Below, piece by piece: positions 1 to 64,000 of a DNA stretch of 64,000 nucleotides. The stretch's first letter is position 1. Each line of letters begins with the position of its first letter. The stretch is from Pseudomonadota bacterium (GTDB taxonomy: Archaea > Thermoplasmatota > SW-10-69-26 > JACQPN01 > JAJPHT01). The notes beneath the pieces are model-generated. The model was not told the DNA's origin, did no database searches, and saw nothing but the letters and a program-made list of their open reading frames with translations. The DNA is taken from contig JAJPHT010000030.1 of assembly GCA_021325135.1 (NCBI GenBank), positions 64,001 through 128,000 of the forward strand. Direction: 5' to 3'. The translations under genes were made by a program, and so were the position numbers.

Positions 1-1412
1 TCCCCGTTGACGGGGAACGGGTTGACGGGGACGGTCTCGGTTGTGACAGGCGTGCCGTCCTCGAAGAGGCCCGTGATCGTCGCCGTCGGAGCGGGGTTGC
101 CGAACGCATCGCGGACGGTGACGGAGAGCTCGGAGACGCGGCCGGCGTGGATCGAGTTGGGGTTGGACTCCGCGAGGGCGCCATTTGCGGTGGGAACGGC
201 GAGCGTGCGCGCCCCCACACCGGGCCACGTCACGGCGAAGGACACTTGTCCAGCGCCCGAGGGCACGAGGCCCGAGACCGTCGCGACGCCCGTGGACGGG
301 TCGTAGGAGGCGCTCCCGGCCGAGAGGAGCACGCCGGAGACCACGACATCGTGGGCGGCGTAGTCCGTGATCTCCTGCGCGGTGGGAGGCCGGCCGGTGG
401 CGGCGTTGAGGCACGCGGAGGGCCCGCCCGTCTCACAGAGAGGATGAGCAGAACCCGCGTCGTCCGCGATGGCGAGCGTCATCGTCTGCGTCTGGAGCGC
501 GCCGTTCGCGGAGGGGAGGACGGGGATGGAGGAGATGCCGTTGCCCGACACGTCGTGCAGGGAGAGGGCGAAGGGAGGGAGCGTGACGGTGAAGTTGGCC
601 TGCCCTTGGACATCGGGGATGCCGTCGCCCGTGACGTCGGCCAGGACGGTGAACTCGTAGGTCCCGACTGGGGGTGTTCCGGTTTGGAAGGACGCGAAGG
701 AACCGTGTGCGTCAGTAGTCACGCCATCGGGCACGCCGCTCCCAGGTGGGGCGTGGATTGTCGCGCCCGCCACAGGGGCGCCGGTCTGGTCGAGGGCCGT
801 GAGCACCTCGGAGAAGCCACCTGTCGAGGAGTAGGTCGCCGTGGAAGGGCTCAGGTGGACCTCGATCTCGGCGTGGGGCGAGATGAGGATCATCGCCGCC
901 TGGGTGCCAGCGTCCGCATCCAGGACGGTCCAGACGCCGGCCTTGTTGAAGCGCACGTTGGGGAACGTGGCGTTCGCAAAGGCAGTGGGCGTGGCGCAAT
1001 CGTTGGGATAGACTGCGTCGCCGCAGTGCTCGGTGTCGTTGTAGGCCTGCCGCGTCGAGCCGACGTTGGTCCCCTGGGGGTCCACGAGCTGCAGACGGTG
1101 GGCCACGCCGCCGAGGTCCAAGCCGGCCGCATCGAGGGCCGTGAAGGTGAGGTCGTAGGTCTGGTTGTAGTCGATCGTCCCGTTCTCGGGATAGACAACG
1201 GGGGAGATCGAGTCGGAGGTCCGGAAGTGGACGACGCGGATGGAGTTGCCCACGGTGAGGACGTTGGCCGGGTCCTTCACGTTCCGGGCCCCGCTGGTGC
1301 TGTCGTCTGCAACGGAGTCGGCGCCCGCCCAAGACGTCAAGAGGCTCGGAGCGAGACAGAGAAGCGTGACGAGGAGGGCAATCGGCATTGTCGATCGCGT
1401 GGTCGGACGCAC
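1..1412 (-). CDS. Large secreted surface protein with Ig-like/carboxypeptidase-regulatory-like segments (3' part runs off the left edge)
   Basis: Not in the ORF track because it has no stop in the window. Manual translation: (MRPTTRST)MPIALLVTLLCLAPSLLTSWAGA-DSVADDSTSGARNVKDPANVLTVGNSIRVVHF...TGAPVAGATIHAPPGSGVPDGVTTDAHGSF...DVTGDGIPDVQG. Signal peptide present, GC3-rich codons. Start is GTG 1412 or ATG 1388. Confidence 0.8.
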   Translation of the reverse strand, partial: MRPTTRSTMPIALLVTLLCLAPSLLTSWAGADSVADDSTSGARNVKDPANVLTVGNSIRVVHFRTSDSISPVVYPENGTIDYNQTYDLTFTALDAAGLDLGGVAHRLQLVDPQGTNVGSTRQAYNDTEHCGDAVYPNDCATPTAFANATFPNVRFNKAGVWTVLDADAGTQAAMILISPHAEIEVHLSPSTATYSSTGGFSEVLTALDQTGAPVAGATIHAPPGSGVPDGVTTDAHGSFASFQTGTPPVGTYEFTVLADVTGDGIPDVQGQANFTVTLPPFALSLHDVSGNGISSIPVLPSANGALQTQTMTLAIADDAGSAHPLCETGGPSACLNAATGRPPTAQEITDYAAHDVVVSGVLLSAGSASYDPSTGVATVSGLVPSGAGQVSFAVTWPGVGARTLAVPTANGALAESNPNSIHAGRVSELSVTVRDAFGNPAPTATITGLFEDGTPVTTETVPVNPFPVNG

Positions 1413-1562
1413 GCCCCGCACCCGGGAAGAGGGTTCAAAAGGCTTCTCCTAAACTCCTGCGCGTAACGCCCCCATTTTGTGTAGGATTCTTGTCAATTTC
1501 CCCGCCGAGCCGGCCTAACCCGCAGACCCGCCAATCCATGTCACTCACGAGGGGCCAAGGCA

Positions 1563-1571
1563 GGATTTAAG
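1563..1571 (+). promoter_or_regulatory. Possible archaeal TATA box (TTTAAG) for the 1612 gene
   Basis: GGATTTAAG is a short AT-rich hexamer about 45 bp upstream of the TTG start, in the divergent intergenic region. Confidence 0.3.
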
Positions 1572-1611
1572 GCGCATCGTCTCCTCGGCCGTTCCGGGAG
1601 GCCATCCCAAC

Positions 1612-2583
1612 TTGCGCCCAGCGGTCCTCATCCTCGTTAGCCTCTTCCTCGTCAATCTCCTCCCTCTCGCCGCGGCCCAAGACGATGCCGGCACGGGCGC
1701 CGACGCCCCCGACAACCGAGCGAACGCGCTTTCATTCAACGGGACTGACCTCACGGGGACTCTGGACGACCCCAACGGTGATAGCGCCGACTGGTACCTC
1801 ATGACCGGCCTCCCCGCTCATCAAGGACTCAGCGTGGACCTCCAAACAACTGGCCTCTGGGGAATCGCAATTACGCTCTTGGACCAGAACGGCAACCCCT
1901 TCCTTCACGACCAAAACGGCCAGCTCATCAGCGGATATTACACCGACAACTTCGGTGGTGCTCCAGCACGCTACCACTTCGACATCATCCCCTCCCCCGG
2001 CGCCTTCTACCTCGGCATCACGCGCAACTTCTGGTCGAACCAAGGCACCTACGAGTTCAACTTCACCACCGTCGCGCTCGCCGACTTGGCCGTCGATTCC
2101 ATCACCATCACCCCCGTGACCATCCAGTCCGATCTTGGCCCTCTCCCGGCCTCGGTCGAGCGGATCGTGAACGTCACCGTCGAGAACCATGGCGCCGCCG
2201 ATGCCCCCAGCGTGGTGGACGTCTGGGTCAACCCCGCCAACGACCCCAGCGGCTCTCGCCGCCACGTCGGCACCATCAGCCTGACCATCCCCGCGGGCCA
2301 GAGCCGGACGGTCTTGCTCGAGTGGCAAACCACGGGCGAGCTTGGCGACATGGACGTCCACGCCCACGCCTCGACGCATTGGGAGGCCAACTTGGGCGAC
2401 AACGAGCTCGTCACGCGCCAGTTCGTCCTCGTGGGCCAACTGGGACAAGGCGTTGACCTGCTCAACCACAACGTGGACGCGGACGGCGTCGCAAGCGCTG
2501 GCACCAGCTACGGCCGCGGCACGGGCGCCGGCATCACCCTCCCGCTCCTCGGAACGACCAGCGTGGGCCAATACGACCCGTGA
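1612..2583 (+). CDS. Secreted protein: DDAGTGADAPD motif, PPC-like beta-sandwich and CARDB (Ig-like) domain
   Basis: Signal peptide MRPAVLILVSLFLVNLLPLAAA; GTLD..GDSADWY (PPC-like); ADLAVDSIT...VTVENHG...LTIPAGQSRTV..W...NLGDN (CARDB-like). Confidence 0.8.
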   Translation: MRPAVLILVSLFLVNLLPLAAAQDDAGTGADAPDNRANALSFNGTDLTGTLDDPNGDSADWYLMTGLPAHQGLSVDLQTTGLWGIAITLLDQNGNPFLHDQNGQLISGYYTDNFGGAPARYHFDIIPSPGAFYLGITRNFWSNQGTYEFNFTTVALADLAVDSITITPVTIQSDLGPLPASVERIVNVTVENHGAADAPSVVDVWVNPANDPSGSRRHVGTISLTIPAGQSRTVLLEWQTTGELGDMDVHAHASTHWEANLGDNELVTRQFVLVGQLGQGVDLLNHNVDADGVASAGTSYGRGTGAGITLPLLGTTSVGQYDP

Positions 2584-2587
2584 GACT

Positions 2588-5239
2588 ATGCGCGCCCCCC
2601 TCCCCGTCTTCCTCGCCCTCTTCCTGCTCGTCCCCAGCGCCCACGCCGAGGCACCCGGCCAGGACGACAACGCAACCGGCGCGGATGCTCCCGACGACGC
2701 AACCCACGCCATCGCGATCCCCTTCGCGGACATCGCCGGCACGCTGGATCCCGCCAACGGCGACCACGCGGACTGGTACGCATTCAACGTCACGCCCGGC
2801 AAGGTCCTCCAGTGGACCTACCACACCACGATTCCCCGCTCCTACGTCTACATCCTCGACGACGCGGGCCGCACGATCACGGCCCACGACATGTGGAACT
2901 GGGACAGCGTCTTCGGCGGCCCCGCCAACGCGACCTTCTACCCTGTGAACACGCTCCTGGGCAACGTGACTCACGTCCGCCTCGGCATCGCCGAACACGA
3001 CGGCGGAGGCGACTACTGGATGGAACTCGCCCTGCTCGATCCCGCCGACGTCAGCCTCGACACCCTGACGGTCGCGCCGGCGGCGGGCCCCACGGATCCG
3101 CAAGCGCCCACCAGCCTGCACCACACGATCCTCGTCAACCTCTCCAACCAGGACCAGGGCGCGACCGTGGCCCGAGTCCACGTGACCGTCATCGCGACCG
3201 CGACGGGCGGCACGCGCGACTTGGGCACCCAAGCCGTCGGGCTCAACGGGGGGCAGCGGGCGGTCTTGACCTACGACTGGAATGGCCTGGGCGAAGCGGG
3301 CGAAATGCGCATCGACGCCACCGCCACCTCAAGCTGGATCGAGACCCGCAGCGACAACAACGCCATCACCACGACCAGCAGCGTCCTCGTCAACCACACC
3401 GGCTTCGGCCTGGATGTCTTGAACGGGGGCGCAGGCAACTCCCTCCTGGGCGTTGGGTGGAGCTCGAATGGCCACTCGAGCGTCGGCGTCTGCGCCGGCC
3501 TCGTCGTGACCGGCGCGTGCGAAGGCGCCACCGATCCCATCCAGCCCGGCATCAGTCCCACCGGAGATGCGGAGGGAGACAAGCTGGCCATCAGCGGGAC
3601 TGGCCACGCCCATTCTGACTCCGGCCTCGCCGTGAGCGGAACGGGCGACTCGGACGGACCCGTCGCCGTCTCCGGAACGGGCACCAGCAACGGAAGCCTC
3701 GTGGCGGCCGGAGCAACCGGCACAAGCAACGGCTGGGCCCTCGCCGTGAACCCCTTGGGCAACGCGACGTGCACCGTGGGCTTCCTGTGCATCGCGGCCA
3801 CCGCCACGGGCGAAGCCAACGGATGGCTCCCCCTCGGCGTGACCGGGACATGCAACGGTGGGCCCTGCAACGACGTCGAGACCACCCAGAACGCCCAAGC
3901 CAACTCCATCGCCGTCAGCGGCACGGGCCAGAGCCAAGCCCCCATCGCCACCAGCGGGACCGGCCCGAGTACAGGCAACTTCGCCACCAGCCTCACGGGC
4001 CCCGCGGAGGGCAACGACACCGCGCTCAGCGGCACGGGCGACGCCACCACAACGTGGAACGCGCTCAGCCTCGCCGCAAGCGGAATGGGGAACGCCACGG
4101 GGGGTTCCGCCCTCGCGCCCGTGGGCAATGCGCGCTGCTTCGGCTTGGACTGCGCCGCGGTGAGTCTCACCGGCGATGCCGACGCCTCCTGCGACGCGGC
4201 CCTCGTCGAAGAGTGCGTCGCAATCAGCGGCACCGGCCAGGCGCACTGCGAATCCGGCAACGCGGGGGATCAGTGCACAGCCGTGCGCATCGCGGACCTC
4301 ATTCCATCCCCCGACGTTGCAATCAGCCCAACCGGCGACGCCAACGGAGGCGACCTCGCGATCAGCGGCACCGGCAACGCCCACACCGACCACGGAACCA
4401 GCCTGAGCGGAACCGGCAACGCCAGCAACGGAGGCGACCAGGACGACTCGTGCGCACACCCCGGCGCGGTCTCGTGCATCGCCCTGAGCGCCGCCGGCGA
4501 CGCCTCGAACGGCGGCAACGGAGCCCGCGCGTGCGAAACCCAAAGCTCTGCCTCGGTCGGTTGCGTGGCGCTCAGCGGGGCGGGAAGGAGTACGAATGGG
4601 GGAGACGGCGAGGAATCGTGCCTCACCAACGGCGTCCTCACCGACGACATCAACCTCAACTGCATCGCGATTTCCTTGCTAGGAGACGCCTCGAACGGGG
4701 GAGACGGAACCTACAGCTGCGCGACGGTGCTCGCAGCCAACCCAAATTGCATAGCCATATCCGCCTTCGGCACCGCGCGCAATGGCGGTGAAGGAGGCGG
4801 CTCCTGTGAGGTCATCTTGGGCATCGGCTCCACGACCTGCACGGCAGCCAGCCTCACCGGCAACGCCTCCAACGGTGGCGATGGCGCAGGCTCCTGCGCG
4901 CAAGGACTCGGCTACGCGTCCCTCAGTTGCGTCGCAATCTCCGTCATCGGGGACGCCTCCAACGGTGGAGCTGGCCAGGAAAGTTGCGAGAGCAGCGTCG
5001 AGACCGCCTCCGTGAACTGCGTTGCGATCAGTCCGGCGGGCCGCGCTGCCAACGCCGGAGGGGGCCCGCTCGCCTGCAGACAGTTCGACGCAACTGCATC
5101 GGCCAACTGTATCATGGTCGGTTCACCCGCCCCGCCAGCCTCCCACGGCTTCTTGCAAGGTGGAGAGGAGCGCGAGTCGGGATCCAACTTCATGCGCACA
5201 GTCGTGGCCTGGCTCATCCACGCGATCTCGTCACGATAA
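2588..5239 (+). CDS. Secreted paralog of the 1612 protein with added Gly/Ser/Thr-rich AxSGTG repeats and eight Cys-paired repeats
   Basis: True start is ATG 2588 (MRAPLPVFLALFLLVPSAHA), 4 bp after the previous stop. Shares DDxxxGADAPD, GTLD..GDHADWY and CARDB with the upstream gene. C-terminal half is repetitive. Confidence 0.8.
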   Translation: MRAPLPVFLALFLLVPSAHAEAPGQDDNATGADAPDDATHAIAIPFADIAGTLDPANGDHADWYAFNVTPGKVLQWTYHTTIPRSYVYILDDAGRTITAHDMWNWDSVFGGPANATFYPVNTLLGNVTHVRLGIAEHDGGGDYWMELALLDPADVSLDTLTVAPAAGPTDPQAPTSLHHTILVNLSNQDQGATVARVHVTVIATATGGTRDLGTQAVGLNGGQRAVLTYDWNGLGEAGEMRIDATATSSWIETRSDNNAITTTSSVLVNHTGFGLDVLNGGAGNSLLGVGWSSNGHSSVGVCAGLVVTGACEGATDPIQPGISPTGDAEGDKLAISGTGHAHSDSGLAVSGTGDSDGPVAVSGTGTSNGSLVAAGATGTSNGWALAVNPLGNATCTVGFLCIAATATGEANGWLPLGVTGTCNGGPCNDVETTQNAQANSIAVSGTGQSQAPIATSGTGPSTGNFATSLTGPAEGNDTALSGTGDATTTWNALSLAASGMGNATGGSALAPVGNARCFGLDCAAVSLTGDADASCDAALVEECVAISGTGQAHCESGNAGDQCTAVRIADLIPSPDVAISPTGDANGGDLAISGTGNAHTDHGTSLSGTGNASNGGDQDDSCAHPGAVSCIALSAAGDASNGGNGARACETQSSASVGCVALSGAGRSTNGGDGEESCLTNGVLTDDINLNCIAISLLGDASNGGDGTYSCATVLAANPNCIAISAFGTARNGGEGGGSCEVILGIGSTTCTAASLTGNASNGGDGAGSCAQGLGYASLSCVAISVIGDASNGGAGQESCESSVETASVNCVAISPAGRAANAGGGPLACRQFDATASANCIMVGSPAPPASHGFLQGGEERESGSNFMRTVVAWLIHAISSR
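4421..5125 (+). repeat. Eight tandem 27-33 aa repeats, ASNGGxGxxSC-x(7-13)-C[IV]A[IL]Sxx Gx
   Basis: Counted directly in the translation, e.g. ASNGGDGTYSCATVLAANPNCIAISAFGT and ASNGGDGAGSCAQGLGYASLSCVAISVIGD. Confidence 0.9.
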
Positions 5240-5262
5240 GCCCGCAATCGTGGTGCAGGACT

Positions 5263-5763
5263 ATGTTTGCAACCAGCAGCGCGGATCTCGCATTCAACGT
5301 GGATCTTGAGTTCCGGGACTACCTCGCGTTCTACCTTTACGGCTTCCGGCGGATCATGATGTTCCTCGGGCCACCAACGGCGGGGTTGGCCCTCGCGTAC
5401 GTGATCGCACCACAGAAGTACCCCACATTGGGCATCATCGTCCCGTTGGCCTTGCTCTGCATCGGCCTCATTGTCGTCGGGATATTCCGGGACGCGTGGC
5501 AGCAGAGCAAGAAACCGAGTCATGAGAGGATGTTCACGATGGAAACGACCGCCGAAGGGTTCACCATCCGCACGGGCGGCCGATCTGAATCTTTCACATG
5601 GGACGGCTTGTGGAGAAACGTCGAACTGCGGGGACATTTCTTGTTCTTCGCCACACGCCGCATCATCTTCATTGTGCCAAAAAGAAGCCTGGGCGGGGAA
5701 AGAGTGGTGGAGATGCTCAGGGCGCGCTCCAACCCAAAGGCAAGAGAGCGGCGCACGGAATAG
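5263..5763 (+). CDS. YcxB-like membrane protein (2 TM plus C-terminal PH-like domain)
   Basis: Start ATG 5263 (MFATSSADLAF). Two TM helices, then TAEGFTIRTGGRSESFTWDGL..VEL.GHFLFF....IFIVPKRSL, the typical YcxB pattern. Confidence 0.7.
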   Translation: MFATSSADLAFNVDLEFRDYLAFYLYGFRRIMMFLGPPTAGLALAYVIAPQKYPTLGIIVPLALLCIGLIVVGIFRDAWQQSKKPSHERMFTMETTAEGFTIRTGGRSESFTWDGLWRNVELRGHFLFFATRRIIFIVPKRSLGGERVVEMLRARSNPKARERRTE

Positions 5764-5876
5764 GAATGGCCTTCTGCCACTGAGCAGCGCGTGCCCTTGC
5801 TGCGTTTCAGCGCAGCCGCGTCTGGAGTGTTGGGTGGAGGCGTTCCTCGAACCGTACTGTGTCCACCTCGCGCGCC

Positions 5877-6560
5877 TCAGCGCGATGGATTGGCATCTTC
5901 GGTCGTCCATTCGAAGGACGCGTTGGCCTGAATCCCGCCGTGGTCGTCGCCGTACCAGCGTGCGGTGGCCAGGAAGCTGAGGTTGCCGGCGGGAAGCCAA
6001 GTCCAGGGTGCGTCGGAGCCGCCCTGCTGGACCCAGCCGGGAAAGGTGTACGTGGCCTCGTAGGTCTGGTTGGGCGCGAGCTCTCTGGCACCTGTCTCGG
6101 GCTGCGAAGCGTTGTAGTCAAAGCTGCAGGGATCCATGCATGGACGCCCCATTCCCATGGTTCCAGGTTGGGGTTGGCAAGCCGAGTTGTAGGGCACGTA
6201 GATCGTGCCGTTGGCATCGCGGATGCTCATGCCAAACGGCTGCTGGCACGGAGGCCACCAGATCGTGAGGTTCTCCCCGCCGAGATTCGTGGCCTCGGCC
6301 TGGACGGTCACATGCCCGGCCTGCTGATCGGACGCGTGAACCTGATCCACGATCTGAAGATCAAACCGAAGCGATGAGGCGGAAGGCGAATTGTTGGTGG
6401 TCGATGCGTTGAGGGAGTTCGCTCGCGTTGTGGCCGTGAGGATTGGAGTTGCAGATGGCGCGGCGCTCACTGTCGTGTTGGTCAGCGTGTGCGTCGGGCT
6501 CTCGGATGGCGAGAGGCAGCCAATCAGGAAGATCGCAAGGACAAGAGGGAACGAGCGCAT
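5877..6560 (-). CDS. Lipoprotein with BsuPI (proteinase-inhibitor)-like Ig fold
   Basis: MRSFPLVLAIFLIGC lipobox and Thr/Ser linker, then ATNLGGENLTI...FGMSIRDANG...ELAPNQTYEATYTF...LPAGN. Confidence 0.65.
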   Translation of the reverse strand: MRSFPLVLAIFLIGCLSPSESPTHTLTNTTVSAAPSATPILTATTRANSLNASTTNNSPSASSLRFDLQIVDQVHASDQQAGHVTVQAEATNLGGENLTIWWPPCQQPFGMSIRDANGTIYVPYNSACQPQPGTMGMGRPCMDPCSFDYNASQPETGARELAPNQTYEATYTFPGWVQQGGSDAPWTWLPAGNLSFLATARWYGDDHGGIQANASFEWTTEDANPSR

Positions 6561-6754
6561 CGTTGCAGGGACCGCAAATAGGTGCATAGCAGTTTCCAAG
6601 ATTGGCTGCCGCCGTCAAGGAGCAGGCCAGGAGCGACCTGTTTCCAAGACGGCGAAGGATCATCGACGCCACGGGCAGGAAGATAAGGGGTGCTCGGGCA
6701 ACCATCACGAGCAAAACCCCCCCGGGTTCTTTCGCCCGCGAGCTATCTCGAACT

Positions 6755-7186
6755 TCACTGGGGGAATATCTCGTTGAGCGTACAGACGATCTCTTGGTTT
6801 GCCGATTCTTCGCCAAGCCCCTCCTGCGTCACGCACCCTCCTGCAACATGTCCTCGTTGGATGCTGTCGCTTGTATGGAACCATCCTTGGTCGTCGGTGT
6901 AGTCGTACTCGTGGTGGACATGCCATCCGTCTGCCTGAAGGCTTGATTCAAGCTGTTGGAAGAGTTGCGACGCGTTCAACGACCGCGGGTAGGCGTACGC
7001 GACCTGGGCCGTTGCGCTGTTGTTGCTCCCCGCAGCCGCGAACATGATGAAACGATGGCCTCCCGAGGGGAAGGTGATTTTCTCGGCCTCAGCCCGAATC
7101 GCAGCGGCCCGATCGCTGATGCACCCGCTGGTCACGAGCACAGCAAGCAGGACACCGCATGCGGATCTGAGGCCGGGATTCAACAT
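6755..7186 (-). CDS. Small lipoprotein, candidate immunity protein for the upstream giant protein
   Basis: MLNPGLRSACGVLLAVLVTSGC lipobox; starts 3 bp after the stop of 7190..18073. Confidence 0.7.
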   Translation of the reverse strand: MLNPGLRSACGVLLAVLVTSGCISDRAAAIRAEAEKITFPSGGHRFIMFAAAGSNNSATAQVAYAYPRSLNASQLFQQLESSLQADGWHVHHEYDYTDDQGWFHTSDSIQRGHVAGGCVTQEGLGEESANQEIVCTLNEIFPQ

Positions 7187-7189
7187 GGC

Positions 7190-10100
7190 TTAGCACCCGA
7201 ACGTGATGGCCAAGGGTTCCAGTTCGATATATACCTCCACGACGCTGTTCTGAACCGCTACCATGGGAAGGTAGGCAGACCGCGTTGCCGGGTGCCCCGC
7301 ATTCCAGGCCTTGATTGTGTCCTCCGCGCTCTTGAGTTCCTTGGGAACGTTGAGCACTTGGTCCGTGTCGAGTGGACTTCCGACCACCAAGGCGCCGAGG
7401 TCGTTCCAGGCTCCATTGGAACTGGAGATTGTGACCGTGTTAAGGTTGTTAGATGCGACAGGCGCCATCGACCCGACCGTGTTGCACCTCTTCGACAGGT
7501 TGGACGGATCTTCCCAGTACCAAGGCGGTGCGTATGCACATGGCCTGGCGTTGCCTTGGGCGGCGTTCATCGCAAGCATGGCGATGGTGAGCTCGTACTG
7601 CTGTTGGAGCTTGTTGTTCGCCCAGTCGCAGACCTTGCCCGGGATGATCGTGTAGTCGCAGACGGAACGCACCACGGCGTCGTTCAACGCCTGGGGAAGC
7701 TCGGGCATGGGGAACCTGGTGACCTCTGCATTACCGCTCTTGCCGTCCAAGATATGGACGAATGATTGAGGCTCGATCTTCCCGTGGTCCACGATCTTGA
7801 GCATCAACGCCCACATGGTCGCCGCGCCGAGAAGCTGGATGATCTGGTCCACGCTGGCCGGGTCGTTGGTCGGGGTGCGGTCCTCGTAGGTGATGCGGGC
7901 GGGGTCGCAGCTAGTGGGGTCGAGCTGCAGATGCCAGCGGTCGATGAACTTCCCGGCGTAGTCCACGTACATCAGGACGCCGGTGAAGGCGTCGAGTTGG
8001 AAGACGTACTTGGTGCCTTGGAGCTCTGTGCGCAGCTTGGACTGCACGTCCGAGATGGCGTTGTAGCCTCCGGTCGTGAAGGCCGAACTGTAGGCCGCCA
8101 CAATGCCGTTCGCGTCGCTGGTCGCGTACGCACCGGCGGCGGGGCCGGCGAGCAGGCGCAGGGCGCTGGAGCACCCCAAGCTTCCCGCGGCGATGTTGAA
8201 GTCGCTGAAGGGGAAGTCCTGGACGATGCCGCGGGTGTAACGTGGATCATACGGGTTGTACACGTCGCGGACGACTTGCGTGGTGCCTTGTTGGGGCGTA
8301 TGCTGGTAGGTCTGAGCCACGATGGTCCCGATGCCCACGGTCACGATGCCCCCGGCGACGAGCGCGAGCGCGCACCAGCCCTCGGTGATGGCGACGCAGA
8401 CGGCGTCCGCCGTGGGCGAGATGGTCGCGACGGAGCCAGCGAAGGTGGTGGCGATGACAATCCCAGTTTCGCTCCACTCGCGCAGGCTGGTCTGGATCGT
8501 CTGCGGGTGCTGCTGCGCGTTGTAGGTGAGGATGACCTCGGCGTTGTTGCGCAGCGAGTCGTTCACCTCCAGGCGGACGCTGGAGACTGCGCCCAGGTCA
8601 CTGGGGAAGTCCCACTGCCACGTGTTCCCATCCTGGTTGGAGGGAACGAGCTCGCGGCTGTTGCCGGAGCTTCCAGTGAAGACGAGGCGCGCATCTGAGA
8701 TCCCGTACCGGCTGGTCAGGTGAGCCTGCAGCGAGGTAGGCCAGCCGGAGGTCGTCTTGGGTCCGAGCACGTCGATGGAGGGGGGCGCGTCCGAGGTGAA
8801 GGGCCGCGTGTCGAAGGCGTTGAGGAACCCGTCGTTGTCCGGGTCTCTTGAGAGTGGGTCCACGCCGGCCACGTTGAGCGCGGCTCCATCGGTGAGTCCG
8901 TCGCCGTCGCTGTCGCCGAGCATGTACTGCGTGTGGCCCGATGCGAGCAGGAAGTACCCGTACTGGTTGACGCTGCCGCTGCCGAGGGTCGTCACGGTCA
9001 GCGTGAAGGTCTGGGGCGTGTCGAGCTTCTTCGCGTTGAAGCCGGCCTGCACGAGGTTCGTCAAGAGCACGAGCGAGCTTCCGTCGGAGAGGCCCGCGGT
9101 GCCAGTGCCGAAGCCGCTGCATGTGCCGTTCATGAGCGTCGTGCTCCAGTCCGTCGTGTTGAGCACGACGCGCACGTTGCAGGTGCCGCTGAGCTTGACG
9201 GCCGCGTACACGCTCTCGGGGAACGAAGCTTGCAGGCCCCACTGGTGGCTGATGAGCTGGCTGTTGCCGGGCACGATGCCAGTCCCGTCGGGGCTGCGCC
9301 AGATCGTCATGACGGTGGTGTTGCGCTCGACGGAATCGGGGATGCCGTCGTTGTCGCGGTCCGTGCCGACCGTGAGCTGGTTGATGAACCAGCCGCGGTA
9401 GTTGTTGGCCTGGCCATCGCCGGTGGCGAACTCGAAGCGGACGCGGACGGTCTGGTTTTGCCACTGGCGCAGGCTGATGGAGACGGGCCACCACTGGTGG
9501 TTGCCGTGGTAGGGCGCGCTGAGCGTGTCCACCTGGGTTTCGTGCCCGTCTGGGCCGATGACGTAGACCTTCTTCGTGTCGTTCTGGGTGCCGTTGTCCT
9601 GCGTTTCGAAGTACGTCCAGAATGTCAGCGCTGGGTTCTGCGCAAGTTCGAGGTGCATGGGCGGCGTGATGACGCTGCCGTGCGCCTCGTTCGTGCCGTT
9701 GGCGTACGTTCCGGTGGCGTTGTCGCCGAACCAGAGGCTGACGCTGGGCTCGGTGTTGATGCCGGTGGGCCAGTCGGGCGCATCGCGCAGGCCCGGCGCG
9801 TTGGGCGTGTTCACGGTGTGCCAGAAGGGCCCCTGCGAGGTCGCGGACTTGCCGGTCTCCACGCGCGTCCATTCCGGGGAAGGCAGTCCGTTGGCGGTGC
9901 TGTCGTATTTGATGGTGGCGCTCATGGCGACGATGCGGTACACGGGTCCGACGCTGGCCTGCGTTGTGCTCTGTTCAGGGCCCGTGCCGTCCGTGTACAC
10001 GTACTTGTAGCTGTGCGTTCCGGGGTCAAGTGTCGTGTTGTATGCGTACACCACGCCGCACGTGTAGACGCAGGGCGAAATCGGCGTCATGACGTGCCGG

Positions 10101-13100
10101 ATCCCATCGATGACGACAGCGGGGTAGCCTGCGGGGGGCGCGTCGTTGTCCACGTCCGTGTAGCGGCCCTGGAAGCTCACTGGTGTGTCCTCGTAGCTCG
10201 CGGAGGGGAAGGTCTCCAGGCTAGTCCACGTGGGCGGGCTGTTCGTGGTCACGTTGCCCAGGCTGTTGGTCGAGGTGCCGCGTTCGTTCTTGATGATGAG
10301 GCGGTACTGGTACTGGGTGGCCTGGACCATGTTCGTCGCGGTCTGCGAGACTTGGATGGGTGTGGTGCCGGTGTAGTGGACGGGTGTGGTGTTCTGTGTG
10401 GCTCCTCCGGGGGTTCCGTACTGGAACCAAGCGAGAACGCCGGCGCTATCGCCGCCGGTGTCGGTGATGTTGCCGTTGAGAACGGCGCTCGTTCTGCCCA
10501 CGTTGTTGGCTGCACTCGTCGTGCCGGCGGCGAAGTCCACGACGTCGTGGGCCTGCTGCGTGGTGGGCGCGACGACGCCATACTCGTCCGTGGCGGTGGC
10601 CGTCACGAGGTACGTGCCGCGCGAGGAGTACGTGTGGGTCAGGCTGAAGGTCGTGCCGCTGCTGACGTTGCCGCTGGCCGGGAAGGTGCTGGTGTTGGTG
10701 CCGTCCTTCCAGTCGATCGAGTATGTGAGGTTCGCACCTTGCGGGTGCACGGCGCTCCCGTTGGCCCACACAAGCTCGCTGCGGGCGGTCACGCTGGGCG
10801 AAACGCTCAGGGTGGGCGCGCCCGCGCCGTTGTCGGCCGTCGAGACAGTGCGGTCGCCGCCGTCCGAGGTGCCCATGCTGTTCTGCATCATGAGTTTGTA
10901 ATGGAACAGCGTGTTCGTGGCCAAGCCGGGGACTTGGACGCTGAAGGAGCCCGTGGCCGAGCGGGTCACGTGCGAGGTGGAGCTGCCGTAGCTCGTCGTT
11001 TGGCCGTAGACGAACCACGTGTCCACGCTACTGAGCCCATTCATGCTTGAGACCGTGCCGTTGAGCGTCAGGCTGGTCAGGCCGCCCCAGGATGGATCAG
11101 TGCTGCCCACGGCGACGTCGCGGATGTTCACGTTCCCCGTGTTGCTGTTGGATAGGCCGAACTGGTCCGTGACGGTCACGGTCGCGGTGTACGTGCCCAC
11201 GGCCCCGTAGTTGTGCTGGGCGGAGTACGATGTCCCACTCGCGAAGGGCCCCAGGGGGGGCGAGGTCGTGCTGTCGCCCCACGCGATGGTGTACGTGAGC
11301 GTGGATCCGCCCGTGGCGCTTCCGTTGAGCCAGGTAGGCTGGTTGGGGAACTGCGGATTGGGTCCCTGCGCGATCGTGGGCGCGCTGGGCTTCGAGCGCA
11401 GCGTCGCCGTCAGCGTGTACTGGCCCGAGCCCTGCACCGCGTTGACCATGATGTACCACGTGCCCGCGCCGGCGGGCGTCTTCGCGATGGACTCCGAGCT
11501 CGTGCTGCCCGTGCTGCTGGCGTCGAAGCTGGTCGTGGTGGGCTCGCTGCCGAGCTTCGCGTAGAGGTCATAGTTGGTGCCGCTGGGTCCCGTGAGCACG
11601 ACGCTGAGTTGGTCCGCGCCGCTGGGCAGGCTGATCTGGTAGTAGTCCGACTCGCCCGCGCCCGCGATGCTCTGCGTGAGCGCGACACCGTTGGTGAGAG
11701 CGGCGTCGGTGATGGTCACGGCCTGGGGGGCGCTTGTGGTGGAGGCGCCGTTCGTGTCGGTCACCGTGAGCTGGATCTGGTAGGTGCCGCTCTTGGTGTA
11801 GCGGTGGCTCGCGGTGGCGGTGCTGACGCCGGCTGTGTTGTCGCCCCAGTTCCACGAGTAGGTGATGGGATCGCCGTCAGGATCGCTACTCGTGCTTCCA
11901 TCCACGTTGACCACGTCGATCGTGGTTGCGCTGGTCTTGTCTTTGGTGAAGTTGGCGAAGGGCGGGCTGTTGGAGCCGGTGTAGTGGTAGGTGCGGCCGC
12001 TGAAGTCGTCGGTCCAGCCTTCGTTGTTCCCCTGGAACCCAATCCCAGCGAACCCGTTATCACTGGCGAAGATGCCAGCAGTCCACTTGGTCCAGGTACC
12101 GCTGACGTAGCGGTACATGGCCGCATTTCCGGAGGCGTTGGAGCCCACGGCCCACGCCTCCCTCGTGCTGTCGCCGTAGATGCCTACGCCAATGAAGTCG
12201 GTGCCCGCAGGCAGGTTGGCGTTCGTCCAGGACGTGCAGGGGAGCTGGCAGTACGCTGCCTTGATGCCGTTGATGGCCCAGAGGACCGTGCGGTTCGAGT
12301 TCAGCACGACCGAGTCAGCGTACGGGGCGGGGACGAAGGGGATGTTCGTCGCGGTCGTGAGGGAGTTGTGGGCGAGGTCGTACTTCAGGAGCGTGCTGGT
12401 TTGCTTGTCGTAGACGAAGCAGTCGCTGTCGTCGAAGCAACGGGTGTGGTTGAACCCGTGGCCATTGTTGACGACGCGCGTCCAGCTTGAGCCATCGTAG
12501 TGGTAAATGCCGAGCTCGCCGGCGGCCCAGACGTCGGTGCTCGTGAGCGAGTCCACATCGTAGAAGGTTCCACAGCCCGTGGTGGGGTTGGAGCCCGAGA
12601 ACTGCCAATCGCCGGTGAAGGAGCTTGCTCCTTCGTTGGCCGGGTTGAAGGCGAGACGCAGGATCCAGCCGACGCTGGGGGTCTGCCCGCAGTCGTTGCC
12701 GCCCACGTACCAGGCCTCAGAGGGGCCCGTAGACGCGACCGCGCGGTCGTGCGCGCGGTTCTGGTCAACGTCGTTGGGGAAGAGGCACCCTGGCGATCCG
12801 CCGTTGCAGTTCACGGTGGGTCCCCAGATCATGCCGTCCCAGACGACGGCGCGGTTGAAGCCGCCCGAGAGGAACGCGTTGTTGGGGTTGTTGGGGGCGA
12901 TGGTCGCGTAGGTCAGCGGGGCGGGAGTGATGGAGGAGCTTCCGAACCATGCCCACGCCTTGGAGAAGTGGGCGAAGGTGAGGACGTAGTCGTTGATGCC
13001 GTCGCCGTCGACGTCGCGCCAGGCGATGGTGGTGCTCGCGGCGTGGCTGGGGTCAATGCTGGGCGGGGCATACGTCGAGGCGTACCCCAGCGCGCGCAGG

Positions 13101-16100
13101 GTCGCGCCGTAGACGACGATCGTGCTGCCCGTCGTGCTGTGGTCGCTGGGCTCGAAGACGAGGCGGGTGGCCGGCTTGTTGCCCACATGCGAATTCGCCG
13201 GGGTCTCCTCGAAGCTCCAGTCGAACGCCCGCGGGCTGGGCGCTCCGATGTCTGCCGCGGCGAGGGTGCCCTGCGGGATCGAGAACGTGACGCCCGTGGA
13301 GCTGAGCGTGGTCTGGGGCGCGCCGTACCAGGCTGGGCTCGCGCTGGAGGGAGCCGGATTGGTGAGGCCCGTTGCGGCGGCCTGCGCTTGGACGAAGGCG
13401 ACCACCTGGGGGGCAAGGCTCGCAGCCTGGTATTCCGTGCGCAGTTGCGTGAGGAGGCCGCGCATGGCGAAGCTCGCGTTGGCGCCGAAGAGGCGCATGC
13501 CTTGCGTGGTGGGGAACTGGGCGCAGGATCCGTCGCGGAGGAACGCGTTGTACGAGAGGCACTGCGTCTGCGCGCCAGAGTCGCTGTACCAGGGCGTGTG
13601 GCCGTTGGGCACGGCGGGCGCGTTCTGCATGTTGATGAAGTGCCAACTCACGTGCAGCGCGTCCATGTTGGGGAGGCTGCTCTGGGGGAGGCTGGCGTCG
13701 ATGCTCATGCCGGCGAGCGTGAGGGTCACGCCGGTGACGTCTGTGTCGCGGATGAGCGTCCACGTTCCTTCGGCGCCGGTGCCAGCGAGGAAGTCGAGCG
13801 GCACGCCGGCCTGAAGCCCGGGTGTTGCGGGGGTCTTGACGAGGTTGAACGTCATGCCCGCGTTGAGGTGCTGGCGCAGCACGCTGTCCAGGAACATGCC
13901 TGGCTGGGCCTGCACGGTGGGCGAGAGGCCGGTCGTGGCGTAGTAGCTGCTCAGTTCCGAGAAGAACTGGGCGTAGGAGATTTGGGATCTCGTCGTAGAG
14001 GTGGCGCCGTTGCCGATCTCGACGAGCGAGGTGCTCTTCCAGTCGGGCGGGACGAGGATCGCGATCTGCATGCCCGTCTTGGCGACGCTGAAGGCGAGCG
14101 CGTTCTGCGCAGGGTCGGTGCCGACGAGGACCGCCGTGGCCGCGGGGTCGTTGGTGAGGTCCGCGAAGTCGGGCACGCCGTCGTTGTTGCTGTCGGTGAT
14201 CTGCTCGCCGTCGTTGACCAGTTGCGTCGTCTCCCGGAGGCTGGAGTGCTCCCAGTCCACGCCCGTGAGCGGGCCTTGGACGTACGAGGCCAGCGCAGTG
14301 GAGAGCGGGTCGAGGGCGGCGGTGCGGGTGGGCTCGAGGATGTTGGGGACGCCGTCTGCGTCGTCGTCCGTGTAGGGCGTGCTGCTCGCGTTGAAGGGGT
14401 CCGAGTGGCCGCGGATCTCGGCCTTGTCCGAGAAGCCATCGCTGTCCGAGTCGATTTCGTAGCGCAGGCGCGTGTCGTTGGTTGTCTCCTCGGGGTTCGA
14501 CGTGCTCGTGAGGCCCGTGTCGTAGCGGGCCGTGGCTTGGTTGTGCCAGTTCCAGTGCAGGATGGGTTGGTTCTGGGCGCTGACCTTGCCGTTGCCGGTG
14601 CCCTCGATGGCTTCGCTGGCGGGGCTGACGTCGTCGAACGTCTTGCCCCCCACCACAAGCTGCGTGCCGCCCACGCCCAGAAGGGTGGGGGCCCCGTGGA
14701 TCGTCCACGTGCCGCTGGTGGGCTGGCCGACCCAGACGCCGTTGGTCACAACGAAGCTCGTATTCGAGACGGGCGTCGGGTTGCCGCCCACGACAAGGGC
14801 CTGGCGCGCGGTGAGCGTGCCGTCGGCGGCGAGGCGCGCGACGACGTCGCCGTTGTTGCCCGTATACTTCACGCTGACCGTCTGGCCGTTGGGCGTCGTG
14901 AAGTTGGCCGTTTTGCCGCTGGATTCGAAGTAGGCGTAGAATGCATCAGCGCTTGTCGTGTAGGCGTTGTAGGGCTGCAGGGGAGACGTGCCCGTGGCGA
15001 GGCTCGTGACGAGGAAGTCGCTCACGTACCATCCTTCGCTCTGGAGGGCGTCGTCGCTGGTGAAGACGAACCGGAGCTGGACCTTGCGGTAGGCATAGGG
15101 GCTGAGGTCGAACGTGGTCAGCCTCCAGCCCAAGGAGTTGCCGCTCCAGCCCAAGCTGCCGTCGGGGAGCCGGTCGTAGAGGAGCCCAGTGGCGGGTCGG
15201 AGGACTTGCCAGGTGGCGCCGCCATCCGGGCTGATCTCGACGTGGGCGCTGTCGTTGCCGTACTCCGTGTGGAACCACTGCTCGAAGCTGAAGCTGCCCT
15301 GTCCCACGCCGCTCAGATCCAGCGTCGGGAGCTGGAGGAGGCTGTGCGAGGAGGCAGGGTAGGGCGCGAAGGGCGCGACGCTCCAGGCGTGAAGCGTCGA
15401 GTCACCGCGCTGGGGACCCGTCGTGGGCACGGCGAGCGTCCACGTGCCCGTCTTGGTCCAGACGTTCTCCATCGAGTCGCTGAACACCTGGGATCCATCG
15501 GCGGTGACCTGGAGGTCGTCGAGGAACCAGCCGCGCGCCTGCTGGAGCGCGTCGCTGCGGAACTCGAACTGGACGTCGATGGGGCCTCCGGCGTAGGGCG
15601 AGAGGTCGAAGGTCGCGGCCTTCCAACCGCCGCTGGATCCAGCGTAGCCCTGGCTACCGTCCATGAGTTGGGCGTAGGCGGGGCCCGAGGAGGGCGTCAG
15701 GAGCGTACGCTGGCCGTTGGCCTGGACCCAGACTTGGCCCGCGTCGTAGCTGTCCGCCGTTTCGAAAAGCGTGTTGAACGAGAGCGTGGCGCTCGCCTTG
15801 CCGGTGAGGTCCACCGCGAAGTGGAACGTCCCATCAGCAAGCGGCGGGTAGTTCCCCGCCAGCGTCGTGCCCCATGCCATGGAGCCTGAGTGGCCCGTGG
15901 TGGGCAGGTCGGCCTCGGGGCCTTCGGCCCAGATGGCGGAGGTGCCATTGTTGGTCACGTTGTAGGCGGTCTGGCCGGCGCCGGCATCGTACGTGGCGTC
16001 GTCCAAGTTGGGGGCGAAGATGATGCCCGCCAGCAGGGTGTAGCTGACCTGCCAGGAGGAGTTGGCGTCGGCGCGGGCGGCGACCTTGAGGTAGTGCGGG

Positions 16101-18073
16101 CCGGGCGTGAGCGGGGGAACCTGGACGCTGCGGTTGATCGTGTACGCGATCAGGTCGCCGTGGGCGGAGTGCTGGTTGCTCCCGCTGTCGAGGAGCTGGC
16201 CGTCGGGAGAGTTCGCACTGGTGCCGTCGAGCAGGATCTTCCAGTCGTTCTGGATCGAGCAGGAGTCGGTGGGACGGCACTGCTTCTGGAAGACGCTGTA
16301 GTTGCTCAGGACCTGGATCTGCGTGTTGCCCGTCGTCGTGGTCGCGTTGAGCTGCGGCGTGCTGGGTCCGATAAGGTAGCCGGGCGCGGGTGCGTCGAGG
16401 TGGAACGAGAGGCTCGACTCGTTCCACTGCGTGCTGCCCACGCGCGGATCCGCCGCGACCTGGAGCAAGTGTGTGCCGTCCGCGCCGGTGGGATGCGTCG
16501 TCGTGCTGACGCTGTAGGTGACGATCTCGGCGTGGCCGGGGTGCGTGTTCGTCCCGTTGGCGAGCATCGCGCCATCGACGCCGCCCGGCGTGCCATCCTC
16601 AAGGACCATCCACTGGTGATCGACCGGGCACGTCTGGCTGGGGTCGCATTGGCTGACGGCGACTTGGTAGGTGAAGTTGACCGTGCGCGGGTCGCCCGTC
16701 CAGCCCGTCGTCGGGTAGATGCTGACGCCGGTGGGCGCCCAGGCCTGGTCGGGCTTGGGCGTGCTGTTTGCCTCTGCGCTGGCGGTGCCTTCGCCCACGA
16801 GGTTCGTGGCCGTGACGGTGTAGAACCAGGCCGTGCCGTTGGGGCGGTGCGTGTCCGTGTAGGTGCGGTTCGCGCCGATCTGGGCGAGGAGGGCTTCTGA
16901 GCCGGTCGTGTTGCCGCGGTAGATGGTGTAGTTCGTGACCGGCGTCCCGCCGCTCGATACGGGCGCGTTCCACGTGAGCGCGATTTCACCCACGTTCACG
17001 CCGGACGCGGCCTTGAGGTTCTGGGGCGGGCTTGGGTAGTTGAAGGTCGTGGCGCTCGCTTCGTTGCTGGCCGGACTCGCGCCGACGGCGTTGACGGCCT
17101 TGACGACGTAGTACGCCTTCACGCCGTTGCCCAGGCCAGAGTCGGTGAATGACTGAATCGTGGTGTTCGCCACGAGAGTCGTCTCGTTGCCCGTCGCGTT
17201 GCCGCGGTAGAGCAGGTAGTTGAGGATGGGCATGCCGCCGTCGTCCGAGGGAACGCTCCAGTTGAGAGCGATCTGGCCGGCGCCGGGGCCCGCGAGAGCG
17301 GCGAGGGTGGGCGCTTGTGGCGGATCCGGCAGCGTGACCTGCAAGTCGTCGTAGAAGACAGGGTGGGGCGGTTGGCCTACGAGTGGGTCCGTGCCGTAGT
17401 AGTAGTTGTCGAACGTGAGGGAATTCAGATGGCTCGCATTGGCTGAGATGCCCACGCTGGAGCTGCTGGCAAGGAGGTGCCCAGTGAGGTCGCGTACCTC
17501 GCCATGTACTTGGCCGTCGATGACATCCAGCTTAAGGACGAGCCGGTACCAGGTCTGCTGTGTGTAGCCGAACGTCTGGTGGCTGGGCGTGGTGAAGAGC
17601 GAGGTGGCGCTGCTCTTCGTGATGAGGCGCAGGTTGTTGTTGCCCGCGCCGTAGGTCAGATTGGCTTGAACCCACTCTCCGCCCGGGAAGCGAAGGGTCA
17701 GCGCGCTGCTATCGGTGCCCCCGGTCCACTGGTTGTAGAAGTCCACACCCACCTCATACCCAGACCCAGTGATGTTCAGGGTGGGACTCGCAGTGGCCGT
17801 GACGGTCTGGCCCGTGGTCTGGGCCTGGACCTCCAAGACACAAGGCGGTGTCACAGCTGTCACGTCATGCGGGTTGCAATCCTGGCCTGCGAAGGTCGGC
17901 GTGGGCGGGTTGTACGTCCAGACCGTGTTGGGCAGGTCCCATTCCTCCTGGAACAGGACCGCACCCGCCTGCGCCGTGTCGGCAAGGAAGGGAAGCATGG
18001 GCAGGCCGGCGAAGAGGAGGGTGGCGACGCTGAAGAGGGAGAAAGCGCGGGCTGGGAGGAACTGCTTCTGCAT
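7190..18073 (-). CDS. Giant (3627 aa) secreted multidomain surface protein: FN3 x2, MAM/InhA-like jellyrolls x3, TSP3-like Ca-binding repeats, beta-propeller, PKD, PPC, hydrophobic hairpin and divergent C-terminal domain
   Basis: Signal peptide MQKQFLPARAFSLFSVATLLFAGLPML. FN3: IALNWSVPSDDGG..ILNYLLYRG...YYVVKAVNAVG. MAM-like: DLSPYAG...QFEFRSDALQQARGWFLDD. TSP3-like: DSDSDGFSD, DRDNDGIPD, DSDGDGLTD. PKD: DGSTSSDPDGDPITYSWNWGD. PPC: LTGPSGTNYDLY. Confidence 0.9.
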   Translation of the reverse strand: MQKQFLPARAFSLFSVATLLFAGLPMLPFLADTAQAGAVLFQEEWDLPNTVWTYNPPTPTFAGQDCNPHDVTAVTPPCVLEVQAQTTGQTVTATASPTLNITGSGYEVGVDFYNQWTGGTDSSALTLRFPGGEWVQANLTYGAGNNNLRLITKSSATSLFTTPSHQTFGYTQQTWYRLVLKLDVIDGQVHGEVRDLTGHLLASSSSVGISANASHLNSLTFDNYYYGTDPLVGQPPHPVFYDDLQVTLPDPPQAPTLAALAGPGAGQIALNWSVPSDDGGMPILNYLLYRGNATGNETTLVANTTIQSFTDSGLGNGVKAYYVVKAVNAVGASPASNEASATTFNYPSPPQNLKAASGVNVGEIALTWNAPVSSGGTPVTNYTIYRGNTTGSEALLAQIGANRTYTDTHRPNGTAWFYTVTATNLVGEGTASAEANSTPKPDQAWAPTGVSIYPTTGWTGDPRTVNFTYQVAVSQCDPSQTCPVDHQWMVLEDGTPGGVDGAMLANGTNTHPGHAEIVTYSVSTTTHPTGADGTHLLQVAADPRVGSTQWNESSLSFHLDAPAPGYLIGPSTPQLNATTTTGNTQIQVLSNYSVFQKQCRPTDSCSIQNDWKILLDGTSANSPDGQLLDSGSNQHSAHGDLIAYTINRSVQVPPLTPGPHYLKVAARADANSSWQVSYTLLAGIIFAPNLDDATYDAGAGQTAYNVTNNGTSAIWAEGPEADLPTTGHSGSMAWGTTLAGNYPPLADGTFHFAVDLTGKASATLSFNTLFETADSYDAGQVWVQANGQRTLLTPSSGPAYAQLMDGSQGYAGSSGGWKAATFDLSPYAGGPIDVQFEFRSDALQQARGWFLDDLQVTADGSQVFSDSMENVWTKTGTWTLAVPTTGPQRGDSTLHAWSVAPFAPYPASSHSLLQLPTLDLSGVGQGSFSFEQWFHTEYGNDSAHVEISPDGGATWQVLRPATGLLYDRLPDGSLGWSGNSLGWRLTTFDLSPYAYRKVQLRFVFTSDDALQSEGWYVSDFLVTSLATGTSPLQPYNAYTTSADAFYAYFESSGKTANFTTPNGQTVSVKYTGNNGDVVARLAADGTLTARQALVVGGNPTPVSNTSFVVTNGVWVGQPTSGTWTIHGAPTLLGVGGTQLVVGGKTFDDVSPASEAIEGTGNGKVSAQNQPILHWNWHNQATARYDTGLTSTSNPEETTNDTRLRYEIDSDSDGFSDKAEIRGHSDPFNASSTPYTDDDADGVPNILEPTRTAALDPLSTALASYVQGPLTGVDWEHSSLRETTQLVNDGEQITDSNNDGVPDFADLTNDPAATAVLVGTDPAQNALAFSVAKTGMQIAILVPPDWKSTSLVEIGNGATSTTRSQISYAQFFSELSSYYATTGLSPTVQAQPGMFLDSVLRQHLNAGMTFNLVKTPATPGLQAGVPLDFLAGTGAEGTWTLIRDTDVTGVTLTLAGMSIDASLPQSSLPNMDALHVSWHFINMQNAPAVPNGHTPWYSDSGAQTQCLSYNAFLRDGSCAQFPTTQGMRLFGANASFAMRGLLTQLRTEYQAASLAPQVVAFVQAQAAATGLTNPAPSSASPAWYGAPQTTLSSTGVTFSIPQGTLAAADIGAPSPRAFDWSFEETPANSHVGNKPATRLVFEPSDHSTTGSTIVVYGATLRALGYASTYAPPSIDPSHAASTTIAWRDVDGDGINDYVLTFAHFSKAWAWFGSSSITPAPLTYATIAPNNPNNAFLSGGFNRAVVWDGMIWGPTVNCNGGSPGCLFPNDVDQNRAHDRAVASTGPSEAWYVGGNDCGQTPSVGWILRLAFNPANEGASSFTGDWQFSGSNPTTGCGTFYDVDSLTSTDVWAAGELGIYHYDGSSWTRVVNNGHGFNHTRCFDDSDCFVYDKQTSTLLKYDLAHNSLTTATNIPFVPAPYADSVVLNSNRTVLWAINGIKAAYCQLPCTSWTNANLPAGTDFIGVGIYGDSTREAWAVGSNASGNAAMYRYVSGTWTKWTAGIFASDNGFAGIGFQGNNEGWTDDFSGRTYHYTGSNSPPFANFTKDKTSATTIDVVNVDGSTSSDPDGDPITYSWNWGDNTAGVSTATASHRYTKSGTYQIQLTVTDTNGASTTSAPQAVTITDAALTNGVALTQSIAGAGESDYYQISLPSGADQLSVVLTGPSGTNYDLYAKLGSEPTTTSFDASSTGSTSSESIAKTPAGAGTWYIMVNAVQGSGQYTLTATLRSKPSAPTIAQGPNPQFPNQPTWLNGSATGGSTLTYTIAWGDSTTSPPLGPFASGTSYSAQHNYGAVGTYTATVTVTDQFGLSNSNTGNVNIRDVAVGSTDPSWGGLTSLTLNGTVSSMNGLSSVDTWFVYGQTTSYGSSTSHVTRSATGSFSVQVPGLATNTLFHYKLMMQNSMGTSDGGDRTVSTADNGAGAPTLSVSPSVTARSELVWANGSAVHPQGANLTYSIDWKDGTNTSTFPASGNVSSGTTFSLTHTYSSRGTYLVTATATDEYGVVAPTTQQAHDVVDFAAGTTSAANNVGRTSAVLNGNITDTGGDSAGVLAWFQYGTPGGATQNTTPVHYTGTTPIQVSQTATNMVQATQYQYRLIIKNERGTSTNSLGNVTTNSPPTWTSLETFPSASYEDTPVSFQGRYTDVDNDAPPAGYPAVVIDGIRHVMTPISPCVYTCGVVYAYNTTLDPGTHSYKYVYTDGTGPEQSTTQASVGPVYRIVAMSATIKYDSTANGLPSPEWTRVETGKSATSQGPFWHTVNTPNAPGLRDAPDWPTGINTEPSVSLWFGDNATGTYANGTNEAHGSVITPPMHLELAQNPALTFWTYFETQDNGTQNDTKKVYVIGPDGHETQVDTLSAPYHGNHQWWPVSISLRQWQNQTVRVRFEFATGDGQANNYRGWFINQLTVGTDRDNDGIPDSVERNTTVMTIWRSPDGTGIVPGNSQLISHQWGLQASFPESVYAAVKLSGTCNVRVVLNTTDWSTTLMNGTCSGFGTGTAGLSDGSSLVLLTNLVQAGFNAKKLDTPQTFTLTVTTLGSGSVNQYGYFLLASGHTQYMLGDSDGDGLTDGAALNVAGVDPLSRDPDNDGFLNAFDTRPFTSDAPPSIDVLGPKTTSGWPTSLQAHLTSRYGISDARLVFTGSSGNSRELVPSNQDGNTWQWDFPSDLGAVSSVRLEVNDSLRNNAEVILTYNAQQHPQTIQTSLREWSETGIVIATTFAGSVATISPTADAVCVAITEGWCALALVAGGIVTVGIGTIVAQTYQHTPQQGTTQVVRDVYNPYDPRYTRGIVQDFPFSDFNIAAGSLGCSSALRLLAGPAAGAYATSDANGIVAAYSSAFTTGGYNAISDVQSKLRTELQGTKYVFQLDAFTGVLMYVDYAGKFIDRWHLQLDPTSCDPARITYEDRTPTNDPASVDQIIQLLGAATMWALMLKIVDHGKIEPQSFVHILDGKSGNAEVTRFPMPELPQALNDAVVRSVCDYTIIPGKVCDWANNKLQQQYELTIAMLAMNAAQGNARPCAYAPPWYWEDPSNLSKRCNTVGSMAPVASNNLNTVTISSSNGAWNDLGALVVGSPLDTDQVLNVPKELKSAEDTIKAWNAGHPATRSAYLPMVAVQNSVVEVYIELEPLAITFGC

Positions 18074-18094
18074 GGGAAATCACCATTTACGGGG

Positions 18095-19606
18095 TTAAGA
18101 GGGAAGTTTGGGGGCGGATTCGAGGCCGAGGTTCGTGTTGTAGGCGACGGTCATGATCGCGCCCATCGAGTTTCCGTACGACTCACCCGTGACGAAGACG
18201 TGCGCTCCATCCGGCGCGGCAGTCACCATCCAGACCTGCTGGAAGCCGTTGCCGGCCACCACGCGCCAGACTGGATGGCCATTGGTGGCGTTGAGCGAGA
18301 AGGTCTCGTAATGGCCCCCGAACCGGCCATCCGTAACCACGTCATGCCCCCCGCTGTCCGTTAGGTACACCCTCGAGCCATCAGGACTGAGAGTGATGTC
18401 GCTCTGGTAGAAGTCGCTCTGGGGAGTCGGGTAGACCGCGCCTGTCGGGGACCCATCGGAGACGTGAATGGGTAGCGCCCAAAGCGTCGAACCTGTGGCC
18501 GTGTCGTACGCGGCGACGGTTTCGGGCGTGCCAGCGAAGAGGCGAGTCCCGTCTGGGCTCAGCTTCACGACGCACTCACGCAGCACGCCGCGTGGCGTAA
18601 GGACTGGGCACGTTGCCGTGGCCTGGTTGGCCCAGCGCATTTCGCCCGTGAGGCTATCGTACGCCACGGCGCCTGCCGATCCCAAGACGTAGACTGCCCG
18701 ATTGATCGGGGAAGAGACGAGGCTGTATGCCTCGGAATCGGTGGGCGCGCCTTGGGCGTCTTGGCCGTGATAGCGCGCCAGCCAGCGTTGCGCACCGGTC
18801 GCGGCGTCGTACGCCAAAGTCGCGTACTCCATGGGACCGGGGGCACTTGCGCTGATGCCGGTCACGTAGATGGCGCCGCCGTCTGAGCTCGTTGCGATGG
18901 AGAAGGCGCTGTCGTACGCCCTGGGGTAATACTGGGGTGCTGTTCCACCTTCGCCGTCATACGAGGTTGACCAGACCGGGTTGCCGTTTGCACTGTCGTA
19001 GGCGACGGTGACGTAGTTGTCGCTCCTTTCTCCCGTCGTGTAGACGCGGGTACCGTCGGGAGAGACGGCCAAGGCGTATCCGAACGAGTTAGCCGGCACG
19101 GTCGCGTTCCAGGCGATCGTCCCGTTCGACGCATCCAACGCGAGTGTGAGGCCCTTCGAAGTCGTCAGGCCGCCGGGGCCGCCGATGAGAGTCCCGACGA
19201 CGTAGAGACGTGCGCCGTCGGGCGAAACGACCATCATGCGTTCCCCAGGGCTGTAGTCGGGCGCCGTGAAGGTCGTCGTCCAGACCGGGGCTCCTGTCTG
19301 GGAGTCGTAGGAGACGACGATAAGCTTGAGGGAGCTCGTAGAGAACGCGACGAAGACGTGCGAGCCATCGGGGCTGCTCGCCTCAGTGGGTTGGCTGTCT
19401 TCCGAGTGGTCGTCGAACACGGTCGACCAGGTCTCGCAGCCGATCGGGACCACGGTTCCGCACAGGGGGGGCGGCGCGAGCTCGGCGGAGCTCGTGGGGG
19501 CGAGGGACCACATGAGCAGCAGGGCGACGGCCAGCGTGATGGCGGCTCGGCCCGACTCCCTGGGTGGCGTCGTCACGCCCGTGTGAATCACGTGGAGCAT
19601 CTTCAC
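18095..19606 (-). CDS. Secreted PQQ-like/WD-type beta-propeller repeat protein
   Basis: Repeated SPDGxxV[YF]VTG...TVAYDxxTGxxxW blades; signal peptide; GGAGGAGG RBS upstream of GTG 19606. Confidence 0.85.
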   Translation of the reverse strand: MKMLHVIHTGVTTPPRESGRAAITLAVALLLMWSLAPTSSAELAPPPLCGTVVPIGCETWSTVFDDHSEDSQPTEASSPDGSHVFVAFSTSSLKLIVVSYDSQTGAPVWTTTFTAPDYSPGERMMVVSPDGARLYVVGTLIGGPGGLTTSKGLTLALDASNGTIAWNATVPANSFGYALAVSPDGTRVYTTGERSDNYVTVAYDSANGNPVWSTSYDGEGGTAPQYYPRAYDSAFSIATSSDGGAIYVTGISASAPGPMEYATLAYDAATGAQRWLARYHGQDAQGAPTDSEAYSLVSSPINRAVYVLGSAGAVAYDSLTGEMRWANQATATCPVLTPRGVLRECVVKLSPDGTRLFAGTPETVAAYDTATGSTLWALPIHVSDGSPTGAVYPTPQSDFYQSDITLSPDGSRVYLTDSGGHDVVTDGRFGGHYETFSLNATNGHPVWRVVAGNGFQQVWMVTAAPDGAHVFVTGESYGNSMGAIMTVAYNTNLGLESAPKLPS

Positions 19607-19623
19607 AATACCCCTCCTCCGTG

Positions 19624-20754
19624 CTAGTTGAACGGGGTTGTCACCATGGCGACAACCTGGCCGTGGTCATTGGCCACTCCCATGCCTGCGCTCGTCAGGC
19701 CCAGGATGAGAGGCGCGAGGGGATCGCACCAGGGATACTGGTTGGCGACTATGCCTCCGGGGTTCGTGACGAGGTGGAGCGGGCTGTTGTCGGCGCTGAA
19801 GGAGTAGCCGCCGCCAAGGTGGTTTTCGTCGACGGCCGTCTTCACGTACACGGGCTCCAGACTCAGCGCGATGCACGACTGCTGCATGGCGCCGCACCCG
19901 TGCGTGGTTGCCACCGACGATGACCCATCAGGCGCAATGAGCGAGAACTCGTACCGGCTTGAGTACGCGTTGCAGTCAGGGGTGAACGTCGCCGTGAGAA
20001 GCCCGAGAGCGATCCCGCCCGGGTCTTGGCTGGCCGCGATCGTGTGGACGCGGAACCAGTCCTGGTCGGGTCCGAGGGGCGCGCGGTTGGGGAGACCGCC
20101 CTTGATGGCCAAGACGTCCTTCGTGATCGTGTCCGAGGGGAACGCCGAGTAGTCCAGCGCGCTCTGGAACGTGTTCCCGATATCGTACCCACCCGGCTGG
20201 TTGGTCCCCATCCCCGCATCGTTGGGGACGATGCCCGTGTTGAGCGTGTAGGGAGTTCCCGCCGCGCCGGAGGTCACCTTCATCGGGTACCAGGCATCGT
20301 CGCCCACGTTGACGTTCCCCCCGTACGTGATATCGAGAAGGGCACAGTTGGGAGTGGCGTATTGCACCGTGTCCCCGGTCAGAGTGAGCGACTCGGTGCG
20401 CACGAGCCAGACGCTGGACCAGTCGGCAGGATCGGCCTTCCCGCCGACATAGCCGGTGCTGCTGGCGGTTTGCTCGAGGGGCCACTGGATGGCGCCGGCG
20501 CAGTCGTTGTTGGCCGGCTCGTTGACGCACCGATCGACGAGGCCCGTGAGGCTGTCATCGCAGGTCGGCGGAGGGGGTGGGGGAGGCGGATTGCCACCGC
20601 CGCCAAGGCCGCCACCGCCGCCGCCATCGCCCGGGACATCGGCTTCCCCCTCGGGGTTGACGGGGGTGTTGACGGGGTCAGCCATGGCAGGGAGGGTGAT
20701 CGAGCCTGCGAGGGTGAGGATCGCGAGGGCAATCCAGAGGGTTCGAGTTCGCAT
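19624..20754 (-). CDS. Secreted protein with poly-Gly/poly-Pro linker and two PPC-like segments
   Basis: Probable start ATG 20754 (MRTRTLWIALAILTLAGSITLPAMA). GGGGGGLGGGGNPPPPPPPPT linker, then EPANND, DPADW, NDAGMG..YDIGN and DQDWF motifs. Confidence 0.75.
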   Translation of the reverse strand: MRTRTLWIALAILTLAGSITLPAMADPVNTPVNPEGEADVPGDGGGGGGLGGGGNPPPPPPPPTCDDSLTGLVDRCVNEPANNDCAGAIQWPLEQTASSTGYVGGKADPADWSSVWLVRTESLTLTGDTVQYATPNCALLDITYGGNVNVGDDAWYPMKVTSGAAGTPYTLNTGIVPNDAGMGTNQPGGYDIGNTFQSALDYSAFPSDTITKDVLAIKGGLPNRAPLGPDQDWFRVHTIAASQDPGGIALGLLTATFTPDCNAYSSRYEFSLIAPDGSSSVATTHGCGAMQQSCIALSLEPVYVKTAVDENHLGGGYSFSADNSPLHLVTNPGGIVANQYPWCDPLAPLILGLTSAGMGVANDHGQVVAMVTTPFN

Positions 20755-20897
20755 CCGACAGTCTCCGGTGGCTTCTCCTAACACGACTCGTGCCATAAGC
20801 TCGACTGATGGATTGTTGTCAATTCCCTTGGGGGGACGTGGATCTGACGCATGGCTGACGCTGGTGTAGGCGTCGCCATTTCCTGCGAATGGTTGGC

Positions 20898-21176
20898 CTA
20901 CGGTTCTCGCTCCGGGGGCGGAGCTGTAACAATCAGTTTGCGCGCTGCGTTGCGGGCGGTGGAAGGCCGCCCCCAGAGGACGACGCATGGCAAGGCCGAG
21001 GCCAGCCATTCGCTGTGTGTTCGGTGGAGCCGTGGGCGCCAGGTGTGGCCGGGGTCGGCGAGGGTGGAGGTCGTTGCCCAGGGGTCGAGCTGGGTTTGGT
21101 TCTCTGCACGGTCCGCGACGAGCGCGCCCGTGCCGTCGCTGCGGAGGAGAAGTTTCAGTCTCATTCCTTCACGCAT
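20898..21176 (-). CDS. Small hypothetical protein (92 aa)
   Basis: ATG 21176 overlaps the stop of the upstream ORF (ATGCGTGA). Purine-rich RBS-like sequence upstream. Confidence 0.4.
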   Translation of the reverse strand: MREGMRLKLLLRSDGTGALVADRAENQTQLDPWATTSTLADPGHTWRPRLHRTHSEWLASALPCVVLWGRPSTARNAARKLIVTAPPPEREP

Positions 21177-21486
21177 GAGAGGGCTTCCCCCCGGAGGCAT
21201 GGTGGAGCGCGACGAGGGTGGTTTCCAGCTTGGCATGGCAGTGACGCAAGGCTTGGCGCGCCGTGCCTGGCTCATGGCGGATGCCGCGATCCGCGAGGGC
21301 TTGGACGAGGTCGTAGATTTCGGTGCGGGTCAGGAGGAGAGCGAAGAAGGGCGTCTCCGCGTCGTTGCGCGTAACGAGCGCATCGGGGAGTGGGAGGCCG
21401 CGCGTGTGGGCGGTGGCGACGAGTTCGGCGTGCTCGGTCGCGGTCAGAATGACAGGGACACGATCCGGCCTCCGCGCGTCAGGCAT
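21169..21486 (-). CDS. Small hypothetical protein (105 aa, MPDARRPDRVPVILTATEH...)
   Basis: AAAGGAGAG RBS before ATG 21486; overlaps the stop of the upstream ORF (ATGCCTGA); normal codon bias. Confidence 0.55.
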   Translation of the reverse strand: MPDARRPDRVPVILTATEHAELVATAHTRGLPLPDALVTRNDAETPFFALLLTRTEIYDLVQALADRGIRHEPGTARQALRHCHAKLETTLVALHHASGGKPSHA

Positions 21487-21850
21487 GGGCTCTCCTTTGG
21501 GCTCGTCGTTTAGCTTGGAGGCGCGTTCGGAAGGGTCGGGGGAGGATGGGGGGCTTGGAACGGATGGTCGCTTCTTGGTGGCCGAGGATTTCGAGCAGGC
21601 AGTCGCGGCAGGCCTTGGCGATGGGAAGGCGTTCCTTGGCCCCGAGGGCGCGAGACGGGGCCAGGATGGCACGGCCGCAGACAGCTCGTCCTTGATGGGT
21701 GAGGAGAACGCAGATTCGCCGCGCGTTTTGGTGTTCGATCCACCATGTTCCGGGGGGAAGGCTTATCCTGATTTCGGGTGGTCGCTTGAGGTGAGGCCGT
21801 GGTTGGGCTGCGGCGATGTCGTCCTTCCATAGGGGAGAAAGTCCGACCAT
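21479..21850 (-). CDS. Small basic protein with possible Zn-finger (H...CG...CxxC)
   Basis: THQGRAVCGRAI...KACRDCLL followed by an Arg/Lys-rich tail. Start codon uncertain. Confidence 0.45.
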   Translation of the reverse strand: MVGLSPLWKDDIAAAQPRPHLKRPPEIRISLPPGTWWIEHQNARRICVLLTHQGRAVCGRAILAPSRALGAKERLPIAKACRDCLLEILGHQEATIRSKPPILPRPFRTRLQAKRRAQRRAHA

Positions 21851-21870
21851 GCCGCAACCCAACCAATAGC

Positions 21871-21911
21871 CGACGCGGTCATACGACCGCGTCGTATGGT
21901 TCAAACGTATG
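21871..21911. promoter_or_regulatory. Overlapping palindromes, candidate operator between divergent genes
   Basis: CGACGCGGTC-atac-GACCGCGTCG (21871-21894, perfect 10-bp arms) overlaps CATACGAC-cgc-GTCGTATG (21880-21898). CGTATG/CATACG half-sites begin at 21880, 21893 and 21906. Confidence 0.6.
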
Positions 21912-21977
21912 TCGGTGCTTAATGGTTATGTGCCCGCACCCGATGCTTCAGGTGGCCGTCGTGCCCGGCGAGGGGCG

Positions 21978-22295
21978 GTGTTGGAAGTCTTCCGTGAATA
22001 CCTAAGGACTCAGGGAGTCCAACTCCTTGTCGTCGCTCTGGAAAGCGGTCCCAAGACGTTCCGCCAATTGACGGAAGCGGGCGGCTTCTCCGCCGACTAC
22101 ACCAAGAAAATTCGCGACAAGATGGCCGCCTGGGGGCTTATCAACGTCACCTGGATCAGCGGCACAACCCAGCAGCACGAACTCACCGCCCTCGGGAAGC
22201 GCTTCCTGGCCTACACCTACAAGCAAGCTGAATTGCTGGAAGAAGGCGCACGAACAGCCGCCAAGGCCACGCGAGACGACGAGAAGCCCCTCTAA
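21978..22295 (+). CDS. Small winged helix-turn-helix regulator (HxlR/MarR/ArsR-like)
   Basis: LLVVALESGPKTFRQL...DKMAAWGLI...HELTALGKRF wHTH signature. GTG 21978 has GAGGGG upstream; the ORF track start at 21909 is also possible. Confidence 0.75.
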   Translation: MLEVFREYLRTQGVQLLVVALESGPKTFRQLTEAGGFSADYTKKIRDKMAAWGLINVTWISGTTQQHELTALGKRFLAYTYKQAELLEEGARTAAKATRDDEKPL

Positions 22296-22297
22296 AA

Positions 22298-23905
22298 TTA
22301 CCCTTGCTTCGCGAGGGCCCCGCGAGCCGTGCGCACGATCGCGTCGAAGTCCGGCCGCCCACGCAGCGACTCGAACTCCGGCTCGCCGTTCAACTCACAC
22401 ACATGATCAGGCCGGCCGAGCAGATCCTTCCTCAGGGTTGCAACGGCCCGCTCCAGGTCTCCCACGCGGACGAGCGTGAGGGCCAGTTCAATCTTAGCCA
22501 TCTCGGCACCCGCCAAGTCCGCGAGTTCGAAGGCGTCCAGCGCGGCTTCGAGGTTGCCGAGGCGGCGAAGATGCCGCGCCTTCGACATGCACAAATCGAT
22601 GTCCCTGGGCGCGAACTGCAAACCGGCGTCGGCCCACATGAGGGCCTCTGGCCATTCTCCGAATCCCACAGCCAGATCCATCCGGGCTTTGGCCTCCAGA
22701 GCCGTGTTTGGCGCGAGATTCACAGAGACGCCATCTCGCGATGTGGCGTACTCATCGACGGCGTCCTGTTCTTGGGTGGGAAGTGCTGTCGGTTTCCTTC
22801 GCTTGTAGAGGAGAAGGCCTCCTCCCACCGCGAGACCGGTGGTCACGACTGCGCCTGCGACAACGAGAGGAAGGTTCGTCTGTCTCCATGGCGCCGGGGG
22901 AACGGGCACCCGTTGCAGGGATGTCGCCGTAAGCGGCCCCTGGAGCGTTAGGTGTGACGCTGGACCCGTTGTCTCACTTGGAGAAAACCTCAGATCAAAT
23001 GTGCCTGTGATTTGATCGCGGAAAGTTGAGTTAGACGGAAGGTAGCGTGCTTCGCTAGCCACCAGGAGCCCTTGTTCAGCGGAAAGCGAGATTGTGCCTC
23101 TGACTGTCCCGGTCACGGCGCTTGCCGCAATTCTGACGGGAGCGCCTGATCGGAAGGTGAAAGATGCATTCTCCGCTCTCACCGAAAGCCAGCTCTCAGT
23201 CTGTTCGCCGGCAACACCGCTGGGGTTTTCCTCTCCCGTGTTGTGCTCTTCGGTTCCCGCGCTGGAGGTTGTCGTGGTGACTAGGCCGCGGATCTTCAGG
23301 GTGCCAGAGAAGACGCCCGAGAATTGGCCCGTGCCAGAGAAGACAACGTTCGATCCGTTGAGGTCTTCGGCGAAGAACAGGTTTCCATCCGGATCCCCTG
23401 GAGTAGCGGTTTGCGCGTCCGTGCTTGCAAACCGTGTGTCGTGCTCCGTGTCTACCGTGATCCCGGAGGCGTTTCCTGTCAGGGACATGGTGTCAACATA
23501 CCAGCCGATGTACATCGGCCCAGTCGCGCTGCCTGTGGCGTCGAGGGTGAAGTCTGATTGGACCCCGCACGGGTGGTTCTTGGGCGGGATGGCGACGCTC
23601 GAGTCTGGGATCGGTCCGATACCCTTTGCATGGGCGAAGGTCTCGTTTGTGTAGCAGACGTACGCTGAGGCGACGCTGAGATGGACGGCTGCCCCTTTGC
23701 TGAGGTCAGGCGCCAACATGGCGGAGGGATGGACGAAGGTCGCGTCTGCCAGGTCCGCAAGGTCAACGACGTTGCGAGTCGTGAAGGTCCCGCTGACATT
23801 CTCCAGAGCCGAGGCTTGAGGGGCTATCAACACGAAGAGAACAAGGAATAGAACTGCGCACGCAGAGCTATAGGCTCGCACCCCCCTGGCCTCGGCAACG
23901 CCCAT
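22298..23905 (-). CDS. Single-pass membrane protein: extracellular beta-rich domain, TM helix, cytoplasmic TPR module
   Basis: Signal/anchor AVLFLVLFVLIAPQASA; TM LPLVVAGAVVTTGLAVGGGLLLY followed by KRRK; TPR helices ending L.GEPEFESLRGRPDF.AIV, a TPR-capping motif. Confidence 0.8.
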   Translation of the reverse strand: MGVAEARGVRAYSSACAVLFLVLFVLIAPQASALENVSGTFTTRNVVDLADLADATFVHPSAMLAPDLSKGAAVHLSVASAYVCYTNETFAHAKGIGPIPDSSVAIPPKNHPCGVQSDFTLDATGSATGPMYIGWYVDTMSLTGNASGITVDTEHDTRFASTDAQTATPGDPDGNLFFAEDLNGSNVVFSGTGQFSGVFSGTLKIRGLVTTTTSSAGTEEHNTGEENPSGVAGEQTESWLSVRAENASFTFRSGAPVRIAASAVTGTVRGTISLSAEQGLLVASEARYLPSNSTFRDQITGTFDLRFSPSETTGPASHLTLQGPLTATSLQRVPVPPAPWRQTNLPLVVAGAVVTTGLAVGGGLLLYKRRKPTALPTQEQDAVDEYATSRDGVSVNLAPNTALEAKARMDLAVGFGEWPEALMWADAGLQFAPRDIDLCMSKARHLRRLGNLEAALDAFELADLAGAEMAKIELALTLVRVGDLERAVATLRKDLLGRPDHVCELNGEPEFESLRGRPDFDAIVRTARGALAKQG

Positions 23906-24249
23906 GTTTGCTCGCCCGCGGAAGGGGAAATCAGATAATAAGTCGTCGGCCCCCCATGACACGGCGAGGAATTCACAAGAATTCTCGAACCCAGTCGGCT
24001 GCACGGGAGCGCCTCCGTGACCAACTGCCTAGGCGAGACGCAGATTTCTAATATTGAGTCTTTTCGTCCATCATTGCTTCTATCACACGACAACTCCAAT
24101 CAATCGTGAGAGGTCTTGTCAAGGATGGCCACGACCTTCTCCAATGCGGAGGACAATTTCCTCAGTCCTCCCGATCTTGGACCAGGCTTGACGTGGATGC
24201 TCAGCCAAAGCCATTATGGGTCGCCCGGGAGGTGGCCGCCGTGATTCCG

Positions 24250-24678
24250 ATGAAGGCCCGAGGCATCGTGCTCATCTTCGCTACGATCGCTCTCATCGTC
24301 ACGAGCACGACCACGTCCGCCTTCGGCGATGCTTCCCAACCTACCGCCGCGATCGCCATCTCCCAACCAGGCGGCGCCATCGTCACCTGGGGCCCCGCGC
24401 CTGAAGCCCCCGACTACTACGAGGTCTACGGAATCAACGGCACGTCGTGGCATTCGGTGGATATCGTCCCATCGGATGCTCCGCCCTCAACCGGAATTGT
24501 GCCAGCATTCCCTGAGTACGCGGTCGTGGCAGTTACCAACGGAGTCCCGTCACCGCCGACACTCGCGGTTACGATGGTCGAGAGTTGCCTGCGCGTCGAA
24601 TTGGAGCCGCCTGCCGTGTCATATGGCTGCAACCCCTCCACACCCAGCCGTGCTGAGCTCGAACTGGACCTGCCGTAG
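24250..24678 (+). CDS. Small secreted FN3-like protein
   Basis: MKARGIVLIFATIALIVTSTTTSA signal peptide; IVTWGP..APDYYEVYG...YAVVAVTNGVPSPP. Confidence 0.7.
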   Translation: MKARGIVLIFATIALIVTSTTTSAFGDASQPTAAIAISQPGGAIVTWGPAPEAPDYYEVYGINGTSWHSVDIVPSDAPPSTGIVPAFPEYAVVAVTNGVPSPPTLAVTMVESCLRVELEPPAVSYGCNPSTPSRAELELDLP

Positions 24679-24879
24679 ACACTGATGGGCGTGCGCCGGA
24701 CCCCGGAGTCGCATAGGATGTTGCGACGAAATTGACGATGCAGGCGAAGACGGGCGACGTGCTCGTCACGGTGACGAGGATTTCGGCCCCACCTTGGGAG
24801 ACGGCTGCCTACGACCTCACGGTCAACGTCCTCTAACGCCACGCAAGCCCTTGATCGGGGAAGCCGCGCGCCGCAAGGC

Positions 24880-24938
24880 TTGAATCGAAGGACACCGCTT
24901 AGGTGGATGCGCACACGTATAGGGGCGTGCGCGTCAAC
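24880..24938 (+). promoter_or_regulatory. Regulatory element copy 1 (upstream of wHTH gene)
   Basis: TTGAATCGAAG-N18-GCGCACACGTATAGGGGCGTGCGCGTCAAC; matches the copy at 25702-25760. Confidence 0.6.
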
Positions 24939-25033
24939 TGCGACGGAACGTCGTGCACGCCCCAGGACCGCCTCCAAGCGGTGCCTCAAAGCCTCCTCAT
25001 CCTGGGGCGCTGCACGACCTCCTCGCCGAGGTG

Positions 25034-25705
25034 ATGCCTCGCGACCCTCTCCGCGCCCCTACCATCTTCCCTGCACCACGACGGCCTCCCCCCAGACGCC
25101 CTCGAAAGGTCGTGGTTGGCCTGACCGGCCACCGGCGGAAGGACGAAGGTGAAAGATCACCGCGAGCCAAGCGCACGGCCAGAATCCGGGACGAGTTGCT
25201 GGACATCGTTGCGAAGCGGCCTGGCATTTCACTCACGGCGATCACGCGCGAGATGAACACCGCCTGGAGCGGAGTCTACCACCACCTCCGGGCCTTGGAG
25301 CGCGAGGGCAAGGTGAAGCGCGTCACGCACGGCCGCCGGCGCCTCCTCTATCCTATCAATGCGAACCAGCCAGATCCCGTAGCCGATGGGCTTCTCCATG
25401 GCGCCACCGCTCGCCTGATCGCCCAAGCCATTGCCGAGCACGAGCAACTCGACATCGCCCAACTCGAGATGGTGCTCGACTTGAAGCCACGCGTGGCGTA
25501 CTACCACGTCCGAAAACTACTCGCCGCGGCCCTCATCACCGCTGGATCCACCACAAGGTATCGAGAACTTCGCGCCACGCAACGGCTCCTCCAAGCCCTC
25601 GGGCGACCCGCGCAAGACCCGACCGGCTCACCCCCGCGACCCGATTCGGCGCATGGCCATGGGAATCCCAGTCGAATCGAAAGCCATGAGGCGCGAAAAG
25701 TTTGA
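25034..25705 (+). CDS. Tandem (double) winged-HTH transcriptional regulator
   Basis: IVAKRPGISLTAI...YHHLRALEREGKV...GRRRLLYP and IAQAIAEH...VAYYHVRKLLAAALI. Start uncertain (ATG 25034 or upstream). Confidence 0.85.
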   Translation: MPRDPLRAPTIFPAPRRPPPRRPRKVVVGLTGHRRKDEGERSPRAKRTARIRDELLDIVAKRPGISLTAITREMNTAWSGVYHHLRALEREGKVKRVTHGRRRLLYPINANQPDPVADGLLHGATARLIAQAIAEHEQLDIAQLEMVLDLKPRVAYYHVRKLLAAALITAGSTTRYRELRATQRLLQALGRPAQDPTGSPPRPDSAHGHGNPSRIESHEARKV

Positions 25706-25760
25706 ATCCAAGAACCGTATTGAGAGTTTTGCGCACGTTATAGGGGCGTGCGTTCGCAAC
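25702..25760 (+). promoter_or_regulatory. Regulatory element copy 2 (upstream of the 25866-39393 operon)
   Basis: TTGAATCCAAG-N18-GCGCACGTTATAGGGGCGTGCGTTCGCAAC; 14-bp exact core TATAGGGGCGTGCG shared with copy 1. Confidence 0.6.
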
Positions 25761-25865
25761 CGCGAAGCCATCGCGCACGCCCCGCTCCGCCGCATCAAAC
25801 GGCGGATCCACCCACGCGCCAGTGGGCTTGGGGCTCTGCGTTGACCTCGCGAGAGGTGAACCCGC

Positions 25866-27827
25866 ATGAGCCCCCCGATCCGCACCCTCTCACTCCTCGT
25901 GGCCCTCGTCCTCTCCTTGCCTCTGGGTCACGCTGCAGGCGCCCCCTCGCGCCCCGCGCTGCTCCATGCTCCACCGGCCGGCCTCGCGAGCGTCGAGCCG
26001 CCCCCACTCGCCTGGGCACACGCGAATCCTCGCGATCCCCATACCTACTTCGACGCCACGATGAACCTCCTCAAGCCCGTCTTGCCCGGCATGGCGACGA
26101 GCACCTCCGCCGCACCAAACACGGAGGCCAACCGGGCCGCGCCGTGGCGTTACCCCTTCGCAGCCGGTGATCTGCGCGGCACAGGCGGCCAAGACCTCCT
26201 CGTCTTTGACGTCCTGCTAGACGAGAACTACACGTATCCGGCCACGCGCTTGGAGGCGCTCAGTGGCGCCACGGGTGCCACGCTCTGGACCCTTGCGATG
26301 GATCCGCCCAGTCCGGCGGGCGCCGCGTCGATTCCCGACGTGGATGGGGATGGCGGTCGCGACGTCATCCTGCTCACCTTCACCGTGGACGGCTCGCGCC
26401 CCGACTGCCCCCTCGGCGTCATGGCACCTCCTGATCCCACGGGGACGTTCAACACAGACTGGTACTGCTCCAGCGTGACCACCTACCACTGGACGCTCCA
26501 TGTCCTCAACGGCGCCACCGGCGCGCCCCTCTGGACCCGCACCTGGCAGGGCAAAGAGGGCTACACGACCTTGGGCTTCCCCTACGCGACGAACGCCAGC
26601 GTGGTTGTCGCTCCCCTCGTGCCCACGCAGGGCAGCGCTCCCGAGCTCGTCCTCGACTGGCTCGACGCGGCCGGGGAAGCTGTGCCCGACTATTCGCCCA
26701 CCACCGGCCTCATCACCAACCCCGTCCAAGTCCACGACGACATGCAGGCGAATCTCCTGCGCTTCACCAGCACGGCCCAACTCGTCGTGGGCGCCACCGG
26801 CGCGCCTGTCACGACGCAGGTTCTGCCCCGCAGCACAGCGGAGGCTCTCCTCGTCCCAGGGCCCCTCCTCGGGGGAGGGCAGGGGAGTCTCTTGTGGCTG
26901 AACTTCACCTACCCCCCCGGCGCCCAAGCCTGCGCCAACCTCGCCGAAGGCTCCACACCCCTCACGCCGCGCACCTGCGCGGGAGACGGCGCGAGCGCCA
27001 CGGCCACGCTCCTCGACGCCAGCAACATGGTCCCCCAGTGGAATACGAGCCTGGCTCCAGATGCGGCGTGGGTGGGCACGTTCGGGGACCTCGACGGGGA
27101 TGGCATCTCGGACCTCCTCGTCTTCCGCTTCCCACTGACCGACTCGCCCTCCTGGGAGGCCATCAGCGGCGCGACAGGAGCCCACCTCTGGAGCAGGCCC
27201 ATCGAGGCGTTCTTCCTCATACCAATCGGCAACGTGGATGACGGTCCCGGTCTTGACGTGGTCACCTTCGATACCGCGGCCACAAGCGGCGGGACCATTG
27301 GCCTCAACGTCACGCGCTGGGATGGCGCCACTGGAGCCAGGCTCCTGAGCACGACGCCCACGGCGAGGGCGGGCTGCGACGGCACGGGCTATGCGCTCGA
27401 CGTCGCCCCCGACGCCCTCCACGAGGGCGCTGGCATCGTCCTCGTCAGTTTCATCGCGGATTGCAACGGCACGCATACCAGCACGCTCCATGCCGAATCC
27501 GGCCGCAGCGGCCGCGCCCTCATCCAAGAGGAGAACCAGTCGGGGAGTCGGGTCCTCGTAGGCAACCTCCCAGCCGCGTGCGCTTGCGCGCCAAGCGCCT
27601 ACGAGTATGACTGGGAGCATGGGAGCGGCACGCTGCGCGCGCTCGACCTTGCGACCCAGACCACGCTTTGGACGCGCGCGCCCAGCCCGGGCAGCTACAT
27701 CCTGCCAGACCTCACCGCGGATGGCGCGCCTGACCTGGTTGAGGTCCAATACGACTCCCTCGCCGGGAGCACGCTGGTGGCGTTGAGCGGAGCCACCGGA
27801 ACGCCCGTCTGGACCAGCCCCCCGTGA
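25866..27827 (+). CDS. Secreted FG-GAP/PQQ-like beta-propeller protein
   Basis: GAGGTGA RBS and signal peptide. Repeats DVDGDGGRDVI, GDLDGDGISDLL and DLTADGAPDLV, each paired with ALSGATGxxLW. Confidence 0.85.
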   Translation: MSPPIRTLSLLVALVLSLPLGHAAGAPSRPALLHAPPAGLASVEPPPLAWAHANPRDPHTYFDATMNLLKPVLPGMATSTSAAPNTEANRAAPWRYPFAAGDLRGTGGQDLLVFDVLLDENYTYPATRLEALSGATGATLWTLAMDPPSPAGAASIPDVDGDGGRDVILLTFTVDGSRPDCPLGVMAPPDPTGTFNTDWYCSSVTTYHWTLHVLNGATGAPLWTRTWQGKEGYTTLGFPYATNASVVVAPLVPTQGSAPELVLDWLDAAGEAVPDYSPTTGLITNPVQVHDDMQANLLRFTSTAQLVVGATGAPVTTQVLPRSTAEALLVPGPLLGGGQGSLLWLNFTYPPGAQACANLAEGSTPLTPRTCAGDGASATATLLDASNMVPQWNTSLAPDAAWVGTFGDLDGDGISDLLVFRFPLTDSPSWEAISGATGAHLWSRPIEAFFLIPIGNVDDGPGLDVVTFDTAATSGGTIGLNVTRWDGATGARLLSTTPTARAGCDGTGYALDVAPDALHEGAGIVLVSFIADCNGTHTSTLHAESGRSGRALIQEENQSGSRVLVGNLPAACACAPSAYEYDWEHGSGTLRALDLATQTTLWTRAPSPGSYILPDLTADGAPDLVEVQYDSLAGSTLVALSGATGTPVWTSPP

Positions 27828-27840
27828 GGAGACACAATCC

Positions 27841-28413
27841 ATGTCTCGCGCATTCCTCCCCCTCACGTGCATCCTAGCCCTCGCGGGCCTCCCCGTGTCA
27901 GTCCAAGCGCGCGAAGCAGGCTTCGACACGAGCTGGCAGCAAGCGGGACACGCCTGGACGTTCCTGGGCGTTGAGCAGCCCGGAGGCTTCGCGCGCGGCT
28001 TCGCCCCCGATCCGGACGCCTGGTTCAGCGACCACGCCACCGTCCTGGGCGTGAGTCCCACCCAGATCACGATCCAGTTTGAGGCATGCGCGTCCCTAAC
28101 GGCAGCCACGCCATCCAGCGTCGCGACGGTCACGTACGTGCGCCAGACGCGCCTCGATGCCACGGAGCAGGCCTCGTTCCTCTGGATCAACCCAAGCGAC
28201 GTGGCGATGGGTCACGCCCAACTGGGCGATCACGAGTACGTCCTGCTGATGGCGAACAGCCCCCTGGTGGAGTTCAGCGATGGGCACACGGACTACTGGT
28301 TCGACGCGCACACCGGCCTGCTTCACCACGTCACGGACGAATGGAACGGCGCAGCATCCACTCGAACGCCGGGTCCTTCCGCCTGCCCCAACGCCTCCAT
28401 GGAACACGCCTGA
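27841..28413 (+). CDS. Secreted hypothetical protein
   Basis: GAGGAG RBS; signal peptide MSRAFLPLTCILALAGLPVSVQA; C-terminal YWFDAHTGLL. Confidence 0.75.
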   Translation: MSRAFLPLTCILALAGLPVSVQAREAGFDTSWQQAGHAWTFLGVEQPGGFARGFAPDPDAWFSDHATVLGVSPTQITIQFEACASLTAATPSSVATVTYVRQTRLDATEQASFLWINPSDVAMGHAQLGDHEYVLLMANSPLVEFSDGHTDYWFDAHTGLLHHVTDEWNGAASTRTPGPSACPNASMEHA

Positions 28414-28421
28414 GGGACACG

Positions 28422-29267
28422 ATGGTCGAGATTGCGCCGGATACCCTCATCACGTACGCGCGCCTCGCCGCCGAGGACGAGGACCCCCAACGCGCCTTGG
28501 CCTACGTCACGGAAGCCCGACGCGTCGCCCCCACCAGCGTGGAAGCCGTCGAGTTCGAAGCCTTCATCCGCGGCCGCCTCCACGAATACGACCAAGCCTT
28601 CGATCTCTACGCCCAGGCCATGATGGCCGGCAGTGAGAACGCGCCCTTCAACGCGGCCTACCTCGCAGCCAGTCTCGAGGACACAGCGACCGCCAAGCGG
28701 TTCTTCCTTCGCTGCTTCGAAACGCGTCCGGCTGAAGCCGTGGCCGCCGTCCACGCGGACCCCTTCTTCGCCAGCCTCACCGAGCAATCCGACATCAAAG
28801 AAGCCCTCGACGCGGCCTCCCAACGCCTCGACGACCTTCACACGCCTCCGGGACCCCGAGTGAGGCCGGCGCACCCTCTTCCACCAGCGGCCCCGACTCT
28901 TCGCTCCGCCCCGGCTTGGCGCCTTCGCGCATGGCACCTGGGCTACTACCCGGCGTATCTCGAACTCCTCCTCGGCCTCGCCTTCCTGCTTCCCGCCCCC
29001 TTCGTCCAGCTCGGCTTCCTCTTTCTCACCGTCGGACTCGCACTTCTCGCCTCCGGCAGTTGGCTCATGTTGCTCCGCCTCAAGCGCCGACGCGCTTACA
29101 TCCACGACCTCCACGAAGCCTGGACCAAGTACCCCATCCTCCACGAGGAAGTCTTCTCGGCCCTCCTGAGCGCCCAAGCCGACTTGGGCCTGAGCGGCGA
29201 GGAGGCCATCAGCCTCGAGAAGATCGCGCTCGCGCACTTCCCCCAACGCGTCCAGGAGGAAGCATGA
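28422..29267 (+). CDS. TPR module fused to a 2-TM module with a helical LGLSxEEA tail
   Basis: Start ATG 28422. TPR ALAYVTEARRVAPTSVEA...DPFFASL, then HLGYYPAYL, 2 TM helices, RRR and QADLGLSGEEA. Confidence 0.8.
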   Translation: MVEIAPDTLITYARLAAEDEDPQRALAYVTEARRVAPTSVEAVEFEAFIRGRLHEYDQAFDLYAQAMMAGSENAPFNAAYLAASLEDTATAKRFFLRCFETRPAEAVAAVHADPFFASLTEQSDIKEALDAASQRLDDLHTPPGPRVRPAHPLPPAAPTLRSAPAWRLRAWHLGYYPAYLELLLGLAFLLPAPFVQLGFLFLTVGLALLASGSWLMLLRLKRRRAYIHDLHEAWTKYPILHEEVFSALLSAQADLGLSGEEAISLEKIALAHFPQRVQEEA

Positions 29268-29761
29268 TCAACCGCTTCCTTCAGAGGCTGGGACGACATC
29301 TCGCGCGCCCCCTCAGCTTGGGAAGCGCGCGCCTTCCCCATGACCTGACCGTGGATCAGTACGCGGCTCTCTTGGACGTGGCCATGATGAGCCGCGAATT
29401 CGAGCGCGCCCTCGAACTCACCTCACTCCTGCGCGGACTCGCACCTGGAAGCGTGCATGTTGTCGAGACAGAAGCCTGCGCCCACGCTGAACTGGGTCAC
29501 ACGCAGGAAGCCTACCAGCTCTACAGGAAGGCCCACGAGGTCGGCAGCAAGGACGCCGCTTTCGCCGGGCTCTGTGTTGCCTTGGATCACGACGACATGG
29601 AGGCCGCCCGCGAATTCATCGCTTGCTACCTCACCGCCTCTCTTCCCCAAGAGGATCTCAGGGACATCGGAGATCCACGCGTCGAGAAGCTCACCCGCGA
29701 ATGGAGAGCCACACGCGTGGGGTGGTCACCCAAACCTACCCGCACAGAGGTGAAACCATGA
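29264..29761 (+). CDS. Soluble TPR protein (paralog)
   Basis: ATGA overlap and GGAGG RBS; ERALEL...LAPGSVHVVETEA...LG..QEAYQLY..A...GSKDA. Confidence 0.75.
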   Translation: MINRFLQRLGRHLARPLSLGSARLPHDLTVDQYAALLDVAMMSREFERALELTSLLRGLAPGSVHVVETEACAHAELGHTQEAYQLYRKAHEVGSKDAAFAGLCVALDHDDMEAAREFIACYLTASLPQEDLRDIGDPRVEKLTREWRATRVGWSPKPTRTEVKP

Positions 29762-30222
29762 CGACCGTGCCCCGTATTCCTCCTCTCGACGTAGTGTTCT
29801 TCATCGTGGGCGCGCTGCTCTTCGGGGGCGCGCTCACTGCCATTATCATCACTCAAGGCCCCGGAGCTTTCACTGGGCCCGCGCAGTCCGACACGATCCC
29901 CGTCGTCTCGCTGACGGTGGAGAACTTCACCTACACGGCGTTGAACGGGGTGCTCAACGCCACCGGCAGCGTCGTGAACCTGGACACGAAGCCCATCACG
30001 GCCGTCGTGGTCACGATCACCGGCTACGATGCGGGCCATCACGCCCGAGACCACGAGCTGCTGACCTTCAACGGCACACTCCAGCCCGGCGAACGCTGGC
30101 CCTTCAACGCTACCTTCTGTCCTCCCAAGGACACGGGTGAGATCGCCGGCTACGAGGCGGACGTGACTGGACGAACGGCCGATGCACCCGGGCTCACGCC
30201 GCACCGCCGGGAGGACGCATGA
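29758..30222 (+). CDS. Membrane-anchored FxLYD-like Ig domain protein
   Basis: GAGGTGA RBS and ATGA overlap; N-terminal TM; TGSVVN....ITAVVVTITGYDA...LQPGERWPF. Confidence 0.75.
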   Translation: MTTVPRIPPLDVVFFIVGALLFGGALTAIIITQGPGAFTGPAQSDTIPVVSLTVENFTYTALNGVLNATGSVVNLDTKPITAVVVTITGYDAGHHARDHELLTFNGTLQPGERWPFNATFCPPKDTGEIAGYEADVTGRTADAPGLTPHRREDA

Positions 30223-30845
30223 TCCGCCCAGCACGCAAGGACAACCATCGGCGCGTGTTCGCCCTCATCGTACTGCTCACGATGGCCGGCTGCGTGAGCC
30301 CCTCGCCGCCATCGGAAGTGCCTGCGGCGCCGGCGCGCGCTGACCTTGCGGCGCAGCCTACTACGAGCGGCGCATCGACCATGCCGACGAACACCACGCA
30401 GTCAGCGCCCTTCGTGCTCCGGTACGACGGCCAGACCAACACGAGCGCGTTCGTCTGCGCGAACGCGACTGTCGGGGACGAGGTATGCCAATGGACCCCG
30501 ACGGACCCCGGCGGCTACCGCTCGCTGACGAACGGCTCCTACAACCACGCGCACCTCACGCTGACGTGGACCGCGACCTCGCCCGCGACGCAACAGCTCC
30601 ACCTGAGCCTCAACGACGTTGTACCCGATTCAGGGGACTGGAACACGCTCTGCCAAGCCAACGCGACGAGCTCCCCCTTCCCCTTCGACTGCGACCTGAA
30701 GGGCCACAACGCCACCTTCGACCTGCTCCTCTTCGTCCGCCCACCCAACTATCCCACAGGCAACCCGCCCTTGGGCGGATGGGTCGGCACAGACCAGCCG
30801 TTCCACGTCGAGATCACCCTCACAAACACGACCCGCCAAGTGTGA
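30219..30845 (+). CDS. Lipoprotein, hypothetical beta-sandwich
   Basis: ATGA overlap; LIVLLTMAGC lipobox; Pro/Thr linker; HLTLTWTATSPATQQL. Confidence 0.75.
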   Translation: MIRPARKDNHRRVFALIVLLTMAGCVSPSPPSEVPAAPARADLAAQPTTSGASTMPTNTTQSAPFVLRYDGQTNTSAFVCANATVGDEVCQWTPTDPGGYRSLTNGSYNHAHLTLTWTATSPATQQLHLSLNDVVPDSGDWNTLCQANATSSPFPFDCDLKGHNATFDLLLFVRPPNYPTGNPPLGGWVGTDQPFHVEITLTNTTRQV

Positions 30846-30850
30846 AACCC

Positions 30851-31762
30851 ATGGACGATCCCCTCCTCTCTGCCCTCGAAGTCGTCGGCCTTCTTGCCAC
30901 GTTCAGCCTCGCCGCGTGGCTCCTAGTCAAGCGCCACCCCGTCGCCCGCGCCCTTGGAGCCTCCGCGGTGCTCAATGGCCTGCTGACCATGGGCATCAGC
31001 CTTGGCGACTACGGATTCCCTGACTCGTGGAAGCGCGCCACTTGGATGTCGTGCTTCTTCGCCCCGCCCCTGCTCGTCTTGGCGTGGAAGTGGTTCCACT
31101 CCACCAGTGGAACGAAGGAGCCCTGGACGTCCCGGTTGGGCTTCTTCTACGGCCTCGCCTGGATCTTCACGGGCGTCTGCGTTGTTACGTTCCTCGCCGT
31201 GCCTTGCGCGTGGAGCTGCACGCAAGGCAACGCGGGCGTGACGGGGCCGCTGGTGCTCACTCTCTCCCTCACGACTCTCGTGCCGCTGGCCTGCGCGTTC
31301 CTGCTCGTGAGCGACGCGCGCCGGCCGACGCCCCTCCTGGGCGGGACCGCGGCCGTCGCGGGCGCCGTGATCCTGCTGCTGCGCGCGCTGGCCTACGAGG
31401 GCATCTTCATGGGCGCCCTCGCCATGGGCCACTGGCCCACCGGGGCTTATCTCGTTGCGTTCGATGCCATCAGCGTGACGCTGGGCCTCGCCGCGCTCGG
31501 CGGGCTCGCCTGGATCGCCAAGACCCAGTGGCAGGCGGGCCTCCGCCTGCGCGCGGCGACCATTCTCGTCTGGAGCGGGACCGCGCTCCTCGTGGGCGCC
31601 ATCTTCGGAGGCATCGCCGCGCCCCTCGTGGGCCCCTACGCGGGCTACCCCTACGTCTTGGGCGGGATCGGGCTGAGCCTCGCGCTGTTCATGGTGCTCC
31701 GCCGAGCCACCTTCCAGCCCGCGCGCTCGCAGGAGGCCACGCTGGGGGCCGAGCACGCATGA
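30851..31762 (+). CDS. 7-8 TM receptor-like membrane protein, paralog 1 (HisKA_7TM-like N-terminus, no kinase domain)
   Basis: Start ATG 30851 (MDDPLLSALE). LAAWLLVKR..ARALG pattern; PCAWSC loop. Confidence 0.75.
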   Translation: MDDPLLSALEVVGLLATFSLAAWLLVKRHPVARALGASAVLNGLLTMGISLGDYGFPDSWKRATWMSCFFAPPLLVLAWKWFHSTSGTKEPWTSRLGFFYGLAWIFTGVCVVTFLAVPCAWSCTQGNAGVTGPLVLTLSLTTLVPLACAFLLVSDARRPTPLLGGTAAVAGAVILLLRALAYEGIFMGALAMGHWPTGAYLVAFDAISVTLGLAALGGLAWIAKTQWQAGLRLRAATILVWSGTALLVGAIFGGIAAPLVGPYAGYPYVLGGIGLSLALFMVLRRATFQPARSQEATLGAEHA

Positions 31763-31845
31763 GGACCACCCAGGGGCCCAGCGGGAGACCTTCACCTTCG
31801 CAGGCGTTCTGTCGAACACGTCCATCCACGAGTGAATCCGCATGA
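31759..31845 (+). CDS. Putative 28-aa micro-ORF coupled by ATGA at both ends
   Basis: ATG 31759 overlaps TGA 31760-62, and its TGA overlaps ATG 31842. Translation MRTTQGPSGRPSPSQAFCRTRPSTSESA. Confidence 0.35.
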   Translation: MRTTQGPSGRPSPSQAFCRTRPSTSESA

Positions 31846-32768
31846 GCGATCCGATCATCACCTCATTCCAAGCCCTCGCCAGCGCTGCCAACTTCGCCCT
31901 TGCAGCATGGCTGATCCTCCGGCGCGGGCAGCCCTCCGCCCGTGCCGTCGGCTGGTTCTTCGCCATCTACGGCTTCACGTTCCTTAGCAGCGTCCTGGCC
32001 GCGCTTGGCGAGCGTGGCGCGTCGTCCTTCGTCGTGGTCGCCTTCTTTGGCGCCCTGCCTCTTTCCGTCGCCCTCTCCGCGACCTACCAGACGCCTCCCG
32101 ACGCCCCTGCGAGCTACCGTTGGTCCGTGGGCCACCGCTTCTGGTTCGTGCTGATGGCGGTCATCGCGTTCTTCTTCGCGGTCGCCGCCTGGGCAGACCC
32201 CTGTGTGTACCTCTGCGGGGCGAGCCCTGGCGGCCTGTTCATCTTCGCGTTCGGCCACACGGTCCTCTCGGTCTACGTCGTCTGGCTTCTCGTGCAAGAA
32301 GCGCGGGCGCCGCGGACCATGCAGAACGCCATCTTCGCGCTGGTTGCCGCTGCCACGCTCTTGATCCGCCTCTCGTCCACGGTCGCCTCCACGCTCACCG
32401 TCGTGGCGCACCACGGATGGCCTTCAGATTTCCAGCGAGAGATCGGCGACGCCACGATGATCTGCCTCGCCCTGGTCTCTGCCCTGCTGTTCTGGACCAT
32501 CCACAAGACGCTCCTCCTTGCCGGGCGCATCCGCACCTCGATGGGCATCCTGGCCGCGACCCTGCTCGCATCCTTCATCGGGAGCGTTGACGCGGGGATC
32601 GGGCTTGGCATCCCGGACTCCATCGCCACGTCCGCCTTCTTCGCGTTCTTGGCCGGCATCCCCATCGCCTTCGGCCTCGCCATCCGCAAGGCGCTCTCAA
32701 GCCCAGCAGGGACCCACGGATCATCTGCCGCGCACCCGACCAGTCCCGCCACGACCACCACCGAGTGA
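31842..32768 (+). CDS. 7-8 TM receptor-like membrane protein, paralog 2
   Basis: MSDPIITSFQ...LAAWLILRR..ARAVG; PCVYLC loop; about 8 hydrophobic helices. Confidence 0.8.
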   Translation: MSDPIITSFQALASAANFALAAWLILRRGQPSARAVGWFFAIYGFTFLSSVLAALGERGASSFVVVAFFGALPLSVALSATYQTPPDAPASYRWSVGHRFWFVLMAVIAFFFAVAAWADPCVYLCGASPGGLFIFAFGHTVLSVYVVWLLVQEARAPRTMQNAIFALVAAATLLIRLSSTVASTLTVVAHHGWPSDFQREIGDATMICLALVSALLFWTIHKTLLLAGRIRTSMGILAATLLASFIGSVDAGIGLGIPDSIATSAFFAFLAGIPIAFGLAIRKALSSPAGTHGSSAAHPTSPATTTTE

Positions 32769-32774
32769 AACGCC

Positions 32775-35051
32775 ATGAATCGCCCGTTCTCCTTCGCCGC
32801 CCTCCTCTGCCTAATGGCTTCCCCCGTCCTCGCTGGCTGCCTCTCCAACGCGCCCGCGGCCACGCTTGCCCCCTACCCGGAGGCCACGCTCACGCTCGAC
32901 CTGCCCATCCACATCGTCACGGTGGGCTTCCAGAACTTCGATGAAGCCTCGCTGCGCAAGAACCTGGCCGAGACGCCCATCTCGTTCGTCGAGGCGCAGC
33001 TCGAAACCACCGCGCACCTCGCGCCCGACGCGCTCCAGTACCACGTCACCTACGAGGTCCACCAGGCGCCGGCGAGCTTCGCGCACGACCTCTTCGCCTA
33101 CGCCGAGAGAATCGCCATGCCGGCCGCGCCGGACCCGTGGCTTGCCCAGCACGACCGCGAGGGGCTGCACCGCATTTGCCGGCCCGGCCATGCGCCGGGC
33201 CTGCCGGGCTCTCCCGTTCCCCTTCCCGTCGCGCCCCCGAGCGATCCCACCACGCCGGACTGCAAGGACGTGGAGCGCATCGACGCCAACAAGATCGAGG
33301 CCTGGATCGCGGAGCACCGCGACGCCGTCGGGCTGAACTTCTCGGCGCCCAGCTACACCATCTTCCTCCTTGACACCTGGGATACGCCGGGACTCCCCAA
33401 GGAGACCTATCACCAGTACGCCGTGCCCGACAACCAGACGCGGCCCGCGATGAGCACGCTGCGCGCCTGGGGCGGGGCGCACGACTTCGTGTTCCTCGAC
33501 GTGGGCGCGGCGCCCAACCAGATCGACTTCAAGCCCTGGGCGAACATGACGAAGGCGTTCACCCAGCGGCGCCTCGTGGACCTCACCGACCCGCCCATCT
33601 ACGAGGTCAAGAGCAACCAGACGTTCTACGCGAACCTGGGCCGCGACGTGAGCGACGCCGCGCACATATTGTGGGCCCGCCCGCCGCTCTACCGCTACGA
33701 GTACGCGGACGAGTACGACCTGCCCGTGACCGTCTTCATCGACTCCCAGGCCCACGGGAACCCTGGAAGCCTCGTGGGCAAGATCGACCCCTTGGACTAC
33801 GCGCGCCACACCGACCAGGCCGCCTACGTGCGCGCCTTCCAATCCCTCGTGCCCTGGGCGCGCGTCAATGCGAGCTTCCGTTTCGTCGTCCTGCCCAACG
33901 ATGATCCCGGCATGGCCGCGGCGTTGCAGGACGCCAAGAGCCGCTACGAGGGGCAGGACGTAAGCGTTGGCGTCCTGAAGCACTACCTCAACACGCACTG
34001 GAACGACTACGTGCCCAAGGGCCCGCCCGGCTCGCGCACGTACCCGACCTTCGCGTTCGTCCTCGATGCGCCCAGCGCCGTGACCTACGGCGAAGCCATG
34101 GGCGACGAGGTGGGCAACAGTTGGGGCGTGTACTTCAACATTCAAGACGTGATCGCCTGCAACCGCATCCCGCCCGAGTGCAACCCCAGCGAAGCGCCGC
34201 GCTTCGGCACCGAAGCCGCGTGGTGGGAGTGGTACAACGCGGTCCTCGCCCACGAGGGCGGCCACAGCTTCGGCCTCACCCACGCCCACGACACCGGCAG
34301 CCCCGACGACGTGGGCCTCGACTCCTACAACCTCAACTGGCTCTGGGACAGCACGGCCAGCGTCATGTCCTACCGCTATAACGGCGAGCAGTTCGACCAG
34401 TTCGACAAGGACGCCGTGCTGCGCGGCAACGCCGCCGAGATCGCCCGAGAAGTGCTTGCGAAGCCCGCGACCAAGACGGCCACGGTGCCCGCGCACAGCG
34501 CGGCGCTGCTCGCCCGAGGAAAAGCCGACCCCGCGCACACCCACGCGCATGAGGCGCTTGACCTGATCCAGCGCGGCGACTACCAGGGCGCGCTCGACCT
34601 CGCCCGCCAGGCGCGGCGCGAGGCCAGCGTGACGCAGCCCCCCGTCCTCGACGCGACGCCAGGCAACACGACCACGCTGGCCTTCACGTTCCCGGCCACG
34701 CCCGGCCTCCCGCCGCTGCCCAGCATCGTGCCCTCCGCACCCCTGCCGGACGCGCCCGATCTTGGCATGAGCGCCGCCGACTTCCCCATCAAGGTCCCCG
34801 AGGGGGCGAAGGCCATCCGGATCGAGTACGACGAGGACGCCGCGCCCTCGCACGCAGGCTGGGCCGCATCGCTCTACGTGACCAACGCGGAGCACGACAC
34901 CCTGACCCGCGTCTATGACGACGCCCACGGCGCCGTCGTCCTGGTGGGGCTCGACCACTGTGCATCAGGATGCACTGGGCACCTCGTCGCCTACTCCGGG
35001 GCCGCCACGAGCTACACCGTGAAACTGACCCCATACTTCGGCAGGGAGTGA
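32775..35051 (+). CDS. Lipoprotein zinc metalloprotease (metzincin)
   Basis: VLAGC lipobox; HEGGHSFGLTHAHD (HExxHxxGxxH) at 34251-34292; Met-turn ASVMSY about 25 aa later. Confidence 0.85.
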   Translation: MNRPFSFAALLCLMASPVLAGCLSNAPAATLAPYPEATLTLDLPIHIVTVGFQNFDEASLRKNLAETPISFVEAQLETTAHLAPDALQYHVTYEVHQAPASFAHDLFAYAERIAMPAAPDPWLAQHDREGLHRICRPGHAPGLPGSPVPLPVAPPSDPTTPDCKDVERIDANKIEAWIAEHRDAVGLNFSAPSYTIFLLDTWDTPGLPKETYHQYAVPDNQTRPAMSTLRAWGGAHDFVFLDVGAAPNQIDFKPWANMTKAFTQRRLVDLTDPPIYEVKSNQTFYANLGRDVSDAAHILWARPPLYRYEYADEYDLPVTVFIDSQAHGNPGSLVGKIDPLDYARHTDQAAYVRAFQSLVPWARVNASFRFVVLPNDDPGMAAALQDAKSRYEGQDVSVGVLKHYLNTHWNDYVPKGPPGSRTYPTFAFVLDAPSAVTYGEAMGDEVGNSWGVYFNIQDVIACNRIPPECNPSEAPRFGTEAAWWEWYNAVLAHEGGHSFGLTHAHDTGSPDDVGLDSYNLNWLWDSTASVMSYRYNGEQFDQFDKDAVLRGNAAEIAREVLAKPATKTATVPAHSAALLARGKADPAHTHAHEALDLIQRGDYQGALDLARQARREASVTQPPVLDATPGNTTTLAFTFPATPGLPPLPSIVPSAPLPDAPDLGMSAADFPIKVPEGAKAIRIEYDEDAAPSHAGWAASLYVTNAEHDTLTRVYDDAHGAVVLVGLDHCASGCTGHLVAYSGAATSYTVKLTPYFGRE

Positions 35052-35057
35052 ACGGTC

Positions 35058-35951
35058 GTGATCTTCAACCTCTTTGACGCGCTCCTCGTCGCCGGACCTT
35101 TCGCAGCAGCCGCCTACCTTGCGTTGAAAAAGGAGCGCGCGGCCGTCATCTTGGCGCTCCTGTTCGTCCTCGATGGGACAACCGCCTTGGCGTGGCTCTT
35201 TTCGGACAGCTTCGGCATGCCGGTGAGCTGGACCGATCCGCTCCGCTTCGCCTACCTGCTGACCCCCCTCCCCGTGGGGCTGGCGTTCTTGTTGGTTCCC
35301 TCGAAGAATACCAGCAAGTTCCGGCGTGTCATGGACGGGGCACTTTTCCTCATCGCCATCGCCACCTCTGTTGCCGCCATTGTCCTGACGTTGCGGGCCG
35401 GCTGTCCCTGGACCTGCAACGCTGGGGGCGGACCTGCGTACGGCGGGGCATTCCTGGCGCAGATCGCCATGGCGCCCGCGTACCTCTTCGTGGGGGCGCG
35501 ATTCGGATGGAGCGGAAAGACGCGGCTCACCATCGCCAGCGTGCCCCTACTTCTGCGCGCCGCCCTCCGCGGGGGCATTCCCTTCGGAACCCTCCTGACG
35601 ACCGGGCACTGGAGCACGCTGCCCGTGATGGAGATGCCGTACTTGGGCCTCTTCATTGTCGGCCTCGTGGTCCTTCCCGTCGTCGGGTTCCGCTTCTGGT
35701 TCCTCTGGCTCCTGGCGATTCTGCTGGGCGCGGCCGAAGCGGGATTCGCCTCCGACTGGATCGGCATGCTCGGACGCCTGGCGTTCATGGCCTGGGCGGT
35801 TGCCACCCCCATCATCGTCGCGTTCCTCTGGAGGATGACGATCACGCCCGAGCGCCAAGAAGGAGGCCACTTCAGTTTCTACGCAAGTTGGAGGATCGAA
35901 TCCGCCGATCCTCCATCGGACGAATCTCCACAACATGCGGGAGCCGAATGA
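35058..35951 (+). CDS. 7-8 TM receptor-like membrane protein, paralog 3
   Basis: AAAYLALKK.RAAVILA pattern; GCPWTC loop at the equivalent position. Confidence 0.8.
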   Translation: MIFNLFDALLVAGPFAAAAYLALKKERAAVILALLFVLDGTTALAWLFSDSFGMPVSWTDPLRFAYLLTPLPVGLAFLLVPSKNTSKFRRVMDGALFLIAIATSVAAIVLTLRAGCPWTCNAGGGPAYGGAFLAQIAMAPAYLFVGARFGWSGKTRLTIASVPLLLRAALRGGIPFGTLLTTGHWSTLPVMEMPYLGLFIVGLVVLPVVGFRFWFLWLLAILLGAAEAGFASDWIGMLGRLAFMAWAVATPIIVAFLWRMTITPERQEGGHFSFYASWRIESADPPSDESPQHAGAE

Positions 35952-36088
35952 GGACCGGAATAGGCGGAGCGCGAGACGATGAGCGACAAGTACGACACCG
36001 CGGAGAGAACTCGATGACGCCAGCGTTGCGCATGGATAGCGACGCCTTCGATGGCCGCGCCGTGAGCTCCGGGAGGGTGGCCCGATGA
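35948..36088 (+). CDS. Putative 46-aa micro-ORF coupled by ATGA at both ends
   Basis: ATG 35948 overlaps TGA 35949-51, and its TGA overlaps ATG 36085. Translation MRTGIGGARDDERQVRH...SSGRVAR. Confidence 0.35.
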   Translation: MRTGIGGARDDERQVRHRGENSMTPALRMDSDAFDGRAVSSGRVAR

Positions 36089-37686
36089 TCGAATCCTCAA
36101 GCACCACTGAGGGGTCCACTCAGACGGCGGCCGAACCGGGCTTCCTCGAAACGACGAGCCGCCCCCTCATGATCTCGGGAAGCTCTCTGATCGTCTCGTA
36201 CTTGGGTGCTCAAGCGCTTGTGCGCGCCCTGGATACAATCCGGGGCCACGCCGGTGCAGACCCCCTTCCGAGCGACGCCACAATCTGGGGGGTCGGCCTG
36301 GCGATCTGTGCCTTGGGCCTGCTGGCAGGCATGTGGGCCCGAACTCGGAGAGGGCTCCCCGAAATTGCTCCCCTGCGTGCGTACGAGACGAAGGACGGCC
36401 TCCTAATCGTCTTCTGGGACCTCATCCAGGCGGCCATCTTCAACTTCTTCTTCGCCTTCGCCGTGGGAGCCCTCGCCCTCATCGCCTGGAACATTCAACC
36501 TAGCCTGAGTCGCGCGTTCCTACAGCCTGTCCTCTGGCTAGGCTTGGGAATCATAATCCTCCCGCTGGGGGCTCTCGGGCTTCTCGGGGCACGGGCCCTC
36601 GCACACCGCGTTCTACCTCGCCCGCCGCCCGCCGCACCCAGCTTGGACTCACCCTCGAAGATGCTCCAGTTCCCCTTCGAGGCTCCCAAGGGGGAAACGA
36701 AGGGGGAGAGACATAGGCGCGAGCGGCGCCTGCTCGACCTCCTGGCCGCCCCGCACTTGGCCGAAGCGCCGAAGGAGATGAGCCAACGTGCCTTTCTCTG
36801 GGCGACGGCGCTTGCAGGAGCATGCGCCGCCGCGCTGATGTTCATGCCCGTCCTGCTCCCAGGCTGGGGGCTCTACACGGGCCTCGACGACATCGCGTTC
36901 AGCTTCGGGGGCGCCGGTCTCGCGCTGGGATGCTTCGTTGGCCCGTTCTTCCGCGTGCTGCTCCGCCAGCCCTCCCGTGCCTCCCTGGAAATCGCCTGGG
37001 GAACGGGCTTCCTGGCGGCAGGCCTGGCGAGCCTCATCAACCATGACACGCCGGCCTGTTGGATTCTCCTCGCCGCGGCCCTCGGCTTCTTCCTGAGGAC
37101 GCGGCGCGCTTTCTCCCACCAAGAACGTGTGGCCCGCGCGCGCATGGAGGGCGAGATGCTCGAGGCCAGCCGCCGACCTTGGCGCACCGAGCCCGACTCG
37201 CGGCGGTGGGTCTTTCTCCAAGCCGTGTGGATCCTCTGTGGCCTCGTGTTCTGCCTCATGGCCGCACTCTTGGCCACGCAGCCCCTGACCCCGCTGGGCC
37301 GGGTCAGCCTCGCCGCATTCGAGGGGGCCGGGGCGGGTTTCGCCTTGGGATGGGTATTCTTCTTGCTCAAGGGAATCCACCGCAATCGCGGCCCCGGGGC
37401 CAGCGCGGGCAACGTCTTCGCCGCCCTCGCCCTCTTGGGCGGTCTGGTCAGCTACCTTGTACTGATGACCCTTCCCGCCGTCCCCGCCTTCCGCACCTCG
37501 GCGCCTTTCGAAGACGTGCCAGTAGTCTTCGCCGCATTGGGAGGCCTCCTGAGCGTTCTGAGTCTGCGCGCTGCCCTGCGGGCGTGGGAGGGGAAGGTGA
37601 CGAGGCTCGGCCTTTGGCTGGCCCACGAGCACGCCGCTCCCACTTCATCAGGCCCTCTGAGCGCGCCCCCATCCTCGGAGAGCTGA
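36085..37686 (+). CDS. Polytopic membrane protein (about 12 TM in three 4-TM blocks)
   Basis: GGAGGGTG RBS; hydrophobic helices separated by two charged cytoplasmic linkers. Confidence 0.75.
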   Translation: MIESSSTTEGSTQTAAEPGFLETTSRPLMISGSSLIVSYLGAQALVRALDTIRGHAGADPLPSDATIWGVGLAICALGLLAGMWARTRRGLPEIAPLRAYETKDGLLIVFWDLIQAAIFNFFFAFAVGALALIAWNIQPSLSRAFLQPVLWLGLGIIILPLGALGLLGARALAHRVLPRPPPAAPSLDSPSKMLQFPFEAPKGETKGERHRRERRLLDLLAAPHLAEAPKEMSQRAFLWATALAGACAAALMFMPVLLPGWGLYTGLDDIAFSFGGAGLALGCFVGPFFRVLLRQPSRASLEIAWGTGFLAAGLASLINHDTPACWILLAAALGFFLRTRRAFSHQERVARARMEGEMLEASRRPWRTEPDSRRWVFLQAVWILCGLVFCLMAALLATQPLTPLGRVSLAAFEGAGAGFALGWVFFLLKGIHRNRGPGASAGNVFAALALLGGLVSYLVLMTLPAVPAFRTSAPFEDVPVVFAALGGLLSVLSLRAALRAWEGKVTRLGLWLAHEHAAPTSSGPLSAPPSSES

Positions 37687-37690
37687 CACC

Positions 37691-38866
37691 ATGGCCATCT
37701 CGCCGACGGGACGCTTGCCTGGACCTGGTTCTTCATGCTCCCGCAGGGAGGAACCTGACGTGGCACATCGGCGCCGCTGGAGGTGGCCATCTCCCCGCCT
37801 CTTGCACCACGGCTACTGGCCCCACTACCTCATCCTGGCAGTAGCTCTCGTCCTGCTCATCGTCGCCATCGCGGTCTCGCAGGTTGCTGTCCTGGTGGCG
37901 GCGCTCTTCGCGGGCGCACTCGGTGTCGCGTTGTGCGCGCCCGGCTTGAGGAGACGCCACCAGTTCCGGCGCGCAGCAGCGAAGGCGTTCGAGAACTCCA
38001 TGCCCGCGGGCGTGGCCTTGCCGAAGCTCTTCGAGCTCCAAGAAGAACTCGGCCTAAGCGCCACCGAGGCCATGGGCATCATGAACGACGAAGCCGCCCG
38101 CCGCGCCCCCCCACCCCAGCCTCGCGACAAGCGGCGTTTCGTCCCACCTCGCCCCCCGCCAGACAGCCCGGAGTGGCGCTGCGCAAACGAACTGGCCCAG
38201 TGGGACCCAACGACGAAACTCCTCGTGATCCACGCCAAGCCCCTCACTCAGTTCAACAAAGAGGAGGCGGTGAAGATCATCGACGCCGCCCGCGCGCTCT
38301 TGGGCAAGGCGCGTGGCTACACGCTGCTCTTCGATGGTGCCGCGCACCCTGACTTGTACGATGCGACGACAGAGACGATGGAGTTCTGGTTTCCCCTCTT
38401 CCGGACCATCCGGCGGCCCAAGCACTTCGTCGCCATCAACGTCCCGCGCAATGCCTCCTTCATCGTCGAGGCGTTCGGGCGTGCCGCCCAGCGCCATGCA
38501 TACCTCTTCCGCAACCGACGGATGGCCCTGACTTGGCCAGAGCAACCATTGGAGGTCCGCATCCAGGGGGCGCGGCTCTGTTGGAGTGACATGGAAATCC
38601 GACGCTTCCGCATCCGAACCATCACCCCGGGCACGCTGATCCTCCTACCTGGGCTGGTCGGTCTCGTCCTACGTGGGTGGCTGTGGACCTCCAACAAGCC
38701 CCTGGCCATCGCCCGGGCGCTGGGGTACCTCTTCGTGCTCGTCGGTGGAGTCCTCATCGCCGTGGGCTTCTTCACGTTCCCCTGGGAGGACGAAGAGGAG
38801 CGGGCGGCGCGCCTGGCGCTGGCATCCAACGGAACAGACGACCTGAGCCAAGGGGATCAGGCATGA
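37691..38866 (+). CDS. Membrane protein: 2-TM/LGLS module, STAS/SEC14 (SpoIIAA-like) domain, 2 TM
   Basis: HHGYWPHYL, TM helices, RRR and LQEELGLSATEA. Central ..YTLLFDG...HFVAIN..ASFIV...AYLFRNRRMALTW pattern. Alternative start GTG 37760 has a GGAGG RBS. Confidence 0.7.
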   Translation: MAISPTGRLPGPGSSCSRREEPDVAHRRRWRWPSPRLLHHGYWPHYLILAVALVLLIVAIAVSQVAVLVAALFAGALGVALCAPGLRRRHQFRRAAAKAFENSMPAGVALPKLFELQEELGLSATEAMGIMNDEAARRAPPPQPRDKRRFVPPRPPPDSPEWRCANELAQWDPTTKLLVIHAKPLTQFNKEEAVKIIDAARALLGKARGYTLLFDGAAHPDLYDATTETMEFWFPLFRTIRRPKHFVAINVPRNASFIVEAFGRAAQRHAYLFRNRRMALTWPEQPLEVRIQGARLCWSDMEIRRFRIRTITPGTLILLPGLVGLVLRGWLWTSNKPLAIARALGYLFVLVGGVLIAVGFFTFPWEDEEERAARLALASNGTDDLSQGDQA

Positions 38867-39393
38867 TCCCCAGCTTCCCCCCTCGACTCCAAATGCTCCT
38901 GGACAAGCTCTTCCCTGTCGTTCAGAAGCCCTTGTCCGTGGAGGACCTCTGCACGCTCTATGAGTTCCATGTCGAGCGCGAAGATTACGCGGCTGCCTTG
39001 CGCTGGATCCAGAGTGCCAGGAAACTTGCGCCCACGAGCGTGGACCTGATGGAACGCGAGGCGGACGTGCTTGCCTTCATGGGCAAGACCGACGAGGCCA
39101 CGGTCCTCTGGCAACTGGCGCATGCGGCTGGAAGCGACAGCGCGGCCTACCACGCCGCGCTTCACGCTGAACGGGCCCACGACGTTGGCAGGCTCAAGGA
39201 ATTCCTGCTGTTGGCCATCGAGCGCGATCCGGATCCTGACGAAGTGCTCCTTTTCATCGGTGCATTGGATCCTTCCCTTCACGTTGTTGCGCGGGACCCC
39301 GAGATCAAGCGGGCGATACGCAGGGCTCGGAAGTGGCCGCCTATGCCCGTGCAGGGGAGGCGCATCGAGCCGCCTGCTCAAGATTCCCTGTAG
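38863..39393 (+). CDS. Soluble TPR protein (paralog)
   Basis: ATGA overlap; AAALRWIQSARKLAPTSVDLMEREA...A.AAGSDSAAY...LLAIERDP. Confidence 0.8.
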   Translation: MIPSFPPRLQMLLDKLFPVVQKPLSVEDLCTLYEFHVEREDYAAALRWIQSARKLAPTSVDLMEREADVLAFMGKTDEATVLWQLAHAAGSDSAAYHAALHAERAHDVGRLKEFLLLAIERDPDPDEVLLFIGALDPSLHVVARDPEIKRAIRRARKWPPMPVQGRRIEPPAQDSL

Positions 39394-39479
39394 GGGGCGT
39401 AGTGTCTCGTGTGCGTCGCCATGGTTTGTTCCCGATTGCTTGGTGAGGGGTTGCGTTGAAGCCGCGGGCTGAGAAACCG

Positions 39480-40001
39480 ATGCGAGCCAAGGAGAGCAAG
39501 AAACTCCCCTGGACTCCGAAGCGAGGGCGCTCGAAGGTTCCTGCGAAGCTCTTGCGAATCATCCAGGAGCGGCCAGGGATACCAGTGACCGAGCTTGAGG
39601 GCCGCCTTGGCATCGGAACGGGCACCATGCGCCATCACCTGCAGACGCTCCAGCGGGCGGGCAAGCTGCACTTCGTCCGACAGGGACGCAGGCTCCTCAT
39701 CTACCCCCCCGGGGCCGGAAGCGACGCTCTCGCCGAAGGACTCCTCAGGGGAGCCACCAGCCGTGCAGTAGCAACCACCATTCGAGAGCATCCGGGTGGA
39801 GACGTCGCTTCCCTCCACCGACTCCTGGGACTGAGCGAGCGAGTCGTCTACTATCATTTGCAACGTCTCATGGAAGCGGGATTGGTCGCATCATCCGGCG
39901 AAAACCGTCTGCGCGATCTATCCGCGACCGGCAAGCTCGAAGCCCTCCTCGCGCGGCTCGAACCGAGTCCCACTGACGAAGTCTCAAGGGAGACGGAGTG
40001 A
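39480..40001 (+). CDS. Tandem winged-HTH regulator, paralog of the 25034 gene
   Basis: IIQERPGI...RHHLQTLQRAGKL..RQGRRLLIYP...AEGLLRGAT...RVVYYHLQRLMEAGLV. Confidence 0.85.
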   Translation: MRAKESKKLPWTPKRGRSKVPAKLLRIIQERPGIPVTELEGRLGIGTGTMRHHLQTLQRAGKLHFVRQGRRLLIYPPGAGSDALAEGLLRGATSRAVATTIREHPGGDVASLHRLLGLSERVVYYHLQRLMEAGLVASSGENRLRDLSATGKLEALLARLEPSPTDEVSRETE

Positions 40002-40574
40002 GTGCAAGCCCCAACTGTTGACCGGATAACCGGCTGGCGATATCGGGGCCACGCGCGAACCGTGGCGCTACGTGCCACGTGGAACCGCGCTTTGGCGCTG
40101 GTCAAAATCAGGCGCGCAAGGGCCAAGGACTGGGGGAAGCTCGCGGACGCCGCGGGCAACTGGCACGATTTGGCCAATTGCCTCGCATATATCGAGGAGG
40201 CCCGCCGCTTGGCTCCCCAAGATTCCGAGTATGTGATGACCGAGGCCTGGGCTCGCACGGAGCTCGGAATCGCGACGCAGGACGATGCACAGATGGAGCG
40301 CGCCTGGTCCTTGTGGCGCGAGGCTGACGCGCTGGGCAATCTCGAAGCGGCATACGAGGCCGCCATCTACGCGGCTCAACAGAAGGACGCAAAACACGCA
40401 GCCGAGTTTCTCTGCCTCGCCATTCGGGACAGGCCCGATGTTGTAACCCGCCTCCTCGCCGCTGACGTGGACGAGCCTATCGTTGTCTTCCTCAGACAGG
40501 TTGCCTGGAACCCAGAAGTCCGGGCCGCGCTTCACGAAGCCCGAGAAAAGACAAGCACGCCTGATGGAGCGTGA
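40002..40574 (+). CDS. Soluble TPR protein (paralog)
   Basis: Abuts the wHTH stop; CLAYIEEARRLAPQDSEY..TEA...GNLEAAYEAA...FLCLAIRDRP. Confidence 0.75.
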   Translation: MQAPTVDRITGWRYRGHARTVALRATWNRALALVKIRRARAKDWGKLADAAGNWHDLANCLAYIEEARRLAPQDSEYVMTEAWARTELGIATQDDAQMERAWSLWREADALGNLEAAYEAAIYAAQQKDAKHAAEFLCLAIRDRPDVVTRLLAADVDEPIVVFLRQVAWNPEVRAALHEAREKTSTPDGA

Positions 40575-40654
40575 TCGAACCCGTGCAACCCCGCCCAAAT
40601 CGAAGATGCTCGAAACGACCCGGATCGCCCTCAACCCACGACATGCGTGAAACC

Positions 40655-40805
40655 ATGACCATCCGCATACTGCTCCTACTGGCCGCAGGCCTCACCTTCG
40701 CTCCCTTGATTTCCTTCTTGCCGTCCGGCTACGCGGTGGACCCGACCGGCAACGACGCCGGCACCGGCCACGACGCCGGCGAGAACGAGGCTGAGGCGGT
40801 AGTCG
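40655..40805 (+). pseudogene. 5' fragment of a secreted DxGxGxDA-motif protein, truncated at a junction with the giant minus-strand gene
   Basis: MTIRILLLLAAGLTFAPLISFLPSGYA-VDPTGNDAGTGHDAGENEAEAVV resembles the N-termini of the 1612 and 2588 genes. Beyond about 40805 the frame is only the antisense shadow of the giant ORF. Confidence 0.6.
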
Positions 40806-43800
40806 CGGGCCGTTCCGCTGGGCAGGTTGAGCGTGACGCTTCCCGTCAAAGGCCCGTTCAGCATGGTCTGGGCGCTGGCCTCTTGGGAGAGGAAGTCGTC
40901 GTTGCTGGTGTTGATCCAGGCCACGACGAGGCCATCGGCGGCCGCGTTGAGGGTGAGGCTTGCGGCGAGGCTGGCCTGCGTTGGCGTGCCCGCGCTGCGG
41001 ATGGGACTGACCCACCGGGCGCTGGATGTGCCGGGGGCAATGCGCAGCACGCCTTGGCTCGTGTCGATGCTTTGCGCGGGGCCGTGCTGGTTCCAGTCCG
41101 ACTGGTTCTGGACCACCCACGTTTGCCGCGGCAGGATGAGGCTGCTGGTGGGCGCGGCGGGCGCGTGGTGGTCGTACTGGCCGGGGCTCGTGATCCACTC
41201 GCGCCCTTTGAGCTTGCCTTGGGCTCCAGCGGCGAGGCTGAGGTACGTGTCGCGGTATCCCGTGCGGTCGGTGCTCGTGTAAGTGTAGGAGAGGTTGAAG
41301 GGGCTGGCCTGGTTGGCGAAGGACTGGTTGAACGTCCACAGCGACGTGCTCCCATCGTCGTAGTCGCTCAGGTGGCCCGAGACGCCTTGGAGTGGGCCTG
41401 CGCTGAAGTCGAGCACGCCATTGTCGCTCAGGTCCACGAACGAGTCCGCAGCCGTGACGACGATGCTCTGGGTCTGGGATCGCAGGATGAGGGTTCGGGC
41501 GGGGTCGATCTTGGCGAAGGCGTAGTGGACCCGTGCGCCGGTGAGTTGGGCGGGACCGGGATCAGGCCGGATGGTCGTGGCGCCGTGCGTGTCGCTCGAT
41601 TGGAGCGTGTACGAGGCGCTGCTCGTGGTCCAAGCGGTCCAAGGGCCCCAGGCGGTACGGTAGAGACCCGTGGCGGGATTCAGAGGCGTCAGCGGGAGGC
41701 TCGTGGTGGAGGTGACTTGGGCGGTGAAGGGGTTCGTCAGCGTGCGCAGGACGCTGAGGCCGTTGAACTGGTTGGTGGGCTCGCCACGGACGTTCTTGAC
41801 GCTGACGCGGGAGTAGTCGCTGTCAGGGGCGTTGCCTGGTGAGTCGTCGAGGCCTGAGTTGTAGTCGGTGTCGCTGGGATTGTCCGTGTCGTTGCGGCTT
41901 TCGACGTATTGGGCCACGTAGAGGCTTTTGTCGATGTCGAGGCGGTTGGGCGAGTTGAGGTCGTTCCCGAGGGCGTTGCTCGTCAGGCTCGAGGTGCCAT
42001 CAAACACGCGGAGGCTGTACCCCCAGTTCCCGTCGTACGTCGCGCTGTGCGTGCTCGTGTACGTGGACGTCGCGCTGTTGGGCACGGGGAGGCTCGTGGT
42101 GAAAAGGCCCGTGGCGGGATCGACCCCGACGGCGGATTGGTTCGCGAAGGCATCCGTGCCGTACTCGGTCGTGCCGCTGCCGCGATAGACCATGACCGTG
42201 ACGTTGCGGGCGTACCCCAGGGAAGCGTTCGGGTTCTTCACGCGGTACGCAGCGCCGTCCGCATGGCGCAGCAGGCCGCCCACCTGAACGACCTCGCCGG
42301 GCTCGTAGGCCTTGAATGGGGTCGTGGTGTTGCCCGTGATGTTGGTGTCGAGCCAGTCCGCCTGGATCGCGCGACTGACCTGCCAAGTCTCGTTGTAGGG
42401 GTCGGGCGTGGTCTGCGTGCCGTTGGGGAGCTGGAAGCTGAGGGTCCACGATCCGGCAGGGTCGGAGGACGCGTGAAGGAGGTCCGCGTTCGGAATCAGG
42501 CCTCCCGTGGTGGTCCGGGTGAGGACCTGCGTGGCGAGGGAGGGGCGCGTGAAGATCACTTGGACTTGGGTTCCGTCGGGGGCGGGCTGGCCGCGGCTGC
42601 CCCAGAGGGTGGCGTTCGCGCGCTGCGTGTCGCCCGCCATCAAATCGGCATAGGGCGCGACGGCGCCGCGGTAGGCGAGGGTGCTCTGGGCGAGCCAGAC
42701 CTTGTTGCTCACGTCGAGCAGGTTCGGCGTCGTCGCGTTGGGCGCATCGGGGAGGCTCAGGCCGGTTCCGCCCGTGGTGGTCGTCGCGCGCTGCGGCTGG
42801 TCGCCAAGGAGACGAATATCCGGGCTGTCCAAGGCGGGGGATGCTCCGGGTGTCAGGAGGACGTAGTGGTAGTCCAAGGGATCGGGGGCCAGGAGCGTGG
42901 TGGCGTTGTAGGTGTCGGGCTGGCCGGCGAGGCTCGCGGTGCAGGGCGCGCAGGCCACATCGCCAGTCTGGTTGGTGGCGCTCTGGACGGGGTCGTTCGT
43001 GCCGAAGCCGCTCGCGAGGAAGATTTGAACGGTCGTGTTGCGCAGGGGGTTTCCCCAGCGGTCCTTCAGGGTGGCGCCCACTTGAAAGGCGTCCGTCGTC
43101 GCGTACGCGGGCGTCGTCGCGCTGGCGCCCACCTCGCCAAGGACTTGGGGGGATCTGGTGCTGCCCAACAAGATCTGGTTGTCGATGTAGTAGGAGGCGT
43201 TGGTGCGCTGGCCGGTGTCGGGCCGCGTGATCATCGTCTGGAATGCGAGGCTGGTCGCGTTGTACGCCGGGGCGCGTTGGGTGTTGAACTGGACCCACGG
43301 CTGCAGGCTGTTGAAGGGGAGCTGGCGCGCGACCAGGACAGTCTCCATGATGGGTCCTGGAGACGCGTTGGGAGCGGTCTGGACTTGGTAGGTGAGCGTC
43401 TTGCTGGTCCAGGCGAGCTCGCCCCAGGCGAGCGTGTTGTTGAACGCGTCGGCCTCGCGGACCAAGAGGCTCTCCTGGGGCATGAGCACGGTGTAGTTCC
43501 ACGCCGTCGTGGACGCGTCCGGCGTCATGCCCAGCCACATGAAGGTCGCGCTCGTGCCTGTCGTCCAAGCGTAGCTGCTCAGGGCGAAGCCGGCGCTCCC
43601 AATGGGGTAGACGGCGGTCTGGGGGGCGGTCACGATGGTGACGAACGGGCGCAGCGTCTCGCCCTCGGCGCTCAGGAGCGCGTACGAGAAGGTCGCGTCC
43701 TGGGAGGTGCTCGTCTGGGCGTCTTGGACCATGACGCCCAGGAAGCAGAGGACTTCTTGCTGGTAGCTGACGAGCTCGACCTCGACGTTCAGGCTGGACG

Positions 43801-46800
43801 TCGCCGCGGTGATCTGCTTCATGGTGCCCACCACGGCGTTGGTCGTGGGGTTGACGGGGATGGCGAAGACGCGACCATCGTTGGTCGTGGCGGCGACGAG
43901 CCAGTACCTACTGCGCGCGTCGTAGGCGACGCCGTAGGCGTGCGTCATGCTGCCACTGTTGGTGGGCGTGTCGGTGCTCCGGTCGAGGATGTCGAACGTG
44001 CCCGTGCCCAAGGGGTTTCCGCGCTCGTCGAGGAAGCGGCCGCTCAGCTTGAGCGCCGTGCCCGTGCCGACGCGCTCGGCCGTAAGGAGGAACTCGCCGT
44101 TGCCGTAGACGACGTTCGGGTTCTGGGTGGCTCCCGTCGTGACGGTGAGGACTTGGCCCACCGTCGTGATCGCGTCTTGCGTGGGATCGTAGAAGGTGAC
44201 GCTGATGCCCTGGTTCGTCTGTCCGTAGTAGAGCACGATGCCTTGCTTTCCCGCGATGGCGCCCAGGCTCTGGGTGCACGATCCGCAGAGGGAGCCGACG
44301 TTGAAGCTGCGCACCAGGTTGAGGTTCGTGTCGAACTGCTTGAGGTACCACTTCTGGTCGCCCACGAGCTGATAGACGAGATAATAGGCGTCTTGGGGGC
44401 TATAGTAGGTGAGGCTGAGCAGTTGGCCCGGCGTGCCTTCCTGGTTCTTGTTGATGAGGACGACCCTGCTCTGCTGGATCTTCATGTTCGCGTCGTAGGC
44501 GCGCGCGTAGACACCGCCCGCGTCGCCGAAGAGGAAGATCGTCCGGGATCCGGTCTGGAGGGGCGTCTGCATGGTGCCCACGTCGCCTTGGCTGCTCACC
44601 GTCTGGACGCTGCCGTCGAAGGCCGTGTTGGCGGTCTTCATCCAGTTCTGGTCGTAGTCGGGCTGGAGGCGCCAGGGAGTCGTCTCGGTCTGGATCTTGC
44701 CACAGATGGACTCTCCGCGAGTGATTTGGCTTTCGGGTTGGGCGCAGCCCTCGTCGGCGTGGTACGTCTCGTAGGAGGTGACGTTGGCCGTGGTGGTGAG
44801 GTATCCGGCTTGGCTGTTGCCGTAGCTGCCGGCGGGGCCTTGGTCCCAGTCGCTGTTGCTGGTGCTGTCGATCTGATTCGTGGCGCCATTGCGCCAGGCG
44901 GCTGTGATGGCCATGCGGTAGGAGCCCGCGTAGGCCAGGTTCGCGGCGGCGGGGCCCAGCGTGTTGGCCGCGTTCTTGTTGATCCACCATTGCGTGGTGA
45001 GCGTCTGCGTGCTCGTGCCTCCCACGCCGGTGACGCTCTTGTACGAGATGCACCCCTGGGTTTCGCAGAAGGGGATGGCGAATTGGCTCGTGGTGCTGAC
45101 CTGGCTGGTGGCGAAGTTGAAGAAGGTCAGAGTCGCGTAGACCCAGTCCGTCGTGGCGTTCTGGAGGGTCCGGTTGCCCGTGGGTCCGTTGCCCCAGACC
45201 AGGTAGAGCGTGAGGTCCACGCCGTTGGCGGTGAGGCTCGTCGTCTCGGGGTAGAGGTAGAACTTGGGCGTCGCGCCCGTCGTGAACATGGATTGACCGG
45301 ATTGGGGATTGCTGGTGGGATCGTTCTGGTCGCGAGCACGAAGGGTCACGCGGTAGTTGTTCACGCCGTCGGTGCTCGTCGCGATGGCCACGCCGGGGTT
45401 GGAGAGACCGTTCCCAAAGGGGTTCCCAGCCTGGCTCAAGGTGGGCATCCCCTGGGGCGCGCCAGTGACGCGCAGGGTCACGTTGCGCAGGTCGCTGGGG
45501 CTCAAGAAGTCGCGAGATGCGACGCTCACGGCGCCCGATTGGCCCACGTCGCCTTCTCCGGCGAGGCTGACTGCGCTTACGCCGTACGTGTAGGCCTGGG
45601 GGTCCCAGTTGGGCCGGGCGTCGCTGTAGCTGGTCGCGTTGATCGTGGCGATGAGGGTTTGGGGATTCATCCGGTAGAGCCGGTAGTAGAGGATGGGCAA
45701 GCCACCATTGGCGGGAGGCGTCCATGTCAGGTGCACGATGTTGTCCGGGCGCACGCTCGCCACTGGGGTGGGTGCGTACGGGACGCGGGCGGGCGTCGCG
45801 TTGAGCCAGGCAAATCCGCCTTCGCCTTGGGCGTTCTGGGCGGCGAGCCGGTACGTGTAGGTCACGCCATTCAGGAGAGGCGCGTCCTGGTAGGTGGTGG
45901 CCGTGGGGGGCAGGGTGGTCAGGAGGGTCCAGTTGAGACTCGTGCCACGGTAGAGGTTGAGCTGGGTGATGGGGTTCCGACCGTCCCAGGCAGGAAGTAT
46001 CCAGCGCAGGCTCAGGGCGGCGTCCTGGACGCGGGCGCTCAGGTTCCGGGGCGGCGTGGGCGCCACGCCGCATCCCGCGCAAGGCAGGACGGCGACCTGG
46101 GCGCTGGGCGACGCGTTGTGGAAGGAGGAGTCGTAGGCCACGAGGCGGTAATAGGCGGGCTGGGCGTTGGGGATGCCCGCGTCGGCGTAGCTGATTGACG
46201 ACCACGAGAGGTTCGCGACGGGCTGGCCCAAGTCGAAGCCGGGCACGGCGCCGCGGTAGACGTAGTAGCCAGCGAGGCTCGTCTCGGGGTTGGCAACCCA
46301 GGTGAGGAGCGCGCCCCCATCGCGCGGCACGGCCGCAAGGCCGCTCACCGCGCCCGGGAGGGGGGGAGCATTCAGCGTGGGCGTGACGGTGAGGGAGTTG
46401 CTGGGATCTCCCGGAGTGCCTGCGAGGGCGGCCACCTGGAGACTGACCGTGACGCCGTTGGTCAAGCCGTTGAGCGTGAACGTCGTGTTCGTGCCCCCCA
46501 CGAGGGCGACCTGCGCGCCGTTCTTGAGGACCGCGTAGTTCGTGACTGGGGTACCGCTTGACTTGCTGGGCGGGCTCCAGGCCAGATCCACGGCGCCGTT
46601 GCGTGGCTGGGCCACCAGGAGGTTGGGCGAGTAGGGAGCGAAGCTGGGCGTGTCGGTCACGAGGTTCGAGGGGGCTGATTCTTGGCCGTTGGCGAGGGTC
46701 GTGACGACGAACGCGTAAGCTTGGCCCTTGACGAGGTTGTTGACGAGGTAGGACTGGTTCGCGCCGCCCGTGTCACCCACGAGCACCCGGCTCGTGCCCG

Positions 46801-49800
46801 TCAGGCCGGCGTACACGTTGTAGTCGGTCGCCGCAGGCCCTTGCGAATTGGGCGTCCAAGAGAGTTGGATGCTTGGCGAGGAGCCGGAACCGGCCGCGTG
46901 GGCCAGGGTGGGCGCGATGGGGGCGGGGCCTGCCACGGGCATGACGCCTTGGGAGGGGCCGAGCGGCCCCTCGCCGGCCGTGTTGACGGCGCTGATCGCG
47001 AAATAGTACGACCCTCCGTTGGTCAGTCCGTTGGCGCGGAACGTGGTGTTGCTGCCGCCCGTGTCGCTCAGGTTGACCAGGAGGCCCGGGTTGGATCCGG
47101 CGTAGATCACGTAGTCGGTGGGCGCCGCGCCGCCCGTGCTCGCGTTCATGCTCCACGCGACATCGACGAAGCCGTTGCCCGGCGAGAGGGTGAGCGCGAC
47201 GGGCGCGCCCGGGGGCATGGCGTGGGGCATCGCCCAGAGGGGGCTCGTGGGCGGGCCTTCGCCCGCGCCGTTGAGCGCCGTCACTTCGAAGGCGTAGGTC
47301 TGGCGGTTCTGGAGGTTGTTGACGTCGTAGGAGGCGTTGAGGCCGCCCGTGGCGCCCACGAGGCTGTAGGTCGTGCCGTCCGTGCTCTTGTAGACGCGAT
47401 ACGTGGTGACGCTCTGGCCTGCCGTCGTGCCGTTCGCGGCCGCCTGGGGCGCGTAGGAGGGACCGAAGGGACCCACGCGGCTCTCGAGGAAGACGACGTG
47501 GTTGGATGCGTCGAAGAAGTACGTTCCTGGTGCGAGGCTGGAGAGGCTGCCCACGCTCGTCGGGGCGGGCTCGCCGTAGACTTGGGCCGTGGAGAGGGTG
47601 GTGAGCTTGGGGCTCACGGGGATGCGGTAGATGCCGTTGGCGGATTGCCAGGCGTTGGGGCCTCCGAAGGTCGCGCTGAGCGGGCCGGGGGTGAAGACGT
47701 TGGTCTCGCTGCTTCCGCTCTGCGAGCGTTGGACGCTCGTGCTGACGAGGTAGTTTGGAGACCACGTGACGCTGATGCCGTTGGTGGGCACGCTCAGCGC
47801 GAGGCCGCTGTCGCCGATCCATTCCAGGGTGGCCGTCAGCGTCCGGGGCGTTCCGGGCAAGTTTCCCACCTGCTTGCTGAACATGGGATTGAACCACTGG
47901 CCATTGATGTTCATGTCGAGTTGACAGAAGAGGCACCCGTTCGTGTTGAACACGACGGGCGTGACTTGGTAGGAGTTCGCGTCGTTTGGCGTCGTGAGCG
48001 GGTTGCTGGTGAGGTAGGCGTCGGGCGCGTACGTGCTGCTCCAGAGGTTGAGGTAGAACCCCGTGTTGCCGTCCTTGGTCCAGCCGCACGTGTTGTCCGC
48101 GCAGGGGTGCGTGATCACGTAGTAGTTGGCCCACGTGGCGGCACCTCCCGTGGTGTCGGTGCCGTAGGTGCAGGTCGCCGTGTTGGTGCCTCCGATCTTG
48201 AGCGCGTACGTGTTCGCGGAGCTCAGCGTGGGCGGGGGGTCGAAGACGAGGGATGCAAAGCCGTCGGACTGGAGCGTGAGGGGCGAGCTGGTGGCGATGG
48301 GCGTGGTGGGCTGGCCGCTCGAATCGGTCGCGTAGAGCGTCCACGCGCCTTGAGTCAGGCCGGCGCAGCCGGTGATGCTCAAGTCGATGCGGTCCACGCG
48401 GCTGGTCGTGGTGACTTTGAAGCCGGCGTACCGCGCGTTGAGGCCGTTGGGGCCCGCGTAGCTGGTCGGCAGCGTCTGGGCTGGACCGGGGGCACGCACG
48501 TCGGTGGAGGGGATGCTGGGGGGCCACCATTTGCTCGCAGCTTGGTTGATCGTGGTGTCGTGTAGGCTGACGAGGAGGCCGCAGTATTGGCCCACGTCGT
48601 TCATGAGGCCCGTGGTGGGATCTTTGGAGACGCAATGCCCAGCGAGGTTCGCTGTTCCCCCGCTCAAGCTGTCCATGAGGCTCACCTTCTCGTTGGCGCA
48701 CATGCGCGCCGAGGGCAGCAAGCGCAGCGCGTAGGTCACTCCGGGGTTGAGCGGGACGGCTCGGGTGAAGGTGGCTGGGAGCCCCCATGGGCTGTGGGTT
48801 CCCACGATCCAGGGCGTGATGGCGTCCGAGGCGCTGTCCGCGAGCATCGTGGTGCCCTGCCAGAGTTGGATCTCGAACCACTCCGTCTGCGAGCAGGCGG
48901 GGGTGAATTGGAGTTCGAAGCTGGCCTGGTAGAGGAAGCCGGAGGTGGGCACGGTGAAGGATTGCTGGAGGTAGGTGCTAGGGATGCTGGCGAGGCCGGT
49001 CTCGATGTTCTGCGCCGTCTGGAGGGTCGTGGCTTGGCTCGCCGGTTCCCACGTGAAGGCTGCGGCGTTTTGGTCGGGCGCGAGGGAGTCGCGCACGCTG
49101 GCTGCGTCGGTCGTGCTCGTGGTCGTGGCGCCCACGGGAGGATCCCAGGTGAGGTTGATCGTGCCGCTTCCCGGGACGGCGCGCAGGTTGCCCGGCGCGG
49201 CAGGGGGTGAGCCTTGGCCCGCCACAAGGGGCACGAAGAGGAGCACGACCATGACGCCCATCGCGAGTCCCAGGAGGCACGTGGCGAAGGGGCGCGCGGG
49301 GGCGCGCTGGCAGGGTCCCCGGGAGGGCTTCGCCGTGCGTGGGCGCGCCAGCAAGGCTGCGAGGGCGACGACGAGGAGGGCGCCGGGAGCAGACGGGCCC
49401 GGGATGAGGAAGGGGCGCTTGAAGACGCCTTGGGCGACTTCCTGGGTGCTCGTGGGCGGCGTGACGATGGGCCTCTCGGGGGCGTGGTACGTCACAATGA
49501 TCCAGTTGTGCTGGGGGGCCGCGGGGTCGGTCTCTTGGTTGCCCACGGCGTCCGTGCTCGTGCTCTTGAACTCGTACGCGACGCCGTCCAGCGCGTTGGT
49601 CCACGCGGCGCTGCCCTGCCTGGAGGCGTTGGCCACGAGGAGGGTCCAGTCGCCCAGGCCCACGGGGCGGCCCCAGACGGTGACGCCCGTGACGAGGTTC
49701 TGGGTGTCGAAGGCGCTCCAGCCCACGATGATGGTGTTGGGCGCCTCGAGGCTGACGCTGGCGTAGAGGACGCTGGTGGGCGCCGTGGTGTCGTTCGTCG

Positions 49801-52800
49801 TGAGACCGGGGATGTAGAGCCGGACGCTGCGGGTCAGGTTCTCGTTGATCGCGGCCAAGGCGTCCTGGATGTCCTGCGTCGTGTTCTGCCCCAGGGCCGC
49901 CTGGACCTCTCCCAGCGTCGCCTCCAGGCGCAGCCCCGTGGCGTCCATCCGGTCGATCAGGCGCGTCGTGTTGCTCGCCACGTCCCCGCGCAGCGCGGCC
50001 AAGGCAAGGGCTTCATCTTGGCCGAATTGGGCTTGTTGGGCGAGGATGCTCTGAATCGTGTCGGCGATGGTCGCATTGCCCAGGCTTCCGACGCGCTGGG
50101 AGAGGAGGGCCAAGGCGTCCAGCGTCGTGCTCACGTTCTGGCCCACAGAGGATTCGACGTCCTGCGCGGTGCGCAGGAGGGCATCCGCCAGGCTCGTGTT
50201 GACAAGGCGGAGGCTGGCGCTCAGGTTGAGCGTGGCGTTGATGACGTCGTCCTGGCGGGTGCGCGCGTCGCCCAAGAGCGCGGCCTCCGCGCTCAAGACA
50301 GTCGCCACGGCGGTCTGGTTCTGGGATTCGATGCTGGCGAGGATGTCGAGGGTGTGGTTCACGATCTGGTCGCTACGGGCGTTGAGCTGGGCCAGCACGG
50401 CGACCTCTTGGGCGGTGAGGTGTTGCGTGATGCTGGTCGCGTTGGTCTCCAATCCGTCGAGGATGTCGAGCTCCCGCTGGTAGACGGCGTCACTGCGGTT
50501 GTCCACCTGGGCCAGGATGGTCAAGGCGGCGAGCGTCACGCTCTGGTTGAGGCTCGCGGTGCCGAGGGTCAGGTTGGCGAGGATCGTCGTGCTGCGGTTC
50601 GCCAGGTCGTCGCTGCGGGCATCGACGCGCGCCAGGACGGTGAAGGCCGTGGTCGTGAGGGCCTCGTTGGTCTGGGTCGCGTTGGCCGCGATGCTTGCCA
50701 GGATGGCCTCTTGGCGCGCGACGAGGTCGTCGCTGCGGTTGTCCACCGCGGCCAAGATGCTCAAGGCGCGCTCTGCAAGGTCCTGGCTGAGCGTGGCGTT
50801 GACGCCCGTGAGGGTGTCCAGGAGGTGGAGAGTCTGGTTGACGAGGGCGTCGTCGCGCTGGTTCACCACGGTGAGGACTTGGAGCGTCTGGGCGCTCAGT
50901 GTGCTCGTTGTGGCGCTGGCGTTCAGGGCAATGCTCTGAAGAATTTGGTCCTCCCGCGCCTGGGCCTGGCTCGACTGGTTGGCGAGACTGCCCAGGACGT
51001 CCAGTTCGAGGCCCACGAGGGACTGGTTCTGCTGGGCCTGGTTGGTGCTCAGGGCGGAGAGGATCGCCGTGGTTTGGTTGAAGGCCGCGTCTTCCTGGCC
51101 CGCCAGGCTGGCGAGGATGCTGAGGGCTGTGGCATGGAGTGAGTCATTCAAGCCCTGGCGGGCGTTGGTGAGGTTCTCCAGGAGGCTTGTGCTGCGGAGG
51201 GCCAAGTCGTCCGAGCGCGCGGAGATGGTGGCCAGGATGCTCACGGCGTTCGCTTGGAGGCTCGCGTTGAGCGTCGTGTTGGTGGAGGCCAGGTTGGCGA
51301 GGATCGCCTCGGTGCGGGCGACAAGGTCGTCGCTGCGGTTCGACACGGCCCCCAGGATCAGGAGTCCTTGGGCCGCGAGGCCGGCGTTGAGGGTCGCGTT
51401 TTGCGCGGTGAGATTGCTCAAGAGCGTGGTCGTGCGCAGGACCAGGTCGTCGCTGCGGGCGTTGAGCTGGCCCAGGATCAGGGTCGCGTTGGAGGCGACG
51501 CTCGTGCTCACCCCCGTCAGGTTCGAGAGGAGCAGCGCCTCTTGGCCTACGACCTGGTCGCTGCGCGCGTTCACTTGAGCCAAGAGCGTCGTGAAGTTGT
51601 CGCGGAGGCTCTCGTTCAATCCGCCTTGGTTCGTGACGAGGAGGTTGAGCAGCGTCGTGGTCCGAAGCACCAGGTCGTCGCTGCGCGTCGTCACGTTGCC
51701 CAGGATCAAGAGCAGGTTGGACTCTGCTTGCTGGCTCAGGTTCGACTGGGCGCTTGTGATGTTGGCCAGGACGAGGAGGGTCTGGTTGTAGACAGCGTCG
51801 CTGCGCGCGTCCACGTGGCCGAGCACCTGGGTGGTCTCGTTGAGGAGCTGGGCTGTCAGGTTTCCTTGGAGTGTGGTCACGTTGGCGAGGACCCAGAGGG
51901 TCTGGTTGAGCGCGTCCTGCCCCCGGGCGTCCACGTCGCCGAGTACCTCTTGGAGGCGGGTCTGGAGGCTCTGGTTGAGGCTCGTGAGGTTGTTCAGGAT
52001 TGTCGTGTTGGTGAAAGAGAGGTTCGCCTGGACCTGGGCGAAGCTCGTGTTGATCTGCGCCTGGTTAAAGTCGATTTTCCCCGAGAGGATCGTAATGCTC
52101 GTCCCCAAGGACGAGTTCGTGTTGTTGAGCGTGGCCCAGACGAGGTTGACCTGCTGCTGCGCCGAGAGGTTCGAGTTGGAAATCTGGGCGCTCAAGGCGT
52201 TGACCTGGGACTGGAGGCTCGCGTTGAGGTTCGACACCTGGAGCGTGACGCCCTGGAATTGCGTCCCCACGCTCGCGTTCATGTTGCTGATGTTCACGAG
52301 CAGGCTCGACGATTGGTTCGTGACGTTGGTCTCCTCGTTGTGGATCTGGAGGGACTGGAGCGCAAACTGGGTCGAGACGTTCGTGTTGGCGTTGTCGATC
52401 TTCGATCCCAAAAGGAGAGTCTGCGTCTGGAGGGTCGCGTTGGTGTTGTTCACGCCGAACCAGACCTGGTTGACTTGCGAGGTGATGTTCGCCTCCTCGT
52501 TGCGCACGAGGAGCGAGAGAGAATTGTACTGGTTCGAGACGTTGGTGTTTTGGTTGACGATCTGGCCCATGATGGCGTTGGCTTGGCTGGCCACCGAGGC
52601 GTTCGTGTTCTGCACCTGGCTCGTCACCGTGGAGAGCTGTGAGCCCAGGCTCGCGTTGGTGTTGTTCACCACGAGGCCCACGTAGCTGACCTGGGCCGTG
52701 ATGTTCGCGTTGCCTTGGGCGAGGCTGACTTGCACGCTGTTGAGTTGGGTGCCCACGCTGGCGTTCGTCTGGTTGAGCAGGCTCGTCACGTAGTTCGTCT

Positions 52801-55800
52801 GCGCCGAGAGGTTCAGGTTCGTGTTGACGACTTGGCCGACCAGCCCGTTGTACTGCGATCCGACGGTGGCATTCAGCGTGGAGAGGTTCGCGCTCACCAG
52901 GTTGACTTGGGCCGACACGTTGGTCTCGACGTTGGCGACGTGCGCCTGCAGGAGGTTGACCTGCGACTGGAGGCTGGTGTTGAGGTTGGAGAGATTCACG
53001 AGAACCGTGTTGGTCTGGCTCGAAAGGTTCCCGTTGAGGTTCATGACTTGGGACTGGAGCAGGTTCAACTGCGTCGTCCCTGAGAGGTTCGCGTTCGAGA
53101 CGGCTTGGCTAAGGAGGTTGTACTGCAGCCCGATGCCCGCGCTCGCCCCCAAGTACAAGGCGAGGGCTTCCGAGTCGGTGATGGGGCGCCGGTAGACGTG
53201 CAGCTCGTCGAGGGTGCCATGGAAGCCGGCCTGGTGTCCGCCCACCGGGTCCGGGTTGGTGGCCTCGCCGCCGCTGCGCGCAAAGCTGGCCGTGATCACG
53301 CCGAGGGTGACGAGGCTCAACGTGCTCGTGCCGGCCGGGGCGCCGTCGATCCAGAAGCTGGCGCCGCGCGTTGCGTTGTTGTACGAGGCGGCGACGTGGT
53401 GCCACTCGTTCGGGGCCAAGCCGCGCGAGGCCCACGCGGTCTCGTTGCGCGTCCCATCGGCCATCGTGAAGGCGGGCGTGTAGTTTCCGGGCCCCAGGCC
53501 GAACCAGTACCCCGCGGGCGCGTTCTTGCCCTTCGCCATGGTTGTGAAGATCGTCTCGCCCAAGGAGCCGCTTCCTGTGGGCAAGACCCACGCGCTGAGC
53601 GTCTTGTTGGAGAGGCCCGTGAAGTCGGAGGCGGGCGCGTAGTCGAGCGTGTCGTTGACGCCGTTGAAGAGCAGGCCGGTTCCGTAGCGGCCCTGGACCC
53701 AGGTGGGCGCGCCCCAGCTCACGGTGCCGTGGCGCCCGTTCGCGGTCGTGTCGTAGGCGGTCGTGCCTGTTCCTTCGTCGTAGGCGTACTTGGCGACCGT
53801 GTCGGTGGGGGCGAGGGGGTCGTTGGCGTTGGCGAACTGGTTGATGACGCGGGCCAGGAGCGTGTTTTCCTGCTGCGAGAGGCTCGCGTTGCTGTTGAGG
53901 ACCTCTGTCAGGATCGCATTTGTCTGGTTGACCATGGTCGCATTCGCCGCGACGATTTGGAGGCTCACGGCGTTGGTCTGGTTCTGGAGCGAGGCGTTGG
54001 TGCTCGCAATCTGGGCCGAGAGCAGGTTCGATTGGTTCAGGACCGTCCCGTTGAGCGTCGAGAGTGTCGTGACGAGGACGTTGTATTGGGTCGAGACGTT
54101 CGTGTTCTCGCTCACGATCTGCGCGCTCACCACGTTCGTGACGTTGGTGAGATTCGCCTCCGTCGTCCGGATCTCCCCATAGAGGAGGTTCGATTGGTTC
54201 ACCAGCGTTGCGTTGCTCATGGCGATTTGCGCCGCGAGGGCGTTGGTCTGGTTGAGCAGGGTGAGGTTCTCGCTTGTGATCGCCGCGCTCAAGGCGTTGT
54301 ACTGCAAGGACAGGTTCGCATTTTGGCTGACGAGCTGGGCCTGGAGGGTGTTGGTTTGGTTCTGGAGGCTTGCGTTCGTCGTGCTGATCAAGGCCGAGAG
54401 CTGGCTCGATTGGTTCACGACCGTGGCGTTGGTCGTCGCCACGCTCGAGAGGACCACGTTGAACTGGCTCGTGATGTTGGCGCCTTGGCTGACGATCTGG
54501 CCCTCGACGTAGTTGGACTGGTTGGTGAGATTCGACTCCGAGACCCGCACCTGCCCCAGGACGAGGTTCGTCTGGTTGCCCACCGTCGCGTTCACGCTGC
54601 TCAGGCTCGACAAAATGAGGTTCGTCTGGTTCTGGATCGACGTGTTGCTCGTCTGGATTGCCGCGCTGATGGCGTTGAACTGCGCGGAGAGGTTGGTGTT
54701 CGTCGAACTGATGCTCGCCTCGATCTGGTTCGATTGGTTGGCCAGGCTGAGATTCACGTTGCTCACCTGGGCGCTCAACGCATTCGCCTGCGACGATACC
54801 GAAGCGTTCAGCGTCGTGATGTTCGAGAGCACGAGGTTGAACTGCGTCGAGACGTTCGCGTTCTCGCTGACAACCTGACCAGCCAGGAGATTGGACTGGC
54901 TGGAGAGGTTCGCCTCGGTGGTCCGGATTGTTCCGGTCACCAGATTCGTCTGGTTCGTGGCGTTGAGGTTCGCCGAGAGAATCTGGGCACTGAGAAGGCT
55001 CGTTTGGTTGAGCAGCGTGAGGTTTTCGCTTGTGATGCTCGCGGCAAGCACGTTGTACTGCGCGCTCAGGTTCACGTTCGTGCTGGCGATTTGAGCCGAC
55101 AAGCTGCTCGTTTGCGCTTGGAGGGACGAGTTGAGCGTCGTGATGTTGGCCTGCAACGTGCTCGACTGGTTCTGGATCGAGGCGTTCGCGCTCGCCACGC
55201 TGGCCAGAATGAGGTTGAACTGGCTCGACACGTTGGCGTTCTCGCTGACGATCGCGCCGCTCAGGAAGTTCGACTGGTTGGTCAGGTTCGCCTCGCTCGT
55301 GCGAATCTGGCCCAGAACGAAGTTGGTCTGGTTGCCCACCGTGCTGTTGCTGGCCGCGATCTGCGAGAGTATCGCATTCGTCTGGTTGACGAGGGTGGCG
55401 TTGCCGCTCAAGACGCTGGCCACGAGGCTGTTGTACTGCGCCGTGACGTTCGCGTTCTGCGTGACGATCTGGGCCTCAATCGTCGTGGTCTGGTTGCCCA
55501 ATGAGGCGTTGGTGCTCGCCACGCTGGCCTGGATGGCGAGGGTCTGGTTCGTGATGGCGGACTGCGCATTCTGCACGAGCGTGTTCGTCGCGGCGAACTG
55601 TTGGACGACGCTTGTGTTGAGATTGACGACCTGGGAGCTGACGAGGCTCGTCTGCGTCTGTACGCTCGAGTTGGTGTTGTTGACCGTGAACCATATGAGG
55701 TTCGCTTGGCTCGACAGGTTCGCCTCCTCGTTGTGCACCACGAGGCTGAGGCTGTTGAACTGGTTCGACACGTTGGCGTTCTGGTTCTGGATTTGCGCGA

Positions 55801-58800
55801 GGATCTGGTTGGCCTGCGTGACCACCGTCGCGTTGGCGTTGTTCACCGCCCCCAGGACCGTCGAGACTTGGCTCTGGAGGCTCGCGTTGGAGTTGTTGAC
55901 GAGGAAATCGACGTAGTTGAGCTGCGCGCCGAGGCTGGCGTTCTGGTTTGCGATGCTCACCTGGACGGCATTCAGTTGCCCAGCGAGGGAGGCGTTGGTG
56001 TTGTTCACCAGCGCGCCCACGATGTTCGTCTGGGCCGAGAGGTTGGCGTTGGTGTTTTGGACCTGGGCGGTGAGGCTGTTGTACTGGTTGAGGACCGAGG
56101 AATTCAGGTTCGAGACGTTCGCGCTGAAGGCCGAGATCTGCGTGGTGAGGTTCGTTTCGGTGTTGGTGACGTGGGCCTGGAGGAGGTTGGCCTGCGTCGA
56201 GAGGTTGGCGTTCAGGTTCGAGAGGTTGACCAGGACCGTGTTGGTTTGGGCGGTGAGGTTGGACTCCGAAGTCCGAATCTGGGACTGGACGAGGTTCACC
56301 TGCGTCTGGATGCTCGCATTGGACGTCGCGATGCTCTGGCTGAGGAGGTTGACCTGGTTGAGCAGGCCGGGGCTGACGCCGACTGCGTCAGCCTGCATCT
56401 CGGTCGGGTTGAGGCTGCGGTCCCAGACCTTGGCCTCGTCGATCATGCCGTGCCAGCCGAAGATGGGGGCGCAGCAGGCCAGATCCCCCACCGTGAGGCC
56501 GTGCTGGCCGAAGTACGTCTCGTTGGGCGGCGCCATGGGCCGGGGCGCGCTGGGAGCCAGGCTTTGGGCGTCTTGGGCGCCGTTGAGGTAGAGCCGGAGG
56601 CTGGACTGGTCGTAGACCAGGCCGACGTGGTACCACGCGCCGGGCTGGAGTGGGGTCGCGCCTGTGGCCGTGAGCGTCGTGGTGTTGTCGAGCCAGACTC
56701 GACCCTGTAGTTTTGGCGTGCCCCCGGCGACGTAGAGGCTGAACCCGCCCCAGGCCCCGCTTGAGCACGTGCAGTCCCGGTCGTTGCCCAGGACGTACCA
56801 CGCGGAGCTGCCCAGGCTCTGGGTCCAGTTGTCAAAGTCGGCCGCGTAGATCCAGGCGCTGGCGCTGAGGCTCCCGCTGTTCAGGGTGAGGTTGCTGGGC
56901 GATTGGGCGTACTGGCTGATCCCGTGCTGGCTGATCGCGCGCCAGGCGACGTCCTGGGGGCCTTCGGCGAAGTTGTAGGCGCGGATCTCGTCGAGCCGGC
57001 CGATCCAGCCCGCCTTGTTGCCCCCCTGCGTTTCGGGCAGGACGGCCTCCCCGCCCAAGAGCGCCCGCCCGCCCACGCCCGGCGCCAGGCCAAGGGTGCC
57101 CGTGGCAATGGGCGACCCGTTCACGTATAGGGTGGCGGTGTTGGTGGCCTGGGCGTAGACGGCCACGGCCTGCTCCCAGGTGTTGAGGGGGAGAGACGCG
57201 CTGGCGGTGACGTTGGACTCGGCGCCCGAGCCGTCGCTGGTCACGAAGCTGAGCCGGCCGGCGGCGTCGAGGCCGAACCAGTAGCCGGGGCTCGTGCCGT
57301 CAGGGTAGTTCTTCGTCGTGAGGATCGTGGCGCCGTTCCGGTCGAGCCCCTGGGGGTAGATCCACGCCTCCAGCGTCCGGTCGCCCGTGAGGCCCGAGGT
57401 GAAGGGCGCGGTGGGGAGGATGACCTCGTCGTTGGCGCCATCGAAGGTGGCGGCGTAGCCGTACTTGCCGTGGACGTGGCTCATGTTCGCTTGCGGGTTG
57501 TACGACCCGTCGCGTCCCAGTTGAGTGCTGTCGTTGGCCGCGCCACCGTAGTGCTCGTCCAGCCGGTACCACGCAACGAGGCCCGTCGTGTTCACGTTGG
57601 GCGCGAGGGGCTGGAGATCGAGCGAGCTGCCCACCCGGCCGCCCGCGACCTCGACGGCGCCCCCCTTGAGGATCAAGTCGTGACCCTTGCCGCTCTGGTC
57701 CTTGGCCAGCGTGTTGTTCGAGAGGTCGTCGAAGGGTGCGTAGAGCGCCGCGCTCCCGTCGATGCCGCGCTGGATGGCGAATTCGTTGAAGATCCGCGCC
57801 AGGATGAGGTTCGTCTGGTTCGCGATCGTCGCATTCGAGTTGACGATGCTCACCAGCAGCGAGTTCGTCTGGTTGAGCATCGTGCTGTTCTGGCTGCTGA
57901 TGTTCAGGAGGATCGTGTTGGCCTGCGAGGTGAGGTTCGTCTCCTCTTGTGAAATACGTCCCGAGAGGAGATTAGTCTGGTTGACCACCGTGCCGTTGAC
58001 GACGCTGAGGTTCGACAGGACGAGGTTGAACTGGGTGGAGACGTTCGCGTTCTCGCTGACGATCTGCCCGGCGACGAGGTTGGTCTGGTTCGTGATGTTG
58101 CCTTCCGTCGAGCGGATCGTCGCTGAGATGAGGTTCGATTGGTTCGTCGCGTTGAGGTTCACGCTGGCCAGTTGCGCCATGAGCAGGTTGGTTTGATTGA
58201 CCACCGTGGCGTTGCTGCTCGTCTGCGCCGCCACGAGGGTGTTGTACTGCGCGCTGAGGTTGAGGTTCTCAGCCACGATCTGCGCCTGGATCGCGTTGGT
58301 CTGGTTCACGCTCGTGCTGTTGGCGCTGGAGATCTGGGCGCTCACTTGGCTGGTTTGGCTTGTGAGATTTGTCTCGGTGTTGCGTACCTCGCCGTAGATG
58401 AGGTTGAACTGGCTCGTCGTGCTCGTGTTGGCGTTCACGATGAGCGCTGAGACGAGATTTGCCTGGCTGACCACCGTGCTGTTGGTGTTGTTGACGCTTG
58501 CCCAGAGGGCGAAGGTCTGGTTCGTGATGTTCGTCTCAGTGTTGTGCAGGCCGAAGCTGAGGGTGTTGAACTGCGTCGTCACGTTCCCGTTCGTCGTCGC
58601 GATGTCGCCCCTGATCAGGTTCGCCTGGGTGCCAATCGAGAGGTTGGTGTTGTTCACCGCGCCCCAGACTATGTTGACCTGGTTCTGGATCGAGGCGTTG
58701 GTGTTCACGAGCGTCGTGGCCACGCTGGTCACTTGCGCCTGGAGACTCGCGTTGACGTTGCTGAGGTTCGTGTTGACGACGTTGATCTGGCCGGTGAGCG

Positions 58801-64000: not shown

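Follow-up and report, generated by a model that had tools for sequence, protein, structure and literature searches.

Organization of the giant ORF

The window, which is the whole 64,000-nucleotide stretch of DNA that was analysed, carries on its minus strand a giant open reading frame (ORF) of approximately 26 kb, about 8,774 codons, with an uninterrupted frame. The ORF occupies positions 40676 to 64000 (7,774 codons inside the window) and its frame continues to C46:131000; the N-terminus, a normal signal peptide, lies beyond the window edge. Over the full 8,774 residues, hydropathy analysis picked out only four hydrophobic segments, namely the N-terminal signal, two helices in mid-chain (helix 1 and helix 2) and the last 20 residues. 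The order of the parts around the two internal helices, referred to here as the junction, was read from positions 48902-49801, translated on the minus strand in frame with the giant ORF. The initial annotation had described a sorting-type tail in mid-ORF, followed by a second signal-peptide-like segment with no stop codon between the two parts; both segments are present as described, and the frame is open throughout, over 8,779 codons.

Part 1 and its internal sorting tail

The last folded domain of part 1 is an Ig-like domain (49478..49801, minus strand, as are all features of the ORF), which is conserved with two related proteins, P0028 and P0067. No Pfam match was found for this region. Surface proteins from 22 further genomes of the phylum gave weak matches in their Ig-like modules; these are generic modules and are uninformative on the junction. 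A Pro/Thr-rich linker (49418..49477), recognized in the translation, leads to a juxtamembrane candidate sorting motif, R-P-x-L-[IV]-P-G-P-[ST], which reads RPFLIPGPSAPG here (49382..49417) and is kept in the giant ORF, P0028 and P0067. Helix 1 (GALLVVALAALLA; 49346..49384), presumably a former C-terminal anchor helix that would run from outside to inside, was assigned by hydropathy and is helical in the AF2 model. Its core of 13-15 residues is followed by the basic cluster RPRTAK. The tail made up of these elements begins 5,860 residues into the giant ORF and has 2,886 residues downstream, so that it is not C-terminal.

Between 41 and 44 ORFs of the genome, spread over many contigs, have a C-terminus made up of P-[AG]-P-[GE], ~16 hydrophobic residues and RRRR. 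The I-P-G-P-S of the internal tail lines up with the P-[AG]-P-[GE] in these terminal tails, and the RPRTAK cluster is weaker than their usual RRRR. Scored with a profile of 41 terminal tails of the genome, the internal tail reached 17.6 bits, which falls among the scores of 44 true terminal tails (median 20.8), and was the top scorer among 2,304 internal hydrophobic segments, the runner-up of which reached 11.9 bits. The resemblance of the internal tail to the terminal tails exceeds chance, and the alignment and profile scores support its assignment as a genuine sorting-tail homologue of the genome's own class. The label "PGF-CTERM-like" given by the initial annotation is not retained. The tail belongs instead to a P-[A/G]-P class that is PEP-CTERM-like, and queries of 97 and 300 residues matched none of the NCBIfam C-terminal-tail models, PGF-CTERM included, at E values up to 10. 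The main tail class of the genome itself barely matches TIGR02595, with two of nine weak hits above the cut-off, and the P-[AG]-P tails of Thermoplasmatota represent an uncatalogued class.

An archaeosortase, which the initial annotation had proposed to look for in the genome, has three candidate counterparts. These exosortase/archaeosortase homologues (PF09721/TIGR04178) all pass the TIGR04178 signature; they resemble XrtA, ArtC and XrtH/ArtB, respectively, but none reaches a subfamily cut-off. A literature search on archaeosortase or exosortase in Thermoplasmata or Thermoplasmatota returned nothing useful.

The basic loop, helix 2 and part 2

Helix 1 is followed by a basic loop of 19 residues (49289..49345) that starts with RPRTAK, contains five Arg and one Lys, and has a net charge of +6. 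Its composition resembles that of the 25-residue basic tail that ends P0067. From the positive-inside rule we infer that the loop is cytoplasmic, and the four hydrophobic segments of the chain together give a consistent out-in-out topology. Helix 2 (49217..49288) comprises 24 hydrophobic residues ending in PLVAG, would cross the membrane from inside to outside, and resembles a signal peptide. It starts at residue 5,902 of 8,774 and is thus not N-terminal. The n-region that precedes it ends in R-A-P-A-R-P, and a candidate signal-peptidase site, V-A-G|Q, lies between 49217 and 49216, with small residues at -3 and -1 and a proline at -5, which corresponds to the layout of a Sec type I signal. The candidate mature start of part 2 after this site would be QGSPP (QGSPPAAPGNLR). 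Native signal peptides of the tail-bearing proteins have similar ends, such as PLVAA|Q and SVGG|QVAPP, and a mature start of the form Q-x-x-P-P.

In a home-made profile of native signal peptides, helix 2 scored 12.2 bits, while the 35 training peptides scored 13.2-36.6. It ranked 83rd of 2,329 hydrophobic segments in this crude profile, the control set of which includes true signal peptides. The hydrophobic core of helix 2, at 24 residues, is longer than the native ones. Long hydrophobic cores favour uncleaved signal-anchors, and helix 2 may resist signal peptidase because of its length. When the junction was modelled with AlphaFold from a single sequence, the pLDDT was 43; only the two helices are recognizable in the model, and the Ig fold was not confirmed.

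Part 2 (40679..49216) starts with an FN3 domain and contains several FN3 domains and a large region without an assigned family. The initial annotation had called it an FN3-rich protein of about 2,800 amino acids; the FN3 content stands, with Pfam fn3 matching four stretches (E 2e-30) and a protein search returning hundreds of FN3 matches, and the length is 2,846 residues. No homologue was found for the first 600-700 residues of part 2, the first 600 of which were searched across the class (21 genomes). A BLASTP comparison of the head of part 1 with the N-terminal module of part 2 gave a best E value of 0.026, and paralogy of the two is unsupported by this comparison. The 3' end of the ORF is unnatural (40676..40800): the last ~40 codons are antisense to the 5' end of a truncated plus-strand gene, which has an ATG near 40655, a signal peptide and a D-A-G-x-G-x-D-A-G motif. 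On this arrangement the 3' end reads as a rearrangement scar, and the locus may for that reason be decaying.

The junction in the assembly

An independent assembler produced from the source run a 96-kb contig that is identical over 47500-51000 at a depth of ~20. The two assemblies of the source sample agree in having no stop, indel or listed variant at the junction, where the initial annotation had considered that reads might reveal a stop or frameshift. An identical 534-residue fragment in a protein collection, derived from a separate assembly, spans the junction, and near-identical fragments (99.2-99.8%) are present in other samples. Contigs from three further samples each stop close to the junction, and 49311-49400 is bridged by none of them; these contigs are short and of low depth, so that their gap is no evidence either way.

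A stop or frameshift hidden by an assembly or consensus error, or a contig that is chimeric at the tail, is considered very unlikely. Such an artefact might be suspected from the recurrence of tail-coding DNA in about 40 genes, from the 5.6% contamination of this metagenome-assembled genome, and from the halt of the three short contigs near the same place. The tails of other genes match positions 49348-49388 with 5 mismatches in about 39 bases, however, which is too many for shared assembly words, and the concurrence of the two assemblers and the identical fragment argue in the same direction. The GC content at third codon positions in the frame of the giant ORF is 0.90 overall and holds steady at 0.87-0.88 through the junction, and there is no stop codon at the junction in any of the three frames. 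The giant ORF is genuine; in it, the membrane-anchor tail of a first giant surface protein runs directly into the export signal of a second.

Relatives and probable origin by gene fusion

The initial annotation had asked whether homologues are fused or split at this position, and the relatives give three different answers. P0067 (2,274 aa; 43% identity over query residues 270-476) ends 25 residues past the same motif and helix. In a distant homologue, G026:C2 (E 2e-11 for the head and 1.5e-6 for the Ig-like domain), a stop codon comes after the helix and basic tail, and 34 nt containing GGAGGA separate it from the ATG of a 1,984-aa signal-peptide protein; the class of G026 contains this genome alone. 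In P0028 (2,475 aa; 435 aa aligned at 36% identity), a 38-residue loop and a Met-led signal peptide connect the tail in frame with an unrelated domain of ~370 aa, an arrangement that rests on one gene call. The downstream passengers in the giant ORF, G026 and P0028 are mutually unrelated, and nothing therefore points to a conserved partnership.

No homologue of the junction was found among forty relatives, and in genomes of the same genus neither the junction nor part 2 has a homologue. Protein homologue searches with the start of part 2, the end of the stalk with the junction, and the Ig-like domain with the tail returned nothing besides the identical fragment P0004, and an alignment-based search for related loci in metagenome, genome and viral contigs yielded no relative. 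The most likely origin of the giant ORF, judging from these gene arrangements, is the fusion of two adjacent genes, which is better supported than a polyprotein. The initial annotation had listed a fusion as its alternative; the protein that ends at the tail, the split pair and the different passenger of P0028 all favour it.

Proposed topology and processing

We propose that two adjacent, co-oriented surface-protein genes of a soil Thermoplasmatota archaeon were fused in frame, probably by a small deletion. Members of the gene 1 family would start with a signal peptide and a head, continue with a helical stalk rich in sugar sequons with LamG inserts, the Ig-like domain and the linker, and end in a tail in which basic residues follow the P-G-P motif and the helix. 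Gene 2 would have supplied a second secreted protein, rich in FN3 domains and equipped with a signal peptide of its own. In the fused gene, stop, spacer and start have left no trace, and the hydrophobic core of the gene 2 signal peptide directly adjoins the basic tail of gene 1. The Sec machinery would export part 1 until helix 1 stops the transfer, the basic loop would remain cytoplasmic, and helix 2 would re-start export, leaving both ectodomains outside and joined by a membrane hairpin. The fusion would have been tolerated because this topology fits. An exosortase/archaeosortase-type enzyme of the host may recognize the intact motif-helix-basic tail and free part 1, and one translation would then yield two separately anchored products.

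This account as a whole, that is, an in-frame fusion with hairpin topology, a presumed sortase cut of part 1, and products that are a by-product and not a device, is somewhat favoured. Cleavage into two proteins appears plausible. A sortase-type cut at the internal tail, like that made by ArtA on HVO_0405, has a slightly better than even chance, and a signal-peptidase cut at V-A-G|Q falls a little short of even; that at least one of the two takes place is fairly likely. It is rather unlikely that the chain of 8,700 residues stays in one piece, anchored by its two mid-chain helices and displaying both ectodomains. The old tail as stop-transfer and the old signal peptide as re-start would give a consistent topology without cleavage, helix 2 has a 24-residue core and scores under the native signal peptides, the basic cluster is degraded, and the curated tail models have no match. 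An uncleaved helix 2 would moreover be the only designed anchor of part 2, since part 2 has lost its natural C-terminus. Yet both candidate cleavage signals, the P-G-P motif and the small residues of V-A-G|Q, are intact, P0028 and P0067 conserve the P-G-P motif, and ArtA cuts the central tail of HVO_0405.

The initial annotation had gone further and proposed two exported giants delivered at a fixed 1:1 stoichiometry. A polyprotein selected so that sortase and signal peptidase release the two giants 1:1 for a two-component surface structure seems improbable, despite the intact signals, the recurrence of the layout in P0028 and the helix-hairpin/signal-peptidase logic shared by viral glycoprotein precursors and astrotactins. 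It needs both cleavages; the passengers differ in all three cases, one relative is split, genomes of the same genus have no homologue of the junction or part 2, and the truncated 3' end suggests a locus in flux. Selection for a fixed ratio finds no support in these observations, and we read the two products as a by-product of the fusion and not as a selected stoichiometry device. A working processing cassette, in which a sortase at P-G-P and a signal peptidase at V-A-G|Q release two giants and a discarded membrane hairpin, and which recurs here and in P0028 because co-delivery of a stalk and its partner is advantageous, is likewise unlikely, if less so. The in-frame TTG at 49354, which the initial annotation had named as a possible start of the second protein, is present and would provide helix 2 with a basic n-region, but it lies within helix 1, and the 25 bases upstream are pyrimidine-rich (CCCTCCTCGTC...) and contain neither a GGAGG-like ribosome site nor an AT-rich promoter box. 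The split relative, G026, starts at an ATG with GGAGGA. Synthesis of part 2, additionally or exclusively, from this TTG or from an internal transcript is extremely unlikely.

Comparison with known systems

The gene for HVO_0405 of Haloferax volcanii arose when two independent genes fused, and the protein is cleaved at a central site in an ArtA-dependent way (PMC7157517). The same source describes it as an ArtA substrate whose tripartite signal lies in the middle of the chain, after Abdul Halim et al. (2017, J Bacteriol 199:e00802-16). Both cases are archaeal secreted proteins with a gene fusion and a mid-chain motif-helix-basic sorting signal; they differ in that HVO_0405 has a PGF motif, ArtA and Tat export, whereas the giant ORF has a P-G-P motif of the PEP-CTERM-like class and Sec-type export. 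In the giant ORF a signal-peptide-like helix and an ectodomain of 2,846 residues come after the tail. Its layout has one proven precedent, HVO_0405, in another archaeon. The PEP-CTERM/exosortase and PGF-CTERM/archaeosortase systems (PMC1569441; NCBIfam TIGR02595, TIGR04126, TIGR04178) share the motif, the helix, the Arg cluster and the many substrates per genome together with sortase-family enzymes. Unlike in these systems, the segment here is internal and the curated models have no match.

In the glycoprotein polyproteins of flaviviruses and bunyaviruses, and in mammalian astrotactins, an anchor helix is followed by an internal signal helix for the next ectodomain. We know of no prokaryotic cellular counterpart of this viral processing. 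Tetrabrachion, an archaeal stalk surface protein, is synthesized as a precursor and then split into two chains. Compared by description, part 1 likewise would be a giant glycosylated helical stalk protein, but the cleavage of tetrabrachion involves no hairpin of tail and signal peptide. The viral and astrotactin precursors are processed in the eukaryotic ER with proven cleavage, whereas the present case is prokaryotic, its cleavage is predicted, and its first helix is also a sortase-type tail. The likeness to such helix-hairpin precursors cut by signal peptidase (bioRxiv 10.1101/493858; PMC7926653) is that the second helix may act as an internal signal for the next ectodomain.

The arrangement suggests that surface-protein genes in tandem can be joined while export is retained: the anchor helix of the first ends inside the cell, the signal peptide of the second begins there, and the two fit together as a membrane hairpin. 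If both signals are still cut, the giant ORF would represent a natural prokaryotic polyprotein made by proteases of the secretion pathway, and would offer a convenient substrate for finding the enzyme that acts on P-[AG]-P tails and its cleavage rules. Annotation calls for caution here, since predictors restricted to the C-terminus or N-terminus miss sorting tails and signal peptides that lie thousands of residues inside giant ORFs.

An internal sorting-type tail and a second signal-like helix

The giant open reading frame of the minus strand enters from past the window end, stops at position 40676 and comprises 8,779 open codons once the next 3 kb of the contig are added. At the N-terminus of its product are a basic n-region and a signal peptide rich in Leu, and Pfam places five LamG-type domains in its first part and FN3 domains in its last part. 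A hydropathy scan of the whole protein found only four hydrophobic segments: the N-terminal signal, two internal helices (helix 1 and helix 2) and the C-terminal 20 residues. The junction, translated in frame from 49801 to 49136 (minus strand), consists of an Ig-like domain (49478–49801), a Pro/Thr linker (49418–49477), the motif RPFLIPGPSAPG (49382–49417), helix 1, GALLVVALAALLA (49346–49384), a 19-residue loop that starts with RPRTAK and contains six basic residues (49289–49345), and helix 2, a 24-residue hydrophobic segment ending in PLVAG (49217–49288). QGSPP and a typical FN3 start follow from 49216. Translation and hydropathy thus bear out the order proposed in the initial annotation, a sorting-signal-like segment in mid-frame and then a signal-peptide-like helix with no stop between them. 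Another giant frame (7190–18073, minus strand) encodes 3,627 aa that begin with a signal peptide and end in a soluble-looking sequence, with neither a C-terminal helix nor a sorting tail.

An assembly artefact at the junction is highly improbable. No stop codon occurs near it in any frame, and GC3 in the reading frame is 0.87–0.88 across the hairpin versus 0.90 for the whole gene. A 96-kb Logan contig, an independent assembly of the probable source run (soil, 2017), is identical over 47500–51000 at a depth of about 20, with no indels listed. An exhaustive protein search returned a 100% identical 534-residue fragment that spans the junction, and fragments of part 2, the 2,846 residues after helix 2, at 99.2–99.8% identity; all these fragments derive from run assemblies. 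Continuity across the hairpin is supported by the Logan contig and the 534-residue fragment. Three runs of two other studies (mine, 2024; soil, 2025) contain sequence from either side of it, identical or ~93% similar; none bridges helix 1, as their short contigs all end before 49311–49400. Sequences encoding the tails of further genes, both in the source and in other metagenomes, align to 49348–49388 with about five mismatches per 39 bases. Where coverage is low, semi-repeats of this kind may interrupt assemblies precisely at the sorting tails.

Tail class and sortase homologues

The source is a metagenome-assembled genome of 3.77 Mb in 51 contigs (94% complete, 5.6% contaminated), in which the window occupies 64001–128000 of contig C46; a search of the genome for SSU rRNA gave no match. 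Across all its stop-to-stop frames, about 41–44 ORFs on many contigs (C3, C14, C19, C27, C33 and C48, for example) end in [K/R]-x-P-[A/G]-P-[G/E], some 16 hydrophobic residues and RRRR; PGF-type tails end a smaller set. Since the NCBIfam PEP-CTERM model TIGR02595 grazes nine tails of the main class, two of them above the cut-off, this class is PEP-CTERM-like yet uncatalogued. The PGF-CTERM model is passed by two other proteins, outside those nine.

Against a profile of 41 terminal tails of this genome, the internal segment scores 17.6 bits, the highest among 2,304 internal hydrophobic segments (runner-up 11.9) and inside the spread of 44 real terminal tails (median 20.8). It is the genome's only tail-like segment with a long continuation. 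No curated tail model matches it, so that its former description as PGF-CTERM-like should give way to resemblance to this genome's own P-x-P tails. The search for an archaeosortase in the genome yielded three exosortase/archaeosortase-family proteins (C6:51059, C39:65118 and C15:107291), which all exceed the cut-off of the TIGR04178 signature and cannot be placed in any named subfamily. Together with the P-x-P tails, they may constitute a new tail/sortase pairing in Thermoplasmatota.

Relatives and probable origin by fusion

A 1,200-residue query with the junction at its centre returned, in an exhaustive search, two true homologues of part 1, the ~5,860 residues up to the internal tail. Both, P0067 and P0028, are alignable through the stalk end, Ig domain, linker and motif R/K-P-x-L-[IV]-P-G-P-[ST]. 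P0067 (2,274 aa) carries a signal peptide of its own, a comparable head and a single LamG domain, and its tail is C-terminal, the protein ending 25 basic residues past the helix. In P0028 (2,475 aa) the frame stays open through a basic loop of 38 residues, a signal peptide that begins with Met and ends in FAAA|D, and a domain of ~370 residues for which Pfam gives no match; it reads as a further fusion, to another passenger. The third relative is distant and occurs in G026, a genome from another family of the phylum (L043, G026:C2:27000–42000, positions 2716–14537; E-values 2e-11 for the head and 1.5e-6 for the Ig domain). There, the part 1 homologue, whose stalk repeats are interrupted by Ns at a scaffold gap, terminates with a helix and a basic tail before its stop codon. 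A spacer of 34 bases that includes GGAGGA separates it from the ATG of the next gene, whose 1,984-residue product has a signal peptide, bears a C-terminal helix of its own and is unrelated to part 2. This locus is the split counterpart of the fused gene. Genomes of the same genus, family and class contain no homologue of the junction, the part 2 start or the head.

Within the family, then, one member is split, one has a terminal tail, and two are fused to passengers that are unrelated. This is what tandem surface-protein genes should show if they have merged by accident more than once, and it does not fit a conserved two-component design. The 3' end of the giant gene is also a scar, where the final ~40 codons read antisense to the beginning of a truncated plus-strand gene (ATG near 40655, signal peptide, N-D-A-G-T-G-H-D-A-G motif), which continues as antisense of the giant frame across a head-on breakpoint at 40655–40800; neither gene has a natural 3' end. 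The D-A-G-x-G-x-D-A-G motif recurs elsewhere in the genome, and the giant's C-terminal "helix" is a by-product of Asp/Gly/Asn codons read backwards. Because passengers vary between relatives and the 3' end is scarred, a polyprotein selected for the fixed 1:1 stoichiometry first suggested is improbable.

Of the alternative, a recent stop-loss fusion, the fusion itself is favoured, given the split, terminal and fused relatives, but simple stop loss is probably not how it arose. The loop, similar in length and composition to the basic terminal tail of P0067, passes directly into the hydrophobic core of helix 2, with no start codon, spacer or ribosome site left between them, from which we infer an in-frame deletion. 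Translation of part 2 by internal initiation at the in-frame TTG at 49354, once proposed as its start, is unlikely, because that codon sits within helix 1 and the pyrimidine-rich sequence upstream lacks a ribosome site.

Predicted processing

What the analysis shows directly is the features of the sequence, how native they look, and that relatives exist in split and terminal form. In the predicted export path, the N-terminal signal would direct Sec export of ~5,800 residues, helix 1 would stop transfer, the +6 loop would be retained in the cytoplasm by the positive-inside rule, and helix 2 would restart export of the remaining 2,846 residues. For HVO_0405 of Haloferax volcanii, PMC7157517 describes an origin by fusion of two independent genes and ArtA-dependent cleavage at a central site. 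A tail with more protein behind it can therefore remain a substrate, and by this analogy a sortase-type cut at the giant's internal tail is slightly favoured. A central sortase signal made by gene fusion is thus already known. What is new is the size of the fusion (parts of 5,860 and 2,846 residues), a P-x-P tail class in Thermoplasmatota that is not yet catalogued, and a single family in which a split, a terminal and two fused forms can be seen directly. Viral glycoprotein precursors and astrotactins likewise provide known cases of an anchor helix followed by an internal signal sequence that signal peptidase cuts.

In the native signal peptides of the genome's tail-bearing proteins, a short basic stretch precedes a core rich in Leu and Ala, which often includes Pro; PLVAA|Q, SVGG|QVAPP and AAAA|GSPP are examples of their ends. 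The candidate cleavage region and mature start of helix 2, PLVAG|QGSPP, in which positions -5, -3 and -1 are Pro, Val and Gly, look native. Its 24-residue core exceeds native cores, and long hydrophobic cores favour uncleaved signal-anchors. Signal-peptidase cleavage at helix 2 is accordingly rated as plausible, a little short of even; at least one of the two cuts probably takes place. Against a crude profile of 35 native peptides, helix 2 scores 12.2 bits, slightly under the training range.
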